Both the position numbers and the translations under genes were made by a program. From a virus, in the IMG/VR virus record IMGVR_UViG_3300035698_007036, positions 55,537-119,536 of that record: DNA of 64,000 bases. The stretch is one strand, 5' to 3'. The notes under the pieces are model-generated. The model was not told where the DNA came from. It saw only the letters and a program-made list of their open reading frames with translations, and did no database searches. Each line of letters begins with the position of its first letter. Position 1 is the stretch's first letter. Positions 1 through 64,000 of the stretch are shown piece after piece.

Positions 1-1
1 T

Positions 2-1084
2 ATACTTGATAGGATGAAAGAGATTGGGGGTTTAACCGGAGATCCTGAGAGCTACGGTAGAGAAAAATATGGACTTCGTAGAGTAGAGCCTAAGAAAAAG
101 AAATCCTTATTTGATTTATTCGATCAACAATTTGTAGGGGCTCCGACATCTTCTAGAGTTTTTCATGCTGGCGGTATTATGCCGTTTACGGGTAATGCGT
201 TTTTACAGAAAGGCGAGGTAGTAATACCACAATCGTTTGGCGACGGTGGCCCTGTGGCATCTAGTGTTAAAGCTCTAATGTCTAGAGATTCTAATGAGCT
301 TAAAGGCACTGCCACTGTCAAAATAGACGCCTCAGATTTCCAGAGAGCTGTTGATGATCTTACTTCCCATAAAATGGAATTAAGTAGGACTGAGGTTACA
401 GTAAATACAGAAGGAGTCAAAATACCAGTCGATGCGGAAGGCATCACTGTAAAAGTTGATACTACGGATGCTAGGGTAAAGGTTGACACTGAAGGTGCTT
501 TTGTTAAGGTAGACACTACTGGTGCTATGGTAGGGGTTGATACTTCAGGGGAGAAAGTTGGTGTAGACACTACTGGTGCTATGGTAGGGGTTGATACTAC
601 CGGTGTGTTAGTTGGTGTTGATACTACCAATGCTACAATTAAAGTTGACACGACAGGTATTAGTGTCCCAGTAAATACCTCCGGTTCGAAGGTAGCGTTA
701 GATGTTTCTGGTATTCAGGAAGCTGTTGAGACCGCTTTAAGAAACGCTAATGGGTCAAGTTCTGTTGGTGCTGAGGAAGTAGCTAGAGTGGCTGAAGCAC
801 TAGCTGATATCACTAATAGACTAGATTCTAAAATAGCCAATTTAGAAAACGATATGAGTAATGTAACTATGGTAAATATAGATAGGGAAACTTTAAGCCC
901 TGTAGTTTCAGAGATAGTGGGAGCCGAGATTGATCGTGTGAAGATGGATATTGTAGCCAATACTCAAACTATATCATCTTTGGAATCAGACATACTTAGA
1001 CAGTCAAGATACGTTGAGGTAAAGATGAGCCAAAAGGATGACGATATTAACGATCTTAAAAACTGGACAAGGAGCATGGCGTAA
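2..1084 (+). CDS. C-terminal part of probable tape measure protein (5' truncated)
   Basis: Frame is open from the window edge. FHAGG...GEVVIP and FGDGG resemble the C-terminal motifs of tape measure proteins; coiled-coil end; lies directly upstream of hub/baseplate-like genes. Confidence 0.6.
   Translation: MLDRMKEIGGLTGDPESYGREKYGLRRVEPKKKKSLFDLFDQQFVGAPTSSRVFHAGGIMPFTGNAFLQKGEVVIPQSFGDGGPVASSVKALMSRDSNELKGTATVKIDASDFQRAVDDLTSHKMELSRTEVTVNTEGVKIPVDAEGITVKVDTTDARVKVDTEGAFVKVDTTGAMVGVDTSGEKVGVDTTGAMVGVDTTGVLVGVDTTNATIKVDTTGISVPVNTSGSKVALDVSGIQEAVETALRNANGSSSVGAEEVARVAEALADITNRLDSKIANLENDMSNVTMVNIDRETLSPVVSEIVGAEIDRVKMDIVANTQTISSLESDILRQSRYVEVKMSQKDDDINDLKNWTRSMA
395..718 (+). repeat. 12 tandem 27-bp (9-aa) coding repeats, consensus VxVDTTGxx
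   Basis: VTVNTEGVK/IPVDAEGIT/VKVDTTDAR/.../VALDVSGIQ; exact 36-bp direct repeat at 509-544 and 563-598. Confidence 0.92.
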
Positions 1085-3087
1085 TGGCTGAGCAATATAT
1101 ACAAAATAATTTCTGGAACACTTACGGGAGTACCACTAACTTATACACTGTTAGTTGTGAACAAGAAAATACTACAAGCGTAGCAGCAGATGTACTAAAA
1201 TACTACGGTATAGAAGTTAGAAACGATGAGGTAGGTGGTAAATTACCTGATATAGATATACGACATATGAATGCTTTAGACCTAATCAAACTATCGCTCT
1301 TAGAAGCTTCCTGTGATGCTGAGGTTGGGAAGCCTTATGAGATGTTTATGGATTATGAAAACAATCAAGCAGAATTTAGACAAGTAGGATATAACTCTGG
1401 AAATATATTTGATGTTTACTACACTATCCAGACATCTTCCTATAATGAATATTGTAGTGGTGTAATGGTCACAGGAAGGGATCCTTTGCCTAGACGTAAG
1501 ACTGAAGCAGATGGACTAGAATGGAGACCTATATGGGGCACTGATCCTGAACTTAGGCACATATATGATACAACTGATATGGTTAGCAATTGTAACAGAT
1601 ACGAATTTTTTCAACAATGTACTATAGCCTTTAGAGACCCCCATTTAAATACAGCATATGCTGATGGTATTGATAATTTATACGAGACGCAAACTCCGTA
1701 TGAGAAGATACAAGGTTACGTTATACAAAGAAATAGTAGCTCTCTCTATATGACTGCAGATGTCACTATAGTAGACTCTAATAAGACACAGATACCTATT
1801 AAGCTAACCAATGATACTATAACGCCTGATATAGGTACGCTCTTTAAGCCAATTGCAGTTAGTACCGACATGCTTGAGACTGACTGTTGGACAGAGTTGA
1901 CAAGCGTACCATCAGAATTTGAACAAATAGGTGTAAAAGTAGAAATACCTGAAACATTTAGATTTACAACCAAATATGGACAAGTCGTAGATAATTTTGT
2001 TGATATTGTAAAAGTTTACGTTGTTGGTGTAAGATTGACTCAATGCCAGAGTTGGCCTAATGAGGACAAAGCCGGTATAGCTGATCCTTCAGCCAGTAAT
2101 TCAGAGATTTGGATAAGCATGAATGACTTTAAGGCGGAGATATTTGGCATGCAACCAGGGGTAAATTATGTGGTTGGGTATGACCCAAGCCCAAATGCAC
2201 AATTCAAAACACCATATATAGTTTTTGCCGATGCTTCATATGATACTGATAAAGCTATATATGGCACAGGGTGTACGTGTAATATAAGGCCTACTTCACC
2301 GGTAGCCAGCTATACCGATGACTTACTTAATATAAAGAGGACTATACTACCTACTGGAGGCGGCGGAGGGATAATGGTTCACGATGTTTGGGCTATAGTA
2401 GAACTTAACTGTCCATCTATAACTATAACAGATCCGAAGGGACATGCCAAGGATGTAGCTGAAAATCTGGATTATAATTTGTTTCCAGTAATAGTAGTAG
2501 ATGAACCCCCACCAGTAGCTTTTAATGGTACAATAATAGACCAAACTGTGGGTATAAAAGACAATGATCCTACTAAATCGCAGAATTTCACAGATACTCC
2601 TTATGAATTAGCTATGGACCAGATGGCTAAAGGTGGAGGTTTACAACTACATCTTTCTTTTTTAGAGGCTGAAGAGTGTAGGAAACTGTCGGTGTCTTTA
2701 CATACTTATATGAATAGAGGAAATAATATAGAAACGGTATCTATCTGTGGGCCCAATTGTGAGCCTGTATTAGGTGGCTACGGTGCCCACGGTATAGTAA
2801 ATAATATACAATATCAGTATAGTGATAGAGGGTCTTACACCATATCTGTTACGGAAGGTCCAGGTTTAATAGGGGATTTTGGAAGCTCTTCTACAGGTGT
2901 TAATTTAAAAGATGTAGAAAGCAAATCTTCACAAGCTACAGTTATAGATGATTTAGGTAACGGCGTGTATTTTAAAGTAAGGGTGGACGGCTTCGGTGAT
3001 TTTGTAGCCTTCAATATGTCACAAGATGTAATAAGGGTTGGTGATGTTGTACAAGTTACTATTCATAATATACCAATAGAGGATTAA
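1084..3087 (+). CDS. Hypothetical virion protein, possibly baseplate hub-like (667 aa)
   Basis: Long ORF coupled to the previous gene (TAATG); beta-rich; short OB-like C-terminus; position after the tape measure-like gene. Confidence 0.55.
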   Translation: MAEQYIQNNFWNTYGSTTNLYTVSCEQENTTSVAADVLKYYGIEVRNDEVGGKLPDIDIRHMNALDLIKLSLLEASCDAEVGKPYEMFMDYENNQAEFRQVGYNSGNIFDVYYTIQTSSYNEYCSGVMVTGRDPLPRRKTEADGLEWRPIWGTDPELRHIYDTTDMVSNCNRYEFFQQCTIAFRDPHLNTAYADGIDNLYETQTPYEKIQGYVIQRNSSSLYMTADVTIVDSNKTQIPIKLTNDTITPDIGTLFKPIAVSTDMLETDCWTELTSVPSEFEQIGVKVEIPETFRFTTKYGQVVDNFVDIVKVYVVGVRLTQCQSWPNEDKAGIADPSASNSEIWISMNDFKAEIFGMQPGVNYVVGYDPSPNAQFKTPYIVFADASYDTDKAIYGTGCTCNIRPTSPVASYTDDLLNIKRTILPTGGGGGIMVHDVWAIVELNCPSITITDPKGHAKDVAENLDYNLFPVIVVDEPPPVAFNGTIIDQTVGIKDNDPTKSQNFTDTPYELAMDQMAKGGGLQLHLSFLEAEECRKLSVSLHTYMNRGNNIETVSICGPNCEPVLGGYGAHGIVNNIQYQYSDRGSYTISVTEGPGLIGDFGSSSTGVNLKDVESKSSQATVIDDLGNGVYFKVRVDGFGDFVAFNMSQDVIRVGDVVQVTIHNIPIED

Positions 3088-3098
3088 AGGAGCAGAGT

Positions 3099-3689
3099 AT
3101 GGCTATAGAAAGAGTAAAAATAAGGGCTAGAATAACTATAGGAAGTTTAGTAGTCGAGACTCCTTACATACAATCTTTCAATGTGAACGTCGCTAGAGGT
3201 CAGATATCTACTTTTTCAGCACAACTAAAAGTACTGGCAGCAGAAATAGTTGATAAAATAACAGGTTCTGGTATAATCATACAGGCTGGTGAAAATTCAC
3301 CAAGTAAAACAATTTTTTCTGGTGTAGTAAAGAGGGCGAAGATAACCCCAGTTTTTGACGATCCCTCTTTTATTTTAATGAGTCTGGATGGTCAAGACGT
3401 TTTAAGTTATCTTTCAGGTAAGAAATATACCAGGCGTTGCAGAGCAACTGCCGCAACATGGGTCAGTTTAGATAATGTTTTAAGACCTGGGCTTAGAACT
3501 GGTAAATTTAGAGCTCAGGGGTCTATGTCAACTACTATAGTTCCTGTAGATGGTCTTATGAATAATCAAAATCCGGTGACAACTACCCCCTCAACTATTC
3601 TTGACAGGGCTGCCTCCAACATGTCAACAACGGGAGATGTGATGACGATGTCTCAAATTGTTACTATTTTAAATTACGATCCTGACTAA
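3099..3689 (+). CDS. Hypothetical, baseplate hub/late-control D-like beta-barrel domain
   Basis: AAGGAG RBS; pattern IQSFNV...STFSAQL...IFSGVV...LDGQDVLSYL resembles N-terminal hub domains. Confidence 0.45.
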   Translation: MAIERVKIRARITIGSLVVETPYIQSFNVNVARGQISTFSAQLKVLAAEIVDKITGSGIIIQAGENSPSKTIFSGVVKRAKITPVFDDPSFILMSLDGQDVLSYLSGKKYTRRCRATAATWVSLDNVLRPGLRTGKFRAQGSMSTTIVPVDGLMNNQNPVTTTPSTILDRAASNMSTTGDVMTMSQIVTILNYDPD

Positions 3690-3705
3690 GCTAAAAGGAG
3701 ACAAT

Positions 3706-4092
3706 ATGGCAGAACAATCAAGCACAACAGCTGTACACTTACTAGCTGGTATGAAAGCCGAAATGAGTATACCAAGACTGGCCGCTAATCCCAAAGCACC
3801 TTTTGCGGCCCAGGGCGAATATATGACTGAACATGGAACTAAAATAACTTTACAAAATGGATTTTATGTAGAGGATACTTCAGTAGGTGAAATAACTTCT
3901 GTATCATCAGACAAAATTGCCATAACTTATTGGCACAAGAAAGCCGAAAAAAACACAGTGTGGTTCATAGCAGCCAATAGATTACAAAAAGCTCGTTTTG
4001 ATGTCATAGCAGTATCAATCCACGACCATTCAAATATTGTACAAGGTGGTCCTGCTTATGGTACTTATTTTAGTGATAGTGAGGAGGACTAA
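3706..4092 (+). CDS. Hypothetical virion protein
   Basis: AAGGAG RBS; C-terminal HDHS...GGPAYG motif; structural context. Confidence 0.6.
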   Translation: MAEQSSTTAVHLLAGMKAEMSIPRLAANPKAPFAAQGEYMTEHGTKITLQNGFYVEDTSVGEITSVSSDKIAITYWHKKAEKNTVWFIAANRLQKARFDVIAVSIHDHSNIVQGGPAYGTYFSDSEED

Positions 4093-4095
4093 AAG

Positions 4096-4680
4096 ATGGC
4101 TAATGAGTGCTGTCAGATTGTTAGCGATCTAGATCTTGGTTTAGAGGCATGTATAATTTCTATAAATGTCAGTAGTAATACTGAAACATTTTGGTTATGT
4201 AACGAGGTCAAACTTGGCCCTACTATAGGCACTGTATCTATATCAGCCTATGCTAACAGTAGAGTGTACGTGGGATGTCCCAGTAAAGCTGGCGTTTCTG
4301 TAAATTGGATGAGGCGTTATGATTGTGATGATAACGTTGTACACTTTTTGAATAATGGTCAGGGACAGTCTTATATATCAGGAGAAACTGCAGGATTGGT
4401 TGAGATAATTAATACTACTGGCCGAACATATCCTGTAATCAGTGCCAGTGCTTCGTCGGGACCGGCTTCAACTTATATGAAGACTGACAGGGAGGATGGT
4501 TTTGGGTTAACGTACTCTGGAGACCCTTGGAATTTTGATACATCCGATTTGGAAACCATTGTAATAGATAATTTCGGAGTGGCGGCTGGAAATATGTATT
4601 TACAGAATTTTGATCTAACCCTAACCCCAGGAACTTTACCAGTGGCAAATTTCTCATTTATGTTTTTTATTGACGATTAA
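4096..4680 (+). CDS. Hypothetical virion protein (beta-rich, tail tube-like)
   Basis: GAGGAGG upstream; alternating beta-strand pattern; context. Confidence 0.5.
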   Translation: MANECCQIVSDLDLGLEACIISINVSSNTETFWLCNEVKLGPTIGTVSISAYANSRVYVGCPSKAGVSVNWMRRYDCDDNVVHFLNNGQGQSYISGETAGLVEIINTTGRTYPVISASASSGPASTYMKTDREDGFGLTYSGDPWNFDTSDLETIVIDNFGVAAGNMYLQNFDLTLTPGTLPVANFSFMFFIDD

Positions 4681-4692
4681 GGGGGATGTACT

Positions 4693-4980
4693 ATGGCAGA
4701 TGAAATGCAACCGGGAGTACAATATAAACTAAGAGCTGGTTCTCCCATGCCCACAACTGGTGGAAAGTTTGTATGGCATACATTTAAAGTTGAAAAATTT
4801 TTAGTAGAGAATTATATTTGTACTGAAGATCTACCAGGAAGCGACGATTTTAGAGGTCAGGGTGGGGATTACATTTCGGCCAGTTTTTCTAGAGTAGGGG
4901 TGAGAGGTGGCACAGTTTTTCAGGGTAAGAAAACCAAAAGCCCTACATTTATTGAAGAAGATGATCCAGAAATGGGTTAA
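4693..4980 (+). CDS. Hypothetical protein
   Basis: AAGGGGG RBS; fits the operon packing. Confidence 0.65.
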   Translation: MADEMQPGVQYKLRAGSPMPTTGGKFVWHTFKVEKFLVENYICTEDLPGSDDFRGQGGDYISASFSRVGVRGGTVFQGKKTKSPTFIEEDDPEMG

Positions 4981-4995
4981 TAAAGGGAGTGTGTT

Positions 4996-5250
4996 ATGGC
5001 AGATAGTCCGGTGGATTTCATAGAATGTACGTCGTTAAACATATCTTATGATGTTATGGGTATAGCCACGTTAAGTTTTACTGTTGTTCATAATTATTAT
5101 TCTGCTAGCATGCTATCAAGTTATAAAGAGATAGGACCTGTTGGTGGTCAGACATTCAGTGGTTATATAACTGATGCTTATATGAGTGCTATATTAAAAA
5201 CTGACGGTTGGTATGAGACTCAAGTAACTCTTATAACTACAACTAATTAA
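4996..5250 (+). CDS. Hypothetical small beta-barrel protein (hub-domain-like)
   Basis: AAGGGAG RBS; SLNISYD...ATLSFTV...FSGYIT...YETQVTL pattern similar to ORF 3099. Confidence 0.55.
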   Translation: MADSPVDFIECTSLNISYDVMGIATLSFTVVHNYYSASMLSSYKEIGPVGGQTFSGYITDAYMSAILKTDGWYETQVTLITTTN

Positions 5251-5262
5251 GGAGAAACTGAT

Positions 5263-5463
5263 ATGGCATGTGGCGGGTGTGCGAGAAGACAAGCAGCAAA
5301 AAGTGCTAACGCAGCTAACCCAGTTATGGGTGGATATAGATATCTTACCGATGTTCAAATAAGAGCAAGACTTGAGGCTTATAAAAAAAGATACTGTAAT
5401 GAATGTAGTAAAAGATACGAATGTGACTATTCTTCGTACATAACATGTAAGAATATCACTTAA
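5263..5463 (+). CDS. Small Cys-rich protein
   Basis: AAGGAG RBS; MACGGC N-terminus and CxxCx4Cx7C. Confidence 0.65.
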   Translation: MACGGCARRQAAKSANAANPVMGGYRYLTDVQIRARLEAYKKRYCNECSKRYECDYSSYITCKNIT

Positions 5464-5503
5464 TAATGTAACTTATATAGATATAGAAAAGGAGGAAGTT
5501 GTT

Positions 5504-6172
5504 ATGGCCATTATTATAGGATTTGCCACCCAGGTAGGGGGAGATTTTGTTGGGGCCTGTGCGACATCGGTAAGTTGGGGTTACAGCCCTAATGTACAGA
5601 GACTTTATTGTCTAGGACCACCGGCTCAGGCAGCGTACAGTATTGAAAAACCAACAGAAAATTTAACTATAGCGATTTACCAAGAAACTGGTGGACCTTC
5701 TACCCATGATGTCTCTGCCAGTGAATCTTGTGACGATCTTATTACCATTTCGGCAGCAGTTGATCCAGGCTCTTGCGTTGGGTCAGTAGATGGAGTTTCA
5801 GGCGTGTGGTATTTAACTAGTTATGGTTATTCTAAAGGTGACCCACTTCTACCAGGTACGGAAACCTGGACCATGACAAGATGGGTTGACGGGGCAGACC
5901 CAATTTTGTCCCCTGCTCCAACACACTTTATTAGGAATGCTGCGGAAGCACAGGCGTCTGTAGAGACGGGAACCATTTGCGGTGTAAATTGGGATAGTAA
6001 TTATGCTATTCTGGAGGGTCGAACTGGAAGTGTTTCAGCCGGGTCACTTGGCCAGTCTAATTCCACTTATTATGGCGTAGCAACATCAGTAGGCGGAGCA
6101 GCTGCTCCAGCTGGGGATACATATAACGGCAGTGCCAGTTGTCCTGTTACCCCATTATGGACTGGTGTTTAA
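5504..6172 (+). CDS. Hypothetical virion protein (tail tube-like)
   Basis: AAGGAGG RBS; SVSWGYSPNVQRLYCLG resembles tail-tube beta-hairpin loops; Gly/Ala/Ser-rich. Confidence 0.45.
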   Translation: MAIIIGFATQVGGDFVGACATSVSWGYSPNVQRLYCLGPPAQAAYSIEKPTENLTIAIYQETGGPSTHDVSASESCDDLITISAAVDPGSCVGSVDGVSGVWYLTSYGYSKGDPLLPGTETWTMTRWVDGADPILSPAPTHFIRNAAEAQASVETGTICGVNWDSNYAILEGRTGSVSAGSLGQSNSTYYGVATSVGGAAAPAGDTYNGSASCPVTPLWTGV

Positions 6173-6190
6173 TTAGAAAGGATTAAAGGC

Positions 6191-6625
6191 ATGGATAGTT
6201 TTAGCATATCAGAAATATACACTTTGGAATTAAGATGGAAAGACGTGTTATATGAGACGGACAATATATGTAAATTTGTAGGTGCTTATTTTGCTGGTCC
6301 TGCCCTAAGTAACGCTGAAAAGATAGGCTGCAATGATAGTATTAGGTTGGATTTTTTTAAACAGTATACTATTGTTATAAGAAATGCATATGTAGCAAGA
6401 TTTTCTTGGTCTGAGGTAGTTTACGCTGTGGATGGCACTGTTGCCCTTAAGGATGCCAAAATGGAACATGACAAGTTGAACAAGGTACCTAAGCTGACGG
6501 CCCCGGATTACATAGTAATAGACACACATGACCATGAGTCTGATATCCACGTTTATAATTTAAATTACACATCTTATGTTGTAAATGAGAATCATATCAT
6601 GTACAATTTCATTAAGGGGAGATAG
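6191..6625 (+). CDS. Hypothetical protein
   Basis: ORF with RBS, in operon. Confidence 0.65.
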   Translation: MDSFSISEIYTLELRWKDVLYETDNICKFVGAYFAGPALSNAEKIGCNDSIRLDFFKQYTIVIRNAYVARFSWSEVVYAVDGTVALKDAKMEHDKLNKVPKLTAPDYIVIDTHDHESDIHVYNLNYTSYVVNENHIMYNFIKGR

Positions 6626-6627
6626 GG

Positions 6628-6969
6628 ATGGCACCAAGAGGACGAAATAGATTTTGTGGTAGAGATGATTTTTGGGAGCATGTCTATGGTACTACAGCGT
6701 CTGGTAATCTACCAGATTGGAAGAAAGATGACCATGAGGGACATTGTTGGGCACAGTGTCCGTATTCTACCCAAAGCAGTACATTAAGAACAAGGCTTTT
6801 GTTAGAGTTAGGAGACTCTGATCCTTTACCAACTAAAGTAGATCATACCGATAGTGGCAAAGTCCATTATATGAGAACACAAAGTAAAGGAAGTGCGTGG
6901 GGATTTGAATGTACATATGACAATTGCCCTTACTATTTGTCTAATGGGCGAAGATACTTTTATGTTTAG
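6628..6969 (+). CDS. Hypothetical Cys/His-containing protein
   Basis: AAGGGGAG RBS; HCWAQCP and CTYDNCP; contains TTASG. Confidence 0.65.
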   Translation: MAPRGRNRFCGRDDFWEHVYGTTASGNLPDWKKDDHEGHCWAQCPYSTQSSTLRTRLLLELGDSDPLPTKVDHTDSGKVHYMRTQSKGSAWGFECTYDNCPYYLSNGRRYFYV

Positions 6970-6980
6970 GAGGAAATAAA

Positions 6981-7952
6981 ATGGCGTTAAACGTTGACAC
7001 ACAAGATCTTACGAATTATCCTGGAACTGTTAAGAGGGTTTCTATCGACACAAGTTCCATCGTGCCCGCCGGTTATGAGGGGGACGAGAAAATCGTTATG
7101 ACAGGATCAACTACGGCTTACAGTGACAACACAGCAAGAACTGCTATTCAGTCTCTTTATATAACTGATTTTAAAACAGGTTGGTTAAAGAGTTCTGGTT
7201 TTGCTGGCTCTGGCGGAAAATTCGATTTGGATTTAACTCATTACAGTTTTATGTTGAAGTTCGACAGTACCGCAAGTGGTACTGATAGCTTAGGTTACTA
7301 TCAAGTGGATTTAGATTATGGTACAACGCCCATCTCAGGCGAAGCTATTGCGGCTGATATGGAAACAAAAATTAGGGCCTTGACAATGGCAACTGCAGAT
7401 ACTGGGTTCTCATTGGCTTACAAGAATGCTTCTGTAGAATTTATGAACAGTAAGTTTTATATAATTTCTGGAAGTATTGGTGAGTACTATACTGGTTCTA
7501 ATAGGACATCTGTTAGAGTTAAAGCCGCGAACACTAACGACTGTACATCAGAACTAGGATTTGACATGAATATGAACAGTGAACTAATGGCGGCTGTTTC
7601 TGTTAAAGAGGCTGCTCTAGGTGCTAATTATACATTAGGTACTACACCGCTTACTATAGGTGCTGGTACTGGTGTGGCGGCAGGTGATGCTATGATGATC
7701 ACTGACGGTACCAGTACTGATTATTTTACCGCTCTTACTGGAACAACCGATACATCGGTTGTAGTAGCAGTCAGTGCAACCAATGATTTTGACGGTATAG
7801 CCAGTAGCTATGCCACTGTTTCTGGGACTAAAGTACAGCTTCTTAGAGAGCAGGATCCGGACTCTGGGCCTACATCGTGGTATACAGATATGGATTCCAT
7901 CGCTCGTTGGGCTATTAAAACAATGATAAATCAGATTGATTATAGCTCTTAA
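6981..7952 (+). CDS. Hypothetical virion structural protein
   Basis: AGGAGG RBS; Thr/Ser/Gly/Ala-rich; shares a module ending ELGF with ORFs 14426 and 22215. Confidence 0.7.
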   Translation: MALNVDTQDLTNYPGTVKRVSIDTSSIVPAGYEGDEKIVMTGSTTAYSDNTARTAIQSLYITDFKTGWLKSSGFAGSGGKFDLDLTHYSFMLKFDSTASGTDSLGYYQVDLDYGTTPISGEAIAADMETKIRALTMATADTGFSLAYKNASVEFMNSKFYIISGSIGEYYTGSNRTSVRVKAANTNDCTSELGFDMNMNSELMAAVSVKEAALGANYTLGTTPLTIGAGTGVAAGDAMMITDGTSTDYFTALTGTTDTSVVVAVSATNDFDGIASSYATVSGTKVQLLREQDPDSGPTSWYTDMDSIARWAIKTMINQIDYSS

Positions 7953-7962
7953 GGAGAATTAA

Positions 7963-8457
7963 ATGGCTGAGTTTTTTATACGTAATAGTCTTAATCCTAG
8001 TAAAGTTGTTCTTTGCGGTATAACATACCGACAGGTTACACCTAAAGGTAACGACGGCGAAGCTATATGGGTTGTAGAAATAGCTACAAATGAACTGGAT
8101 ATCAATGACGATACTATAGCTTCGGAGTATCTTAATTTAGTAGACCTGTCCTACCTTGAAGATGAGATAACTGAAGCGGTGGTAAGGATTTCTACCAAGG
8201 TAGATTGGTCACCTCTAATAACAGATACTAGAGCTCCGTATGTTGAATCAGTTTTTCCTGCTGAGTATGAAGTTCCATTAGAAACTTCTATAGAGGTGGT
8301 AATAAGGGAGATATTACCAGCGGCTGGTATAGATATTGATTCCATAACTATGAGTGTAGCCGACTTTGATGTGTCAAACGAATTGGAAATAACTGGAGAT
8401 CCTTATGATTACAAAGTAAAATGGTCACCATTCATAAGGGTACAGGACGAATATTAA
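7963..8457 (+). CDS. Virion protein with C-terminal Ig-like domain
   Basis: APYVESVFP...IEVVIRE...GIDIDSITMSV matches the C-terminal Ig-like repeats of ORF 10715 (FPYLEGLNP...GVDIDTLEMTV). Confidence 0.65.
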   Translation: MAEFFIRNSLNPSKVVLCGITYRQVTPKGNDGEAIWVVEIATNELDINDDTIASEYLNLVDLSYLEDEITEAVVRISTKVDWSPLITDTRAPYVESVFPAEYEVPLETSIEVVIREILPAAGIDIDSITMSVADFDVSNELEITGDPYDYKVKWSPFIRVQDEY

Positions 8458-8467
8458 GGAGAGTATT

Positions 8468-8884
8468 ATGATTAAGGCCAAAGAGTTTTGGAAATTTTTA
8501 TGTGAGGGCATGGATTATAGGATATTTTCCGGCGTGCCTTGTTTAGGTTTTGCAACCCTCTACGACTGTATGAGTTCAAAGTTTATGCACTATATTCCAG
8601 CTGTAGATGAGCACTCTGCGTTTGGGATATCTTTAGGTGCTGCCGTAGCAGGCGTTAGAACTGGTGTTTTAGTTGACTGTAATTATCTTGATTTGACTGA
8701 GGATTGGATGAAATTCTGCTTCGAGCATAAAAAGCACGTAGTCATACTAACTAATGGGGAGCCTAAGAATAACGTTTCCAAGTTGGTTTTTGACGGTGAC
8801 TACACTAAACTAGAAAAGTATTTATCGACTAAACGTAAAGGAGAGAAGCCAGCAATAATTGTATTAGAAGGGGTTAGCAAATGA
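8468..8884 (+). CDS. Degenerate phosphonopyruvate/sulfopyruvate decarboxylase alpha (PYR-domain)-like protein
   Basis: FSGVPC...HYIPAVDEHSAFGISLGAAVAG matches the Ppd/ComD N-terminus (FTGVPCS...ANEGEAVAIAAGAYLAG); the MQNSGLGN motif is absent. Confidence 0.7.
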   Translation: MIKAKEFWKFLCEGMDYRIFSGVPCLGFATLYDCMSSKFMHYIPAVDEHSAFGISLGAAVAGVRTGVLVDCNYLDLTEDWMKFCFEHKKHVVILTNGEPKNNVSKLVFDGDYTKLEKYLSTKRKGEKPAIIVLEGVSK

Positions 8885-9471
8885 AAAGGCAACCTGTAAT
8901 TAAAAAATGGTTAAAACTTTTGAAGGAAAATGATGCTGTAATAGTTTCAGGCGAAGGTCTTTCAAAGATAGTTTTTGGATTAGACGATCAAAGAGTTTTT
9001 TATTTTGATAAACTTGGAAGGGCCATACCGTTCAGTATAGGTCTTGCGATGGCAATAAATAAAAGAGTATTTGTCATATGTGAAGATATCGAGTTAATGA
9101 GGAACTTTAGTCTAATGGCCCAAGCAGCATCCAGTAGGTGTGTAAATCTTATTTTTGTGTTTGTGGGCTGTGGCACGCACCAGGATTCTGGTGGACAGCC
9201 TAATGTACTAAGCAATATAAAGGCACCCAAAGGGGTTCTGTTTAATATGGGCATAACGGTTTATGATTTTACTCCACATTTTAATGACAAGTATAATAGA
9301 ACGTTGCCTGATGTTTTTGAAAGACTACGAGGACCATCAGTTGCTTTGGTAGACGTAGATCCAGGAGTGACTAATATTACAAAAGTAGACATAGACAAAA
9401 TAAAAGTCGTAGCTAGATTCTCAGAATTTGTTCAGGATTTAGAGCTTGGAACTTCTCTGTTTTTACCTTAA
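8881..9471 (+). CDS. Degenerate phosphonopyruvate/sulfopyruvate decarboxylase beta (PP-domain)-like protein
   Basis: MKR...FY...LGRAIPFSIGLAMA...VFVICEDIELMRN...NLIFVFVGCGTHQDSGGQP aligns with ComE/Ppd; the GDG and DN ThDP/Mg motif residues are substituted; ATGA overlap with the alpha gene. Confidence 0.7.
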   Translation: MKRQPVIKKWLKLLKENDAVIVSGEGLSKIVFGLDDQRVFYFDKLGRAIPFSIGLAMAINKRVFVICEDIELMRNFSLMAQAASSRCVNLIFVFVGCGTHQDSGGQPNVLSNIKAPKGVLFNMGITVYDFTPHFNDKYNRTLPDVFERLRGPSVALVDVDPGVTNITKVDIDKIKVVARFSEFVQDLELGTSLFLP

Positions 9472-9482
9472 GGAGGGTATAG

Positions 9483-10703
9483 ATGTCATACGAAAACATA
9501 AAACTTCGAAAATCTAATGTAGCCGTAGTTGATGGTTACTTCTATATGATGGACCAAGACGTAGATGCTTTGATTGTGAAGACAGATGATGGTACCCAGG
9601 CGTTTTCGTATCCATTAAGTAAGACAATATCTAATGCTGTTACCAGTATGGAGTGGGATGGTAGAAATTTTTGGACTTTAGAAACTTCAGATACTAATGA
9701 AGTCACTATCCGTAGATGGTATATAAATAACTACGTCTGTAAACTTAGAGATACTTTTACCTTGTCTCCAGGAGCTCATAATTATGTGTCCGAAGCTATG
9801 ACGGTAGAGCACTATCATAGAGCTTTCACAGGTGACGAGGTGGCAGGCTCTTCCACTTTGAGCATGGATAGCACTAATATGGCCAATGGCGAGACTTTAG
9901 CTTTAGGTCCTAATGGTAGTGGTCAGGTAGAGGAAGTGGTAGTAAACACGACTTCAGCAGGTTCTGTAACCATTTACGGTAATACAGCCTACTCTTATCT
10001 TACAGGGGATCTTGTGTGTTTCTACAAGGACATATGGCTGTTTAATAATTATGATGGCGTGTCCGCTAGTGCTGGAGCTCTATATAAGATAGATGGTTAT
10101 ACCGGTATATACACCACGCATTCCGGTGGTGGTGAGTTTTATAACATAAAGGCCTGTACTTTCTACGATATGTCCTATGTTGATGTTTCTTGGGATAATG
10201 CTATTAGTTACGTTAGAGGGACCAACATGATTTTCTTGAATCCACAAAACCTAGATGATAACTTTGGTTCTATGATAATGGACAATTTAAACGATAATTT
10301 AGCTGACACTATTATAATATACGATGTGGCTGTAGAAGGAGCGAATGTTTATAGATTACAGAGAGAAGCAACTTACTACGGAACGACCGCAACTTTTGCC
10401 GACAGTACTTACAATTACCAGTTAAGTACATTAGACGCATTTATTACAAGCATCTCTTTAAGAGCAGCACCTGCTATTCTCCCTGCCAATAGTGTTAATG
10501 AGTCCGATATAACAGCAGTAGTTAAAGACCAATTTAATCAACCTATAGTTAGTAAAATAGTTTCATTTACTGACGACGACACTAATGGTTACATAACATC
10601 ATCATCTGTTAATACAGATGGTCAAGGTGTCGCTGAGACTAAATACCATGCTGGAAATCAAGCTAGAGAAGTAAAGGTAACTGCAACCGCTCAGCAGAGC
10701 TAA
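9483..10703 (+). CDS. Virion protein with C-terminal invasin/intimin-type Ig (Big_1-like) domain
   Basis: AAPAILPANS...ITAVVKDQFNQPI...TDGQGVAETKY...VKVTATA; paralog of ORF 10715. Confidence 0.7.
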   Translation: MSYENIKLRKSNVAVVDGYFYMMDQDVDALIVKTDDGTQAFSYPLSKTISNAVTSMEWDGRNFWTLETSDTNEVTIRRWYINNYVCKLRDTFTLSPGAHNYVSEAMTVEHYHRAFTGDEVAGSSTLSMDSTNMANGETLALGPNGSGQVEEVVVNTTSAGSVTIYGNTAYSYLTGDLVCFYKDIWLFNNYDGVSASAGALYKIDGYTGIYTTHSGGGEFYNIKACTFYDMSYVDVSWDNAISYVRGTNMIFLNPQNLDDNFGSMIMDNLNDNLADTIIIYDVAVEGANVYRLQREATYYGTTATFADSTYNYQLSTLDAFITSISLRAAPAILPANSVNESDITAVVKDQFNQPIVSKIVSFTDDDTNGYITSSSVNTDGQGVAETKYHAGNQAREVKVTATAQQS

Positions 10704-10714
10704 GGAGTAATTAG

Positions 10715-13387
10715 ATGGCGTATGAAAACATAAGTCTCTCGTATCCTAATTTTTGTATAGCCCCAGTAGTTGGGACTTTTGCTACTATACATGGTACGGA
10801 CACTTTAAGAATAAAAAACGCTACAGGAGCTGTTCAAGGTGACTATTTATTATCGAATAGTATAACAGACAACCTCCTCTGCCTTGAGTATGTGGGGCCG
10901 AGAAATATACCAGCCGTTATTGATGGTTTGACATTTTTTACTATAGAAAAGGCGAGTTCTACATCTGTAAATATAAATAGGTGGGAGCTAGACGCTTCAG
11001 GGATAGCACTTGATCTTGTACAGACCATAACTAAAAGTACATCTGGGGTCAACCACTATAACGCCTTGACCGGGTGTGTTGAATACTATTCACGTAAGTT
11101 TACCTCGGCCGAGGGTAATGGTAGTGATCATATAACTACAACCTCCACAAGTAAGATAGCGGCTGGCATGAGATTATTCTTAGGCCCTAGCAACGACATA
11201 GATAATCTTGGAGAAGGTGAATGGATAACGGTAGACTATGTTTCCGGAAGTGATGTGTATTTCACTACTAATATTACGAAGGATTACCTGATAGATGACC
11301 AGGTAAATTTTTATAAGAACACTTATATTTACAGTTCATTAGGTTACAACGGAGCAGCTGACTATGGAAGTTTGTTTCAGTTAGACGCCAAAACAGGGAA
11401 TTTGTTAAACGTTAATTACGATGGCTTTTATAGAAAAGCACAAGTATGTAAATGGTATCCAGCTACTGGGAACATCCCTACAGTAGTCGGTACCAACATG
11501 GTTTTTGTGTCTCCGTATGATTCTTATCTAAACTGGAGATCCATGTCTTTAAACAATTTGGATGATGACAAAGCCACCACATTGTCAGTCTATGATTTAG
11601 CTTTTGACAGCAGCACAATATATAAGTTAATGCAGCAGATAACAAAGAAAGATGATGACGGTGATGAGGTTACAACTAATTGGTCACCCTATTATAATTA
11701 CCTACAAGATTCACTACTACCCTATACCAATAGTTTACAGATGTATACTGATAAATCGACTATGGTCGGCCAATATGACTCAACAGCCCTGACGGTGGTT
11801 TTAAGGGACCAATTTGGTGTAGGGCTGTTAGGGGTGGCGGTAACAGTAGCACGTGCTGACGGTGACTCTGGGGCCGTTTTAGACCCAATAGACGGACAGC
11901 TTACAACCAATAGCAGTGGGATAGCTCAGGTGGGTTATACCTCTGGAGCTATTTATGGTGGGTTGACCCAATTAACATGTAAGGCTTCTGGTGGATCACC
12001 TTCCACTGGGAGTGCTTGGGTATGGGATTCTACGCATATTATCAGCAAAATAGAGCACGAGAATACAGGCAGGGTGTACCAACTATTTGCCAATTCTACG
12101 TTTGCCGTAGAGTGTCCTACTCTTATGCGACAGGTTTTAAACATTTATACAAGTGACCAGACATTATTTTGTAGGACACGCTTTACTTCTCCAGGAGGAA
12201 ATTGGAGTAATCCCAGTTCCTATTCATCATTGGTGTCTACCTATCTCCCATCCTTAATAGTTGGATCTGGAGACGGCCCACAGGAAAGCTTTTTTGGTTG
12301 GGAAAACAAAGATAATCCAGGCAAGAATCATACTATTAGACAAGTAGTAGATGCAGAAGGGGAAGGCAGAGTGGAGCAGGTAGGGGATGCTGTGGGTTAT
12401 AATGATAGATTAAGACAAGTAGCAGATGCTGAATCCGACTTACAAGTTAGCCAATTGAAAATGAGTCAACATACAAGTTGGATAAACGGAATAGCTTACG
12501 ATGAACTGTTTACAGAGACTGTGATAAATCAGTTCGTTTTTGTTGAGGAGGCTATACCACAATTTTGGAGCGAGAAGAATCCTATAGACACTAATATCTG
12601 GATTAGATTGAGGCCATTTGCTTTCGATTTAAACCCAGCAACTTTGAAGTTTTATGTTAAGGAAGATTCTTATTCCGGAAATACTGGCTACGTAGATATG
12701 GCCCCATATTTAACTGTTACTGTTTTTGATGCTGGCGGCGGAATAGATGGACTTGATGTGACGTGTAATCCACCAAGCGATTTCCACTACAGCGGTATAG
12801 TATACGTCAGAATAGAAGTGTATGATTTAGCCGGAACTCCTAATTTTATTTGGGTCGATTATTGGTTCAGTATTATACCTGATTATAGATTTCCTTATCT
12901 TGAGGGGCTGAATCCAAGTAGAGAACAAGATAATGTTGCGGTTGACACCGATGTTTATTTTGAGATAAAGGACGTAGGGGTAGGCGTAGACATAGACACT
13001 CTTGAGATGACCGTCAATTCAAGGATAGTTGTACCTACTACTATAGTTAAGATAGATGATAATCATTACACAGTGGAGTATGATCCAAGTGATGATTTTC
13101 AATTTGATAAATCAATATTTGTTAATGTAAAGGTTAACGATCTTTCTAACTATGATAATTTGATGAATGACAGTTATAGATTCTATACAGTGTCCAGTGA
13201 CGAAGTATGGTATACCGACTTCTTTCCAGGCGTATGTAAAAGAGGTATGTCGAGATATTCAGATGTAAGAATTGTTTTACTTGATGCTGGTAGCGGAATA
13301 GATAGAGACAGTATAAGAGTTCAAGTTCTAGAAAGGGAGGCCACTAGTAGATTTAATATTGTTCCGATAGTATATAGAATTTCATAA
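10715..13387 (+). CDS. Virion protein with Big_1-like and several C-terminal Ig-like domains
   Basis: N-terminal ~430 aa paralogous to ORF 9483 (MAYENI, VEYYSRKF, LGP, VLRDQFG); repeated GIDxDS/GVDIDT Ig-like units. Confidence 0.7.
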   Translation: MAYENISLSYPNFCIAPVVGTFATIHGTDTLRIKNATGAVQGDYLLSNSITDNLLCLEYVGPRNIPAVIDGLTFFTIEKASSTSVNINRWELDASGIALDLVQTITKSTSGVNHYNALTGCVEYYSRKFTSAEGNGSDHITTTSTSKIAAGMRLFLGPSNDIDNLGEGEWITVDYVSGSDVYFTTNITKDYLIDDQVNFYKNTYIYSSLGYNGAADYGSLFQLDAKTGNLLNVNYDGFYRKAQVCKWYPATGNIPTVVGTNMVFVSPYDSYLNWRSMSLNNLDDDKATTLSVYDLAFDSSTIYKLMQQITKKDDDGDEVTTNWSPYYNYLQDSLLPYTNSLQMYTDKSTMVGQYDSTALTVVLRDQFGVGLLGVAVTVARADGDSGAVLDPIDGQLTTNSSGIAQVGYTSGAIYGGLTQLTCKASGGSPSTGSAWVWDSTHIISKIEHENTGRVYQLFANSTFAVECPTLMRQVLNIYTSDQTLFCRTRFTSPGGNWSNPSSYSSLVSTYLPSLIVGSGDGPQESFFGWENKDNPGKNHTIRQVVDAEGEGRVEQVGDAVGYNDRLRQVADAESDLQVSQLKMSQHTSWINGIAYDELFTETVINQFVFVEEAIPQFWSEKNPIDTNIWIRLRPFAFDLNPATLKFYVKEDSYSGNTGYVDMAPYLTVTVFDAGGGIDGLDVTCNPPSDFHYSGIVYVRIEVYDLAGTPNFIWVDYWFSIIPDYRFPYLEGLNPSREQDNVAVDTDVYFEIKDVGVGVDIDTLEMTVNSRIVVPTTIVKIDDNHYTVEYDPSDDFQFDKSIFVNVKVNDLSNYDNLMNDSYRFYTVSSDEVWYTDFFPGVCKRGMSRYSDVRIVLLDAGSGIDRDSIRVQVLEREATSRFNIVPIVYRIS

Positions 13388-13397
13388 AGGAGGCTTG

Positions 13398-13751
13398 ATG
13401 AAATTTAACATCTATGTGTTTCTGGATCAAAGGGGAAAACCCTATTATGTGGGCAGAACTAATAATTTCAGTAGAAGACGGAAAGAACATTTAGGTGAAA
13501 TAAAGAAGGGAAATAAATTACCGAAATATAATAAAGCCAGTAAGATGATTAAACAAGGTTATGGATTTAAAATGAAGACTATAGCTAAGACATTAGACTT
13601 AAAGGACTCTATGGAGCTAGAGAAATTTTTTATCAAGAGATACAGAGGACTAGGATACACGCTTTATAATCTTACATCTGGCGGAGATGATAAACAGAGG
13701 ATTAAGATAAATTATCCTAAAAAGAAAGTTTACAAAATAAAGAAACGTTAA
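13398..13751 (+). CDS. GIY-YIG family endonuclease (free-standing, homing-like)
   Basis: IYVFLD...YYVGRTNNFSRRRKEH...LEKFFIK...LYNLTSGG; very basic; AAGGAGG RBS. Confidence 0.85.
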   Translation: MKFNIYVFLDQRGKPYYVGRTNNFSRRRKEHLGEIKKGNKLPKYNKASKMIKQGYGFKMKTIAKTLDLKDSMELEKFFIKRYRGLGYTLYNLTSGGDDKQRIKINYPKKKVYKIKKR

Positions 13752-13767
13752 TCGGAGGAGGTTGTGG

Positions 13768-14403
13768 ATGTCAATAGAAATCACCAATTTTTCACTTTCG
13801 ACAGGCGGGTGGGAATATGCTAGCGGCAGTATTGGTGTGGATATCATCGACCAGGTTTATAATGTAACCACTTCAGGCTGTTATTTAGAGATTAATGGTA
13901 CTACTGTAAGCACTGTTTTAACCCCTATTTCTGAAGGATATAGGATGACTTATGACTCTCCGGATAACTTTATATCTCTGACAGGCCCATCAACATTCAC
14001 AACCAATGGGTCTAATGACAATGGAGACCATGTTTACGAAGATTTTTATCTAACCTTCGGATATATAGTGGAGTATGTTAATACCCCATTGGAAGGTTGG
14101 GACTTTGGTTATAATACTGAAGTGGTAGTGAGGGCAAGTGCTGAGAACATGGCATCCTGTCCTATCAAGAACGCGGAAGCCTTTTGGTTTGAGACAGAAT
14201 CTAGGCCAAACAGGCATTTAGGTGCAAGTATAGTAGGAATTCCTGTTAAGTCAGACTCCGCCGTCCTGTCTGCATCTATTTATCCACAAAGCACTGCATT
14301 TTTCTATGGTAAGACTTACAAAGTTGTGCTTAGGGCCAGAGACTTCGTAGGAAACGAAATGATACCACTTGAATTCGAATTCAAAATTGAAGATAGGCCC
14401 TAA
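13768..14403 (+). CDS. Virion protein with Ig-like strands and two LGASI-type repeats
   Basis: GGAGGAGG RBS before ATG 13768; YGKTYKVVLRARDFVGN Ig-like C-terminus; RHLGASIVG and AVLSASIYP. Confidence 0.65.
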   Translation: MSIEITNFSLSTGGWEYASGSIGVDIIDQVYNVTTSGCYLEINGTTVSTVLTPISEGYRMTYDSPDNFISLTGPSTFTTNGSNDNGDHVYEDFYLTFGYIVEYVNTPLEGWDFGYNTEVVVRASAENMASCPIKNAEAFWFETESRPNRHLGASIVGIPVKSDSAVLSASIYPQSTAFFYGKTYKVVLRARDFVGNEMIPLEFEFKIEDRP

Positions 14404-14425
14404 TAATTTTAAGGAGGAATAAGAT

Positions 14426-15982
14426 ATGGCTGCAACAACAAGGTGGGTAGAATATTCGGTATCTGATGCGGGCGTAGCAACAACCGGCGGGGGTACAGCT
14501 TCTGGAACAGGTACTCGTGGATTTTGTGAAGCTACTGCAAGTGTTGATGACACCTTTGATGTAGGCCCAACATCAAATAGACTATATTTAAATATCGACA
14601 GTGATCCTGCCAGTACTTATGTCACTCTAGCCAGTGGTACAGATCTAGACCCTAGGTTTGTAGCCAAAGATATTACCGAAAAGGTTCATGACCTAGGTAA
14701 GGTTGGTCAATATGAGATAGGCTACGATCACGCACAATGTGTTTGGGAAAATGACGATACTGCGAGTCGTTTTGTCATTTATTCTGGATCATTTGGATCA
14801 AGTTCACAGGTAACTGTGACGAGTGGTACTAACACTGTTCATACCGAGCTTGGTTTTGGTACCAAATCAGAAGTAGGCGGTTCAGCCACTTCTAATGCTG
14901 GTGATAGTGGTGTAACTATTTCTGGCTCGTATGATGGTTTCTATGATGAGTTTTATCATGTAATCATAAATAAAGAGGTTAACGTAGGTACACCAAGTAA
15001 GGGAGGCTCTAATACTTATGTTGGTAACATTACACAGGGCGGTGTGTTTACACACACAAGTGCCATTACCTATGTTTTATCCATTGACGTTACTAATGGT
15101 ACAACTCTGAATGGTGGTACTGGTGCTGTCCCCACTATGAGTTGGACATCTACTGGTAGTGCTGACGATGGCGGCCCCATTGAACTGTTGTTTGCCAACT
15201 ATTGGTATTCTGTAGGAACAAAGGGCGTTAAAGTAAAGTTCACAGATTCTGTTTTTGTTACTGTGGACCCAGCCTGGACTATAATTTGTACTTATCCGCA
15301 GTATGCCCAAGGGTTGAATACCTCAGCCCCAATAGCGACCGCAATGTTTACTTGGGCAAGTAATAGGGGCGACGATGCTACGGCAGCGGCTACAACAAAT
15401 ACAACTTATACCAGGTTAGGCACTAGAGGATTATATATTAAGTGGACAGGTACTTTGGATCTAACCGCTAATGAGGATTTCTATGTTGTATGTACACCGC
15501 CGCAACCGCAATCGTACGACATCACCAATTTAAATTACGGAAATGTCACAGTCTCTACAGAGTCTTCTGTAAAGGTATCTCTTTTCGAGATCATGTCTGG
15601 GGCTAAAGAGATATCTTCTGTTAAATTTGGTCTACAGGCTGAAGGAACTTTCTCTCACCATGACCAAGGGAATAATGATACCAAGTTTAGATTTGGTACA
15701 GTAGGTCCTGGGGCCACTGCTGGTTCTAGTCCCATTAACGGAAAGGAATGGCATTCTGCGGTAACTGCTGCTGATATAAGTAGCGATGTACAACCTAGTT
15801 ATTTAGCGGTAACTAAAGGTGATTTGGCTGTGGTAGCAGACGCCGATGCCAGTGAAATTATAGGTACTAGTGCCTCTAATGGCATGACCGCCGATCCTAT
15901 CTGGCTCGGAGTTAAATTAGGCTCTTCGGAAGTCGGTGCTAATAGCACCATTAACTATAGAGTTTATTTCGATTACGCCTAA
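14426..15982 (+). CDS. Hypothetical virion structural protein (518 aa)
   Basis: AAGGAGG RBS; T/S/G-rich; internal duplication (VGTKGVKVKF / LGTRGLYIKW); shared ELGF module. Confidence 0.7.
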   Translation: MAATTRWVEYSVSDAGVATTGGGTASGTGTRGFCEATASVDDTFDVGPTSNRLYLNIDSDPASTYVTLASGTDLDPRFVAKDITEKVHDLGKVGQYEIGYDHAQCVWENDDTASRFVIYSGSFGSSSQVTVTSGTNTVHTELGFGTKSEVGGSATSNAGDSGVTISGSYDGFYDEFYHVIINKEVNVGTPSKGGSNTYVGNITQGGVFTHTSAITYVLSIDVTNGTTLNGGTGAVPTMSWTSTGSADDGGPIELLFANYWYSVGTKGVKVKFTDSVFVTVDPAWTIICTYPQYAQGLNTSAPIATAMFTWASNRGDDATAAATTNTTYTRLGTRGLYIKWTGTLDLTANEDFYVVCTPPQPQSYDITNLNYGNVTVSTESSVKVSLFEIMSGAKEISSVKFGLQAEGTFSHHDQGNNDTKFRFGTVGPGATAGSSPINGKEWHSAVTAADISSDVQPSYLAVTKGDLAVVADADASEIIGTSASNGMTADPIWLGVKLGSSEVGANSTINYRVYFDYA

Positions 15983-16019
15983 TTTTGTTGTAGAATTTAA
16001 TGGAAAAGGAGGGGATGAA

Positions 16020-16226
16020 ATGCCTTTGTACGAATTTTTATGTACAGAATGTGGTAAACTACATACTGACTTAGTGAAGTTAGGCACCGAAACATCTAAA
16101 TGTCCGAAATGTAACAATGTTGCGGAGAGGGTGATGTCAGTGCCTAATTTTGTTTTAAAAGGGAATGGTTGGGCTAAAGATAACTATGGACTTAAAAAGA
16201 CTAAAAAGGGGAAATCTGAATCATGA
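16020..16226 (+). CDS. FmdB family zinc-ribbon protein
   Basis: MPLYEFLCTECG...CPKC...RVMS...FVLKGNGW is the family signature; AAGGAGG upstream of ATG 16020. Confidence 0.9.
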   Translation: MPLYEFLCTECGKLHTDLVKLGTETSKCPKCNNVAERVMSVPNFVLKGNGWAKDNYGLKKTKKGKSES

Positions 16227-16525
16227 GACGTGGATGGGAAATAGAATTAAGTGACGGTACCATTATTAATGAATTTCAGATGGACTGGACAAAGGTCCCA
16301 AAGAAGGAGATAATCCGTTTAACTTTGAGATATGACGGAAGAGAGTGGAATCTACAGGGTCATGGGGCCTATTTACAAAAGAAGCGTGGGTCTATGACCC
16401 CGTTTCACCAAGATAGTTTTAGAGTAGAATCTCGATCGATAGGTTACTATGACGGTAACTCTAAAGTGTGGTATACAGTTAAAGAAAGTACAGGTAAAAT
16501 GAGGGTGGAAGTTGAGGATACCTAA
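16223..16525 (+). CDS. Hypothetical protein
   Basis: ATGA overlap with the upstream gene and TAATG coupling to the downstream gene. Confidence 0.7.
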   Translation: MRRGWEIELSDGTIINEFQMDWTKVPKKEIIRLTLRYDGREWNLQGHGAYLQKKRGSMTPFHQDSFRVESRSIGYYDGNSKVWYTVKESTGKMRVEVEDT

Positions 16526-19500
16526 TGAGTAATTGTTTTTTAAACAGTGATAATTATTGGGATTGCTACATGCCATATCCAGGCACTAATTCTGAGGATA
16601 TAGTTTCTGGACTTAGAATGATCCCTAACATAGCCTGTCAGTACTGGGTAAAGGGATTGCCAGGCCTTTGCGTTAACTGGAACAAAACTGAAAATAAATG
16701 CTCTGTAGAAGATGGCAGTCCATCTGGATACGCCGAAAGTTATTGTGACGGTGTGGGGCGTAAATCCAATTGTAGTCAATATGATGATGCTGGACTGACA
16801 GATTTGGACGAATACGTATGTATAGCCCCTTGTTTTGAACGTAGTGGTATCGGTACACAAGTTGAAGGTGCCAGTACTGTTATGCTACAGGCCATAACAG
16901 CTTCTGAAATTTTAGGATACAATGAGGGCAAATGTGATAGTATGGGTATGGGCCGTGGCCAATCAGGCATAGGGCAAAGCCTTGAAAATTTGATAAAGAT
17001 GCAAAGAGTCTGTAATTATTATAGACCTTACGATATGGGTTTTGGATTTAAAGAACCTCAACAGCTTATAAAAAATAGTGACGGGTCTATAAATTTAACA
17101 GCAATGCAAGCAGCGGTAATGGATGAATTAGCCAAGCGTCTGCCTTTCCATTTTAAGTTATATAACTTAAGGGCTAAATCTCAAAAGTGTGCTTATTGGG
17201 ACCAGGATTATGGTTCAGACTTTCTTGTTAATACTGCCGGAGATGGGGTAATACTAAATGCTACATTTGATGCTGGAGGCAAGGTACGTGAGTGTACTTG
17301 TACTGACAGTGAGGCTATACCATATAATACTAGGGATTTAAGTGCTGCAAGCTTGCCAATATTGCGAAGAGTTTGGTCATCACAAGCCAATACTATAATT
17401 TGTAATGGGGCGAAGCCAGAATGTCCTTGTTATACTGGGGAATGGTTGTATTGTATAGATGTTCAAATGCTTTCTGGTATGAAGATAACAGCAGAGCAGA
17501 TGTTAGAGTTGAGATTTTGGACCAGAAATTGGTCAACTCAAGAGGAGTATGACCTTTATTACGAGGATTTGCCAGGTACAAATCCAAACGATCCAACTAC
17601 CGCTGACATTTATACATTTGAACAATGGAAAAGACTAGATCCAATTAATGTTGAGGATAGTATAATGCTTGGAGCAAGAGTTAGTATGTGCCAACCAGTC
17701 TTGCCAGGAGCTAAATATTTTGATACATCTACATTTCTAGAATATGATAGTATTACGTATCCTAGCTTGATGACACCAGTAGAATTTCCAGACAGTAAAA
17801 GTAAAGGTACTACTACCCCTAATCAGGTTTCGTTCCCGACTCTTGTAAGGGATCTCAACAGTGAGACACCGTCTCTTTTAGAGATTTTCTATCCTTATGT
17901 AGTAGATGATCCTTTTGGTAAGACGTTCGGTTGTGGGCAGGATTTAGGGAGCATACCATGTATAAAGAGAAGTTGTGATGCTGGAGGAGATTCAGTTTCT
18001 GTTGTAGGGGTTAGTGTAAGAAATAAGACTATATTAGGTATTAACTTAACTCGAACTAATGTAAAATTTGATATATTAAACGAATATGATAGTTTGTCAC
18101 ACTATCTTTTGAAAAATCCAGAAGCTGAATCAGAATTTAATCACAAAATAGAAAATTTTATTGGGGAAGTCAGAAGAGAAAACATTGAGGATGATCTGTT
18201 GTATGAGGAAACATCTGATAGTTTCGGATCTTTTAAGATAGGTCCGGTTGGGTTAGCCTACCAAGAAAAGAACACTATAGCAGTTATTGTTGACTTGGGT
18301 TCCACAAACAAACACCACTACGAGTTCAGGAAAGTAGACGTTTGGTCTCAATGGTATGGTGGTATATCTTTGCAGTCAAAATATAAGAGAGAGATAGAAA
18401 CTGGCGACGTAGTTGTAGATTCCGACGACCTGTTTATATCTCCATCTGCCGAAGCTGAGATTAGCATGATACCATTGAAAGGTGACAATCCTTATAATCT
18501 AACAGCAGGAGTACAACAATGTTTACCAGTCTCTGTAAACGAAAGAATGAATGCTCTTGTACAATATGATGAATATAGTTATTGTATAAAAAAGAAAACC
18601 GTTACGGATTTGGAAGTGTTAGATTGGCTAAGGGTAGGGAATTATGGCCTTGTTTGGATAGAAATACTAGATTCTAATTTGAACTATATATTGGACTGGG
18701 AAGTTGTTACAGCAGAAGTCACTAAGGTTCATACAGATGAGTTTGGTGTTGTAATAACTGACGAAACAGTAGAGATGGAGGTAGTTTTTCCTACAGGCGA
18801 TCATGAACAGGTAAATATACCAAGAAATGCTGTGTTGATTGGCCCTAAAGACGGAAAGAAAAGATGGTTTTCATCTGACGGAAGTCAAAAGATAACTGTG
18901 GATTACTATTACACATTTTTTAGTACTACTGATGATATAGATACTGATGAAAAGATTGTTTGGCCAACATTTGACGAAGGCGGAGATAGATTTGTTAAAG
19001 GAGAGATGGTGGTAGAATCTACTGTTGGTGATAGTTTCCTATCTGGAGAACAATTTAAGATAGCTGGTATAACCACCAATACACCGCAAATAGCTTGTCT
19101 ATTTACTTCTGAGGACAACGCATTGATTAGTTTAATAGCCACCAAGCTTCTAATTAACATACCTATATTACGTGCTAGGCCTGTTGAGATAAAATATAGT
19201 TGGACTGATTCTGGAAGCTCTTATCAGTTGAGACCAGAAAGATCTTTCGCGAAAGAATTACAAAGTGATAAAGCCTTAGGAGGAGCTACTCATAACTTTG
19301 TTCCTTATTGCGGAGATCATGAACTTACTTCACTTATGAATATAGGACCGATGTGGTACCCTTTCGGGGCGTGTGAGACCTTTGCAGCCTATAATGTATA
19401 TGTTAATGTAGCATACTGTACTCTGCCTATAGAAGATGCACCTAGGAATGATATGAGAGCCCGAGGTCCTGATGAGTATTATGCTCTTTTTCTGGGAGAG

Positions 19501-21810
19501 GGGGCCATTGCCGCATGTTCTAATAATTTTCTATATGGTTATACTGTTATGCAGAAGAGGCCAGTATTTACCGGTTATGGTAATATAGGCACTTATGTCA
19601 ATGAGACCTACTATAATGCTATGAATTGGGATATGCCGCCGTTTGGTAATACTTACCGAGAGTATGTGGAAAGATTTTTTAGCACCGACAGAGTAACTTA
19701 CCAATCATCTGATGGAGGTGAGGTTACTTTTGTAGCTAAATGGCTACCTAAAGTAATGGATAACACTGATTTTAATTTTACATTCAATTCGTTTGGGTAC
19801 AAAAAATCAGAAGGTGCGTTTGAATTCATTAGCCAAATGAATTATATGAAATCCCCCGCCGTTAATGAGAAAGTAGATAAAGCCCGCCTCAGATTCGGAG
19901 ATGTTTTTGACATAAGAAAAGAAGGTAGGGTGGCGTATCCACCTCCTGTAATAGAGGACGATGAGCACTCAACTCCTTTTTATTGTTTTTATAAATTCAA
20001 AGAGGAAGATGTGTTATGGGCTTGGCAAGATTACTGGAAGTCTATAGAGAGAGAAGTTAGTGAAAATAAACTGGAGTTCGTTCAGTTGACCAACCCTGAG
20101 TATACTTTTGATATGTACAAAATAGAGCATAGAAAGTGTTTAGAGGAGGGAGAACATAATATAGTGTTCGGACCACCTGAAGTAGAGGAAGGAATACTAA
20201 TCAAATATCCATTTATACAGGTAGACGGTGGGCCCAAAAGATTTTTTGAAATAGATTACGATGATTACAATTCAGAATATGTAGACTGGAAAGATGAAAA
20301 CAGCGGAGGCAAAGATGCCTCTGGAGAAGAAGATGAATCAGAGGAAAAAAAGGATGGCCTAGTATATGAGCAAACTAGCGATCCCGATGTATGGTATGTA
20401 GATGATAATATGCTATATGATGTTGAAGCTAGCTCGTCCGAAGACGCATGTGAAGCAGTAGGTAGAGTTATAAAATTAGGTTATGACTCTCTAACTGAAG
20501 AATGGACAAAGGGGTATTATAATAGAGGTATAATAGCCAAAATTAAGAAGGATAGACTTAAATACATGCCACATGTTGTAAATGATTGGGAAGTAGCCTC
20601 TGTATCCCGCGATCCAACTATAGGCCTCGATCCTTGTGTAAATGAACACACTGATAAATATTGGGTCACTTCAGGTGTAGGCTTAGAATGGCAGGTTACT
20701 TTTGGAGAGGAGGGGTGCCCAGCAAATATAAGATTTTTTGGTTACAAAGGGTTGTATTCTTGCACTAAACAGAATGCTATCAAGCTTACTACCTCTAATG
20801 TCTGTATACCAGGCTATAAAGTAGAAGCTATAGTAGATTCCAATAGGATTGTATTGGCTGACAGACCTTATATATTACCATCTAATAAGGAATTGAGAGA
20901 GAAAAGATTTGAATTTTATCAAATATACGAGGATTTTGATATACTACCTAAATTGATGATTAACAAAGTGACTGACTTGACTGTAACCTTTACAGTTCCA
21001 ACAAGTTATTACGCCTGTATTTTTAAGACTAATGGGTTTAAGTTCTCTAGAGCCGAGTATGTAAGTGAAACTGAGATAATTAATGTATGGGAACGTAAGT
21101 ACACAGTTTCTAGAGGTAGTACCGGTGATTACAATCCTAATGGTACACTGGAGCCCATGAAGCCTAATTTCGGCTTTATTAATGGCGGCATATATTGGCC
21201 ACCATGGACGACTACTGTATCAGAAATAAATGCTGAAGATAAGTTGAGAAGTATAAATACTAGGGAATTTAATCCAGACGCGATCGATATAACTTCTAAT
21301 GATATACTGTCTTTAGAAGAAAGTATACAGAAAGAATTATATGAGGATGCGATTTCTTTAGAGGTGGATAACGGTTATAAGACTTATAATCATTTTGTAC
21401 CACCACAACTTTCAGGTTTTTTTGAAACTATAGGAGATGTCTATTTCAGTACTGCTGTTATGATAGTCGATGTCAAGACTATCCCATGGAAGAATCATTA
21501 TCTTACAACAACACATGAAGAAGTAGAGGTTTGGCAACCAAAAGGTCACCTTTTTGGTTGGAATGCCGACACTACTGTGGGAACTAGGTGCTTTGAGTTG
21601 GGTCCTGTAGAGCCTATATTTAAGGTCAGGTTTATACATCGACATGGGTCTTCCCTTCTTTATGAACCTTTAGGAGGGACATTAGAGTCTTATGCCGGAG
21701 TAACTAAGCTTAAGTATATAGTAAGTAAGGCTGTATCTAACGAGGCTAATAAAATAAAAAAACTGAACCATGGTCCTGATTCCTTTTCTAGCCCAGATTC
21801 TGTGACTTAA
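16525..21810 (+). CDS. Large hypothetical protein (1761 aa) with Cys-rich N-terminal region
   Basis: 5.3-kb ORF; about 18 Cys in the first ~310 aa; acidic and aromatic-rich; no family recognised. Confidence 0.8.
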   Translation: MSNCFLNSDNYWDCYMPYPGTNSEDIVSGLRMIPNIACQYWVKGLPGLCVNWNKTENKCSVEDGSPSGYAESYCDGVGRKSNCSQYDDAGLTDLDEYVCIAPCFERSGIGTQVEGASTVMLQAITASEILGYNEGKCDSMGMGRGQSGIGQSLENLIKMQRVCNYYRPYDMGFGFKEPQQLIKNSDGSINLTAMQAAVMDELAKRLPFHFKLYNLRAKSQKCAYWDQDYGSDFLVNTAGDGVILNATFDAGGKVRECTCTDSEAIPYNTRDLSAASLPILRRVWSSQANTIICNGAKPECPCYTGEWLYCIDVQMLSGMKITAEQMLELRFWTRNWSTQEEYDLYYEDLPGTNPNDPTTADIYTFEQWKRLDPINVEDSIMLGARVSMCQPVLPGAKYFDTSTFLEYDSITYPSLMTPVEFPDSKSKGTTTPNQVSFPTLVRDLNSETPSLLEIFYPYVVDDPFGKTFGCGQDLGSIPCIKRSCDAGGDSVSVVGVSVRNKTILGINLTRTNVKFDILNEYDSLSHYLLKNPEAESEFNHKIENFIGEVRRENIEDDLLYEETSDSFGSFKIGPVGLAYQEKNTIAVIVDLGSTNKHHYEFRKVDVWSQWYGGISLQSKYKREIETGDVVVDSDDLFISPSAEAEISMIPLKGDNPYNLTAGVQQCLPVSVNERMNALVQYDEYSYCIKKKTVTDLEVLDWLRVGNYGLVWIEILDSNLNYILDWEVVTAEVTKVHTDEFGVVITDETVEMEVVFPTGDHEQVNIPRNAVLIGPKDGKKRWFSSDGSQKITVDYYYTFFSTTDDIDTDEKIVWPTFDEGGDRFVKGEMVVESTVGDSFLSGEQFKIAGITTNTPQIACLFTSEDNALISLIATKLLINIPILRARPVEIKYSWTDSGSSYQLRPERSFAKELQSDKALGGATHNFVPYCGDHELTSLMNIGPMWYPFGACETFAAYNVYVNVAYCTLPIEDAPRNDMRARGPDEYYALFLGEGAIAACSNNFLYGYTVMQKRPVFTGYGNIGTYVNETYYNAMNWDMPPFGNTYREYVERFFSTDRVTYQSSDGGEVTFVAKWLPKVMDNTDFNFTFNSFGYKKSEGAFEFISQMNYMKSPAVNEKVDKARLRFGDVFDIRKEGRVAYPPPVIEDDEHSTPFYCFYKFKEEDVLWAWQDYWKSIEREVSENKLEFVQLTNPEYTFDMYKIEHRKCLEEGEHNIVFGPPEVEEGILIKYPFIQVDGGPKRFFEIDYDDYNSEYVDWKDENSGGKDASGEEDESEEKKDGLVYEQTSDPDVWYVDDNMLYDVEASSSEDACEAVGRVIKLGYDSLTEEWTKGYYNRGIIAKIKKDRLKYMPHVVNDWEVASVSRDPTIGLDPCVNEHTDKYWVTSGVGLEWQVTFGEEGCPANIRFFGYKGLYSCTKQNAIKLTTSNVCIPGYKVEAIVDSNRIVLADRPYILPSNKELREKRFEFYQIYEDFDILPKLMINKVTDLTVTFTVPTSYYACIFKTNGFKFSRAEYVSETEIINVWERKYTVSRGSTGDYNPNGTLEPMKPNFGFINGGIYWPPWTTTVSEINAEDKLRSINTREFNPDAIDITSNDILSLEESIQKELYEDAISLEVDNGYKTYNHFVPPQLSGFFETIGDVYFSTAVMIVDVKTIPWKNHYLTTTHEEVEVWQPKGHLFGWNADTTVGTRCFELGPVEPIFKVRFIHRHGSSLLYEPLGGTLESYAGVTKLKYIVSKAVSNEANKIKKLNHGPDSFSSPDSVT

Positions 21811-21823
21811 GGTGGTAAATTAA

Positions 21824-22225
21824 ATGATTGGTAATTTAGTAGATTTCATAAAATGTCCAGTATGTATAGAAGGTAGTATGAGACTCTCTGTAAAGAACAC
21901 CTTTGAGTCTTACGGGCAAGGATTTGATTTGGATGATATAGATAAATTAGAGGACGGTATGATAGAACAATATTGGGTTTTTGATTGCCTTAACTGCGGA
22001 GCCACGCAGCGATACAACTTTAGGGATATAGAGAGATTGGCCAGGAAAGAAATATCTAAACGAGTGTTAACTTTGAAAGCAGCAGGAGAATTGGGTACAA
22101 CTATAAATACTAAGGTCAAGTATCTAGTCTACTGCGGAGTTTGTAATGGCTATGACTCCAATGGGTCATGCCCACAAAAAGTATACGATAAGTGCCAATT
22201 AAGGAGGATGCCAGGTGGCCTATAA
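21824..22225 (+). CDS. Zinc-ribbon protein
   Basis: CPVC, CLNC, CGVC plus two more Cys; AAGGTGG RBS. Confidence 0.75.
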   Translation: MIGNLVDFIKCPVCIEGSMRLSVKNTFESYGQGFDLDDIDKLEDGMIEQYWVFDCLNCGATQRYNFRDIERLARKEISKRVLTLKAAGELGTTINTKVKYLVYCGVCNGYDSNGSCPQKVYDKCQLRRMPGGL

Positions 22226-25200
22226 TTTTATAAATGAAGCCTCTACTATAAAAGTGTCTACGTTGTGTTATCATGACAATACAGAGGGATATGCCTCTGA
22301 TTTTAGTGTCAATGGTGAGTTCAGCGATTGGGACTACTATAATGGTGTTCACACTTATGGATGTTGGGGAGGTTTTCTGTTCGGAACTCTTCATGGAACT
22401 TCTGGTTATATAGGTAGATACAATACATTTAATCCTGTGCCAGGTGAGGCATACTACTTCGTTAAGATAGCCATGAAATATAGTCCTGTAGAGAGCAGTG
22501 TGGCCTCTCAGGGCCGATTGATGTGGCGAACAATAGCTAACACCTCCTGGGGTGTTGACAAGCAAGAAGACTTTACTATATACGCTGACAATGAATGGCA
22601 TGTTTACACAATAAATATGGGTAATGCCCAATGGTGGCAGGGCGACATCAATGACTTACGTTTGTACCCTGCTCTTAACGGTAGAGCTGATGATAGTTTT
22701 TTTATAAAATATATAAAAATAGTTTCCACTGATACCTATAGATGTACTAATGGTGACTGCGACTACTACACAAGCTATGAGCACGATTGTCCTGGTGTTG
22801 GCACCAAAGGGGCGTGTACCTCCTCCCCTAATGAATCTGACTACTACACTGTTGGTGGCACTCTTGTAGTTAATATAAATGGTTATGGTCAGGAGAACAT
22901 ACAAATAGCTACTATGGTAGATGCTACAGGTCTACAGGTGGCTAAAGTTTTAGGCCAGTCTATATCTGGATTAGACATAGGTGGTTATGCTGAGGTGGAT
23001 GTAACTTACAATGAGGATAAAACGTTAACAATATACTCTGGTACATATGGGGCATCTAGTTCAGTGGATGTTGAGGACTCGGACACAGCCAAAGCTCTTG
23101 GATTCGATACTACTACAAAAATTGTAGGAACTGATTCTTCTTCTGGGTACCTACCTCGTTGTTCTTTTTCGCTTAAAACCTACCAGTTATACGATATATT
23201 CGATACAAATGATGATACAAACTTTATTTTCGATCCCAAACTTAATAACATAGAGGGAGGTAGAAGAGATGTTTTGGATAGTGGTTTAGGTACCGCAGAA
23301 CTTTCGTCTTCAAGTACCGGAGTTACTTCCAGAAGCTACACAAAAATTTCTAACTATGGCAAAACCATAATAGACTTCAGTAATCCGTTTAATGCTAGTG
23401 GTAGAATTAACAAGATAATGGCGGCCTGTACATTGACCATTGATGGAGGCACAGCCACTAGTTGTAAATTTAAAATATTTAGACCTACTAAGGATGGCAC
23501 TTTACGTTATATTACTTATGTGGATATACCCAATAGGGAGAGTGGCAGCACCTTACAATCAAGTAGCCAGGAATTTGTTTCTGTGGATTGTGATGTTATA
23601 GTAAATAAGGGCGATTTTTTAGGCATCTATAACGCCGATGTTTATGTAGGAAAGCATAAAGCTGGGGATGTGGATGCATTCTATACCCAAGTGTCAGGGG
23701 ACGTAGTAACTGATGTGATCAGTTATTCCACTTTAGGTGACGGAACAGCCGGATTTTCCATGTACGCTTGTGGTAATCAAAAACAGAATAGGATAACTTT
23801 GGATCTTGATTTGGGGGCTAGATATAATTTAAATAGTGTAGTTATAGATGGAGAAGTAACCTCAGACTATTTAGAGTACAATATAGCACGATGTAAGGAT
23901 GTAACTTGGAAGTTTGATACTTTCGGACTAACCCACACCACCGGTTATTGGGATGATTTACACGGTTATGGTGTTAGTTATACAAACCCTAATGCTGGTT
24001 ATGGGTTAAGCAGTCTTACAGATGGTATATTTGTTGTTGAGAATAATACAGCTGCAGATAGTTATGTTGTACAGACCGGAGATGATAAAGAAGGGGTTAT
24101 ACCCACTAACCCTAAATACTTTTTTTGTAATGGAGACGGTGAGTGGCTGTCCACACTTATGTTTACCGCAACATGGCAAATTGATCCATATATAGAAGAA
24201 TTTGAACACGATCCTGTAGCATTTTACATTGAGTTCCCTAACATGGTAGAGAAAGAAATATCTAGGTCTAAGATATATTTTAAGGAACCACAGAATTTTA
24301 GAAATTTTGGGTTGTCTTACTTGAGTGACACGGCAGGCCTATATGGCAATTCCGATGACAAACAATACACTTACATACCAGAGTACGTAGCAGTTACACT
24401 TAACGGATTAAGATACCACGATGGTATGTCTCTTTATTCTAATGTTGAGCCGTATTTGTTTAATAACCCGTGTACAGGGGAGCCTGAAATGACTTTTCCA
24501 GCCGCTTGGGTTGAAGGCAGTAGTGCCACTGTAACTAACGGTGATGAATACCAGGCATCAACCATGTGCGAATGGACCACTATAGAGCATGAATGGGATC
24601 CAGTAGTCTGTAAAGGTTTCAGAGTTTATTGTAATTTCCACAAGTCCACTAAAGTAACAGAGATGGAATTGTACTGTAGAACTGATGATGTAGGCTCAAG
24701 TTTAGCCGGTAGTACGTCACTTTTGTTTTCTAATTACGGAGACCATTGGACAGAGGCGAGTATGCTTCAGAATGGGCAAGAATCTGTAGAGGCCGTTATA
24801 GGGGATACCCCGAGATACTTTGTTTTGGATATAGAGCCTATAACTACTGTGAGACTAAAGAATGTAGTATTTAATATAGACAAAGAAGCGGGTTATGTAG
24901 GTAGTAAGGGGTGTGATTACGATGTATATTCAGGTGATGCCCGCCTTGGGGAGACTGGGTCTTCACAAATAGTCACTTTGAAAAATGTTTATGGAAGCCC
25001 TTATGATTTGTATGCTAACATTGCTCAAAAGAGCTTGAAGGAGTCTGGTTTAATTTTCCATAGTAGACTAAATGATGATGCTGCCGTAACGAATCCAATA
25101 ATAGGTGCTGATGCTAAATATAAAAAGGCGTCAGTCAGTCATGAGCTGATGGGAGTACAGAATAACTGTGCTATAAATTGTATAACTTATGGTCTTGGCA

Positions 25201-28200
25201 ATTTAATGGATGGTGCCAGGACTTTTTTTTCTAACGACGATGGACAAACTATAATTTATAACGGGACTGTGTCAGGTACAGACTCGATGGATTTCACTAA
25301 CATAAATACTGGGTCATTAACTACAGTGACTTTACCTACTACTTACAGGGATAGATATTGGAGATTTTATGCTCCATGGTCAGCTTTAGATATAAGCATA
25401 AGAGAGATTCAGGTTTTTGATGCTGATGGTGCTATTTATACTAATGTTACATGGTACTATGATTCCGGTGATCCGACTAATGTACCGATTTCCACATCAG
25501 CTCCTCATTTGACCAATGGTTCTTTGACTGGAAGTTACTATACCATTTCTGAGGGATTGTTCATAACAGTAGACCTTGGTGTTTCTACCACTATAAAGGA
25601 AGTGAGACTTTTTCACGAACCAGTTGCTGGTTATACTACCACGGTTGACCAAGCTGGTATAGATGATAGGGTGGTAATGTACATAGCTGGTGGAGATGGA
25701 ACGTCTGGTCATATTTTTTCTGATGAAAGTTATTATACACATTCACTTAATACGAACAACGGTGCTGTTAGCACCCCTATGGTAGGTTCTTTTTCTTCTG
25801 GGGCTATAGAGTTTACAGGTTCAGAATATTTAAAGTTTAATACAAGTGATGAGTGGCGACTTAATTTAGATATATACGATATAAGTGTAAGAGCTCGTTT
25901 TACATCACTACCTTTAGATGGAGAAGATGCTTGTTTTGTGGAGGGTACCTCTGCTGGAGAATACAAAGCATGGAAGTTTTGTTTAAGAAATGTCTCTGGT
26001 GTCTACTATTTGTCTTTTTATGAAAACAATTCTTTAAAACAAAACGCTGTTTGGACTCCTACTCTAAATACTTGGTACACATTGAAGGCCAGAAGAACCC
26101 CAGGTACTGGCAATCTTTACGTTGATGGTGCCTCTGTGTATTCGGCATCGGTCACAATAGTTAACATAAATACAGGTGTATATGTTTATGTTGGTAGGGG
26201 TTTTGATGGTCACATGGAAGAGCTTAGGGTTGGTAGAGAAGTAAATCGTTCCAATACCCCTCCAACTGTCAAATATGAAACATTTCTTAGACTCGATGTT
26301 TACACAAGTGCTGATGATGTAACTTACGCACTGCACTCTCAGAACAGTTTGGCATTTAATGGGCTTTCAAGTGAGTTAACCACAGGGGGAGTAGCTGCCG
26401 GGGGAACCAATCCGTATAATGCGTATGACAACAATGCTTCCACTGAGACCCAGTGGGGTGGTGGGTCAGGAGTTAGAACGTCTACTTATACGTTCTCTTC
26501 TCCACAAGAAATAGATTTTATAAGAGTAAGAGGTTCATATTACCCTTTTTACATTTATGGTTTCACACCTGAAGGTAATTCCTATTTATTGATAACTAGT
26601 AATGGTGGTAATAATACGTGGATCACGTTCTCTTTTGTTAGTTATGAGGCATACAGTTATATTTATTACAGGACTCAAATTTCTCAGTATTCGAATTCCT
26701 TAGATGAGATTCAGTGTTTTAAAAAGAACGATAGGTCTAATAGTACATTTATGTCTATCTATTACTCTTATTTTTATGTTGATTTAAATTATAGAAAAGC
26801 CTTATACCTTATTAGAAGTTGGGGAGCAGCCGATGCAGCGGATGTTTCTCTAACTGAAAATGTAGAGTACTCTACAGATATTACATCAGATGTTAATTCA
26901 GTAGTCTTTAATAGTAGTGAAACAGACGAGGTTAGATGGTTAAGAATAGCTATACCTAATACCAGTATTAACCGTACTATTCGAAAGCTGGGGATCTACC
27001 CCGATATAAGAAAATCTGTTGTTTATGGTCATTATAATTGTACTTGGCATGACTTAGGCACCGCTTTAACAGACTACGGTACTGGTACCAATGCTGCTTT
27101 AAACAAGACTGTAACTTCGTCAAGTCAATTCGGGGATTTGGGACCTGAAAGAGTAACTGATGGGGTTATAGGCGATACCATTTCCTACGCGTTTCTTTCC
27201 GGATATGAGACAGCTCCTTGGGTAAAAATAGATTTAGAGGAGGCTATGGATATATATAGATTCAAGTGTTATTTTGGTTACGATAGTTCTGATACTAGTT
27301 ACTTGATTACAAGTTATACAATAGCAACTTCATTGGATGATAGTGCTTGGACTACAAGATTTAGTATATCCGGCAATACTGAATTAGAAAGAACACATGA
27401 TCTCACTAGTAGTATATCAGTGAGGTATGTTAAATTGACCATTACTGGTTATAATAACACCTCAGTACTTATGTATTTATCTTCAGGAGATTACGAGTAT
27501 TTTAAAGGTACAGTTGTTAGAGAGTTAGAGGTATATGCTGATTACGGTGCTTCTTATATAAGTAGTAATGACTGGCCTATACTAATAACTAATTTAAATG
27601 ACCAATTTTATTTAAAAAGCCACTCTGTAGTTGGAATAGATTCACAAAGTACTACTGACGACTGGAGCAACATCGACTCTAATTTTTCATATTCTGATGT
27701 TGTTAGTGCTAACCCTAACATGGCAACCTTTGGTGACTGGGGAGATGCTCCGGTATATGATCAATGGGTAGCTGTAAAGAATACTACGGCTAGTTACTAC
27801 GATAGTGGGCCAAAATATATAAAGCATCTTGTTGTTGAAAACAGTCAAGGCTTAAGTTCATGTGAGTATAGTTGGTGGTGGAGATCATCTCTAAGCACAC
27901 TATCAAATGACCATATGTATGTTAAGGAGTCTGCACGATCTTTAAAAATAGAATATCCCACAAGCTCTGGGGTGGATAATATATCATTAATAGAAGGTGA
28001 TTATTTTGGAGTTGATGCTCAAGCAGGAGTAAGAGACGGCATGCGGTTGTGGCTTCATATTGACGACATAAACAATCTTGATACTGAATACGGTTATTTC
28101 TATTTCGGCAATGAAGAGACTCCGGTGGTATACAAATGGAACATAAAAACTTTTTATGACGCCGGAGCGTTAAGTACGGGTTGGAATAGTTTGTTTCTGC

Positions 28201-29180
28201 GATTTAAAGATTATGACGATATAGATTACACCAATTCACAAGATCCATATACTGTAGATGTTAGAGTACCAAGTACTATAAATTGGAAGTCCATAGGACT
28301 AGCTTTCAGGGGGGTGGGCACCGCACTGACTATGAGAATAGAGGGGTTTACTTTGTTAAAGAATAAATTCCTAGACAGAGGCTACTACAATTATGGCCTG
28401 TATCTTTTACAGAATGACACACTGACTATAAATATGAGCGAGTTAAGTCTAAGTGAAGGAACTATAGAGTTTGTAATTAGGCCTGATTATGATCCTAATG
28501 GACGAGGTTATTTCAATGTTTTTAAACTGAGAAGCCTTTTTGCTATGTGGAATTTGGCTAAAGACTTTTTCGGGGCATATATTTACGGAGGAAATTTAGT
28601 TATTTACTTCGGGAACCTAAATGGCAGCCTTACTTTTTTTGAAACCCCTGTGGCGGACTATTGGGAAAGGGATGACATAGTTCATATAGGTATAACTTGG
28701 TCCAATAACGGTTCAGCTATATCTTCGGACAGCAGTACTGTCCAAGTTTATGTTTATGGTGAGTTACAGAGTAGGTTGTTTGATACCTGGGAAGTGAATG
28801 AGGATAAGAAGGTTAATTTCACATTAGGGGGTAAGCCTCCGATTGCGGTTTCTCAGAACTATTCTGTGGATATCTCATCTATAGACTCGGTGGTTTCTGA
28901 ACTACGTATTTACAACTATTGTAAAACTAATTTTGATGACACTCTATACGATGTGTTTAATGCCCAAGGAAATCTGGAAGATCCTAGTCAATTTATTGAG
29001 ATATCAAAAGATAATCTAACCTTCTATAAAGTAGGAAATACGTCATTGCCTCTGTTTTGGGATGATGTGCCAGACGGTACTGCGGTTTCTCTTTATGTTA
29101 GAACTGTTTTACCTAGAGCCCTAACAGGAAAAGAGTTAAGAACTGCAGGAATAATAGTCAGTTGGGATGTGGGGGTATAA
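22215..29180 (+). CDS. Giant multi-lectin virion protein (CBM-like, LamG/ConA-like, F5/8 discoidin-like domains), 2321 aa
   Basis: GTG start with AAGGAGG; WHVYTINM...WQGDINDLRLYP (CBM-like); TWYTL...LYVDG...FDGHMEELRV and EGTIEF...HIGITW...SELRIYN (LamG); NAALNKTVTSSS...WVKIDLEE...VRYVKLTI...VRELEVY (discoidin). Confidence 0.8.
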   Translation: MAYNFINEASTIKVSTLCYHDNTEGYASDFSVNGEFSDWDYYNGVHTYGCWGGFLFGTLHGTSGYIGRYNTFNPVPGEAYYFVKIAMKYSPVESSVASQGRLMWRTIANTSWGVDKQEDFTIYADNEWHVYTINMGNAQWWQGDINDLRLYPALNGRADDSFFIKYIKIVSTDTYRCTNGDCDYYTSYEHDCPGVGTKGACTSSPNESDYYTVGGTLVVNINGYGQENIQIATMVDATGLQVAKVLGQSISGLDIGGYAEVDVTYNEDKTLTIYSGTYGASSSVDVEDSDTAKALGFDTTTKIVGTDSSSGYLPRCSFSLKTYQLYDIFDTNDDTNFIFDPKLNNIEGGRRDVLDSGLGTAELSSSSTGVTSRSYTKISNYGKTIIDFSNPFNASGRINKIMAACTLTIDGGTATSCKFKIFRPTKDGTLRYITYVDIPNRESGSTLQSSSQEFVSVDCDVIVNKGDFLGIYNADVYVGKHKAGDVDAFYTQVSGDVVTDVISYSTLGDGTAGFSMYACGNQKQNRITLDLDLGARYNLNSVVIDGEVTSDYLEYNIARCKDVTWKFDTFGLTHTTGYWDDLHGYGVSYTNPNAGYGLSSLTDGIFVVENNTAADSYVVQTGDDKEGVIPTNPKYFFCNGDGEWLSTLMFTATWQIDPYIEEFEHDPVAFYIEFPNMVEKEISRSKIYFKEPQNFRNFGLSYLSDTAGLYGNSDDKQYTYIPEYVAVTLNGLRYHDGMSLYSNVEPYLFNNPCTGEPEMTFPAAWVEGSSATVTNGDEYQASTMCEWTTIEHEWDPVVCKGFRVYCNFHKSTKVTEMELYCRTDDVGSSLAGSTSLLFSNYGDHWTEASMLQNGQESVEAVIGDTPRYFVLDIEPITTVRLKNVVFNIDKEAGYVGSKGCDYDVYSGDARLGETGSSQIVTLKNVYGSPYDLYANIAQKSLKESGLIFHSRLNDDAAVTNPIIGADAKYKKASVSHELMGVQNNCAINCITYGLGNLMDGARTFFSNDDGQTIIYNGTVSGTDSMDFTNINTGSLTTVTLPTTYRDRYWRFYAPWSALDISIREIQVFDADGAIYTNVTWYYDSGDPTNVPISTSAPHLTNGSLTGSYYTISEGLFITVDLGVSTTIKEVRLFHEPVAGYTTTVDQAGIDDRVVMYIAGGDGTSGHIFSDESYYTHSLNTNNGAVSTPMVGSFSSGAIEFTGSEYLKFNTSDEWRLNLDIYDISVRARFTSLPLDGEDACFVEGTSAGEYKAWKFCLRNVSGVYYLSFYENNSLKQNAVWTPTLNTWYTLKARRTPGTGNLYVDGASVYSASVTIVNINTGVYVYVGRGFDGHMEELRVGREVNRSNTPPTVKYETFLRLDVYTSADDVTYALHSQNSLAFNGLSSELTTGGVAAGGTNPYNAYDNNASTETQWGGGSGVRTSTYTFSSPQEIDFIRVRGSYYPFYIYGFTPEGNSYLLITSNGGNNTWITFSFVSYEAYSYIYYRTQISQYSNSLDEIQCFKKNDRSNSTFMSIYYSYFYVDLNYRKALYLIRSWGAADAADVSLTENVEYSTDITSDVNSVVFNSSETDEVRWLRIAIPNTSINRTIRKLGIYPDIRKSVVYGHYNCTWHDLGTALTDYGTGTNAALNKTVTSSSQFGDLGPERVTDGVIGDTISYAFLSGYETAPWVKIDLEEAMDIYRFKCYFGYDSSDTSYLITSYTIATSLDDSAWTTRFSISGNTELERTHDLTSSISVRYVKLTITGYNNTSVLMYLSSGDYEYFKGTVVRELEVYADYGASYISSNDWPILITNLNDQFYLKSHSVVGIDSQSTTDDWSNIDSNFSYSDVVSANPNMATFGDWGDAPVYDQWVAVKNTTASYYDSGPKYIKHLVVENSQGLSSCEYSWWWRSSLSTLSNDHMYVKESARSLKIEYPTSSGVDNISLIEGDYFGVDAQAGVRDGMRLWLHIDDINNLDTEYGYFYFGNEETPVVYKWNIKTFYDAGALSTGWNSLFLRFKDYDDIDYTNSQDPYTVDVRVPSTINWKSIGLAFRGVGTALTMRIEGFTLLKNKFLDRGYYNYGLYLLQNDTLTINMSELSLSEGTIEFVIRPDYDPNGRGYFNVFKLRSLFAMWNLAKDFFGAYIYGGNLVIYFGNLNGSLTFFETPVADYWERDDIVHIGITWSNNGSAISSDSSTVQVYVYGELQSRLFDTWEVNEDKKVNFTLGGKPPIAVSQNYSVDISSIDSVVSELRIYNYCKTNFDDTLYDVFNAQGNLEDPSQFIEISKDNLTFYKVGNTSLPLFWDDVPDGTAVSLYVRTVLPRALTGKELRTAGIIVSWDVGV

Positions 29181-31783
29181 TGAACTTTAATCTTTTAGAA
29201 TCTTCTTATGGGTCTTTTGATACGTCAGTTGGTACAGTAAGTGGTACCTTTGATGAAATGCGTGCCATAATGACGTTATCAGGAACCAAAGACATATATG
29301 GAGATGATATACTGTGTATGGATTTTGATCTCGGCTCACGAATAGAGACAGATAGTATGCATTACTATTTCAGCTGTACTACAGCCTCAGCCACCGTTGC
29401 TTCAGGTGTAGGTTTTTATTATAAGAACGACCCAGTAGATTCTTATGTAAATACACCCACTTTAATAAGTACTGGGTATTATACTACAACTATTTCCGGG
29501 CTTAATGCCCCAAGGTACATAAGAATAGTACACACAGTATCTGGAACTTCCATATCTGGTACAGTTACCGGAGTAGAGGTTACGAATGAGGATAACACAG
29601 TAGACTTTGGCACAGATGGCTCATTGGCAAGTTTAACCATACACAGTACTACCAACACGGCACAGTTAACTAGTTCCCATGTGTATAACACTAATGGTAT
29701 TCGGTCGAATGCCTATGTTAAAATAGAACCTACAGGCGGTATTGTGGATGAGGCTTTATTTTTGTCTGGCTCAGAAGATGGCCCTTGGCGTGGTCCAAGA
29801 AGTGACCAGTTCATGGATCCTACAGAATCTTCTCAGGCGTTATTGTATAATTTTCCCGAATGTGATAAGCGTGGCTCTATAACTGGTGATGTATTTACTG
29901 TATACCCTGATTATACTGAAGGTGTGTTCACCTCAAAAATAATGGACACTGGTGGTGAACCATTTTTCAATGTCAACCTGTCTTGTAATTTACCTGCTGG
30001 GACGAGAATAGCGGTTGATGAGTCTGATACGTCCTCGACAATAGAGGTTAGAAGCATTAACAATAGGCCTAAGAATTACGCCTATTACCGTAGATATTTC
30101 AGAAGCCCTTACCATGTTAGTACTAATTATGCCGGTGTGTATAGCACCTACAATTTAAAGGATGGGACCGTAAAAGCGGCTAATTGTAGAGACATAGAGG
30201 ATCCTGATTATAATGAATACGCTAGAAGTATTATGGAGACTATAGACCCCAATAATGAGTATACATACCTTCTTTTCAGGGGCAAAGAAGTAGTTTACAA
30301 AAAATTCACTACAACCGATATTGCCCACGATACTTACGATAAGAGTGTAAGGTTAAACTCTAATGCTATCCTGACTCCATGGGCAGTATTGCCTACCTCA
30401 ACAGGCGGCTGTTGGCTTTATTTTTATACGGCAACCGGGGACACTTTAAGTGTTGGCTACTATCTTAGGTACTATAATTCATCAGGCTCACTACTTTATG
30501 ATTCTACGGCGTCTACTAACAAAGATATATATTATTGTGACGTAGTTTATGCCACAGGTGATTTATGGTATAACTCAGGTGCAGTTATCAAGATCAACAA
30601 TGATGGTGACATAATATATACTATAGTGCCAGATGTTACGAATCTCGATTTAAGAGGCATTTGCACAACTTCCGACGGAGGCTGTTGGATTGTTAATGAT
30701 GAAGATCTTCATAGGCTGGATTCAGAGGGTAACGAGGTAGATTCTATTCTTGGGGTAAGTACTTACGGTTCACTGACCATGGTAGCCCTTGATGGTGAAA
30801 CAGGCCTTTGGTTAATGGATGGTAATTACGTTAGGAATATAGATATAGACACGGAGCGTGTGCTTTTCGACGTGTATGTAGGTCAGCCCAGGTTGTTTAG
30901 ACCAACTGGTACGGATGACGGAATTATGGTTCATTGTACAGATTATTATTGTAAATTTATAGATAAAGACACAAGAAGTATAACTAACAGCCATTATGTT
31001 TACACAACAATACCAGGGCCTTTTAGTGTCTCTTTTGATAACGATAATCATTCTGGAAAGATGTATAAAACCAATGATTTTTTCCCGATATCCGCATCTG
31101 CTTCCTCATACGAAAGTGATGGTTGGGCTAGCTACCACCCGCCTTACTACGCTGTTGCTAATAGTGAATATGTATATTGGGAGGCTGATCACAGCGTTAC
31201 AGGATATATACCCCAATGGTGGAAATGCGATGTTGGAAAATTCGTGGTACCTAAGATTTTGCGGATTAGTCAAGTAAGAAGTGATAACTACTGCCGGTTG
31301 GAGGCCAGTACAGATGATTCTAATTGGGACATATTATACAATTCTATGCGACCAAGTACCAGCAGTATGAGTCAGTACTCTTTTTATACTAACCAAAAAG
31401 CTTATAGGTACTTTCGGATATATTTCTATTCTGGGGCAAATTACTGTGGTATACGCGAGACTGAACTTATAAGTATATCTCCCTATTTTCCTAATGAGTT
31501 GGATACGGAATGGAATAATTTAGAATGGAAAAAAGTGTCGTTAGATAGTTACGATTTTTCTTCTGATAGATACCATCAGGTTAGGATTACTATGCGAAGA
31601 GACAGCCTGGCAATAGAGCCATCTGTTTATGGTGGATATGTAAACAAAAGCACAGATTTAGGAGATGTACGCCCTAATGGAAGTAAAGAGTTTTACATAA
31701 AATTAGAGACCCCCTCAGATACTAGTGATTACTTAGGTAGTGCTAATACTAACGTTTTAGCTTGGTGGGAGGTTCCAGTATAA
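29180..31783 (+). CDS. Virion protein with beta-propeller and discoidin-like domains
   Basis: TAATG coupling; repeated GGCW/GDLWY/GLWL blades; PQWWKCD...LEASTDDSNW...AYRYFRIYF...IRETEL. Confidence 0.75.
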   Translation: MNFNLLESSYGSFDTSVGTVSGTFDEMRAIMTLSGTKDIYGDDILCMDFDLGSRIETDSMHYYFSCTTASATVASGVGFYYKNDPVDSYVNTPTLISTGYYTTTISGLNAPRYIRIVHTVSGTSISGTVTGVEVTNEDNTVDFGTDGSLASLTIHSTTNTAQLTSSHVYNTNGIRSNAYVKIEPTGGIVDEALFLSGSEDGPWRGPRSDQFMDPTESSQALLYNFPECDKRGSITGDVFTVYPDYTEGVFTSKIMDTGGEPFFNVNLSCNLPAGTRIAVDESDTSSTIEVRSINNRPKNYAYYRRYFRSPYHVSTNYAGVYSTYNLKDGTVKAANCRDIEDPDYNEYARSIMETIDPNNEYTYLLFRGKEVVYKKFTTTDIAHDTYDKSVRLNSNAILTPWAVLPTSTGGCWLYFYTATGDTLSVGYYLRYYNSSGSLLYDSTASTNKDIYYCDVVYATGDLWYNSGAVIKINNDGDIIYTIVPDVTNLDLRGICTTSDGGCWIVNDEDLHRLDSEGNEVDSILGVSTYGSLTMVALDGETGLWLMDGNYVRNIDIDTERVLFDVYVGQPRLFRPTGTDDGIMVHCTDYYCKFIDKDTRSITNSHYVYTTIPGPFSVSFDNDNHSGKMYKTNDFFPISASASSYESDGWASYHPPYYAVANSEYVYWEADHSVTGYIPQWWKCDVGKFVVPKILRISQVRSDNYCRLEASTDDSNWDILYNSMRPSTSSMSQYSFYTNQKAYRYFRIYFYSGANYCGIRETELISISPYFPNELDTEWNNLEWKKVSLDSYDFSSDRYHQVRITMRRDSLAIEPSVYGGYVNKSTDLGDVRPNGSKEFYIKLETPSDTSDYLGSANTNVLAWWEVPV

Positions 31784-33618
31784 TGAGTGACTATGCTTCA
31801 GATATAGACGTCAGTGATTTTGATTTTATGGGAAGCATAACCGTGACTAATAATGTAGATGAGGACCTGATAAACTATTCTATACCGTTAGCACTAACAC
31901 CAGACAATTTTAATTTTGCGTTTGCCCAATCGGATGGTGCTGATATAAGAATAGCCGAAGGCTCTGGAGGAACTCAGGTTTTACACATGTATTTAAGAAG
32001 ATGGGTAGTTAATACCTACGGTGAACTCTGGTTTAAAATACCCAAGTTAGAAGCACTAGACACTAAGACTTTCTACATATATTTTGGTTTTGTCGGGTCC
32101 ATTTCGGATGCTTCTAATATAAGTGAGATGGATTTTTTGATGGCAGATAGGTTTGACAGTAATAACTATGATTCTAGTAAATGGTCACCAAGTACATATT
32201 ATTTAGATACCAAAAATTCCCCATTAGCTGGGGCTATCAATTGGCAGATAAGAGCATGGGTAGAGCACACCCCCTCATCTAAGAATGCCGGTGAGTACCC
32301 TAATTATGCATCACTGCGTCATTACTTTTGGGCGAACCCGTCACCTGATTTTTATTTTCGTTACTTTTATAATAATGTAGCGACTGATTTTGTTACTGAT
32401 AGTGAAGTAGGTTATTCTACGACTAATGGTACTATAGAAAAGGGCTCATTTCAGGATATAATTTACGATTATTATGAACCAATAGATACACTGAGATTGA
32501 GAATACAGAAGCATGATACATTTGCTGACAGTGACTACACATGGGAAAAGCAGACATTTGGTAATTTACGTTGTACTAATTTTAGGCATCAGTGGTATAC
32601 TAATAAGACCAGTGTAGGCCAGGTTTATATAAGACAGGGCGGAGTAATAATGAGGGACTATTGTGGTAGCGATCCTACCATAGATTACTCAGGCCTTTAT
32701 ATAGAATTTGCTAATATAGAACCTACGGTTCTTTCTACTAAAACTTATAATGATTATTCAACGGATTACATTTTCTATCACGAAACAGATTTAGGCGGTG
32801 ATCCACGAAATCTTTCTGATAATGCTAACAATAGTGTCTGGACCACAGATATTACAGTTGATATAGACGGCTATGCCTTAATAGACTTCGGTAGGTATGA
32901 CGACAGCCTAGTCAGTACAGAGTTTGTCCACTATGATAACGGGCATGTTAGATATTACGGTGCTTCTAAACTGTCAGATAATGAACTAGATATCAACGGG
33001 AGAGATTACTGGAGTAGTACCACCTCATCAGGTGCGTGGGCAGCTATAGAGTTTTACACAGACACAAAGGTTGGAAGTTTGTTTGTAAAGGCTGTACCTG
33101 GCGAATTAGATAGTATGATAGAAAGTTTTAGATTTGAGGGAACTGCCACCGATCCAAGACTCCCCACTACTGTCTGGAAGACACTTTGTAGCGGTATAGC
33201 CAATGAGGCTACAGGTTGGCAGGGATTCTACTTCACTAATGGCAGGCCTTTTAAATACTATAGACTGTTTGTTGATAGTACTTATGGTGGAAATGCGAAG
33301 ATCCAGGAATGGAAACTCTATGAGTTTATAGAGAATCCTGTTCAGTTAACTCAGAAAGCTATTTCGGTGCTTAGGCTAAAGCCTACAACGGCTTATGGTC
33401 AGTTTCCAAAACAGTTAGAGCTACAGGGATCTAATGGTTTAACATGGGATACCATCACATCCGCTAGTACCTATACACCATCAGACCTAAATTGGCAGGA
33501 ATTTGCTTTTACTAATACAGCCCTTTATTGGTCTTATAGAATTAATTTTACCGACAATTGGACTGGCACAAACGATAAAATAAGCATAGCAGAATGGGCT
33601 ATGCAGGAGGAGATATAA
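31783..33618 (+). CDS. DUF2341-like plus discoidin-like virion protein
   Basis: FAQSDGADIRI...LWFKIPKL...FYIYFG (DUF2341); FKYYRL...IQEWKL and FPKQLELQGSNG...YRINF...IAEW (F5/8-like). Confidence 0.75.
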   Translation: MSDYASDIDVSDFDFMGSITVTNNVDEDLINYSIPLALTPDNFNFAFAQSDGADIRIAEGSGGTQVLHMYLRRWVVNTYGELWFKIPKLEALDTKTFYIYFGFVGSISDASNISEMDFLMADRFDSNNYDSSKWSPSTYYLDTKNSPLAGAINWQIRAWVEHTPSSKNAGEYPNYASLRHYFWANPSPDFYFRYFYNNVATDFVTDSEVGYSTTNGTIEKGSFQDIIYDYYEPIDTLRLRIQKHDTFADSDYTWEKQTFGNLRCTNFRHQWYTNKTSVGQVYIRQGGVIMRDYCGSDPTIDYSGLYIEFANIEPTVLSTKTYNDYSTDYIFYHETDLGGDPRNLSDNANNSVWTTDITVDIDGYALIDFGRYDDSLVSTEFVHYDNGHVRYYGASKLSDNELDINGRDYWSSTTSSGAWAAIEFYTDTKVGSLFVKAVPGELDSMIESFRFEGTATDPRLPTTVWKTLCSGIANEATGWQGFYFTNGRPFKYYRLFVDSTYGGNAKIQEWKLYEFIENPVQLTQKAISVLRLKPTTAYGQFPKQLELQGSNGLTWDTITSASTYTPSDLNWQEFAFTNTALYWSYRINFTDNWTGTNDKISIAEWAMQEEI

Positions 33619-33619
33619 T

Positions 33620-36547
33620 ATGGACGCAACATATGTTAGTAGTAGTAGTTTTAAGGTGGCGGAGGATAAGACATTAGAATTTATAACTGATAGACGCGTC
33701 AAATTGGATTGTGGCGTTTCTGGGATAGTATACACCAATATAGTATCCAGTTCTTACGCTATTGGGTTTACTACCGTTGTCATAGATGAGTCATCCTTAG
33801 ACTCTAATTTAATAACAGCTCTTTATGGTGTAGTTGCTCCTGGAGAGACTGGGAGTTTACCAACCCATTCACACGACGGATCAGAAGGTAGTGGTGGTGG
33901 TTTAACAATAAGTGGTTCAGCTTCAACATTATTGGATCTTACAGATACTCCGTCTATTTATGATGACGGTAAGTACCTTCGTTCCACTTCTGATGGTACA
34001 GAGTGGGCCACGGTTTCAGGCGGTTCAAGTGTTGCGTCCTTCTTAGATTTAACTGACACACCTTTAGCCTATGACACTGGTAAATATGTTGTTTCTACCG
34101 CTTCAGGCATTGAGTTTTCTGACTATAGTATAAATTCGGCCAGCACAGATTTTGTGGCCAGGCGGTTGTTAGCAGATTATGATTTAGATAATGAAACACT
34201 AAGCGACACTATAACATTAGACCCTACAACACAAGATAGAGTAGTTATTGAAGTAGAGAGTATGGATACAAATGGCGGAGCTCCATATGTACAGCTTAAC
34301 GGAGACTCTGGTTCTAATTATACTTATGGTTATGTCGGTCAGGATGGGGCTAATACCATCCAAAATTCAGGACCAGCAACCAGTATTGGACTTGGTAGTG
34401 GTAACAGAGAGAGTTGTGCATCAATAACTGATCTATTCTTAAAAAAGACTGGTAATTATAGGAGTGCTATTGTACAACGAGCAGATTATGAAACAACAAA
34501 TACTGACAGTATAATAATAAACGTTCATTATTACTGGGCAAATACAGCAGATGACGTGACCAGTTTAGTTCTTGCAACGGCTGGGAATGTAACTGGAACC
34601 GTAAAAGTTTATAGTTACGAAAACATAGATGTGCCTACAGTCAGTGGTATTGACGGTGCCGATGGGGCCGATGGGTCTGACGGGGCTTCCACATTTTTGG
34701 AATTAAATGATACCCCAACAACTTACTCAGGAACTGAGGGACAGTATCTTGTCTCGACCGCTTCAGGCATAGAGTTCACTGACATAGCTTTAGTTGAATC
34801 AAATTTTAAAGCTTATGAGTTGGTAGTAGAATATGATTTGAGTGGTGAGGCTTTAAATGAGACTATTTCTAGTGTGTCTGGTGATACCAATGATAGGTGG
34901 ATGATTGATTATAATTTACTAGATACGTCAGGATCAAATAATGCTATTCATCTCAGCTTTAATGGTGACACAGGGACTAATTACTATGTAGGTAATATAG
35001 CGGAGAGTAACGATGCAGCAACAGCTGGGCATGACATCGGACTTACCTATACCCAGTTGGCATATGCTTATGCAAACACAGCGGTAAATGGTTACGCCAA
35101 TCTTTATCTTGAAACTGGTGCCCCTAGATCTGTTCACTCGTTTATGTCTAGAACAACCACAACTGATGCTGCTAAACATTTACTATATTATGGTTCAACT
35201 TGGTCGAATACAGTGGACGAAGTTTCGACTATTGAAATAACTTCTGCTGGAGCACTAACTGGTAAGATAAGATTATACAAATTCAAAGAAGTATCTATAC
35301 CTGTCAAGCCAGCATCTTTAACTGAGTCTACTTTCTATGCTGATGAACTGGTTAAAGAATGGGATTTAACAGCATCAGGTATAGATGAGGTATTCGATTG
35401 GGACGGTGAGAATGAAGAAGCTCATATGGAATTTGCTGTTACGAATAATACTTCCGCTATGACTTTCGTAGTCAGGCCTAATAGTGATACCTCCGCTACT
35501 TATGGTTTTTCCGCCCAGTATGTTACAGACACACCATCTGCTACTCAGTCCTGGAATGCTGATTTGGCTTGGGAGGGTCTTGCTGTAGCCGCTACAGGTG
35601 GTACAGACACAATGTATTTTAGAGGTTATTTTAACTCTAGTCTTAAAAAAGCTTCAGGAGGTCGTACTGGATATACTTGGCATGCAAGATCGGATAGTAA
35701 TAGACAAGGTTACTATCTAACTAAATGGGATGATTCAAGTTCTTTAGTAACATCTTTACAGATATATTTAACTGGGGCTCCCTCTGGATCAGTTAAACTG
35801 TTTAAGAAAAAGAAAGTGGCCTTACCTACAGTAGAGACAGAAGTAAATCTATACCGTGGTAAGCAGTCTATCAAGGTTAATTGGGCCACAGCTTCAGGTG
35901 TTGATTGTCTGCCTGGTAATGTAGAAATAGGTGGAACACTTTACAATATAGCCACTACTGTCAGTAAGGACGTGACGAGTTTGGACGTCAGTACCTGGTA
36001 TTATGTGTATATCGATCCACCATCAACAGGAATTTCTTTGGATGAGGGGGATGTAGAATATTCTACCACTGCTCCTACTCAAAATACTACACTTATGGGC
36101 CAGTATAATGGGAGCAAGAGATGTATAGGTGCTTTCTATTCTGATGTCTCTAGTAATATAGTAGAATTTTTTAACTCAAGGGGTTATGTAGAATGGACTT
36201 CAGGCGTACCATTGGATCAAACTGATCGATTTCCCAGTAATGTTTGGACCGATCAATCCCTTATAGTCCCACTTTGGGCAGATGGAGCAGTTAGTCTACT
36301 TGTTGCTGGCCAAAGTGTTAATTCAGAGGCTGGTTCTTTGTATATTAGGACTAATGGGACTAGCGGTAATGGTATATGGTGCGGTTACGTTTATACATCC
36401 AGCTTACGAACCGAGGTGGTAGTCGATTTAACTTATGATTCTACCGGGAAAGTCGAAACCAAATTTAATGCGGTGGCGGCAACTTCCAAGTTTGATTTGT
36501 ATAATATGGGACATTTTATTCCAGACGATATCTATACAGGAGTATAA
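33620..36547 (+). CDS. Tail fibre-like protein with LxDTP repeats and three internal domains
   Basis: TLLDLTDTP/SFLDLTDTP/TFLELNDTP...GxYxVSTASGIEF repeats; short GxD collagen-like run; three ~165-aa repeats; WYYVY...RCIG tip module. Confidence 0.75.
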   Translation: MDATYVSSSSFKVAEDKTLEFITDRRVKLDCGVSGIVYTNIVSSSYAIGFTTVVIDESSLDSNLITALYGVVAPGETGSLPTHSHDGSEGSGGGLTISGSASTLLDLTDTPSIYDDGKYLRSTSDGTEWATVSGGSSVASFLDLTDTPLAYDTGKYVVSTASGIEFSDYSINSASTDFVARRLLADYDLDNETLSDTITLDPTTQDRVVIEVESMDTNGGAPYVQLNGDSGSNYTYGYVGQDGANTIQNSGPATSIGLGSGNRESCASITDLFLKKTGNYRSAIVQRADYETTNTDSIIINVHYYWANTADDVTSLVLATAGNVTGTVKVYSYENIDVPTVSGIDGADGADGSDGASTFLELNDTPTTYSGTEGQYLVSTASGIEFTDIALVESNFKAYELVVEYDLSGEALNETISSVSGDTNDRWMIDYNLLDTSGSNNAIHLSFNGDTGTNYYVGNIAESNDAATAGHDIGLTYTQLAYAYANTAVNGYANLYLETGAPRSVHSFMSRTTTTDAAKHLLYYGSTWSNTVDEVSTIEITSAGALTGKIRLYKFKEVSIPVKPASLTESTFYADELVKEWDLTASGIDEVFDWDGENEEAHMEFAVTNNTSAMTFVVRPNSDTSATYGFSAQYVTDTPSATQSWNADLAWEGLAVAATGGTDTMYFRGYFNSSLKKASGGRTGYTWHARSDSNRQGYYLTKWDDSSSLVTSLQIYLTGAPSGSVKLFKKKKVALPTVETEVNLYRGKQSIKVNWATASGVDCLPGNVEIGGTLYNIATTVSKDVTSLDVSTWYYVYIDPPSTGISLDEGDVEYSTTAPTQNTTLMGQYNGSKRCIGAFYSDVSSNIVEFFNSRGYVEWTSGVPLDQTDRFPSNVWTDQSLIVPLWADGAVSLLVAGQSVNSEAGSLYIRTNGTSGNGIWCGYVYTSSLRTEVVVDLTYDSTGKVETKFNAVAATSKFDLYNMGHFIPDDIYTGV

Positions 36548-36550
36548 AGT

Positions 36551-37552
36551 ATGCCAACAGACACTTGCTATGCCACCTGGGTAGAATCAAATACCCAATG
36601 GATTGATTACGATGACCAACAGTGGGGAGAGTGTCTACCAGGGCTGCTTAATCAAATATGGACAGATACAACTCTATATGTTTATGCTGCTTTAGACCTT
36701 GGTTTTGAGGTTATAGACATAGTAACAGAGAATAAAGTAGCCTACATAGATTATAGTGGAGGGTTCTCTACAGTGTGGGCTAATGATACTATTGTTTTCT
36801 TGGGCACATCTACAAATGGTATTAGTATTTTATATAAGACAGATATAATAGCAGATAGTCCTCCCACTGATTTAGCAAGCTATTCACAAAGTTTAAATTT
36901 TTTTTATGGGACGTCATCAAATAATATAAGATATCTACATGGTAATAATGATTTTCTGTTGTGCGTTACTGACACAGAGGTGGATATATTAAAGCTGGAT
37001 AACAATACGTATAGAAGTTCAAGTACAACAGTAAGTGGCAATGCTTACAAAGGTTTTATGACGTCAACAGGTAAATTTTATTACACCACAGTGAGCCCTC
37101 AGTGGTCTGTAAATCGCGTAGATAAGCCTATTATGGATTGGACCACCCCCCACGCTACTTATGTTGCTGATGGCACAATACTGGCCTCTGGTATAGCTAT
37201 AAATGATATATTTGTAACCGAGGGAACCTCATCTAATGGAATAGATAATGTGCTTTTGATAGCCACGAGTTCAGGCGTGTATGTAATAGACGAAAATGAT
37301 TCATTTGATATCTATAATACAACCGGTTCTGGCTACTCAATAGTACCTGGTCTGTCTAGTAACTTCACAGCTGTTTGGGCTGATGAAAACTCTAGCCTAT
37401 CGAGTGGGAAGTTATATGTAGCTAGTGAAGATGCTTTCACTATAATAGATTTAGAAACAAAAACAGTATACGATAGATATACACAAGAACTAAAGGGTAG
37501 AGGTAATGAAGTCCTAGATACTGATGGAATAATAGATATAAACGTAGTATAA
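36551..37552 (+). CDS. Probable beta-propeller virion protein
   Basis: Repeated blades (FSTVWAND, INDIFV, LLIATSSGVYVI, FTAVWAD, LYVAS). Confidence 0.65.
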   Translation: MPTDTCYATWVESNTQWIDYDDQQWGECLPGLLNQIWTDTTLYVYAALDLGFEVIDIVTENKVAYIDYSGGFSTVWANDTIVFLGTSTNGISILYKTDIIADSPPTDLASYSQSLNFFYGTSSNNIRYLHGNNDFLLCVTDTEVDILKLDNNTYRSSSTTVSGNAYKGFMTSTGKFYYTTVSPQWSVNRVDKPIMDWTTPHATYVADGTILASGIAINDIFVTEGTSSNGIDNVLLIATSSGVYVIDENDSFDIYNTTGSGYSIVPGLSSNFTAVWADENSSLSSGKLYVASEDAFTIIDLETKTVYDRYTQELKGRGNEVLDTDGIIDINVV

Positions 37553-37563
37553 GGAGATAAAGT

Positions 37564-39165
37564 ATGGCACTAGTGGGCTGGAATCCTGCTCAGAAATTAG
37601 CACTGACCATAGATAATTCAAAAGTGGATGAGGATCTAATCGATTTCCCTATCAATATCGCTTTAACCTCTAATACTGGTATAGGAGGATTTGATGCTGT
37701 AGATATTTTTGACAAACTTTCCTATGCTGATAGGCATCATATCGTAGTTACTGATTCTAATGATAACAAGCTTTACACAGAGATAGCTTATTGGGATTCT
37801 ATAAATGAAAAAGCGTCTCTTTGGACTAAAGTGCCTACGGTTTCTTCTGGGACTGATACAGACTTATACTTATACTACGATGCTGCTGCCACTACTGCTT
37901 CTGGTTACACCAACGACACTGGTACGATCCAGGCCAAAGCTGTATGGGACTCTAATTTTGTTGGCGTTTGGCATATGAATCAAGATCCAGGTATTGGTGG
38001 GGCTTGTATATTAGATTCAACTTCGAACGAATTACACGGTACTCCTAATGGCTCCATGACGTCCGCTGATTTGGTAGATACCAACTATGGTATGAAAGCT
38101 ATAGATTTTGATGGTTTAAATGACTATATAAATGTACTGGATAACTCCAAATTAGATCTAACTACCGCACTCACAATGGAAGCTATAGCAAGACCACAAG
38201 ACTGGTCTTTAGAATCTTATCAAAAGATATTATGTAAGACGGATAATGCTAATACGAGTCCATACTTTATTCAAACAGACAACTCTGTAGTTACAACCGG
38301 CAGCTTTTACTATGGGGAATATATAAGTGGGGCGTACAGAAGTGCTAGGACGACGACTGGACTACCCGAGAATGCTGACTATTATTTAGCTGGTACCTAT
38401 AACGGCAGCACCAATCAAGGATATTTAAATGGGATACCAGGTGCGGTTTATAACATAGCTGGTAGTATAGACACATCAGGTTACCCATTAAGGTTTGGAG
38501 GTGAATATTTTACAAATAATTTTTTTGATGGTTATATCAATGAAATTAGGATATCTAAATCTGTAAGAACTCCAGGATGGCTTAAGACCACATATTACTC
38601 TAACTGGGATGACTTGTTAACTCTTAGTAGTGCTCTTTGGGCTAATTTTTATTTTTCTAACCCCACACCTTCTGGAATTACGGTATACGGGGTTACTGAA
38701 CCTCTTTACATAAATGTCACAATCAGCGGGTCCGAACCATCCTTTATGTACGATGCTGTATTTTATGATGTCGGAGATGTCCAAATAGGTTCTACCATTT
38801 CAGGATCAAGTAGTGGTAGTCAAGTGACAAGAACTCTTGACACACCGTCTGGCACATCTTATAGTTGGTATGTAACTGCTACAACTTTAGGTCTTAATGA
38901 CACAAGCCCGATTTATACCTTTGACAATAGGTTTATGTGTGAAGGATACGCTTCAGTTAACAGTGTCAGAGCGTCTGGGATACCAATAAGACTCTATAGA
39001 AGGAGTGATGGTGAGTTAGTAGACTCTGTGACCACGACTGGCACAGATGGTACGTTTCAAATCGAGACCACTTATAATGAATATCATTATGCGGTCGCCT
39101 TATACACAGATGACACAACAAACGCCTTGATCTATGACTACTTGACACCTTCCGGGATAAACTAA
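37564..39165 (+). CDS. DUF2341 + LamG domain virion protein
   Basis: KLYTEIAYWD...LWTKVP...LYLYY; FVGVWHMNQ...AIDFDGLNDYI...YYLAGTYNG...FFDGYINEIRIS; C-terminal IRLYRRSDGELV...DGTF domain. Confidence 0.85.
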   Translation: MALVGWNPAQKLALTIDNSKVDEDLIDFPINIALTSNTGIGGFDAVDIFDKLSYADRHHIVVTDSNDNKLYTEIAYWDSINEKASLWTKVPTVSSGTDTDLYLYYDAAATTASGYTNDTGTIQAKAVWDSNFVGVWHMNQDPGIGGACILDSTSNELHGTPNGSMTSADLVDTNYGMKAIDFDGLNDYINVLDNSKLDLTTALTMEAIARPQDWSLESYQKILCKTDNANTSPYFIQTDNSVVTTGSFYYGEYISGAYRSARTTTGLPENADYYLAGTYNGSTNQGYLNGIPGAVYNIAGSIDTSGYPLRFGGEYFTNNFFDGYINEIRISKSVRTPGWLKTTYYSNWDDLLTLSSALWANFYFSNPTPSGITVYGVTEPLYINVTISGSEPSFMYDAVFYDVGDVQIGSTISGSSSGSQVTRTLDTPSGTSYSWYVTATTLGLNDTSPIYTFDNRFMCEGYASVNSVRASGIPIRLYRRSDGELVDSVTTTGTDGTFQIETTYNEYHYAVALYTDDTTNALIYDYLTPSGIN

Positions 39166-41133
39166 ATGACTGATTACATCAAACCACCGTATAGCAACCT
39201 CCCTTTTACCTTTGGAACTGGGGGATATACGGCCCCAGACTTCAATGATGTTGATTTTCAGTTTAAAGCACGTGCTATAGTGTCTACTTATGCAGATATG
39301 GGAGCCTCTATTGTAGGTGTTAGAGACTACCTTAAAGATTGTCCTACGTATGTGGTAGGTTATGGCAAATACGGTGTACAGGTTATACAAGGTAAGTGTA
39401 TATATGGCGGAGTAAGAGATCTAGGGGCTTACATAACAGGTATTAAGCATAGAGGCCAATCCGATTTAGGGTCAATGATTATAGGTCTCAGCTCAATAGT
39501 CCATACCAATGCGGGCATTTTGGCCAGCATCTACGGTTGGAACGCATCTGATTTACCGTCTTATATCTTCCCCAAAATTAGAGAAATTAGTAATTTGTCA
39601 GGTTATATAGGGGCTCATGACCCTGTAGATCTTGGGGCTGTTATATCTGTATTACAATCGGGCAATTTATTAGCATCAATTTATCCTATTGCTGGAGGAG
39701 ATCTGAATGCTTACCTAAAAGTCTATCCACAAAGGGATTTTCCGGCCAGTATCTATGGTTGGGAGGAGCGGGATTTAACTGCTTCCATTAATTCTATGAT
39801 AGCCTATGATTTAGGAGCTACTATAGGTGGACATGATCCTAGAAATTTAACTGCGTGGATAAAGGGTTGGGTTAGAGAAGCCACACACGATCTTGGTGCT
39901 CATATTTTAGGTTATACCTATGGAGGTCTTGGTGCCTCTATTAGATCTACTTACCTGGCCGATTTGGGAGCCCTACTTAATCCAGTATTACCTAGAGACT
40001 TGACAGCCAATCTACATGGTTGGCAGTTATATGGTTTGAGTGGGTCAATAAACGGCATCACGCTTGATACAGATTTGTCTGCATCAATCAATGCTACTGG
40101 TGGCTTTAGTAATCTTAATTCCTATATTAGATGTATGTACGGGTCCAATATAAAAAATGACCTGTCAGCCAGTATTTCGTCTTGGTATACACAGAATTTA
40201 GGGGCCAGATTGAATACTATATTTCCTGGCAATTTAGGGGCGTATATTAATCCAGCTGGAGGGAGTAGCCATATTTCCGCATCTATTTACCCTAAGATGA
40301 TAAAATTAACTACTATAATTTCCTTTGTAACTATGGAACATAGTGATATGTCCGCCACCATTAATATTTGTATGGGGTCAGAGTCTAAAAATATGCCTGC
40401 TTATCTACGAGCGTTAGCTAAGGGAGATCTAGGTGCCACTATAGTAGGTCTTTGGGATTTGAATGATATTAGCAATCTAGGAGCATCAGTAGGACGAGAT
40501 AATAGATATTTTGTACTTGACAAACTCCAAATCAGTACTTATATTAGTTCTAGTGTGTATTCACAGAAGGATAAACTACCTTTAAATATATACATAAGTA
40601 AGCGTAGTGTAGGTATGGGGGCGTACATTAACGGTGTTTTAACAACTAAGGATTTATCTGCTCAAGTTCTAGGAGTCCCCCCAGAATCTTACGGTTTTTC
40701 TGGAGACAAAAACAGAGAATTTATTTACTACAAGAATTATATGGGAGAGCATTTAAGGTTTGAAACAGCAGAAATCTCTTTTAGATCTATAGTTAAGGAT
40801 TATTTTTACGTAAGTAACTCAGGCAGAGCTTATAAAACTGATAGACTGGATAGATGGGTGACAGATGTAAAATCTTACATCCCAAGAAATGTACGTTTGA
40901 ATATAAAGAGACGTTTTCATAGAATGCTAACTATACACGACATAACAAACTTTTCAAGTGTGGATCAGGCAATAAAATTTGCTATAGAATTTGTAACAGA
41001 CTACCCCGAGGTGGATATGGGGGCATATATAAATGTTACTGGACGTTACGAAGGGATGGGTGCTAGTATAACGCCTATATATACAAGATCTGAGATAAAT
41101 AATCTAACCTCTGATATAGTAGGAGAGACATAA
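39166..41133 (+). CDS. Repeat protein with ~33 copies of a ~12-aa [DN]-L-x-A-x-I motif
   Basis: DMGASIVG, DLGAYITG, DLGAVISV, DLTASINS, DLGATIGG, DLSASINA and others; last gene of the structural block. Confidence 0.8.
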   Translation: MTDYIKPPYSNLPFTFGTGGYTAPDFNDVDFQFKARAIVSTYADMGASIVGVRDYLKDCPTYVVGYGKYGVQVIQGKCIYGGVRDLGAYITGIKHRGQSDLGSMIIGLSSIVHTNAGILASIYGWNASDLPSYIFPKIREISNLSGYIGAHDPVDLGAVISVLQSGNLLASIYPIAGGDLNAYLKVYPQRDFPASIYGWEERDLTASINSMIAYDLGATIGGHDPRNLTAWIKGWVREATHDLGAHILGYTYGGLGASIRSTYLADLGALLNPVLPRDLTANLHGWQLYGLSGSINGITLDTDLSASINATGGFSNLNSYIRCMYGSNIKNDLSASISSWYTQNLGARLNTIFPGNLGAYINPAGGSSHISASIYPKMIKLTTIISFVTMEHSDMSATINICMGSESKNMPAYLRALAKGDLGATIVGLWDLNDISNLGASVGRDNRYFVLDKLQISTYISSSVYSQKDKLPLNIYISKRSVGMGAYINGVLTTKDLSAQVLGVPPESYGFSGDKNREFIYYKNYMGEHLRFETAEISFRSIVKDYFYVSNSGRAYKTDRLDRWVTDVKSYIPRNVRLNIKRRFHRMLTIHDITNFSSVDQAIKFAIEFVTDYPEVDMGAYINVTGRYEGMGASITPIYTRSEINNLTSDIVGET

Positions 41134-41220
41134 AAATTTCACGTAATTGAAAATTTTATTTAATAAAACTCATTTCTGTACTATATAGTGATTGAAGGGC
41201 TAATTTGAAAGGAGAATTTA
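41134..41220. promoter_or_regulatory. AT-rich module boundary with palindromes; probable promoter region of the replication module
   Basis: Longest clear intergenic gap in the window; TTTTATT-T-AATAAAA (41154-41168), ACTATATAGT (41180-41189), imperfect AAAATTTCA/TGAAAATTTT; -10-like TACTAT at 41179; AAGGAG RBS. Confidence 0.45.
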
Positions 41221-42360
41221 ATGAAATTTAGTATTGACGCTGTAGAGCTGCAGCGTGTCCTGCATCTGTTGCAGGTTCCCGCTGTGGTGAATTCAAAAGA
41301 TGCAAGTGGTAGGGTTTTAATTAAGGCAGATGCCGATGGTACCTGCCTATTTTTATGTAGCAACAACGAAAAAAAGATATATCTCGTTGTACATACAGGG
41401 AAGACCATGGTTGATGAACCAGGAGAAACCTCTATAGTGTACGGAGAGCTTAAGTCTTTTGTTACTCCTATTCGTCCATGGGACGGGGAGATTGGTGCGA
41501 AAGATTTTTGTTTTTCGGAGACCGACAATGACTTGATAGTCACTACAGAAAATGTCCATGAGAATGGGAAGAAAACAAAAGCCAGATTGAAGTTAAGTAA
41601 GTATAACATCCACGATATTAGACAACCAAAGCCCTTCAAAACACCAACCTTTACACTAACTTCAGACATGTACAAAAAAGCTCTAAATAGAATATCTTAC
41701 GCCATAGCTTCTGATGAAACTAAAGAAAATATCAGAGGAGCCAACGTCATATTTGAGGAGGACTACATCTATTTCGCTGGGACTAATGGTGTTAAAGTGG
41801 CTGAACAAGCTCTAAAGAATACCAGTGGCCTAAAAGACACGAATATAAGGTTAAATTACGAGTTTATTCAAGGCCTAAAGAGAATTGTCGGCTCAGGTCA
41901 GAGGCTTGATTTTGAGGTTGATGGTAGAGATATCAGGGTTTGTTTTGATGGTGTAGTTTTCGGTTCAAGTCTTATAATTGGTAGGGAATATGCTAATTAT
42001 AGGAGTTTATTTGACAAATTTACTGATTCTATCGTCCTTGATAAGGACATTTTACTGGAGAACGTACGACCTATAATCGACCTACTTAATATGGAAGATG
42101 GTTATAGGACTACACTATCGTTCGATGGTAAGGAGATGGTAATTTCCTGTGATATGGCTGAATTTGTTTATGGCGGTGATGTAAAATGTGATAGAAAGAT
42201 AAGCATAGATTTTAATGGTAGGCTTTTCTTTGACACAATAAATGCCATCAGTGACGATAAGATAATGTTTAAATTTGCGGAAGGGTCGGACAGTATGATC
42301 TTTGATTCTGACAGTTTTGAGGATCAAAAATCTATCTTGACGGTACTTCGTAGGCGGTAA
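41221..42360 (+). CDS. dnaN: DNA polymerase III beta sliding clamp (divergent)
   Basis: 379 aa; MKFSID start; RISYAIASDETKENIRG...GTNG; LIIGREYANYRSL; IDFNGRLFFDTINAISDDKI. Confidence 0.85.
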   Translation: MKFSIDAVELQRVLHLLQVPAVVNSKDASGRVLIKADADGTCLFLCSNNEKKIYLVVHTGKTMVDEPGETSIVYGELKSFVTPIRPWDGEIGAKDFCFSETDNDLIVTTENVHENGKKTKARLKLSKYNIHDIRQPKPFKTPTFTLTSDMYKKALNRISYAIASDETKENIRGANVIFEEDYIYFAGTNGVKVAEQALKNTSGLKDTNIRLNYEFIQGLKRIVGSGQRLDFEVDGRDIRVCFDGVVFGSSLIIGREYANYRSLFDKFTDSIVLDKDILLENVRPIIDLLNMEDGYRTTLSFDGKEMVISCDMAEFVYGGDVKCDRKISIDFNGRLFFDTINAISDDKIMFKFAEGSDSMIFDSDSFEDQKSILTVLRRR

Positions 42361-42361
42361 T

Positions 42362-42964
42362 ATGAAAAAACTTTTAAAAAAACTTCGTACAGCTGCTGTT
42401 AAAGCTGAGGCTGGAAACCTCTTTGGTGACGAGTCAGCCGATTTAAAAGAAGCTTGTATAGAGTATCTAAAAGAAGCAGGTTTTAAGGTCATAGAGCCGT
42501 TTGACTACACTTATAAGCAGGTAAATAGCATAGACAATTTGATAAAGTTGTTCTATAACCTGTATAAAATGCATCATCCTACTGATGCCAATGCTCATAG
42601 GTCTGGGCCTACTATTGATAGGAAAATAGCAAAGCGATTTGTAGAATCGCGTATGGAAACTGGCGGGTTAAGTAAAGAGTCTGCTCTACTTGAGTGTGCT
42701 GAGCTAATAGGAACAATATTTGAATTCGAAGATCGATTTGGATTTGAAACCTCTCTAACTTTCAGCATGCTTGGTCAAGATAAACTTGGTTGGATTACAG
42801 AAAAGGCAGTATTACTTCTTAATGCCAGAAAAAAATTAAGAAGAAAGCAACAACATAAAGAGCTACAAGGAAGATTAGGGGTTATGTATGATGAAGAGAG
42901 TGATGAAAGTATAGGTTACTCTAATCTTGATGAAATCCTTGTGCGAGTAAAACGACATCCTTAA
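42362..42964 (+). CDS. Hypothetical helical protein
   Basis: ORF between dnaN and recA; no motif recognised. Confidence 0.7.
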   Translation: MKKLLKKLRTAAVKAEAGNLFGDESADLKEACIEYLKEAGFKVIEPFDYTYKQVNSIDNLIKLFYNLYKMHHPTDANAHRSGPTIDRKIAKRFVESRMETGGLSKESALLECAELIGTIFEFEDRFGFETSLTFSMLGQDKLGWITEKAVLLLNARKKLRRKQQHKELQGRLGVMYDEESDESIGYSNLDEILVRVKRHP

Positions 42965-42978
42965 GGAGGTAAAGATTA

Positions 42979-44043
42979 ATGGCAAAGATTAAAAGAGCAG
43001 TTGTTACAAAAGATACAGACAGTCTTTCTATCGCCAAGAAGGCTATCCAGAAAAAATATGGTAGCGTGTTGTCTAAGCTAGGCGACCACAGGGATTTAAA
43101 GATACAAACTATCTCTTCCGGATCTATTGGATTAGACATTGCTTTGGGGAGAGGCGGTTTCGCCCTCGGTAGAATCTATGAGATTTATGGCCCACCATCT
43201 GGAGGTAAAACTACCCTATCTATGAGTGTCATAGCAGAAGCACAACGTAGAGGCCTGAAATGTCTATTTTGTGACGCAGAACACAGTGCTGACCCAACAT
43301 TGTTTGAAGCTATGGGTGTAGACATTGCAGAGCTTGATACTGTTAAGGCTTACAGTGGTGACGAGAATTTAAATGCTATTGAAATGCTTATAAAAACTGG
43401 AGAATATTCAGTAGCGGTAGTGGATAGTGTTAGTGCCCTTATTCCTAAGCAGGAAGCTGAAGCTGACGTTGGAGACCAGTTCATGGGTCTACTTGCCCGT
43501 CTTATGAGCGGGGCTTGTAGAAAATTTGCTCAAATTTGCAGTGAGACAAACACACTTCTTATTTTCATTAACCAAATTAGAAATAAGATAGGAGGATGGG
43601 GGGATCCCACTACCACTACAGGTGGTTTAGCTTTAGATTTCTATGCCACAGGGCGTATTAAGGTTGTCGGAGGCGAGTTTGCTAAAAGTCATATTAAAGA
43701 TCCAAGCGGTGAGGTTATTGGGCATAGAACAGATTTCACTATAAGGAAGAATAAACTTGCTCCTCCATTTAGAAAAGCACAAATTCCGCTAATCTACGGT
43801 GTTGGGTATGACAATTACTGCGAGGTTACCAGCTTGGCTGAGGGTCTTGGTATTCTAGAGAAATTTGGTGCTTGGTATAGGTACGAGGGCGAGAAGATTG
43901 GTCAGGGAGCAGATAACGCTATCCAGTTTTTGAGAGAAAATGAGGAGATTTACACCAAAGTAAGGGCAGCTATCATTGAACAGACTGGACTAAAGGAGCT
44001 TTATGAGCAGCAAGCAAGCGGACCAAGTATTCAAGATACTTAA
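42979..44043 (+). CDS. recA: Recombinase RecA
   Basis: ISSGSIGLDIALG, EIYGPPSGGKTT, DAEH, VVDSVSALIPKQE, ARLMS, IFINQIR, GGLALDFYA, KNKLAPPF, GAWY. Confidence 0.97.
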   Translation: MAKIKRAVVTKDTDSLSIAKKAIQKKYGSVLSKLGDHRDLKIQTISSGSIGLDIALGRGGFALGRIYEIYGPPSGGKTTLSMSVIAEAQRRGLKCLFCDAEHSADPTLFEAMGVDIAELDTVKAYSGDENLNAIEMLIKTGEYSVAVVDSVSALIPKQEAEADVGDQFMGLLARLMSGACRKFAQICSETNTLLIFINQIRNKIGGWGDPTTTTGGLALDFYATGRIKVVGGEFAKSHIKDPSGEVIGHRTDFTIRKNKLAPPFRKAQIPLIYGVGYDNYCEVTSLAEGLGILEKFGAWYRYEGEKIGQGADNAIQFLRENEEIYTKVRAAIIEQTGLKELYEQQASGPSIQDT

Positions 44044-44362
44044 GAGTGCTTTTCCTAATAATGTTGTGTTGAAAGAACATTACGTTAAGTATAAGTACAC
44101 TCGTCTATTCTTCGACTTCTATATAAAGGATCTTGGCGTCCTTATAGAAGTCCAAGGCAGACAGCACACCGAGTATGTTGACCATTTTCATGGTAACAAG
44201 GAGGCTTTTAGATCACAAAAGCGAAGAGACAACCTTAAAATTCAGTATGTGGAGGAGCAAGATAGTCTTACCCTCATCAGATTCAATTATGATGAAAAGG
44301 TAAGCAAGACAATGGTTTTAGCAAAAATTTGTAAGGGTATAGAGGGGAGTTTTTATGAGTAA
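44003..44362 (+). CDS. DUF559/Vsr-like PD-(D/E)XK endonuclease
   Basis: LFFDFYI...LIEVQGRQH...QKRRDNLK...LIRFNYDE. Confidence 0.8.
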   Translation: MSSKQADQVFKILKSAFPNNVVLKEHYVKYKYTRLFFDFYIKDLGVLIEVQGRQHTEYVDHFHGNKEAFRSQKRRDNLKIQYVEEQDSLTLIRFNYDEKVSKTMVLAKICKGIEGSFYE

Positions 44363-44666
44363 TATTATTGTTCCAGGCAGTAAATTAAATCAGACCGCTG
44401 ATACTAAGAAATATAAGAAAGATTGTGCTGATTTCGAGTGCCTACCCGATGGTACCATTACAGGTGAGTATAAGTACTGTAAATGGAGCCTTGAATGTCA
44501 GCAAATAGATTATGATGGGGATGGTAATGTCATACCCATGGCAGTTCATTTATTGGCCATAGCAGACCCAGAAACTGATGCGATTATAGAGCATCAGTTG
44601 TTTTGTACTGGATTTCATGACCATCGGCCTAGAAAAGAGCGTTTAGAAGACGATAAAGTATCATAG
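44355..44666 (+). CDS. Hypothetical protein with Cys/His cluster
   Basis: GAGGGGAG RBS; overlaps the upstream gene. Confidence 0.65.
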   Translation: MSNIIVPGSKLNQTADTKKYKKDCADFECLPDGTITGEYKYCKWSLECQQIDYDGDGNVIPMAVHLLAIADPETDAIIEHQLFCTGFHDHRPRKERLEDDKVS

Positions 44667-44679
44667 GGGGACTTGACAA

Positions 44680-45138
44680 ATGGATAAAGGTGTCTTATAT
44701 TTTCAGGAGGTCAGACCGGATTTAGATTTAATGAACGAAATTTTTCAATACGATTCAAGAACTTTACCACAAACCAGCTCTGAAACCATCAGTCAGTATT
44801 GCATAGCTCTTAGCCAGTTTGTAGTCTATTTAGAAAGTGAAATGAATAAAACTAAATCTGAAATAAACATGAAGAAACGATTTGTTGACTCGACAGTCAA
44901 TATGGTTATATCATCGGATTTAATAAAGCAACATAAAACTAAAGCTGCGGCTACCGAGTACATAATAAGCAATTCAACAGGTTGTATTAGTGCCCGTGAG
45001 GAGGTAGGTTTGTTGAATGATGAACTAATACTTGTAGAGGGACAGGACAAAAATCTTTTAGAGCTTGTAAATGCTTTCAAACGAGAACTTACACGCAGGG
45101 ATAATGAGTTATATGCCACAAAATCGGAGAGACGTTAA
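44680..45138 (+). CDS. Coiled-coil protein, possibly UvsY-like recombination mediator
   Basis: Size, helical pattern and position between recA and dnaB; the family assignment is weak. Confidence 0.4.
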   Translation: MDKGVLYFQEVRPDLDLMNEIFQYDSRTLPQTSSETISQYCIALSQFVVYLESEMNKTKSEINMKKRFVDSTVNMVISSDLIKQHKTKAAATEYIISNSTGCISAREEVGLLNDELILVEGQDKNLLELVNAFKRELTRRDNELYATKSERR

Positions 45139-46562
45139 TGGATAGATCAACTGTTGCGGACACTTTCCGTAAACCGATAGCAGAAAGGGCTATATTGGCG
45201 TTTGCTATGGCAGAAGCCGACTACTATTATGATCTATCTTCCAAGATGGTTTTAGAGGACTTTCTAGACCCTGAAAATAGGGTAATCTTCTCCATTATGG
45301 CTTCTTTAGTGAGGAAAGGTTATGAGAAATTTGACATGACTGCTATCGCTAACGAAGCACAGTCTAATGGAGCTCTTGAGGCTTGTGGCGGCTACAAATA
45401 CCTTAATTCTTTGGGTATGATTGAGAAGAACTTTGGTAATTACGCCACTTATCTTAAGGAAGTACTCAATGCGAGTACCAAATTTAAATTACATGCGTCT
45501 CTTGTTAGTAGTCTTACCGATCTAGAAACAAAACCTGACATGTCCGCAGACGATTCTATAGGGCAAGTCGAGAATAGGATCATTGATCTCTCTACAAGAA
45601 GTAAGGCTATCGATGAACCGATAAATATTGCTGATGAGATAGGTAGTTACATTCGGCATATGAAAGATAATCCTGTCGAAATGACAGGAATTCCATCAGG
45701 TTATACTATCTTGGATAAACAGATAGATGGCCTTGAGCCTGGAACGCTTTTTCTCATTGCTGCCCGCAAAAAGATGGGTAAGAGTGCTTTTCTAACCAAT
45801 GTAGCCTGTCATTTAGCCTACGAAGCTCCCGAAAAATATAGATGTCCTGTATTATATGTTGATACTGAACTTCCATATAACCAGTGGAAGACTCGTGTCC
45901 TGGCTAATATTAGTGGTGTTAAAGAGCGTGTCATAAAGCATGGCAATTATTCACCTGAACAATATGAAAGACTGCAAAAAGCAGAAGAGTTAATAAATTG
46001 TGGCAAACTATTTCACCATTATATGCCTGGATTTAGCGTAGATAAGCTTGTGGCTCTATATAAAAAGTATAAGATAAAGGAAGATATTGGCCTGATAGTG
46101 TTTGACTACATTAAGGAGCCAGGTTCCAGAGAAAATGAGAGAAAAGAGCATCAAATACTTGGTGAGGTTACCACTAAACTCAAGGATCTAGCTGGTCAGA
46201 TGGCTATTCCAGCCATTGGTGCTGTTCAGTTGAGTAGGGCAAATGATGTAGCTGATAGTGATAAGATCTCACGTTATGCTGACGTTGTAGCCTTCTGGCA
46301 AGAAAGAGACCCTGAAGAAATAGAGAAAGCTGGCTATGCCGCTGGTAATTTTAAGCTTGTAATAAGGGATTCAAGACGTGGTGGAAGAACAAGTGATGAG
46401 GGAATAGCTTACAAATTTTACAAACAACGCTTGGCCATTAGAGAAGTAAGTCCTGACATGCAAACGGTTCCATACGACTTTGAGGGCGTTATAAATGCCG
46501 GGGACGCAGAGTACGAAAATGATACAACGGACACAGCATATGAAGACATCCAACTCCGATAA
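45138..46562 (+). CDS. dnaB: Replicative DNA helicase DnaB
   Basis: AERAILA...EDF N-domain; GIPSGYTILD; IAARKKMGKS Walker A; IVFDYI; LKDLA...AVQLSR. Confidence 0.93.
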   Translation: MDRSTVADTFRKPIAERAILAFAMAEADYYYDLSSKMVLEDFLDPENRVIFSIMASLVRKGYEKFDMTAIANEAQSNGALEACGGYKYLNSLGMIEKNFGNYATYLKEVLNASTKFKLHASLVSSLTDLETKPDMSADDSIGQVENRIIDLSTRSKAIDEPINIADEIGSYIRHMKDNPVEMTGIPSGYTILDKQIDGLEPGTLFLIAARKKMGKSAFLTNVACHLAYEAPEKYRCPVLYVDTELPYNQWKTRVLANISGVKERVIKHGNYSPEQYERLQKAEELINCGKLFHHYMPGFSVDKLVALYKKYKIKEDIGLIVFDYIKEPGSRENERKEHQILGEVTTKLKDLAGQMAIPAIGAVQLSRANDVADSDKISRYADVVAFWQERDPEEIEKAGYAAGNFKLVIRDSRRGGRTSDEGIAYKFYKQRLAIREVSPDMQTVPYDFEGVINAGDAEYENDTTDTAYEDIQLR

Positions 46563-47583
46563 TAAAGATTGGCAGAAGCTATTGGATGATCTCCAGTACC
46601 TTAAACAGTCAGTAGACCCACGGTATTTATTAGAGGGTTTAGGCTTTAAGATAGTACATGAGAGCAAAAAAGAGCTACGTGGTTCCTGTGCTGTCCATGG
46701 TGGTGACAACAAGACTTCGTTTAGATTCAATAAAACTACAAGGTCCTGGATCTGTTTTAGCCATGCCTGTCATGAGAAGATGGGATCGGATATTGTAGGC
46801 TTAATTAGAGCAAAAACAGACAAAACCTTCATAGAAGCGGTCGATTACTTGCGAGAGTTAGTGGGTGATGTTAGTTCCAGTAATGTAACCGAGTTCAAGC
46901 GGCGACGAGAGCGTGAAGCTTTTATGGATGCCTATTCTGATGTCGAACCCTCTATAGATGAGCGTGTTTCAGAGTCAAAATTGAAGATATTTATGGCATA
47001 TCAGTCTGATTACTTCATTGATAAAGGGTACACAAGAGAGATCTTGAACACGTTTGAGATCGGTGGTGGCTTTACAGATAGTTATGACTTGGTTAGGGAG
47101 GTTATCCCTATTAGAAGCGTGGATGGGGTACTTTTAGCCTATTCTTTACGTGATAAGAGGGGCCATGCTGCAGAGGAGTACAAGTATATATTTACTGAGG
47201 GTTTTAACAAAGACAACGTGTTATATAGCTTACACAGATCTTGTAAACATCTTAAGAATGGGCCTTTAATACTTGTCGAAGGCTATAAAAGTGTATGGAG
47301 ACTATGGCAATACGGTATAAGAAACGTGGCCGCAGTAATGGGCTCCTCAATCACCTCAGGTCAAGAGTCATTAGTACATTCTTATGCTATGAATGGCGTA
47401 GTAATTATGTTTGATAATGATATAGCTGGTGTGGCCGGGGCGGTAAAGAGTTGTAAAGAGCTCAGCAAGAAAGTAAATGTAGAAGTAATATTCATGACTG
47501 AAGTTGATGAGAATGGTAAGGGGCTAGATCCATCAGATTTGTCTTACGAACAAGCTCATGAGTACTTAAAAAATTATATATAG
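46540..47583 (+). CDS. dnaG: DNA primase DnaG-like
   Basis: CAVHGGDNKTSF...CFSHAC zinc finger; LVEGYKSV; MFDNDIAG Toprim; DPSD. Confidence 0.92.
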   Translation: MKTSNSDNKDWQKLLDDLQYLKQSVDPRYLLEGLGFKIVHESKKELRGSCAVHGGDNKTSFRFNKTTRSWICFSHACHEKMGSDIVGLIRAKTDKTFIEAVDYLRELVGDVSSSNVTEFKRRREREAFMDAYSDVEPSIDERVSESKLKIFMAYQSDYFIDKGYTREILNTFEIGGGFTDSYDLVREVIPIRSVDGVLLAYSLRDKRGHAAEEYKYIFTEGFNKDNVLYSLHRSCKHLKNGPLILVEGYKSVWRLWQYGIRNVAAVMGSSITSGQESLVHSYAMNGVVIMFDNDIAGVAGAVKSCKELSKKVNVEVIFMTEVDENGKGLDPSDLSYEQAHEYLKNYI

Positions 47584-47594
47584 GAGAATAGGCA

Positions 47595-47918
47595 ATGGAC
47601 GGTGAAAATTTTGTAAGACTTAAGGGCACAATTAAGTGGCCTGAAGTTAAAGAAGTGGGGCAGAACAATACCCCTCTATTTAAGGGTAAATTGGCAATCC
47701 CAATTGCTGGACAGGTTGGTAAGAGTCAGTGGCTTAAGATTGCTGCTTGGAATTCTGTAGCAGAAGGCCTTGGAGCATTACCAGAAGGTACCCCTATTAA
47801 GGTACATGGCCATATCGAGGAAAGAACCTTTGATGGTAAGTGCAAGCATTGTAACGGTTATGATAAGAAGTTTTGGACCGAAGTAGTTATAGATAATTTT
47901 GTTGTCGAGGAGGATTAA
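47595..47918 (+). CDS. ssb: Single-stranded DNA-binding protein with CxxC insertion
   Basis: NFVRLKG...QWLKIAAWNSVAE...GTPIKVHGHIEERTF...TEVV OB-fold pattern. Confidence 0.85.
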   Translation: MDGENFVRLKGTIKWPEVKEVGQNNTPLFKGKLAIPIAGQVGKSQWLKIAAWNSVAEGLGALPEGTPIKVHGHIEERTFDGKCKHCNGYDKKFWTEVVIDNFVVEED

Positions 47919-47919
47919 T

Positions 47920-48294
47920 ATGCCTAATAAGTCTAATTTTACACCAGAATCACCTGAAGAGGTAGGAATTCAGCACGGAACACCTTCACTAGCTATGTTA
48001 CCAATGGCTAATTTTAAATTCTCTTTAGATGAGAGTCTTCATCATATTACGGTACCTAGAAGAGGTTCCTACAAAGATCTTGATCCTGAGTTTTTCAGTG
48101 AAGAGGACGGGGAATTTTGTTTGTATGACAAGAAAAGTAACATCATGTGGCTCCCATCTATACAGAAGGTTCTTGTGGCCACTAAACAATACCCGGATAT
48201 GGAACCTAATCAGATGTTTGTTCTTCTATCTTTACAGTTTAGTAAAGATGAGGTGGAGATAGTGGGCCAGGTTATAGAAATGTTAATGCCTTAA
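47920..48294 (+). CDS. Hypothetical protein
   Basis: GAGGAGG before ATG 47920. Confidence 0.65.
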   Translation: MPNKSNFTPESPEEVGIQHGTPSLAMLPMANFKFSLDESLHHITVPRRGSYKDLDPEFFSEEDGEFCLYDKKSNIMWLPSIQKVLVATKQYPDMEPNQMFVLLSLQFSKDEVEIVGQVIEMLMP

Positions 48295-48305
48295 GGAGAT
48301 TTAAT

Positions 48306-48749
48306 ATGAATTGTCCAAATTGCGGAAATGAAGAGCTTAAAATTATTATGATCGAGCCTATAGAGTGTACCCATTGCCACGAACTAACCTACATTGAATA
48401 TAATAGGTGCGATGAATGTAATTGTATGTTTAAAACTGTGGGAGGAAAGCTGGATGAAGATTCAGTCATGGCTGTTCCTGAGAATTTCATGCCTATAGTA
48501 GGTGATATAATGAGTCTTATACTTGACTCCACACATGAAATGATGAGTGAAGACGAGTTTAAGAGCTTGGTGGATAATATGGATGGTGGGGAAATAGATT
48601 TTAAAGAGATTAAGATAGGCCCTACTGAGAATATGACTGATATGATACACAGATGTTTAAACTGTGACGCTGTAGCCTATGAGGTAGGTAATGGTAAGTA
48701 CGAGTGCCCTGTATGTAGTTTTACCTGGGAGGTTGTAAGCTGTGGATAA
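48306..48749 (+). CDS. Multi zinc-ribbon protein
   Basis: Five CxxC pairs (CPNC, CTHC, CDEC, CLNC, CPVC); AAGGAG RBS. Confidence 0.75.
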
Positions 48750-49527
48750 GAATTTTTACGACGTATTGGGGGTAGATAAGACAGCCTCTAAAGAAGACAT
48801 AAAGAAGGCTTACAGAAGACTTGCCACCGAACATCACCCTGATAAAGGTGGTGACGCTGAGAAATTCAAAGAGCTTAGTGGTGCATACTCCGTGCTTTCC
48901 GATCCCAATAAGCGTAGAGAGTACGATAGTCCTATGTCAAGTATGGGCGACTTTCCAGGCTTTGGTGGTCAAGGAGGCCCTTTCCAGGGGTTTAACATGC
49001 ATTTTGGTCAGGGTATGAGTGCCAGGCCTCCCAAGAATAGGCCTGTAAGGGGCGGGGACCTAAAGTTTGTGCTCGAAACTCCATTAAGCCATTTTATTTT
49101 TGGTGGTGAACTATCTCTAAGCATATCTTACGAAGAGGCCTGTATCATTTGTAATGGTGACGGGTACACAGAAGCAAAAACATGCGATAGTTGTAATGGT
49201 AATGGCCAGAGAATACAGGTGAAATCAGCCCAAGGTGTGTATATACAGACTGCTATCCCATGTGAGGTATGTCATGGCCAAGGCGAGATAAGTATAGTAG
49301 ATTGTACAACTTGTTCCGGTAGTGGTAGGCATGAGATTAAAAATAGGGTATTTAAGATTCCGGTTCACTCGGGAGCTAGAGATGGAGAAGTAATATCACA
49401 GCGTGGTATAGGCAGGAAGGGTATATTCGGTGGCCTAGATGGTGATTTACACATCAAGCTGAAAATGATTTTACCAACCCCTGATTCTCTTACTAAAAAA
49501 CAGAGAGAGGTTTTGGAGGGCTTGTAA
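48742..49527 (+). CDS. dnaJ: DnaJ-type co-chaperone (shortened)
   Basis: J-domain FYDVLGV...HHPDKGG...AYSVLSD; G/F region; four CxxCxGxG; single C-terminal domain. Confidence 0.93.
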
Positions 49528-49901
49528 TGACTATAAAAACCAGTAGTGCTAAAGCTAAAGGGAGAAGATTACAAAATTGGATGGCTGAAAAGATATCCGA
49601 AATGCTTGATATACCTATGGGCAAAGATGAATGTATAGCACCAAGAGAAATGGGACAATCAGGAACAGATGTCAGGTTGATAGGTAAGGCAAAAGAACTA
49701 TTTCCATTCGCAGTAGAATGTAAATACCAAGAGACTTGGTCTATCCCAAAATGGATAAAACAAGCAGAGAGTAATGTGCAAGATGGTACTTGCTGGTTGT
49801 TAGTTTGTAAAAAGAATAGGATGGATCCAGTAATAGTAATGGATGCCGAGAAATTTTTCGAGCTCTATAATAGGACACTAAAGAGGAGTAAAAATGGCTA
49901 A
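49527..49901 (+). CDS. Phage Holliday junction resolvase-like (Hjc-type) nuclease
   Basis: SAKAKGRRLQ...MGQSGTDV...FAVECKYQE...IKQA. Confidence 0.8.
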   Translation: MTIKTSSAKAKGRRLQNWMAEKISEMLDIPMGKDECIAPREMGQSGTDVRLIGKAKELFPFAVECKYQETWSIPKWIKQAESNVQDGTCWLLVCKKNRMDPVIVMDAEKFFELYNRTLKRSKNG

Positions 49902-51069
49902 AGAAATTAAGATTAGTGCCACTAGAATCAGTTCGTTTCTTCGATGCAAGAAGAAATATTGGTTCAATTATGTGGTAAAGATGCCCAAAGTAGCAAATCC
50001 TGCTTTTAGATTGGGAATCGCAGTTCATGAATCTTTAGAAGAGGCTGGTAAGATATGGATGAAGAAAGAGAAGTTCAGTGCTGCTGATGCCAAGAAAATT
50101 TTAGAGGTTTATCGTAAGGTGGCTGTAAAAGAGGGTATTATAGATATGACTATCCATTTACAAGGTCTAGAACTTCTTAAGAACAGGCTTAAGAAATTTG
50201 ATTACGACACTAAAGTCATAGGACTGGAGACTAAGTTTGGTTTTATGGGAGGCAAAGATGTTGAATCAAAGTATGGTGTACCCCTTATCGGGGCCATTGA
50301 TAGGGTGGATATAAAAGATGAGGATACCCTTGTTATTGTAGACTATAAGACTAGTGCTACTTCGCCAACACCTGACCAATTAAGAACTGATACGCAGCTT
50401 TCTATATATGATGTAGTAGCGAGACAGTTGTGGCCTGATTATAAGAGGGTTGTATTGAGCTTAGACATGTTAAAGGCAGAGGCACTATTTACGTATAGAA
50501 CAGAAGAAGAAAGAGAAGAGTTTGAGCTATATTTGAGAGAAGTATACGATCAAATGACCAGTTTTACAGAGAAGGACGCTAAGGCCGAGCTTAACATGTT
50601 TTGTCCTTGGTGTGATTATAAGGGCCATTGCCCTGCTTATAAAAAAGCTTATGAGAAAACAGATTACAAGTTCGATGAAGTGGCTAATATGCCTAATTCC
50701 GATCTTGTAACTGAATGGAAACAGGTCAGGAATACTAAAAAGATTCTTGAGGAACGTGAGCGTGAGTTGGGAATGGTTATAAGAGAAAAGATTCATGACA
50801 CTGGTGAGTCTATCCATAGCGATAGTGAGCAAATCTACATCAGACAGAATGCCAGAACTACTTATGATAGCACTACTGTCAGTGATTTAGTGCCTTATGA
50901 GTCTTTTGTTAAGATGGCTAATTTAAACAAGAGAGCCGTAGATAATTATCTAGACGCCAATCCGGCTATCAAGGCTCAAGTAATACGGGCTTCGGTAACT
51001 AATTATACAAGTCCTTTCTTAGCAACCAAAAAAGTTAAGAAGATCAAACCTGAAAAAGAAACTAAATAG
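49894..51069 (+). CDS. PD-(D/E)XK exonuclease, RecB/AddB/Cas4-like with Fe-S motif
   Basis: SATRISSFLRC; GIAVHESLE; GAIDRVD...IVDYKT...QLSIY; CPWCDYKGHC. Confidence 0.9.
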   Translation: MAKEIKISATRISSFLRCKKKYWFNYVVKMPKVANPAFRLGIAVHESLEEAGKIWMKKEKFSAADAKKILEVYRKVAVKEGIIDMTIHLQGLELLKNRLKKFDYDTKVIGLETKFGFMGGKDVESKYGVPLIGAIDRVDIKDEDTLVIVDYKTSATSPTPDQLRTDTQLSIYDVVARQLWPDYKRVVLSLDMLKAEALFTYRTEEEREEFELYLREVYDQMTSFTEKDAKAELNMFCPWCDYKGHCPAYKKAYEKTDYKFDEVANMPNSDLVTEWKQVRNTKKILEERERELGMVIREKIHDTGESIHSDSEQIYIRQNARTTYDSTTVSDLVPYESFVKMANLNKRAVDNYLDANPAIKAQVIRASVTNYTSPFLATKKVKKIKPEKETK

Positions 51070-51076
51070 GAGGGGA

Positions 51077-52366
51077 ATGATTATGAATGTAATACAAGGA
51101 AAGAAAATTAAAGTTTTGGCCTATTGCGATAGCCCTACATGTGCTACAGGTTTTGGAACTGTTAGTAGAAACATTTTTGAAGCCCTTTATAAGACAGGAA
51201 AGTACGCTATTGACATTATGGGCATAAATTACTGGGGCGATCCTCATGATTTTCCTTATAGAATTTGGCCTACTGGGACTAATCAGGACCGTGATCCTTA
51301 TGGAAGAAAGAAAGTTTGTAGTATGATACCGCGTATGGAGTATGACGTACTTTTCTTCCTACAAGATACGTTTATCCTCGATTTTATGCCCGAACTACTT
51401 ACTTACCTTGCACAACAAAATAAGACGTTGCCTTCTATTTGTTATTTCCCTATCGATGGTACTCCCAAAGAGGCATGGATTAAAAATATTATAGTAGCGG
51501 ACCATCTAGTAGCCTATTCAGAGTTTGGTAAGGCTGAGTCGGTCCAGGCATGTGAGGATTTGGATCCAGAAAGAGTTAATGTCATACCTCATGGTGTTAA
51601 TGTAACGGACTTCCATCCACTTCCAGAGGAAGAGATTAAACAGTTTAGACGGAAATATTTTGGAGTTCATGCTGACAAGTTCGTCTTTACAAATTTGAAC
51701 AGAAATCAGCAAAGAAAGGACATTCCAAGGACTATTGCAGCGTTCAAAGAGTTCAGAAAAGAAGTACCTGAATCTATACTATATCTACATATGGCCAAAT
51801 CGGATCAGGGTTGGAATCTACCAGAGGTGGTCAAAGCTTATGGTTTTGATATGTCTAAGGATGTTATTTTTCCTGAAAATTTTGGACCTAACCAGGGCTA
51901 CCCACTACCGATTGTTAATATGCTTTACAATTGCAGTGACTGCGTGGTCAGTACCACTCTTGGTGAGGGATGGGGCCTCAGTTGGTCGGAAGCTATGGCC
52001 ACTAAAACCCCTATTATTATGCCAAACAATACTGCATTAGGTGAATGTATTAATGACGAGCGTGGCTGGCTTGTAAAGAGCGGGACTAACCCTTCTTTAA
52101 GCACTGTTCTTCCCCACGATAACGAAATCATTAGACCTCTAGTTGATGTTGAAGATATGGCAAAGACCATGCTTGAGATCTATAGAAATCCACAGGAGGC
52201 TAAACGTAGAGCAGAGAATGCTTACACTTATACTATTACCAACTTGGATTGGCAAGGACCTATTGCTGACAAATGGGTAGATCTATTCAACAAGGTAGCA
52301 ATGTCAGGCCCTAAAGCTATTTCAGAGGGTCAATCAAAAGAACTTATTGGAACGGAGGAGTTTTAA
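51077..52366 (+). CDS. Glycosyltransferase family 4 (GT-B)
   Basis: DSPTCATGFG; IPHGV; NRNQQRKD; GEGWGLSWSEAMA. Confidence 0.92.
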   Translation: MIMNVIQGKKIKVLAYCDSPTCATGFGTVSRNIFEALYKTGKYAIDIMGINYWGDPHDFPYRIWPTGTNQDRDPYGRKKVCSMIPRMEYDVLFFLQDTFILDFMPELLTYLAQQNKTLPSICYFPIDGTPKEAWIKNIIVADHLVAYSEFGKAESVQACEDLDPERVNVIPHGVNVTDFHPLPEEEIKQFRRKYFGVHADKFVFTNLNRNQQRKDIPRTIAAFKEFRKEVPESILYLHMAKSDQGWNLPEVVKAYGFDMSKDVIFPENFGPNQGYPLPIVNMLYNCSDCVVSTTLGEGWGLSWSEAMATKTPIIMPNNTALGECINDERGWLVKSGTNPSLSTVLPHDNEIIRPLVDVEDMAKTMLEIYRNPQEAKRRAENAYTYTITNLDWQGPIADKWVDLFNKVAMSGPKAISEGQSKELIGTEEF

Positions 52367-52938
52367 TGAAAGTAAAAATTTTGGGAGAGGCCGGATATGA
52401 GTTCGCCCTCCAAGGCATAGGTAAGAGCTATGGTGTGTCGGATTTTGATAAACTTGAGAGCATAGCACTCAAATTGTGTAAAAAAGATGGTGGTCATAAC
52501 AAGTTTCTTGAATCTATTGTGGTGTGGTTGGATATTAAGGCTCCTAGATATTGGTGGCAGGAGTTTGATACATACCGGGTTGGTACTACTAAACAATCCG
52601 AGAGTACCATTCATACTATTACTAAAAAGCCAATTACACAGTCTGATTTTAGTGCTAGTATACATCCTGATATGATAATACATCTTAATTATCTTATAGA
52701 TCTTTACAAAAGAGAAAAAGGTGAAAGAAGAGATGTAGTCTTTCATATTATAAAAGCTAATTTACCAGAGGGTTACTTACAAAGTCGTATTGTTTGTACT
52801 AATTATAAAGTATTACGTAATATGATTATGCAGAGGAGAAAGCACGTGTTGGTTGATTGGCATGTTTTTATTGACGACCTGATAGTATTAAAACATGGCA
52901 ATTTGTTGGAGAGTGCTTATGGATATAAGGGGGAGTAA
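52366..52938 (+). CDS. Divergent ThyX-like (FAD-dependent thymidylate synthase fold) protein
   Basis: GHNKFLE...IKAPRYWWQEFDTYRVG...SESTIH...NLPEG...TNYKVLRN...QR...H...W; the canonical RHR is replaced by TYR. Confidence 0.75.
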   Translation: MKVKILGEAGYEFALQGIGKSYGVSDFDKLESIALKLCKKDGGHNKFLESIVVWLDIKAPRYWWQEFDTYRVGTTKQSESTIHTITKKPITQSDFSASIHPDMIIHLNYLIDLYKREKGERRDVVFHIIKANLPEGYLQSRIVCTNYKVLRNMIMQRRKHVLVDWHVFIDDLIVLKHGNLLESAYGYKGE

Positions 52939-54057
52939 ATGGATATAAAAGGGATAAAATTTGTAGGCCCATTTTTAGATAACTCAGGATATGCACAGGC
53001 AACTAGAGATAACATAATAGCTTTACATATGGCCGGAATACCTCTAACTTTAAAGTCAATGTCCTTTGAGGATGCCAGACCGGATATTGGAGTAGCAGGT
53101 GATATTATAATGCCGCTAATTGACAAAGATATAGACTACAATATAGTTATCATGGAGTGTACTCCTGAATTCTGGGAGAAAAATAGAGAGGACGACAAAA
53201 CTAATGTAGGTTTTGTTTTCTGGGAGACCACTAAATTTCACCCGGATTGGCCCGGTTTCATAAATGAAGGGGTGGATAAACTTTTAGTCAGCTGTGAATG
53301 GAACAAAGAGGTTGCTAAGGATTCGGGCATTAAAGTACCGATAGGTGTGGTACCTAATGCTATAGATGTCAGTAAAAGCAGAAAAGCTAGACCTTTCAAC
53401 GTTGAAGGTGTAGACAATAGTACTTTTATGTTTTATTCTATTTTTCAATTTACAGAGCGTAAGAACCCGCCAGCTCTGATTAAGGCTTATTGGCATGCCT
53501 TTCAGGCCAATGAGGATGTGGCTTTAGTACTTAAGACTTACAGAAATAACTATGACGAAGAACAGAGAAATTTTATTAGAGAAACTTTGCGTCATCTTAA
53601 GAGAGTAACTCCTATGCTTAATTACCCAAAGATTTATTTGATCCCTAATATGCTGTCTAATGACGAGATATTTGGCCTTCATGCAAGGGGGGATTGTTAT
53701 GTTTCTTTTGATAGGGGCGAAGGGTTTGGTCTCAGTCCTTTTATGGCTGGAGCTGCCGAAAAACCCATAATAGTGACAGGTTTTGGCGGGGTCAAAGAGT
53801 ATGCTAAACCTGAAAATAGTTATCTTATCAATTATACTCTGGAGCCTGTGTATGGAATGCCATGGTCGCCTTGGTATAGAGGTGATCAACTATGGGCGTA
53901 TCCAGATGTAAAACATGGAGCGGATTTAATGATGCATGTTTATAATAATAGAGAAGAAGCAGTAGGTAAAGGTAAACTTCTTGGCAAGTATATAAAGGAA
54001 GACTTTAACTTTGATACAATAGGTAAAAGACTAATAAAAGAATTGGAGGCTATTTAA
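52939..54057 (+). CDS. Glycosyltransferase family 4 (GT-B)
   Basis: SGYAQATR; FWETT; ERKNP; RGEGFGLSPFMA. Confidence 0.92.
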   Translation: MDIKGIKFVGPFLDNSGYAQATRDNIIALHMAGIPLTLKSMSFEDARPDIGVAGDIIMPLIDKDIDYNIVIMECTPEFWEKNREDDKTNVGFVFWETTKFHPDWPGFINEGVDKLLVSCEWNKEVAKDSGIKVPIGVVPNAIDVSKSRKARPFNVEGVDNSTFMFYSIFQFTERKNPPALIKAYWHAFQANEDVALVLKTYRNNYDEEQRNFIRETLRHLKRVTPMLNYPKIYLIPNMLSNDEIFGLHARGDCYVSFDRGEGFGLSPFMAGAAEKPIIVTGFGGVKEYAKPENSYLINYTLEPVYGMPWSPWYRGDQLWAYPDVKHGADLMMHVYNNREEAVGKGKLLGKYIKEDFNFDTIGKRLIKELEAI

Positions 54058-54058
54058 T

Positions 54059-54823
54059 ATGAAAACTTTAACTTTCCCGGTTGGATATAGACCTAATTAC
54101 TTGACTAATTTTTTGGGTTATTTAAAGAAATATGATTTGTCTGACTACACAATTATATGTAGTGCGGAGAATTCTCCTGAGTGTTTAAAGATATTAGAAG
54201 ATACCACTCTACCTGTTAAAGTTTTAAAGAAGCCTAATTCTTCTGGCCGTAAATCACACTCAGGTGCCAGAGATAACATGTTTAATGTCCTTAATCATGC
54301 GTTTAGTTTAGGGTCAGACTTCAATGTACATCTCGAAGACGACTTTGTGTTAGCTCCTGATGCATTTCATTTAGCCAATTGGTATCATGAAACTTTTAAG
54401 GATAAACCTTTGACTTATATGAGTTACGGTCTTTTTAATCATGAGAGTAGGGGTACAGACTACGCTGCCTTAGAGACTATTAGTATGTTTGAAGGCCTAG
54501 GTTGGTGTACCTTTAAAGAAGGTTGGGAAGCATGTTATAGTAAGAACTGGTACGATGATACCTATGCTCAAAAACATTTTGGTACTTACGGGTGGGACTG
54601 GGCTGTCTCTGGCTATTTTAGAGAGTTTGGATATAAGGGCATTAGACCCTTGATTGCCAGAACAAACCATGATGGTAGATATAATGGTACATGCTGCACT
54701 GTCGCTCATCATGATAAACATTATGGTAGATTGATGTGGAACCAGACAGAGATAGTTACGGAATTTCATTTACCAGACGCAACCCCTAGAGATGACAAAC
54801 CGGTATTGGAGGCTATATTATGA
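54059..54823 (+). CDS. GT-A fold glycosyltransferase
   Basis: YRPNYL; VHLEDDFVLAPD; GWCT; GWDW; RPLIART. Confidence 0.75.
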   Translation: MKTLTFPVGYRPNYLTNFLGYLKKYDLSDYTIICSAENSPECLKILEDTTLPVKVLKKPNSSGRKSHSGARDNMFNVLNHAFSLGSDFNVHLEDDFVLAPDAFHLANWYHETFKDKPLTYMSYGLFNHESRGTDYAALETISMFEGLGWCTFKEGWEACYSKNWYDDTYAQKHFGTYGWDWAVSGYFREFGYKGIRPLIARTNHDGRYNGTCCTVAHHDKHYGRLMWNQTEIVTEFHLPDATPRDDKPVLEAIL

Positions 54824-55890
54824 AGATAATGACTGTAGCAGGTACACGACCTGAGTTAATCAGACTTAGTGTCCTTATAAAGAAGTTAGATGGGTTAGTA
54901 GATCATATGTTTATATATACTAATCAGAATTATGACTACAACTTGTCTGGTTTGTTCTTTGAAGAGATGGACATTCGTGAACCGAACTACACTTTGGATT
55001 TCAAGAGTGAGTCTTTTGGTAAGTTTATGGGACAGACCTTTGAACTTCTTGAGATGATTTTTAATACAGACAAGCCTGACAAGATTCTCATACTGGGAGA
55101 CACCAATTCTGGGTTAGTTACCGCTTTGGTGGCTAATAAGCTTAAAATTCCTGTCTATCATATGGAGGCTGGTAATCGTTGTCTGGATGAGCGGGTACCA
55201 GAAGAGTCTAACCGCAGGGTAATTGACACTTTGTCTACTTATAATTTGCCTTACACAGCCAATAGTAAGGAGAATTTAATAAGGGAAGGTTATAACAAGA
55301 ATTTCGTTTTTAAGACGGGCAATCCCATTAACGAGGTTTTAATTAACTATAAAGATAGTATAGATAGTAGTAATATATTAAGTGAGTTAGGCGTAGTAAT
55401 GTACAAATTTGTTCTAGTAACGGCCCATAGGGCGGAGAATGTGGATGATAAACGTTCTTTAATGGATATAGTGGAGGCAATAAATACTATATCGTTAAAG
55501 TATCAGGTTGTGTTTTCTGTACACCCTAGAACAAAAGATAAGTTAGATAAGTCGGGGTTTGTATTTTTAAACAACGTTATACTGAGCAAACCACTAGGCT
55601 TCTTTGACTTTGTTAAGTTGGAGAAGACGGCTAATGTAGTTATCAGTGATAGTGGGACTGTACAAGAAGAATGCTGTATTCTTGGTGTACCTACTATAAC
55701 TATAAGAAGGACTACTGAACGTCAAGAGACCATAGAGTGCGGGTCTAATATATTATCTGGTACAGGTTCCGATAGTATTATAGAGATTTTTAATATGGTT
55801 GTAGACAGAGATTACGCTTGGGTTGCTCCAGAAGACTACACCAAATACCATGTTTCAGATACGGTTACTAATATACTTTTAGGGAGGTAA
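54820..55890 (+). CDS. UDP-sugar 2-epimerase (non-hydrolysing WecB family, FnlC/QnlB-like)
   Basis: GTRPELIRLS; LGDTNS; HMEAGNRC; PEESNRR; TAHRAENVD; HPRT; SDSGTVQEE. Confidence 0.93.
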   Translation: MKIMTVAGTRPELIRLSVLIKKLDGLVDHMFIYTNQNYDYNLSGLFFEEMDIREPNYTLDFKSESFGKFMGQTFELLEMIFNTDKPDKILILGDTNSGLVTALVANKLKIPVYHMEAGNRCLDERVPEESNRRVIDTLSTYNLPYTANSKENLIREGYNKNFVFKTGNPINEVLINYKDSIDSSNILSELGVVMYKFVLVTAHRAENVDDKRSLMDIVEAINTISLKYQVVFSVHPRTKDKLDKSGFVFLNNVILSKPLGFFDFVKLEKTANVVISDSGTVQEECCILGVPTITIRRTTERQETIECGSNILSGTGSDSIIEIFNMVVDRDYAWVAPEDYTKYHVSDTVTNILLGR

Positions 55891-55892
55891 GG

Positions 55893-56459
55893 ATGATTTT
55901 AGAAACGTTAGATTTTACTAGATTTTTCTCTAATACCAGGACAATTTTTTCCGAAAACTTTAGAGATTTAGAAGTATCACAGCTAATGGGCTATGTTGAA
56001 GTACTTGCTGACGCCAACTTCAGATGTTATAAAGCGAATATGCTTGTTATCGCTGAACGAAAGAAGGCCTCCCCTGATGTTAAACTAATAGCGGATATGG
56101 AATGGGTAGCTCGTAGTGTTGGTGAGTATAGGGTGTCATCTAAAGCCCGAATTAACATATTTATTTCTGACGTAATTCCAAAACTAGTTGGGCCACCAAC
56201 AACTAAATGGTCCGATGACGATGTTGTTTACAGTATTGGTGAAATGATGGATCGTCTTTCAATTGAATTTATTAAACGGGAAGACTTCTTAAAAAACAAC
56301 AGAGCTAAACATATGACCGATAGTTCACAAGATTTAAGTGACCGGGTGACACGTTATCTTAAACATAAACTTTATACATTAGGTAGTAGCGGTTACGAAT
56401 GTGTACATGAGCAAAGAACTTACGACCTTGAGGGCATAATGGAGGAGCTGGCCATATAA
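55893..56459 (+). CDS. DUF4254-like helical protein
   Basis: SIGEMMDRLSIEFIK resembles the DUF4254 ETPGSxIDRLSILALK motif; glycan cluster context. Confidence 0.5.
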   Translation: MILETLDFTRFFSNTRTIFSENFRDLEVSQLMGYVEVLADANFRCYKANMLVIAERKKASPDVKLIADMEWVARSVGEYRVSSKARINIFISDVIPKLVGPPTTKWSDDDVVYSIGEMMDRLSIEFIKREDFLKNNRAKHMTDSSQDLSDRVTRYLKHKLYTLGSSGYECVHEQRTYDLEGIMEELAI

Positions 56460-57292
56460 TGGACCTGATACCCAAAGAACTTCACTTGTATTGGGATAGA
56501 GGTAAGATGTCTAAGTTACAGACATTCACTGTTACTTCTTTTCATAAACTTAATCCTGATTGGAAGATAAATGTTTACGTACCTAAGCAGGCGTACATTG
56601 GTAAAGCTAGATATATCCCCGATTACACAGGAGTAGACCATTTTCCTTCAGTTGAGACTTTAGACTACGTTAACATTCAAATTGTAGACTTGGATGATTA
56701 TGGTATAGACCATAATCTACATAACATATTAAGATCAGATATACTACGTTACCATATATTATATAATGTTGGAGGCGTTTGGTCAGATTTTGACGTGTTG
56801 TGGCTGAAACCTATGGAGCACTTCCGTAATATAGAGTATCATGGAGATACTCCTATAGAAGAAGTGACTACTGTAGTGTCTTTTATTCGTGGTACGGGTG
56901 GGGGGCATAGTATAGGAATTTTAATTCATTGTAAGAATGACCCCTACATGTTGTCTTTGGTGGAAGCTACAAAGAGGTATAAAGGCGGTCATGGTCATGA
57001 AGTATTCGGAGCCATGTTGATAAATGGGCTTTATCCAACATTGAAATCAATACCTTTCACTAATGTTATAGGAGCAAAGTTTGAGACTTACTATCCGTAT
57101 AATATTCACCCTCCTGTACAAACTATTGGGCAACTTTATAATGGACAAAATGTAAGCAATATTGCGGATAACAATGTTATGTGTTTACATTGGTATAATG
57201 GTCATGTATTAAGTAAGCAATACATTAATGGTAATGGGTTCAGTAGAGCCTGTAGTATGACTACTATATTAAAAAATGAGGGGTACATTTAA
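56459..57292 (+). CDS. GT32-like glycosyltransferase (DxD sugar-binding domain)
   Basis: IPKELHLYW...SFHKLNPDW...RSDILRYHILYNVGGVWSDFDV...HWY. Confidence 0.9.
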   Translation: MDLIPKELHLYWDRGKMSKLQTFTVTSFHKLNPDWKINVYVPKQAYIGKARYIPDYTGVDHFPSVETLDYVNIQIVDLDDYGIDHNLHNILRSDILRYHILYNVGGVWSDFDVLWLKPMEHFRNIEYHGDTPIEEVTTVVSFIRGTGGGHSIGILIHCKNDPYMLSLVEATKRYKGGHGHEVFGAMLINGLYPTLKSIPFTNVIGAKFETYYPYNIHPPVQTIGQLYNGQNVSNIADNNVMCLHWYNGHVLSKQYINGNGFSRACSMTTILKNEGYI

Positions 57293-57303
57293 AGGAGATT
57301 ATT

Positions 57304-58143
57304 ATGACTAACGATAAACTAGTAAACGTGTTCTTATTTAAAGCCGCACCACATGAAAATTTTGGAGAGTACTTATGTAAGAAAATTTTAGATAAGATGG
57401 GAATCAAATGTAAACACTATTCTCAAGCTAACCCACCTCCCGCTGGTATTGGTCATATAATGACAGGGATAGGTGGTTTCTTGAATAATAATATTTATTC
57501 TACTTTTTTTGGAAATAAAATAGATAAATGGTATGTGTGGGGAAGTGGTGTTGAGTGTCAACCAGTTCCAGGACAGACTGAGTTACCTGAGAAAGTATTA
57601 AAAGAGAAATGTGTTATTTCTATGTTACGTGGCCCTATGACTAAAGACTATTACAATATAAAAGAAGATATCTTGTTAGCAGACCCAGGTTATTTAGCAT
57701 CATATTTTTTCAAGTTTCCTGAGGAAGATAAGAAGAGTGTTTTTATTCAGTTTTACTATGATAAAGTTCCTACAGTCATACCTGATGTGGATGTACATTT
57801 AACAACTCTTTTGAAGGTACGAAGCGGCTCATTTGATTTAGATTTTTTTGAAATTTTGAGAAGCATAAGTAACGCTAGTATAGTTCTAACAGGGTCCATG
57901 CACATTGCTATTGCTGCTCATTCTTACGGAGTACCTTGGGCTATAGTTTCTAAGGAGAATGTGGATGCGTCTAAAGAATGGAAGTGGCAGGATACTACAG
58001 CTTGTATGGGGTTAGACAAAGAGGACTTAAAGATATGTACTGGTCCTGAGGACGGGCTTGTGTGGTACAACAGTGTTAAGGCTAAATTTAAACCTGTTAC
58101 TAAAGAATATCAAGAGAAAATAATAGGAGCATTCCCGTGTTAA
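57304..58143 (+). CDS. Polysaccharide pyruvyl transferase family protein (ExoV-like)
   Basis: NFGEYL; VWGSG; LRGPMT; LADPG; SMHIAIAAHSYGVPW. Confidence 0.85.
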   Translation: MTNDKLVNVFLFKAAPHENFGEYLCKKILDKMGIKCKHYSQANPPPAGIGHIMTGIGGFLNNNIYSTFFGNKIDKWYVWGSGVECQPVPGQTELPEKVLKEKCVISMLRGPMTKDYYNIKEDILLADPGYLASYFFKFPEEDKKSVFIQFYYDKVPTVIPDVDVHLTTLLKVRSGSFDLDFFEILRSISNASIVLTGSMHIAIAAHSYGVPWAIVSKENVDASKEWKWQDTTACMGLDKEDLKICTGPEDGLVWYNSVKAKFKPVTKEYQEKIIGAFPC

Positions 58144-58895
58144 TAAGAAATTATTTAGCGTATTCTTTAAATGATAGTGTTAGATATATGGCCTCAAGTG
58201 GTGGTTTTTGCAAAGAGTTTTTGAGATTCACTCTTGAAAATAAAATATCCGATAAAGTAATTATAACTGTTTTGGGGGAGGGAAGTACAGCTCTAGTCCC
58301 TAAGACAATAGTAACTAATGACGTCGATAAAATAATGTCTACAAAAAGCAATACGATATATGATAAGACTGATCCGCTATCTATTCTGAAAGAATTAGAT
58401 AGCACTCAGAGGTATACATTTGTAGGTTTGCCGTGCCATATCAAACCATTTCAAACATATTGTGAGCGTAACCAGATAAAAGCTATTACTATAAGTTTGT
58501 TTTGTAATCATACTTCTAGTAAGTACTCTAAGAGTGTATTGGATAAACTACATCTTACTGAAGAAGACGTCAAGCATTTTGAATACCGAGGCTCAGGATG
58601 GGCCGGTTCAGTAAAAGTTACTACAGACGCTGGGGAGATAAAACTTGATCACCATGAGTGTTGGAATTATTATATGGCTAATTACTACGCCCCATTAAAC
58701 AAATGTAAGACGTGCATTAAACCTAAAGATGCTGATATTTGTGTCGGCGATGCCTGGATACCGAGGATAATAAACTCTGACAAGGAAGGCACGTGTATAG
58801 TATTATCAATTAATTCAAATGCTGACAAATTAATTAATGAGTGTGCTAATAAAAGATATATATCTCTTGATGTACTTAGAGATTGGAATGATTAA
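58137..58895 (+). CDS. FrhB/FdhB (F420 hydrogenase beta) domain protein of polysaccharide loci
   Basis: ASSGG; FVGLPCHI; LFCNH; YRGSGWAG; CKTC; ADICVGDAW; no N-terminal ferredoxin domain. Confidence 0.85.
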   Translation: MLIRNYLAYSLNDSVRYMASSGGFCKEFLRFTLENKISDKVIITVLGEGSTALVPKTIVTNDVDKIMSTKSNTIYDKTDPLSILKELDSTQRYTFVGLPCHIKPFQTYCERNQIKAITISLFCNHTSSKYSKSVLDKLHLTEEDVKHFEYRGSGWAGSVKVTTDAGEIKLDHHECWNYYMANYYAPLNKCKTCIKPKDADICVGDAWIPRIINSDKEGTCIVLSINSNADKLINECANKRYISLDVLRDWND

Positions 58896-58909
58896 GGAGA
58901 AAGTTAAAT

Positions 58910-59808
58910 ATGAAAGGAAAGATAGTAGTACCTACTTTTTATAAAGATAAACATGCAGATAAGTCTGGGATGTGTGCTAGAGGGGCTATTCTATTGCATG
59001 GCCTTAGTGAACTATATAATATTCCTTTATATTACACTGACACACCTACATTTGAAGACGTAGATTTTGCTTTAGTGCATGCTGTCCCTTATCACAATAG
59101 ACCAAAATTGCCATCCGGTTTAGTAGATACAGATCCACGTGTAAAATTAATAGGTTTTTTGAAGATTTAGAGTGCTGGTATGATGAAGAGTGTGTAGAAA
59201 ATAAACTTTTAGCATTTAAAAGATATGATGCATTGGTTGGCCCGTTTCATGAAACTTTTATTGAATGGTACCCTCAATTTTTACATAAACATATTCATTT
59301 TCCTCATTATTTTGCACCATTTGAAAGATTTGCTGCATTAAATCCATCACCCAATCCTATAATGAAGTGTTTATTATCAGGCAATGTGAATAAGTGGTAT
59401 CCTTTTAGACAATATATTATTGATGAAGCCCCTAAGGGTATTTTTCACTATAGCGGGTCAAATGTAGAATTTGCTGAGTATCCTAAATTTTTAAATAGGT
59501 ACTTTTGTGCTATTGCAACCGGTGCGGCCTCTCATTTAGTCGTTGCAAAATACTTTGAAATACCGGCCGCTGGAACTTTATTGTTAGCCGAGGAAATAGA
59601 TGATGCCATTTTGGTGGGTTTAAAAGCAAATGTTCATTATGTACCAATTACACGGGAGAATGTGATTGAAAAAATAAGAGAGGTTTTAAGAAATCCTGAA
59701 AGATATATAGAAATTAGGGATAGAGCCACTGAATTTGTGCGAAAGAATCATAGTGAACTTAATAGGTTTGAAGAATTTAAGAAGGTATTACAATTTATAG
59801 GAGAATAA
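58910..59808 (+). pseudogene. CgeB/Glyco_trans_1_2-like glycosyltransferase split by a -1 frameshift at a T6 run
   Basis: ORF 58910-59170 stops just after GGT TTT TTG; the -1 frame continues without a stop (EDLECWYDEE...) into 59233-59808, which carries KYFEIPAAGTLL. Confidence 0.75.
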
Positions 59809-59809
59809 A

Positions 59810-60922
59810 ATGGGAAATGATAAGTTATTGGGGTATCGAATACATGAGTTAAAGAGGTGTACTCGGTGTATTCTACCGGAAACGATGCCCTTTATAGAGT
59901 TTGATTCGGCCGGTGTGTGTAATTATTGTCACAATTACAAGGTAAGACCTAAACCTAAACAGAAAGAAGAGTTGCTCAACATAATCGAGCCTTATCGCCA
60001 CAAAACTGGTAATGACTGTATTGTGCCATTTTCCGGAGGCCGCGATAGTAGTTACGCACTGCACTTAATTGTAAATGAACTTAAGATGAAGCCAATAACC
60101 TATACTTATGATTGGGGGATGACTACTGAGCTTGGTGAACGTAATGCTAGTCATATATGTGCAGAACTTGGCGTAGAAAATATTATGGTTAAATCGGATA
60201 TCTCTCAAAAACGAAAAAATATAGCTATGAATCTTAAAGCTTGGTTAAGGCATCCACATTTAGGCATGATCGTTGTATTAACAGCTGGAGATAAGCATTT
60301 TTTTAAGTATATAGAAACAGTTAAGAAGCAAACATCCATTGATTTAAATCTGTGGGGATTTAATCCGTTAGAGACTACTCATTTTAAGGTAGGTTTTCTT
60401 GGTGTACCTCCAGATTTTAAGCAGGGGGTTTATAGTCACGGTATTTTTAAGCAGTTAAGGTACCAGAGTTTTAGATTTAAAGCCATGTTAGAAAACCCGA
60501 GTTATTTTAATAGCTCATTATGGGACACACTTTCTGGGGAATATTATCGAAGTTTCACTGAAAAGCGTGATTATTACCACATTTTTGACTACTGGCATTG
60601 GGACGAGGAAATAATTAAGGATACACTTGATTCTTACGGTTGGGAACGGGCAAACGATACGAGTACTACGTGGCGAATTGGTGATGGGACAGCTGGTTTT
60701 TATAATTATATTGGTTATACTGTTGCAGGTTTCACTGAACATGACACGTTTAGAAGTAATCAGATTCGAGAAGGTGAAATGACCAGAGAAAGAGCTTTGG
60801 AATTAGTCAAAGATGAGAACAGGCCAAGATATTCAAACATACGTTGGTATCTTGATACTCTTGGAATGGATTTTAATTCAACAATAAAAAGAATTAATGA
60901 AATTCCTAAATTATATAAATAA
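59810..60922 (+). CDS. N-acetyl sugar amidotransferase-like PP-loop ATPase (WbpG/WbuX family)
   Basis: CTRCILP...GVCNYC; CIVPFSGGRDSSY; IREGEMTRERAL. Confidence 0.85.
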   Translation: MGNDKLLGYRIHELKRCTRCILPETMPFIEFDSAGVCNYCHNYKVRPKPKQKEELLNIIEPYRHKTGNDCIVPFSGGRDSSYALHLIVNELKMKPITYTYDWGMTTELGERNASHICAELGVENIMVKSDISQKRKNIAMNLKAWLRHPHLGMIVVLTAGDKHFFKYIETVKKQTSIDLNLWGFNPLETTHFKVGFLGVPPDFKQGVYSHGIFKQLRYQSFRFKAMLENPSYFNSSLWDTLSGEYYRSFTEKRDYYHIFDYWHWDEEIIKDTLDSYGWERANDTSTTWRIGDGTAGFYNYIGYTVAGFTEHDTFRSNQIREGEMTRERALELVKDENRPRYSNIRWYLDTLGMDFNSTIKRINEIPKLYK

Positions 60923-60941
60923 AAATTGGAGGGTTACTATT

Positions 60942-61523
60942 ATGGAAAGATATATTAATAAAGATGGGTATGAATCACATATATTCATGGGTATAAAACG
61001 ACTTACATATAAAGGTATACCAGTATCACAGGTAGTGGGTGTTGAGGACAAATTCTCTAAGTTACTAAATAATGAGGAGTTCGATGTAATAATCGAGATA
61101 GGAACACTGCACGGAGGATTAACACTAGTACTTTCTGACTTATTTAACGGGCATATATATAGTTACGATATAAATAAAGTTGAAAATAAAGCATTATTAA
61201 AAGAAAACATAACACTTGTGCTTGGAGATGTGTTTTCTAACACGGAGATATATAATATTATAAAGAATAACAGGGTTCTTGTACTGTGTGATGGTGGCAA
61301 TAAGATAAAAGAAGTAAATCATTTTGCCAAATATATAAAACCTAACGACTACATTATGGCACACGATTACTTTCACCTCAGGGAAGAGTTCAGTAGCGAT
61401 AAGTGGACTGGTTGCGAGATAACTTATGCTGATATAAAAACTGAATGTGAAAAAAATAATATAGAAAACACAAGAAACTTTGAAGACGTGTTCTGGTATT
61501 GTGGGAGGAAAAAGGAGATTTAA
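60942..61523 (+). CDS. Class I SAM-dependent methyltransferase (CmcI/Methyltransf_24-like)
   Basis: IIEIGTLHGG; YSYDI; GDVF; LCDGG; IMAHDY; GGAGGG before ATG 60942. Confidence 0.82.
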   Translation: MERYINKDGYESHIFMGIKRLTYKGIPVSQVVGVEDKFSKLLNNEEFDVIIEIGTLHGGLTLVLSDLFNGHIYSYDINKVENKALLKENITLVLGDVFSNTEIYNIIKNNRVLVLCDGGNKIKEVNHFAKYIKPNDYIMAHDYFHLREEFSSDKWTGCEITYADIKTECEKNNIENTRNFEDVFWYCGRKKEI

Positions 61524-61524
61524 C

Positions 61525-62484
61525 ATGAAAAAAGTATTAATAACAGGCATAACAGGTATGGATGGTAGTCATTTAGCGGATTTTCTTTTGAAAAAAGACT
61601 ACAAGGTTTACGGGTTAGAGAGAAGGGCCTCGGCTAAGAGTCACGGCAACATAGCACACATTGAAAATGACATAGAGCTTATTCCAGGCGATGTGACAGA
61701 TCAGAATTCATTAGCTCGAGCTTTAAAGATTAGTACTCCGGATGAGGTATACAACCTTGCCGCACAATCTTTTGTTGGTGAGAGCTGGAATACCCCTGAG
61801 TATACCAGCGATGTTACTGGGTTAGGTGTGTTAAGAGTACTGGAAGCTATAAGGGAGTATGAAAAGCCTGTTAAATTTTATCAAGCGTCCACATCGGAAA
61901 TGTTTGGTAGAATGGTAGAGAATCCTGCTAATGAGAATACCCCGTTTTATCCCCGAAGCCCTTATGGTGTAGCTAAACTATATGGGCATTGGATTACAAA
62001 GAATTACAGGGAGTCCCATGACATGTTTAATTGTAGTGGTATCCTGTTCAATCATGAGTCTGAGCGTAGAGGTATTGAATTTGTAACTCGGAAGATATCT
62101 GATGCGGTAGCTAGAATCTCTTTAGGGTTACAGGATAAAATTATGTTGGGCAATCTTGATTCATTTAGAGACTGGGGCTATGCTCCTGACTATGTAGAAT
62201 GTATGTGGTTGATGTTACAACAAGATGAACCAGATGATTATGTAGTAGCCACTGGGGAGACCCACTCCATTAGAGAATTCCTTGATAAGGCTTTTGAGCG
62301 TGTGGGGATATCGGACTGGTCCTCTTATGTCGGACAAGATCCAAGATTTATGCGGCCTGCTGAAGTCGATGTGCTTAGAGGTGATCCTGCCAAGGCTGAA
62401 GAAAAATTAGGGTGGCGATCTTCGACACCGTTCGAGGATTTGGTCTTCAGAATGGTTGACAATGACATAAAACTTTTGTCTTAG
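61525..62484 (+). CDS. gmd: GDP-mannose 4,6-dehydratase
   Basis: LITGITGMDGSHLA; YNLAAQSFV; FYQASTSEMFG; PRSPYGVAKLY; GILFNHES; RDWGYA. Confidence 0.96.
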   Translation: MKKVLITGITGMDGSHLADFLLKKDYKVYGLERRASAKSHGNIAHIENDIELIPGDVTDQNSLARALKISTPDEVYNLAAQSFVGESWNTPEYTSDVTGLGVLRVLEAIREYEKPVKFYQASTSEMFGRMVENPANENTPFYPRSPYGVAKLYGHWITKNYRESHDMFNCSGILFNHESERRGIEFVTRKISDAVARISLGLQDKIMLGNLDSFRDWGYAPDYVECMWLMLQQDEPDDYVVATGETHSIREFLDKAFERVGISDWSSYVGQDPRFMRPAEVDVLRGDPAKAEEKLGWRSSTPFEDLVFRMVDNDIKLLS

Positions 62485-62497
62485 GAAGGGGAAAATA

Positions 62498-63487
62498 ATG
62501 TTTAAGGATAAAACAATACTGATTACAGGCGGTACAGGGTCATGGGGCAACGAACTAACAAAACAATTACTTGACAAACACCCAAAGATGATTATAATAT
62601 ACTCACGGGGAGAGCTGGCCCAGGTTAACATGCAGCGAAAGTTCAATGACCCTCGTATAAGATATATTATAGGTGATATAAGAGACTCTGGTGCTGTGGA
62701 TAGGTTATTTAGAATGGGAATAGATATAGTTTTTCATTTAGCCGCACTGAAACATGTACCAGTGTGCGAAAACCAACCACAAGAGGCTTGTAAGACCAAC
62801 ATAAATGGTACTGCTCACCTAGTTAATGCAGCGGTTAGATACAAAATAGAAAAGTTTATAGACGTTTCTTCAGACAAAGCCGTGGCCCCAACCAATTTGT
62901 ACGGGTTCACTAAGGCTGTGGGGGAGAAGCTAACTATCCAGGCGAATAATCTGTCAGAGGATACGGCCTTTGTGTGTATTCGTGGCGGTAATGTTCTTGG
63001 CTCTAACGGTAGTGTGGTACCATTCTTTATAGAGCAGATAAGGAAGTTTAACAAGGTAAGTCTTACCGATGGCAACATGACAAGGTATTTTTTGACCTTA
63101 CCAGAGGCCATTGGCTTGCTTTTTCAGGTGGTAGAGGGCAGCGTTGGTGGAGAAACTTATGTAATGAACATGCCAGCTTTTAAAATTTCCGATGTCGCTA
63201 AAGCCATAATTACTCATTATGGAAATGAGGATACAGAAACAGAGACCCTTGGTGCCAGAGAAGGGGAGAAGATGGACGAAGAATTAATTTCTGAACATGA
63301 GTCTAACCGAGCGTATGTTTTTAATGAGAACTACTACATCATAATGCCGGACATAAAAATCAACCGAGACTATAGGTACATTGATCATTTAGATAAGGTG
63401 TCATTTGATAAGTTCTCTTCTTCTGATAATGTGGGTACTATTGATTACTTAACAGGTTTACTGGATAAGGGAGGCTTTTTGCCATGA
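62498..63487 (+). CDS. UDP-GlcNAc 4,6-dehydratase/epimerase (FnlA/CapE/PseB family)
   Basis: ITGGTGSWG; IGDIRD; FHLAALKHVP; SSDKAVAPTNLYGFTK; RGGNVLGSNGSVVP; MTRYF; REGEK. Confidence 0.92.
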   Translation: MFKDKTILITGGTGSWGNELTKQLLDKHPKMIIIYSRGELAQVNMQRKFNDPRIRYIIGDIRDSGAVDRLFRMGIDIVFHLAALKHVPVCENQPQEACKTNINGTAHLVNAAVRYKIEKFIDVSSDKAVAPTNLYGFTKAVGEKLTIQANNLSEDTAFVCIRGGNVLGSNGSVVPFFIEQIRKFNKVSLTDGNMTRYFLTLPEAIGLLFQVVEGSVGGETYVMNMPAFKISDVAKAIITHYGNEDTETETLGAREGEKMDEELISEHESNRAYVFNENYYIIMPDIKINRDYRYIDHLDKVSFDKFSSSDNVGTIDYLTGLLDKGGFLP

Positions 63488-64000
63488 GAGTTTTAGTATT
63501 AGGTAAGAACGGCATGCTTGGTCGATATGTTCATAACTATTTAATCGACAAGTATGAGGTGGTTGGCACTACTAGAGACCAGCTAAATGCTATGACAGCA
63601 GATAAGCGTTTTATAGCAAGCAATGTAAAGTCCGGTGACGTGATCATAAACTGTGTGGGGGTTATAAAGCAACGACAAGATTCTAAAAGAATAGATTTTG
63701 TAGCCGCTAACACGATGTTTCCTTTACTACTACAAGAGGTTTGTAGTGATAAGAACGCCCATCTTATTCATATAACTACCGACTGTGTTTATGATGGACT
63801 ACATGGGCGATATCCTGAGGACGCAAAACATACTGCTACAGATTTGTACGGTGTGTCTAAGTCTTTAGGGGAGGCCGAAGAAGCTTCAGTTATAAGAACT
63901 TCCATAATTGGAGAAGAATTAACAGGCAAGCTGTCATTGTTGGAGTGGGTTAAAGCCCAAGCAGGTAAGGAAGTCAATGGGTACACCAATCATTATTGGA
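63484..64000 (+). CDS. RmlD-like NDP-4-keto-6-deoxysugar reductase (QnlA/WbvR-like), 3' truncated
   Basis: Read from the sequence (absent from the ORF track): MRVLVLGKNGMLG...INCVGVIKQ...HITTDCVYDG...DLYGVSKSLGE...IRTSIIG; ATGA overlap with the upstream gene. Confidence 0.9.
   Translation, partial: MRVLVLGKNGMLGRYVHNYLIDKYEVVGTTRDQLNAMTADKRFIASNVKSGDVIINCVGVIKQRQDSKRIDFVAANTMFPLLLQEVCSDKNAHLIHITTDCVYDGLHGRYPEDAKHTATDLYGVSKSLGEAEEASVIRTSIIGEELTGKLSLLEWVKAQAGKEVNGYTNHYW

Follow-up and report, generated by a model that had tools for sequence, protein, structure and literature searches.

A T-x-S-G tetrapeptide is specifically enriched in putative virion proteins of one clade of large uncultured phages

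Gene content of the window and placement of the motif

The 64,000-nucleotide stretch of viral DNA analyzed here (the window) contains 30 plus-strand ORFs at 14-41133 encoding putative virion proteins (13,563 aa) and 30 ORFs at 41221-63999 (7,591 aa), the latter including two GT4 glycosyltransferase genes and a sugar cluster (Table 1). The tetrapeptide T-x-S-G occurs 36 times in the first set, exactly as counted by hand in an earlier sequence-only reading of this DNA, and 4 times in the second. One of these four matches, at residue 3, depends on a TTG start that is itself doubtful; the earlier figure of about 3 for the enzymes therefore stands, and the matches in the DnaJ CxxCxG and epimerase GDTNSG motifs are as that reading described. 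Its per-ORF counts and tetrapeptides for ORFs 29162/29180, 33620, 36551 and 37564 agree with ours, and its matches in ORFs 6628, 6981, 13762 (given there as 13768) and 14426 were all recovered. Its picture of an enrichment running across all ORFs of 1-41133, however, did not hold, since the 1761-aa, 2321-aa and 8048-aa ORFs are not enriched.

Table 1. Features of the window, with T-x-S-G matches as observed or observed/expected
Position	Strand	Feature	T-x-S-G	Basis or remark
2..1084	+	C-terminus of giant 8048-aa ORF (genome 32474-56620)
6628..7952	+	Two small ORFs (113, 323 aa)	2/0.06; 2/0.41
14426..15982	+	518-aa ORF	2
16525..29180	+	Two very large ORFs (1761, 2321 aa)	1/0.57; 2/1.71	Not enriched
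21824-22225		133-aa ORF between 1761-aa and 2321-aa ORFs
29180..31783	+	Putative tail/fibre protein, N-terminal jelly-roll-like domain and beta-propeller	4	AF2, Foldseek
31762..33618	+	DUF2341-containing tail protein	1	Pfam DUF2341; PHROG phrog_17517 on C-terminus
33620..36547	+	Fibre-like protein	8/1.16
36551..37552	+	Unannotated 333-aa protein	3/0.28
37564..39165	+	DUF2341 and LamG jelly-roll protein, likely receptor-binding type	6	Pfam
51077..52366	+	GT4 glycosyltransferase		Pfam, NCBIfam; PDB matches incl. 3oy2, MshA-like 3c4q/3c48
52366..52938	+	ThyX/Thy1-like protein (flavin-dependent thymidylate-synthase fold), between both GT4 genes		Structure match
52939..54057	+	Second GT4		Second Glu of E-x7-E replaced
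54059..63999	+	Sugar cluster		Pfam, NCBIfam annotation
54820		UDP-GlcNAc 2-epimerase		Sugar cluster
56459		DXD GT		Sugar cluster
57304		Pyruvyl transferase		Sugar cluster
58137		FrhB-like		Sugar cluster
59233		Glyco_trans_1_2-like		Sugar cluster
59810		WbuX-type N-acetyl-sugar amidotransferase		Sugar cluster
60897		FtsJ-like methyltransferase		Sugar cluster
61480		4,6-dehydratase		Sugar cluster
62498		PseB/FnlA-like		Sugar cluster
63484		RmlD-like reductase		Sugar cluster; truncated by contig end

The giant 8048-aa ORF, with 3 matches versus 3.3 expected, provides an internal control without enrichment, and the 2400-3000-aa proteins of relatives syntenic with the very large ORFs are weakly enriched. 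Beyond the window, another T-x-S-G-rich block lies at genome 19.3-32.4 kb (15 versus 2.5 expected). The genome is thereby partitioned into T-x-S-G-rich fibre-like proteins on one side and the 8048-aa ORF, the enzymes and a head-module block, none of them enriched, on the other.

Among the motif-bearing proteins, homologues of ORF 29180 begin at the ATG at 29180, which identifies this position, as initially called, as the right start rather than the alternative at 29162; its matches (TVSG, TLSG, TISG, TVSG) all fall within the first ~130 aa. ORF 33620 carries the module LDLTDTP...GKY..S-TASG-IEF in three copies, and the segments WDLTASGID, YDLDNETLS and YDLSGEALN, previously compared as parts of homologous fibre domains, are indeed all found in it, at residues 581, 187 and 405, respectively. 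Searches with ORF 33620 of Pfam, PHROG and phage records, with the ORFs of 6628..7952 for protein families and with ORF 14426 of PHROG returned no match. The BFVD matches of ORF 37564 are LamG-like phage proteins, and its C-terminal beta-sandwich holds 5 of its 6 motifs.

Specificity and setting of the T-x-S-G excess

With expectations computed per protein from T, S and G content, the 36 matches in the putative virion ORFs compare with 9.17 expected (ratio 3.9; Poisson p 1.6e-11), and in 2000 within-protein shuffles the count never rose to 36 (mean 9.3, max 23). T-x-S-G is the rank 1 outlier among 8000 X-x-Y-Z patterns in these ORFs, the runner-up being V-x-V-D (18 versus 6.0 expected, p 5.5e-5). 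No excess was found in the window for the sister motifs (observed/expected: T.TG 8/9.3, S.SG 10/9.2, S.TG 9/9.2, T.GS 11/9.2) or for further neighbouring motifs (T.SA 7/6.9, T.DG 6/7.4, T.NG 9/5.6), all of which range from 0.8 to 1.6x compared to 3.9x for T.SG, and the sub-patterns T.S, SG and T..G are close to expectation after subtraction of the T-x-S-G matches. The same-composition permutations T.GS and S.TG are thus flat along with the neighbouring motifs, a specificity beyond what a generic turn preference predicts. The over-representation of T-x-S-G, which persists under the shuffling and sister-motif controls that the sequence-only reading had proposed, is genuine, very specific and stronger than that reading stated.

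Codons vary at all four positions of the motif, indicating that the excess is not a DNA repeat. Furthermore, the ±8-residue flanks are unrelated in 50 of the 51 matches found in the two enriched genome blocks, the sole related pair being the repeated S-TASG-IEF module of ORF 33620. In extended form the motif reads [T/A]-T-[A/I/V]-S-G-[T/I/V]-[E/D]. Its x position is small or hydrophobic, mostly A, V, I or P, and Arg, Glu and Lys are almost absent at -1, x and +1 across 345 matches, which are not independent of one another. No acidic context was seen around T-x-S-G, charged residues being depleted instead, and the Ser-Gly xylosylation of proteoglycans, to which the motif had been likened, is an analogy only. 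Sequences of the T-T-x-S-G-T type pack up to four hydroxyl residues into six positions.

The same excess is seen in two metagenomic protein families that are not homologous to each other (hhalign probability 0.7%). The 120 homologues of ORF 37564 contain 463 T.SG versus 66.4 expected (6.97x; T.TG 0.92x), and 150 representatives of the ORF 29180 family contain 442 versus 69.6 (6.35x; T.TG 0.94x), with 305 versus 21 in the N-terminal 220 aa of the latter. Proteins outside both families contain 41 versus 10.3, and T.SG is the only well-populated pattern reaching at least 2x in all three sets. Of the 371 occurrences in one family alignment, 219 fall in positionally conserved columns, as do 103 of the 141 in the second (59-73%), and conservative replacements (S to T/A/L, G to A/N, T to S) are seen at such columns. 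This conservation would be expected equally of a structural motif and of sites maintained for their function. Sites that are rare and specific to a lineage amount to 1.35x and 0.94x of the expected number in the two alignments; at this chance rate they give no sign of glycan-shield-like turnover or of selection for new sites.

AF2 models were examined for ORF 29180 (mean pLDDT 76, about 90 in the N-terminal domain, with a beta-propeller as Foldseek match) and ORF 37564 (mean pLDDT 83.5). In the former, T110 and T125 are the final residues of modelled strands; in the latter, the DSSP string places motifs 368, 386, 411 and 427 at strand ends and motif 528 directly after strand 520-527. The 9 tabulated sites in the models comprise 3 in coil and 6 in which T ends a strand or comes immediately after one, with x-S-G in or entering a loop. 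The motif thus maps to strand ends and loops rather than strand interiors, the mapping on which the sequence-only reading had proposed to judge exposure.

Clade restriction and the accompanying glycosyltransferase genes

T-x-S-G enrichment is a clade-wide property of one clade of large uncultured phages. Nine related clade loci contain 222 matches versus 38.1 expected (61,814 aa), compared to 46 versus 41.6 (68,634 aa; 1.1x) in twelve loci of unrelated phages with a homologous LamG/DUF2341 module; the homologous LamG segment alone gives 32/11.5 and 11/5.9, respectively. Even the clade members that diverge most, G009 (22/5.5; TerL 44% identical) and G010 (11/2.8; TerL 40%), are enriched. In 27 T4 virion proteins T.SG (13/6.7) is accompanied by T.TG (12/7.4), with no specific excess, and G006, a complete genome without GT4, is likewise non-specific (T.SG 13/4.2, T.TG 20/5.4), while 15 lambda virion proteins contain 2/2.7.

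A co-occurrence of motif and glycosyltransferase genes, another proposed check, was also found: the GT4 ORF 51077 has an orthologue in 8 records, every one of them motif-rich, and the 12 without one are flat or weak (11 with no match and 1 with only a 27%-identical GT4; 8 of the 12 at least 97% complete). TerL, however, shows 40-63% identity among the GT4-bearing records and could not be detected in the others. Since the contrast is between one clade and unrelated phages, the co-occurrence may reflect a single evolutionary event.

Of the clade markers, ORF 51077 is the best conserved (47-68% identity), exceeding TerL in G012, G009 and G010 (68, 53 and 47% versus 63, 44 and 40%), and it keeps the E-x7-E motif. 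The protein encoded between the two GT4 genes, ORF 52366, has no sequence match in Pfam, NCBIfam or PDB; its assignment comes from ESM Atlas, where its structure matches that of a viral cluster carrying PF02511 (TM 0.89/0.95). Its orthologues adjoin GT4 genes in G003, G014 and G027, while divergent ThyA-like genes lie between or next to the GT4 pair in G001, G002 and G028, and G011 has one at a distance of 9 kb. A divergent TS-like gene thus accompanies the pair in 8 of the 14 clade records covered by both searches. The presence of ThyX-like and ThyA-like genes at one position resembles non-orthologous replacement. The several GTs and NDP-sugar enzymes, encoded without membrane proteins (a TM scan found no TM-like segment in any sugar-cluster protein and at most 2 in every contig protein), give the phage a soluble glycosylation capacity.

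The sequence-only reading had assigned recognition of T-x-S-G to an O-glycosyltransferase of this 51-64 kb cluster. The excess itself, the strand-end and loop sites and the GT4 co-occurrence speak for this assignment; against it stand the one-clade contrast, the lack of site turnover and the GTs themselves, of which only the GT4 pair is conserved together with the motif (PF04488, for instance, was found in 1 of 5 relatives) and its surroundings match the published architecture of DNA-glycosylation clusters. The proposal of T-x-S-G as a sugar-attachment site is hence partly supported, and the sugar genes nearby are more suggestive of a DNA-glycosylating system.

In that system, the GT4 pair, the TS-like gene, a DNMK-type dNMP kinase (genome 4239-4883) and the NDP-sugar genes would together form a DNA-hypermodification pathway unrelated to the motif: a nucleotide with a C5-hydroxylated or hydroxymethylated pyrimidine would be produced first, and the sugar would be added once this base is in DNA. 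We judge this role for the cluster somewhat probable, and it is compatible with either reading of T-x-S-G, for which it offers no account. A TS homologue, GT-B glycosyltransferases, a dNMP kinase and NDP-sugar synthesis make up the DNA-hypermodification clusters of DLP3, RB69 and RL38J1, as described in the accessible text of PMC13326640, and the resemblance in gene content and adjacency makes DNA glycosylation a strong competitor. The best family and PDB matches of ORF 51077 (BshA, MshA-like 3c4q/3c48 and sucrose-phosphate synthase), the nearest characterized relatives of these GT4s, are also the structural matches given for the DLP3 and RB69 DNA arabinosyltransferases in Table 1 and elsewhere in that text. 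The conservation of GT4 above TerL and the lack of encoded membrane glycan-assembly proteins are in line with this role. On the other hand, G012 and G010, which are complete or near-complete, yielded neither type of TS-like gene, and in G009 and G004 the only one is a canonical ThyA encoded elsewhere in the genome. Furthermore, the published TS homologues have a ThyA fold rather than the ThyX fold seen here, and the accessible text of PMC13326640 has 0 occurrences of "ThyX" and no mention of ThyX-like hydroxylases or hydroxymethylases. Arabinose is the sugar of the DLP3/RB69-type clusters in that text, whereas the genes here suggest N-acetyl, amidino and pyruvylated sugars, and in our judgement a DNA glycan would be an unusual product for a pyruvyl transferase and a sugar amidotransferase.

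Candidate readings of the motif

The main rival to a recognition or modification site is a structural turn motif acting in cis, in which T-x-S-G would be a favoured strand-terminating turn, fixed at many positions within the beta-sandwich, jelly-roll and fibre domains that belong to this clade and inherited from then on, with no enzyme involved: Thr would close the strand, a hydrophobic x would point to the core and Ser-Gly would form the turn. The strand-end sites, the preference for A, V, I or P at x (as expected of an in/out beta pattern with a subsequent Gly turn), the conserved columns with their conservative substitutions and chance-level rare sites, and the mild to moderate generic [S/T]-x-[S/T]-G excess of T4 virion proteins and G006 are all consistent with it. 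Type I turn + G1 bulge beta-hairpins ("x-P-D-G"-like) offer a parallel in their loop-final Gly, the small polar residue before it and the TPSG variants. Such turns favour Asp/Asn-Gly, however, and Asn-Gly and Asp-Gly are at least equal as turn formers in beta-hairpin statistics, whereas T.DG and T.NG, like T.TG, S.SG, S.TG and T.SA, remain at expectation here. A structural preference also leaves unexplained why some 50 independent turns in non-homologous folds would converge exactly on T, S and G, and why non-clade phages with homologous modules show 1.1x. We consider it unlikely on balance.

A non-enzymatic partner or ligand, whether a clade-specific assembly chaperone, a decoration protein or host polysaccharide touched by hydroxyl-rich loops, would share all the evidence for a trans-acting or functional constraint and would suit the charge-excluding, hydroxyl-dense motif and its concentration in lectin-like and fibre proteins, but it appears improbable, as no candidate partner was identified and the secondary-structure strings, which place sites after successive antiparallel strands, predict them at both sandwich ends rather than on one binding face.

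Our preferred reading, held tentatively, takes T-x-S-G as a conserved recognition element specific to this clade, which a soluble trans-acting factor most likely targets to introduce a Ser/Thr O-linked modification. Short sequons common to many unrelated proteins of one lineage have a precedent in bacterial general O-glycosylation, for which the Bacteroidota sequon is D-(S/T)-(A/I/L/V/M/T). That process is periplasmic, with en-bloc transfer from a lipid carrier, whereas this phage has another motif, no membrane glycosylation proteins and cytoplasmic assembly. The paired GT4 proteins GtfA/GtfB, which O-GlcNAcylate serine-rich repeat adhesins, resemble the conserved GT4 paralogues described here, one with an incomplete E-x7-E, and the latter could act on Ser in the cytoplasm. 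GtfA/GtfB substrates, however, are long Ser-rich repeats as opposed to isolated turns, and GtfA/GtfB gave no sequence match among the PDB matches of either GT4. The GT4 pair is the sole clade-wide candidate enzyme found, and glycosylation of DNA is the better account of its role.

The closest phage parallel is the virion glycosylation reported in mycobacteriophages (Freeman et al. 2023, cited in PMC12619734), where, according to the accessible part of PMC12619734, the phages are proposed to encode soluble GTs that modify their virion proteins within the cytoplasm of the host. The glycans described there are at the C-termini of capsid and tail-tube subunits, in contrast with the tetrapeptide-defined, internal strand-end turns of fibre-like proteins that are candidate sites here.

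Under the preferred reading, T-x-S-G would be displayed on turns that follow beta-strands of distal virion proteins (fibres, lectin-like and propeller proteins) and read by a clade-specific soluble factor acting in trans. This factor would probably be a modifying enzyme acting on Ser or Thr, with glycosylation as the leading candidate, and the modification would take place in the host cytoplasm, ahead of virion assembly.

T-x-S-G enrichment in the virion module and across a phage clade

The sequence-only reading had proposed that the tetrapeptide T-x-S-G is over-represented in unrelated virion proteins and serves as an O-glycosylation sequon for a glycosyltransferase (GT) of the 51-64 kb cluster. 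Its count for the ORFs up to position 41133 was reproduced exactly (36 occurrences in 13,563 aa), and the low frequency that it gave for the enzymes held as well (4 in 7,591 aa). The enrichment survived correction for the T, S and G content of each protein (36 observed versus 9.17 expected, 3.9x, Poisson p 1.6e-11); in 2000 within-protein shuffles the count never rose above 23, and T-x-S-G topped all 8000 X-x-Y-Z patterns by six orders of magnitude. The sister motifs suggested as controls were flat (observed/expected: T.TG 8/9.3, S.SG 10/9.2, T.GS 11/9.2, T.SA 7/6.9), as were S.TG (9/9.2), T.DG (6/7.4) and T.NG (9/5.6). T.GS and S.TG share the composition of T-x-S-G, so that a locally high T/S/G content does not explain the signal, and a composition artefact is thereby ruled out. 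A DNA repeat or nucleotide motif is excluded by the varied codons at all four positions, as originally argued, and internal protein repeats are excluded by the sites themselves, since only one related pair was found among 51 sites and 50 of the 51 flanks are unrelated.

The enrichment is uneven across the window. ORFs 29180, 33620, 36551 and 37564 (named by window start; 29162 is an alternative start of the first) together hold 21 sites versus 2.6 expected, and a second motif-rich block (15 versus 2.5) lies upstream of a giant ORF. The giant ORF itself (3 versus 3.3) and the 1761-aa and 2321-aa ORFs are at expectation. ORF 33620 encodes a fibre-like protein with three copies of the module '(F)LDLTDTP...Y..GKY..S-TASG-IEF ... 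[Y/W]DL...', and, as had been pointed out, T-x-S-G occupies the '[Y/W]DL' site in the third copy only. The giant protein (8048 aa) is Lys-rich (10%), with zero Cys and hardly any Trp, and its gene separates the putative head/neck genes from the tail/fibre block.

All long ORFs of the window, the final 64 kb of one 119,536-bp virus contig (CheckV completeness 41%), lie on the plus strand. The full genome is probably 250-300 kb, of which the contig would represent about 41%; three genomes of the clade (IMG/VR records G009, G010 and G012) are complete at 256-298 kb. Upstream of the replication genes lies a long series of large proteins, mostly without annotation, and PHROG annotation of this module matched almost nothing. 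The label "virion proteins" is therefore based on the terminase TerL, two tail-protein PHROG matches, fold types and synteny: the domains are of virion type (DUF2341/LamG lectin-like, a beta-propeller fold, structural neighbours among LamG-type phage proteins), and the gene order of the module is conserved in relatives. A GIY-YIG homing-endonuclease-like ORF (PHROG 5123/7168) is inserted inside the structural gene block, and an actin-like "Volactin" (PF25216, E 1.7e-57; weak MreB match) is encoded at the contig start. DnaJ and several core GTs are among the features that recall the "moraphage" lineage, described in PMC12619734 as jumbo phages of Bacteroidota hosts with DnaJ and four core GT groups, and this clade may be the same lineage.

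Coordinates of the features discussed (W, window; R, whole record; other entries, IMG/VR records or loci of relatives)
Feature	Coordinates	Strand
Actin-like Volactin gene	R 643-1638	
DNMK-type deoxynucleotide monophosphate kinase	R 4239-4883	
TerL	R 9079-10815	
Second motif-rich block	R 19.3-32.4 kb	
Giant ORF (C-terminus at W 2-1084)	R 32474-56620	
GIY-YIG homing-endonuclease-like ORF	W 13395-13751	
Fibre-like ORF with three module copies	W 33620-36547	
Bacterial-type RecA, DnaB, Toprim primase, pol III beta-like clamp, DnaJ, PD-(D/E)XK nucleases	W 41-51 kb	+
Sugar cluster	W 51-64 kb	+
GT4 enzymes	W ORFs 51077 and 52939	+
ThyX-like ORF 52366	W 52366-52938	
UDP-GlcNAc 2-epimerase; pyruvyl transferase and FrhB-like partner; WbuX-type sugar amidotransferase	within W 54820-63999	
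4,6-dehydratase; PseB/FnlA-like dehydratase; RmlD-like reductase cut by contig end	within W 54820-63999	
DXD GT	W ORF 56459	+
Glyco_trans_1_2-like protein	W ORF 59233	+
TS-like gene at GT4 position, relative	L018:7173-7874	-
TS-like gene at GT4 position, relative	L019:1518-2333	+
Split GT4 frame	G011:C1:106250-108586	
Split GT4 frame	G014:C1:63480-65948	
Split TerL frame	G012:C1:117441-120470	

The same enrichment was found in homologues. Metagenomic homologues of ORF 37564 number more than 250, and the 120 of them listed contain 463 T.SG versus 66.4 expected, with T.TG (61/66.2) and T.SA (41/50.1) near or below chance. For ORF 29180, which has 196 matches among cluster representatives, the best 150 contain 442 versus 69.6 (T.TG 57/60.6), with 305 versus 21 in their N-terminal 220 residues. 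Hidden homology does not account for this shared 6-7x enrichment, as the two families align with an hhalign probability of 0.7%. Furthermore, T.SG is the sole well-populated pattern enriched at least 2-fold both in these families and in the other proteins of the phage (41 versus 10.3).

IMG/VR loci were fetched with the alignments of the two families and split into related phages and others. Nine non-redundant related-phage loci (61,814 aa) contain 222 T.SG versus 38.1, the top pattern (T.TG 46/35.5), the p-values for this set being nominal because orthologous sites are not independent. Twelve loci of other phages, with the DUF2341/LamG module as their sole common part (68,634 aa), contain 46 versus 41.6 (1.1x). 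There is no specific excess in 27 T4 virion proteins (13,000 aa; T.SG 13/6.7, T.TG 12/7.4, S.SG 9/6.7), and 15 lambda proteins are at expectation (2/2.7). These three sets rule out a generic property of phage fibres. The complete 253-kb genome G006 has a generic, unspecific excess (T.SG 13/4.2, T.TG 20/5.4, S.TG 11/4.2), and a same-fold comparison of the DUF2341+LamG segment, with generous segment boundaries, did not clearly separate the clade loci (2.8x) from other phages (1.9x). The T-x-S-G enrichment is confirmed as real and extends from one window to a whole phage clade. Neither the motif nor a phage virion glycosylation sequon of this kind was found in the literature searched.

Structural position of the motif and its possible meanings

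AlphaFold models were calculated with homologue alignments for ORF 29162 (mean pLDDT 76, about 90 in the N-terminal domain) and ORF 37564 (83.5), and nine modelled sites were tabulated against DSSP. At six (110 and 125 in ORF 29162; 368, 386, 411 and 427 in ORF 37564), Thr is the last strand residue or the next after it, and x-S-G lies in or leads into a short loop; the other three are in coil (25 and 38 in ORF 29162; 111 in ORF 37564). A tenth site, residue 528 of ORF 37564, follows the last strand (520-527) in the secondary-structure string. Pooling 345 clade sites, which are not independent, gave [T/A]-T-[A/I/V]-S-G-[T/I/V]-[E/D] as the extended preference, with Arg, Glu and Lys near-absent at -1, x and +1. 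Columns with the motif in at least 20% of sequences account for 219 of 371 occurrences in one family alignment and for 103 of 141 in the other, and occurrences in columns used by at most 5% of sequences stand at 1.35x and 0.94x expectation. The sites are thus old and conserved and do not arise at a raised rate, and among these lineage-specific sites we saw none of the gain or turnover typical of glycan shields.

Residue-specific convergence in unrelated folds of one clade makes a shared reader a natural explanation, and we tentatively hold T-x-S-G to be a recognition or modification site, a reading that we regard as plausible at somewhat less than even chance. A purely structural strand-end turn motif is a less probable, though serious, alternative. 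It covers the placement at strand ends, where at six of the nine tabulated sites a strand passes into a loop whose turn contains Gly, as well as the hydrophobic character of x and the fact that sites keep their positions and new ones are lacking. However, some fifty turns, independent of one another and belonging to folds that are unrelated, would have had to settle on exactly T, S and G with the closest alternatives at chance; other turn formers (N-G, D-G, T for S, S for T) are not favoured, sister motifs remaining at 0.7-1.7x across the window and family sets, and the preference is confined to one clade, with the loci of other phages that have the homologous module at 1.1x. That a non-enzymatic partner or ligand reads the motif is improbable.

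Under the recognition or modification reading, the most favoured activity of that reader is O-glycosylation, because the phage has soluble GT and NDP-sugar capacity and because mycobacteriophage virion glycosylation offers a precedent, cited in PMC12619734. Glycosylation of T-x-S-G by a phage GT, taken as a claim of its own, is less likely than not. In such a system, uncultured phages of one clade, with genomes of about 250-300 kb, would label exposed strand-end turns of their fibre and receptor-binding proteins by means of one specific sequon, [T/A]-T-[A/I/V]-S-G-[T/I/V]. This sequon would be recognised in the cytoplasm of the host by a soluble glycosyltransferase that the phage encodes, and enzymes or NDP-sugars might be shared with the proposed DNA-glycosylation pathway of the phage.

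Glycosyltransferases and the GT4 locus

The sugar genes at 54820-63999 suggest synthesis of a 6-deoxy-N-acetyl or amidino hexosamine and of a pyruvylated sugar, and the cluster runs past the record, as the contig ends inside the RmlD-like reductase gene. A scan of the contig proteins found none with more than two TM-like segments and none at all in the sugar cluster; the GTs are therefore presumably soluble, and a lipid-carrier (Wzx/Wzy-type) pathway was rejected, as the contig encodes no multi-TM protein.

Across relatives, the GT4 pair (ORFs 51077 and 52939) are the sole conserved GTs, at 54-66% identity in G001 and G002; by Pfam they occur in 5/5 records and also in the complete genomes G009 and G010. 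The DXD GT (PF04488 in 1/5) and the Glyco_trans_1_2-like protein (PF13524, sub-threshold in 1/5) were rejected as clade-wide enzymes, although their absence is weak evidence because the relatives' records are 32-66% complete. The suggested co-occurrence of motif and GTs was borne out for GT4: an orthologue (54-68% identity) is present in eight of 20 further records, all eight motif-rich (14/3.3 to 43/5.3), and the remaining 12 are flat or weak (1/3.7 to 8/2.6), 11 giving no match and one only a 27%-identical GT4 (8/12 at least 97% complete). GT4 is better conserved than TerL (68/53/47% versus 63/44/40% in G012/G009/G010), and no TerL homologue is detectable in the GT4-negative phages, so that the association sets one clade against outsiders and cannot demonstrate causation. 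Locus L012, initially a motif-poor GT4-bearing relative (4 versus 2.7), was dropped, as L039 from the same record has 35 versus 5.3. GT4 was not found in the record of the motif-rich L013 (22/5.6), which is uninformative because that record is a 47-kb fragment, 16% complete. The open frame that holds the GT4 orthologue is 822-869 aa long in G011 and G014, and the match falls into two pieces about 1.1 kb apart; the TerL match of G012, within a 1025-aa frame, is likewise split. These look like in-frame insertions, perhaps intein-like, affecting two core genes.

Between the GT4 genes, ORF 52366 (190 aa) gave no sequence-family match and matches a viral ThyX/Thy1-like cluster in structure (TM 0.89/0.95). 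Orthologues of ORF 52366 at 58-61% identity occur in G003, G014 and G027, placed between the GT4 genes or next to them. In G001, G002 and G028 this place is taken by a divergent ThyA-like gene, and G011 has such a gene 9 kb away. This alternation looks like non-orthologous replacement. In all, 8/14 clade records examined by both searches combine a divergent thymidylate synthase (TS)-like gene with the GT4 pair; none is detectable in the complete G012 and near-complete G010, and G004 and G009 have canonical ThyA elsewhere only. Active-site substitutions such as N177D and D169N (ThyA numbering) alter TS chemistry or substrate; the relatives' ThyA-like genes gave a partial profile match only, and we know of no diagnostic residues for the ThyX fold. 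The record also encodes a DNMK-type kinase (PF21448, E 1.2e-10), and kinases of this type accompany modified-nucleotide pathways in T4-like phages.

This locus may thus be a DNA-hypermodification pathway, possibly one that uses a ThyX-fold enzyme. Phages DLP3, RB69 and RL38J1 were shown to produce glycosylated 5-hydroxycytosine (Lee et al. 2026, PMC13326640). In the gene clusters concerned, a TS homologue is found together with a nucleotide kinase, genes for NDP-sugars and GTs that by structure best match BshA, MshA and sucrose-phosphate synthase (Table 1 there), the families that ORF 51077 also matches. A TS homologue adjoining GTs, BshA/MshA-type GT-B enzymes and a dNMP kinase are all present here, and because of this likeness DNA glycosylation is, by a modest preference, the likelier role of the GT4 pair. 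The best candidate reader of T-x-S-G hence has a somewhat better-supported job elsewhere. The mechanism originally proposed is partly supported: its statistical and co-occurrence tests were passed, but the link to an enzyme is conjectural and the GT cluster fits DNA hypermodification.

Implications for large uncultured phages

The GT4 / TS-like / GT4 order, with alternating ThyA-like and ThyX-like genes, suggests that DNA hypermodification has a further, new branch, one that would draw its modified pyrimidine from a ThyX-fold enzyme; this idea and that of the motif are both testable with recombinant proteins, phage culture being unnecessary. If T-x-S-G is structural, it would represent an unusually strict lineage-specific turn code, relevant to fibre design. 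If it is a modification site, it would provide a sequence rule to predict which phage surfaces are decorated, along with a compact tag-plus-enzyme pair of use in engineering; if a phage GT reads it as a sequon, this would be the first described case of sequon-directed O-glycosylation in tailed phages. Without a shared reader it is difficult to account for an enrichment of about 6-fold that is residue-specific, spans non-homologous virion proteins and is confined to one clade. The motif thus points to a so far undescribed layer in the biology of virions, which would concern abundant uncultured large phages.
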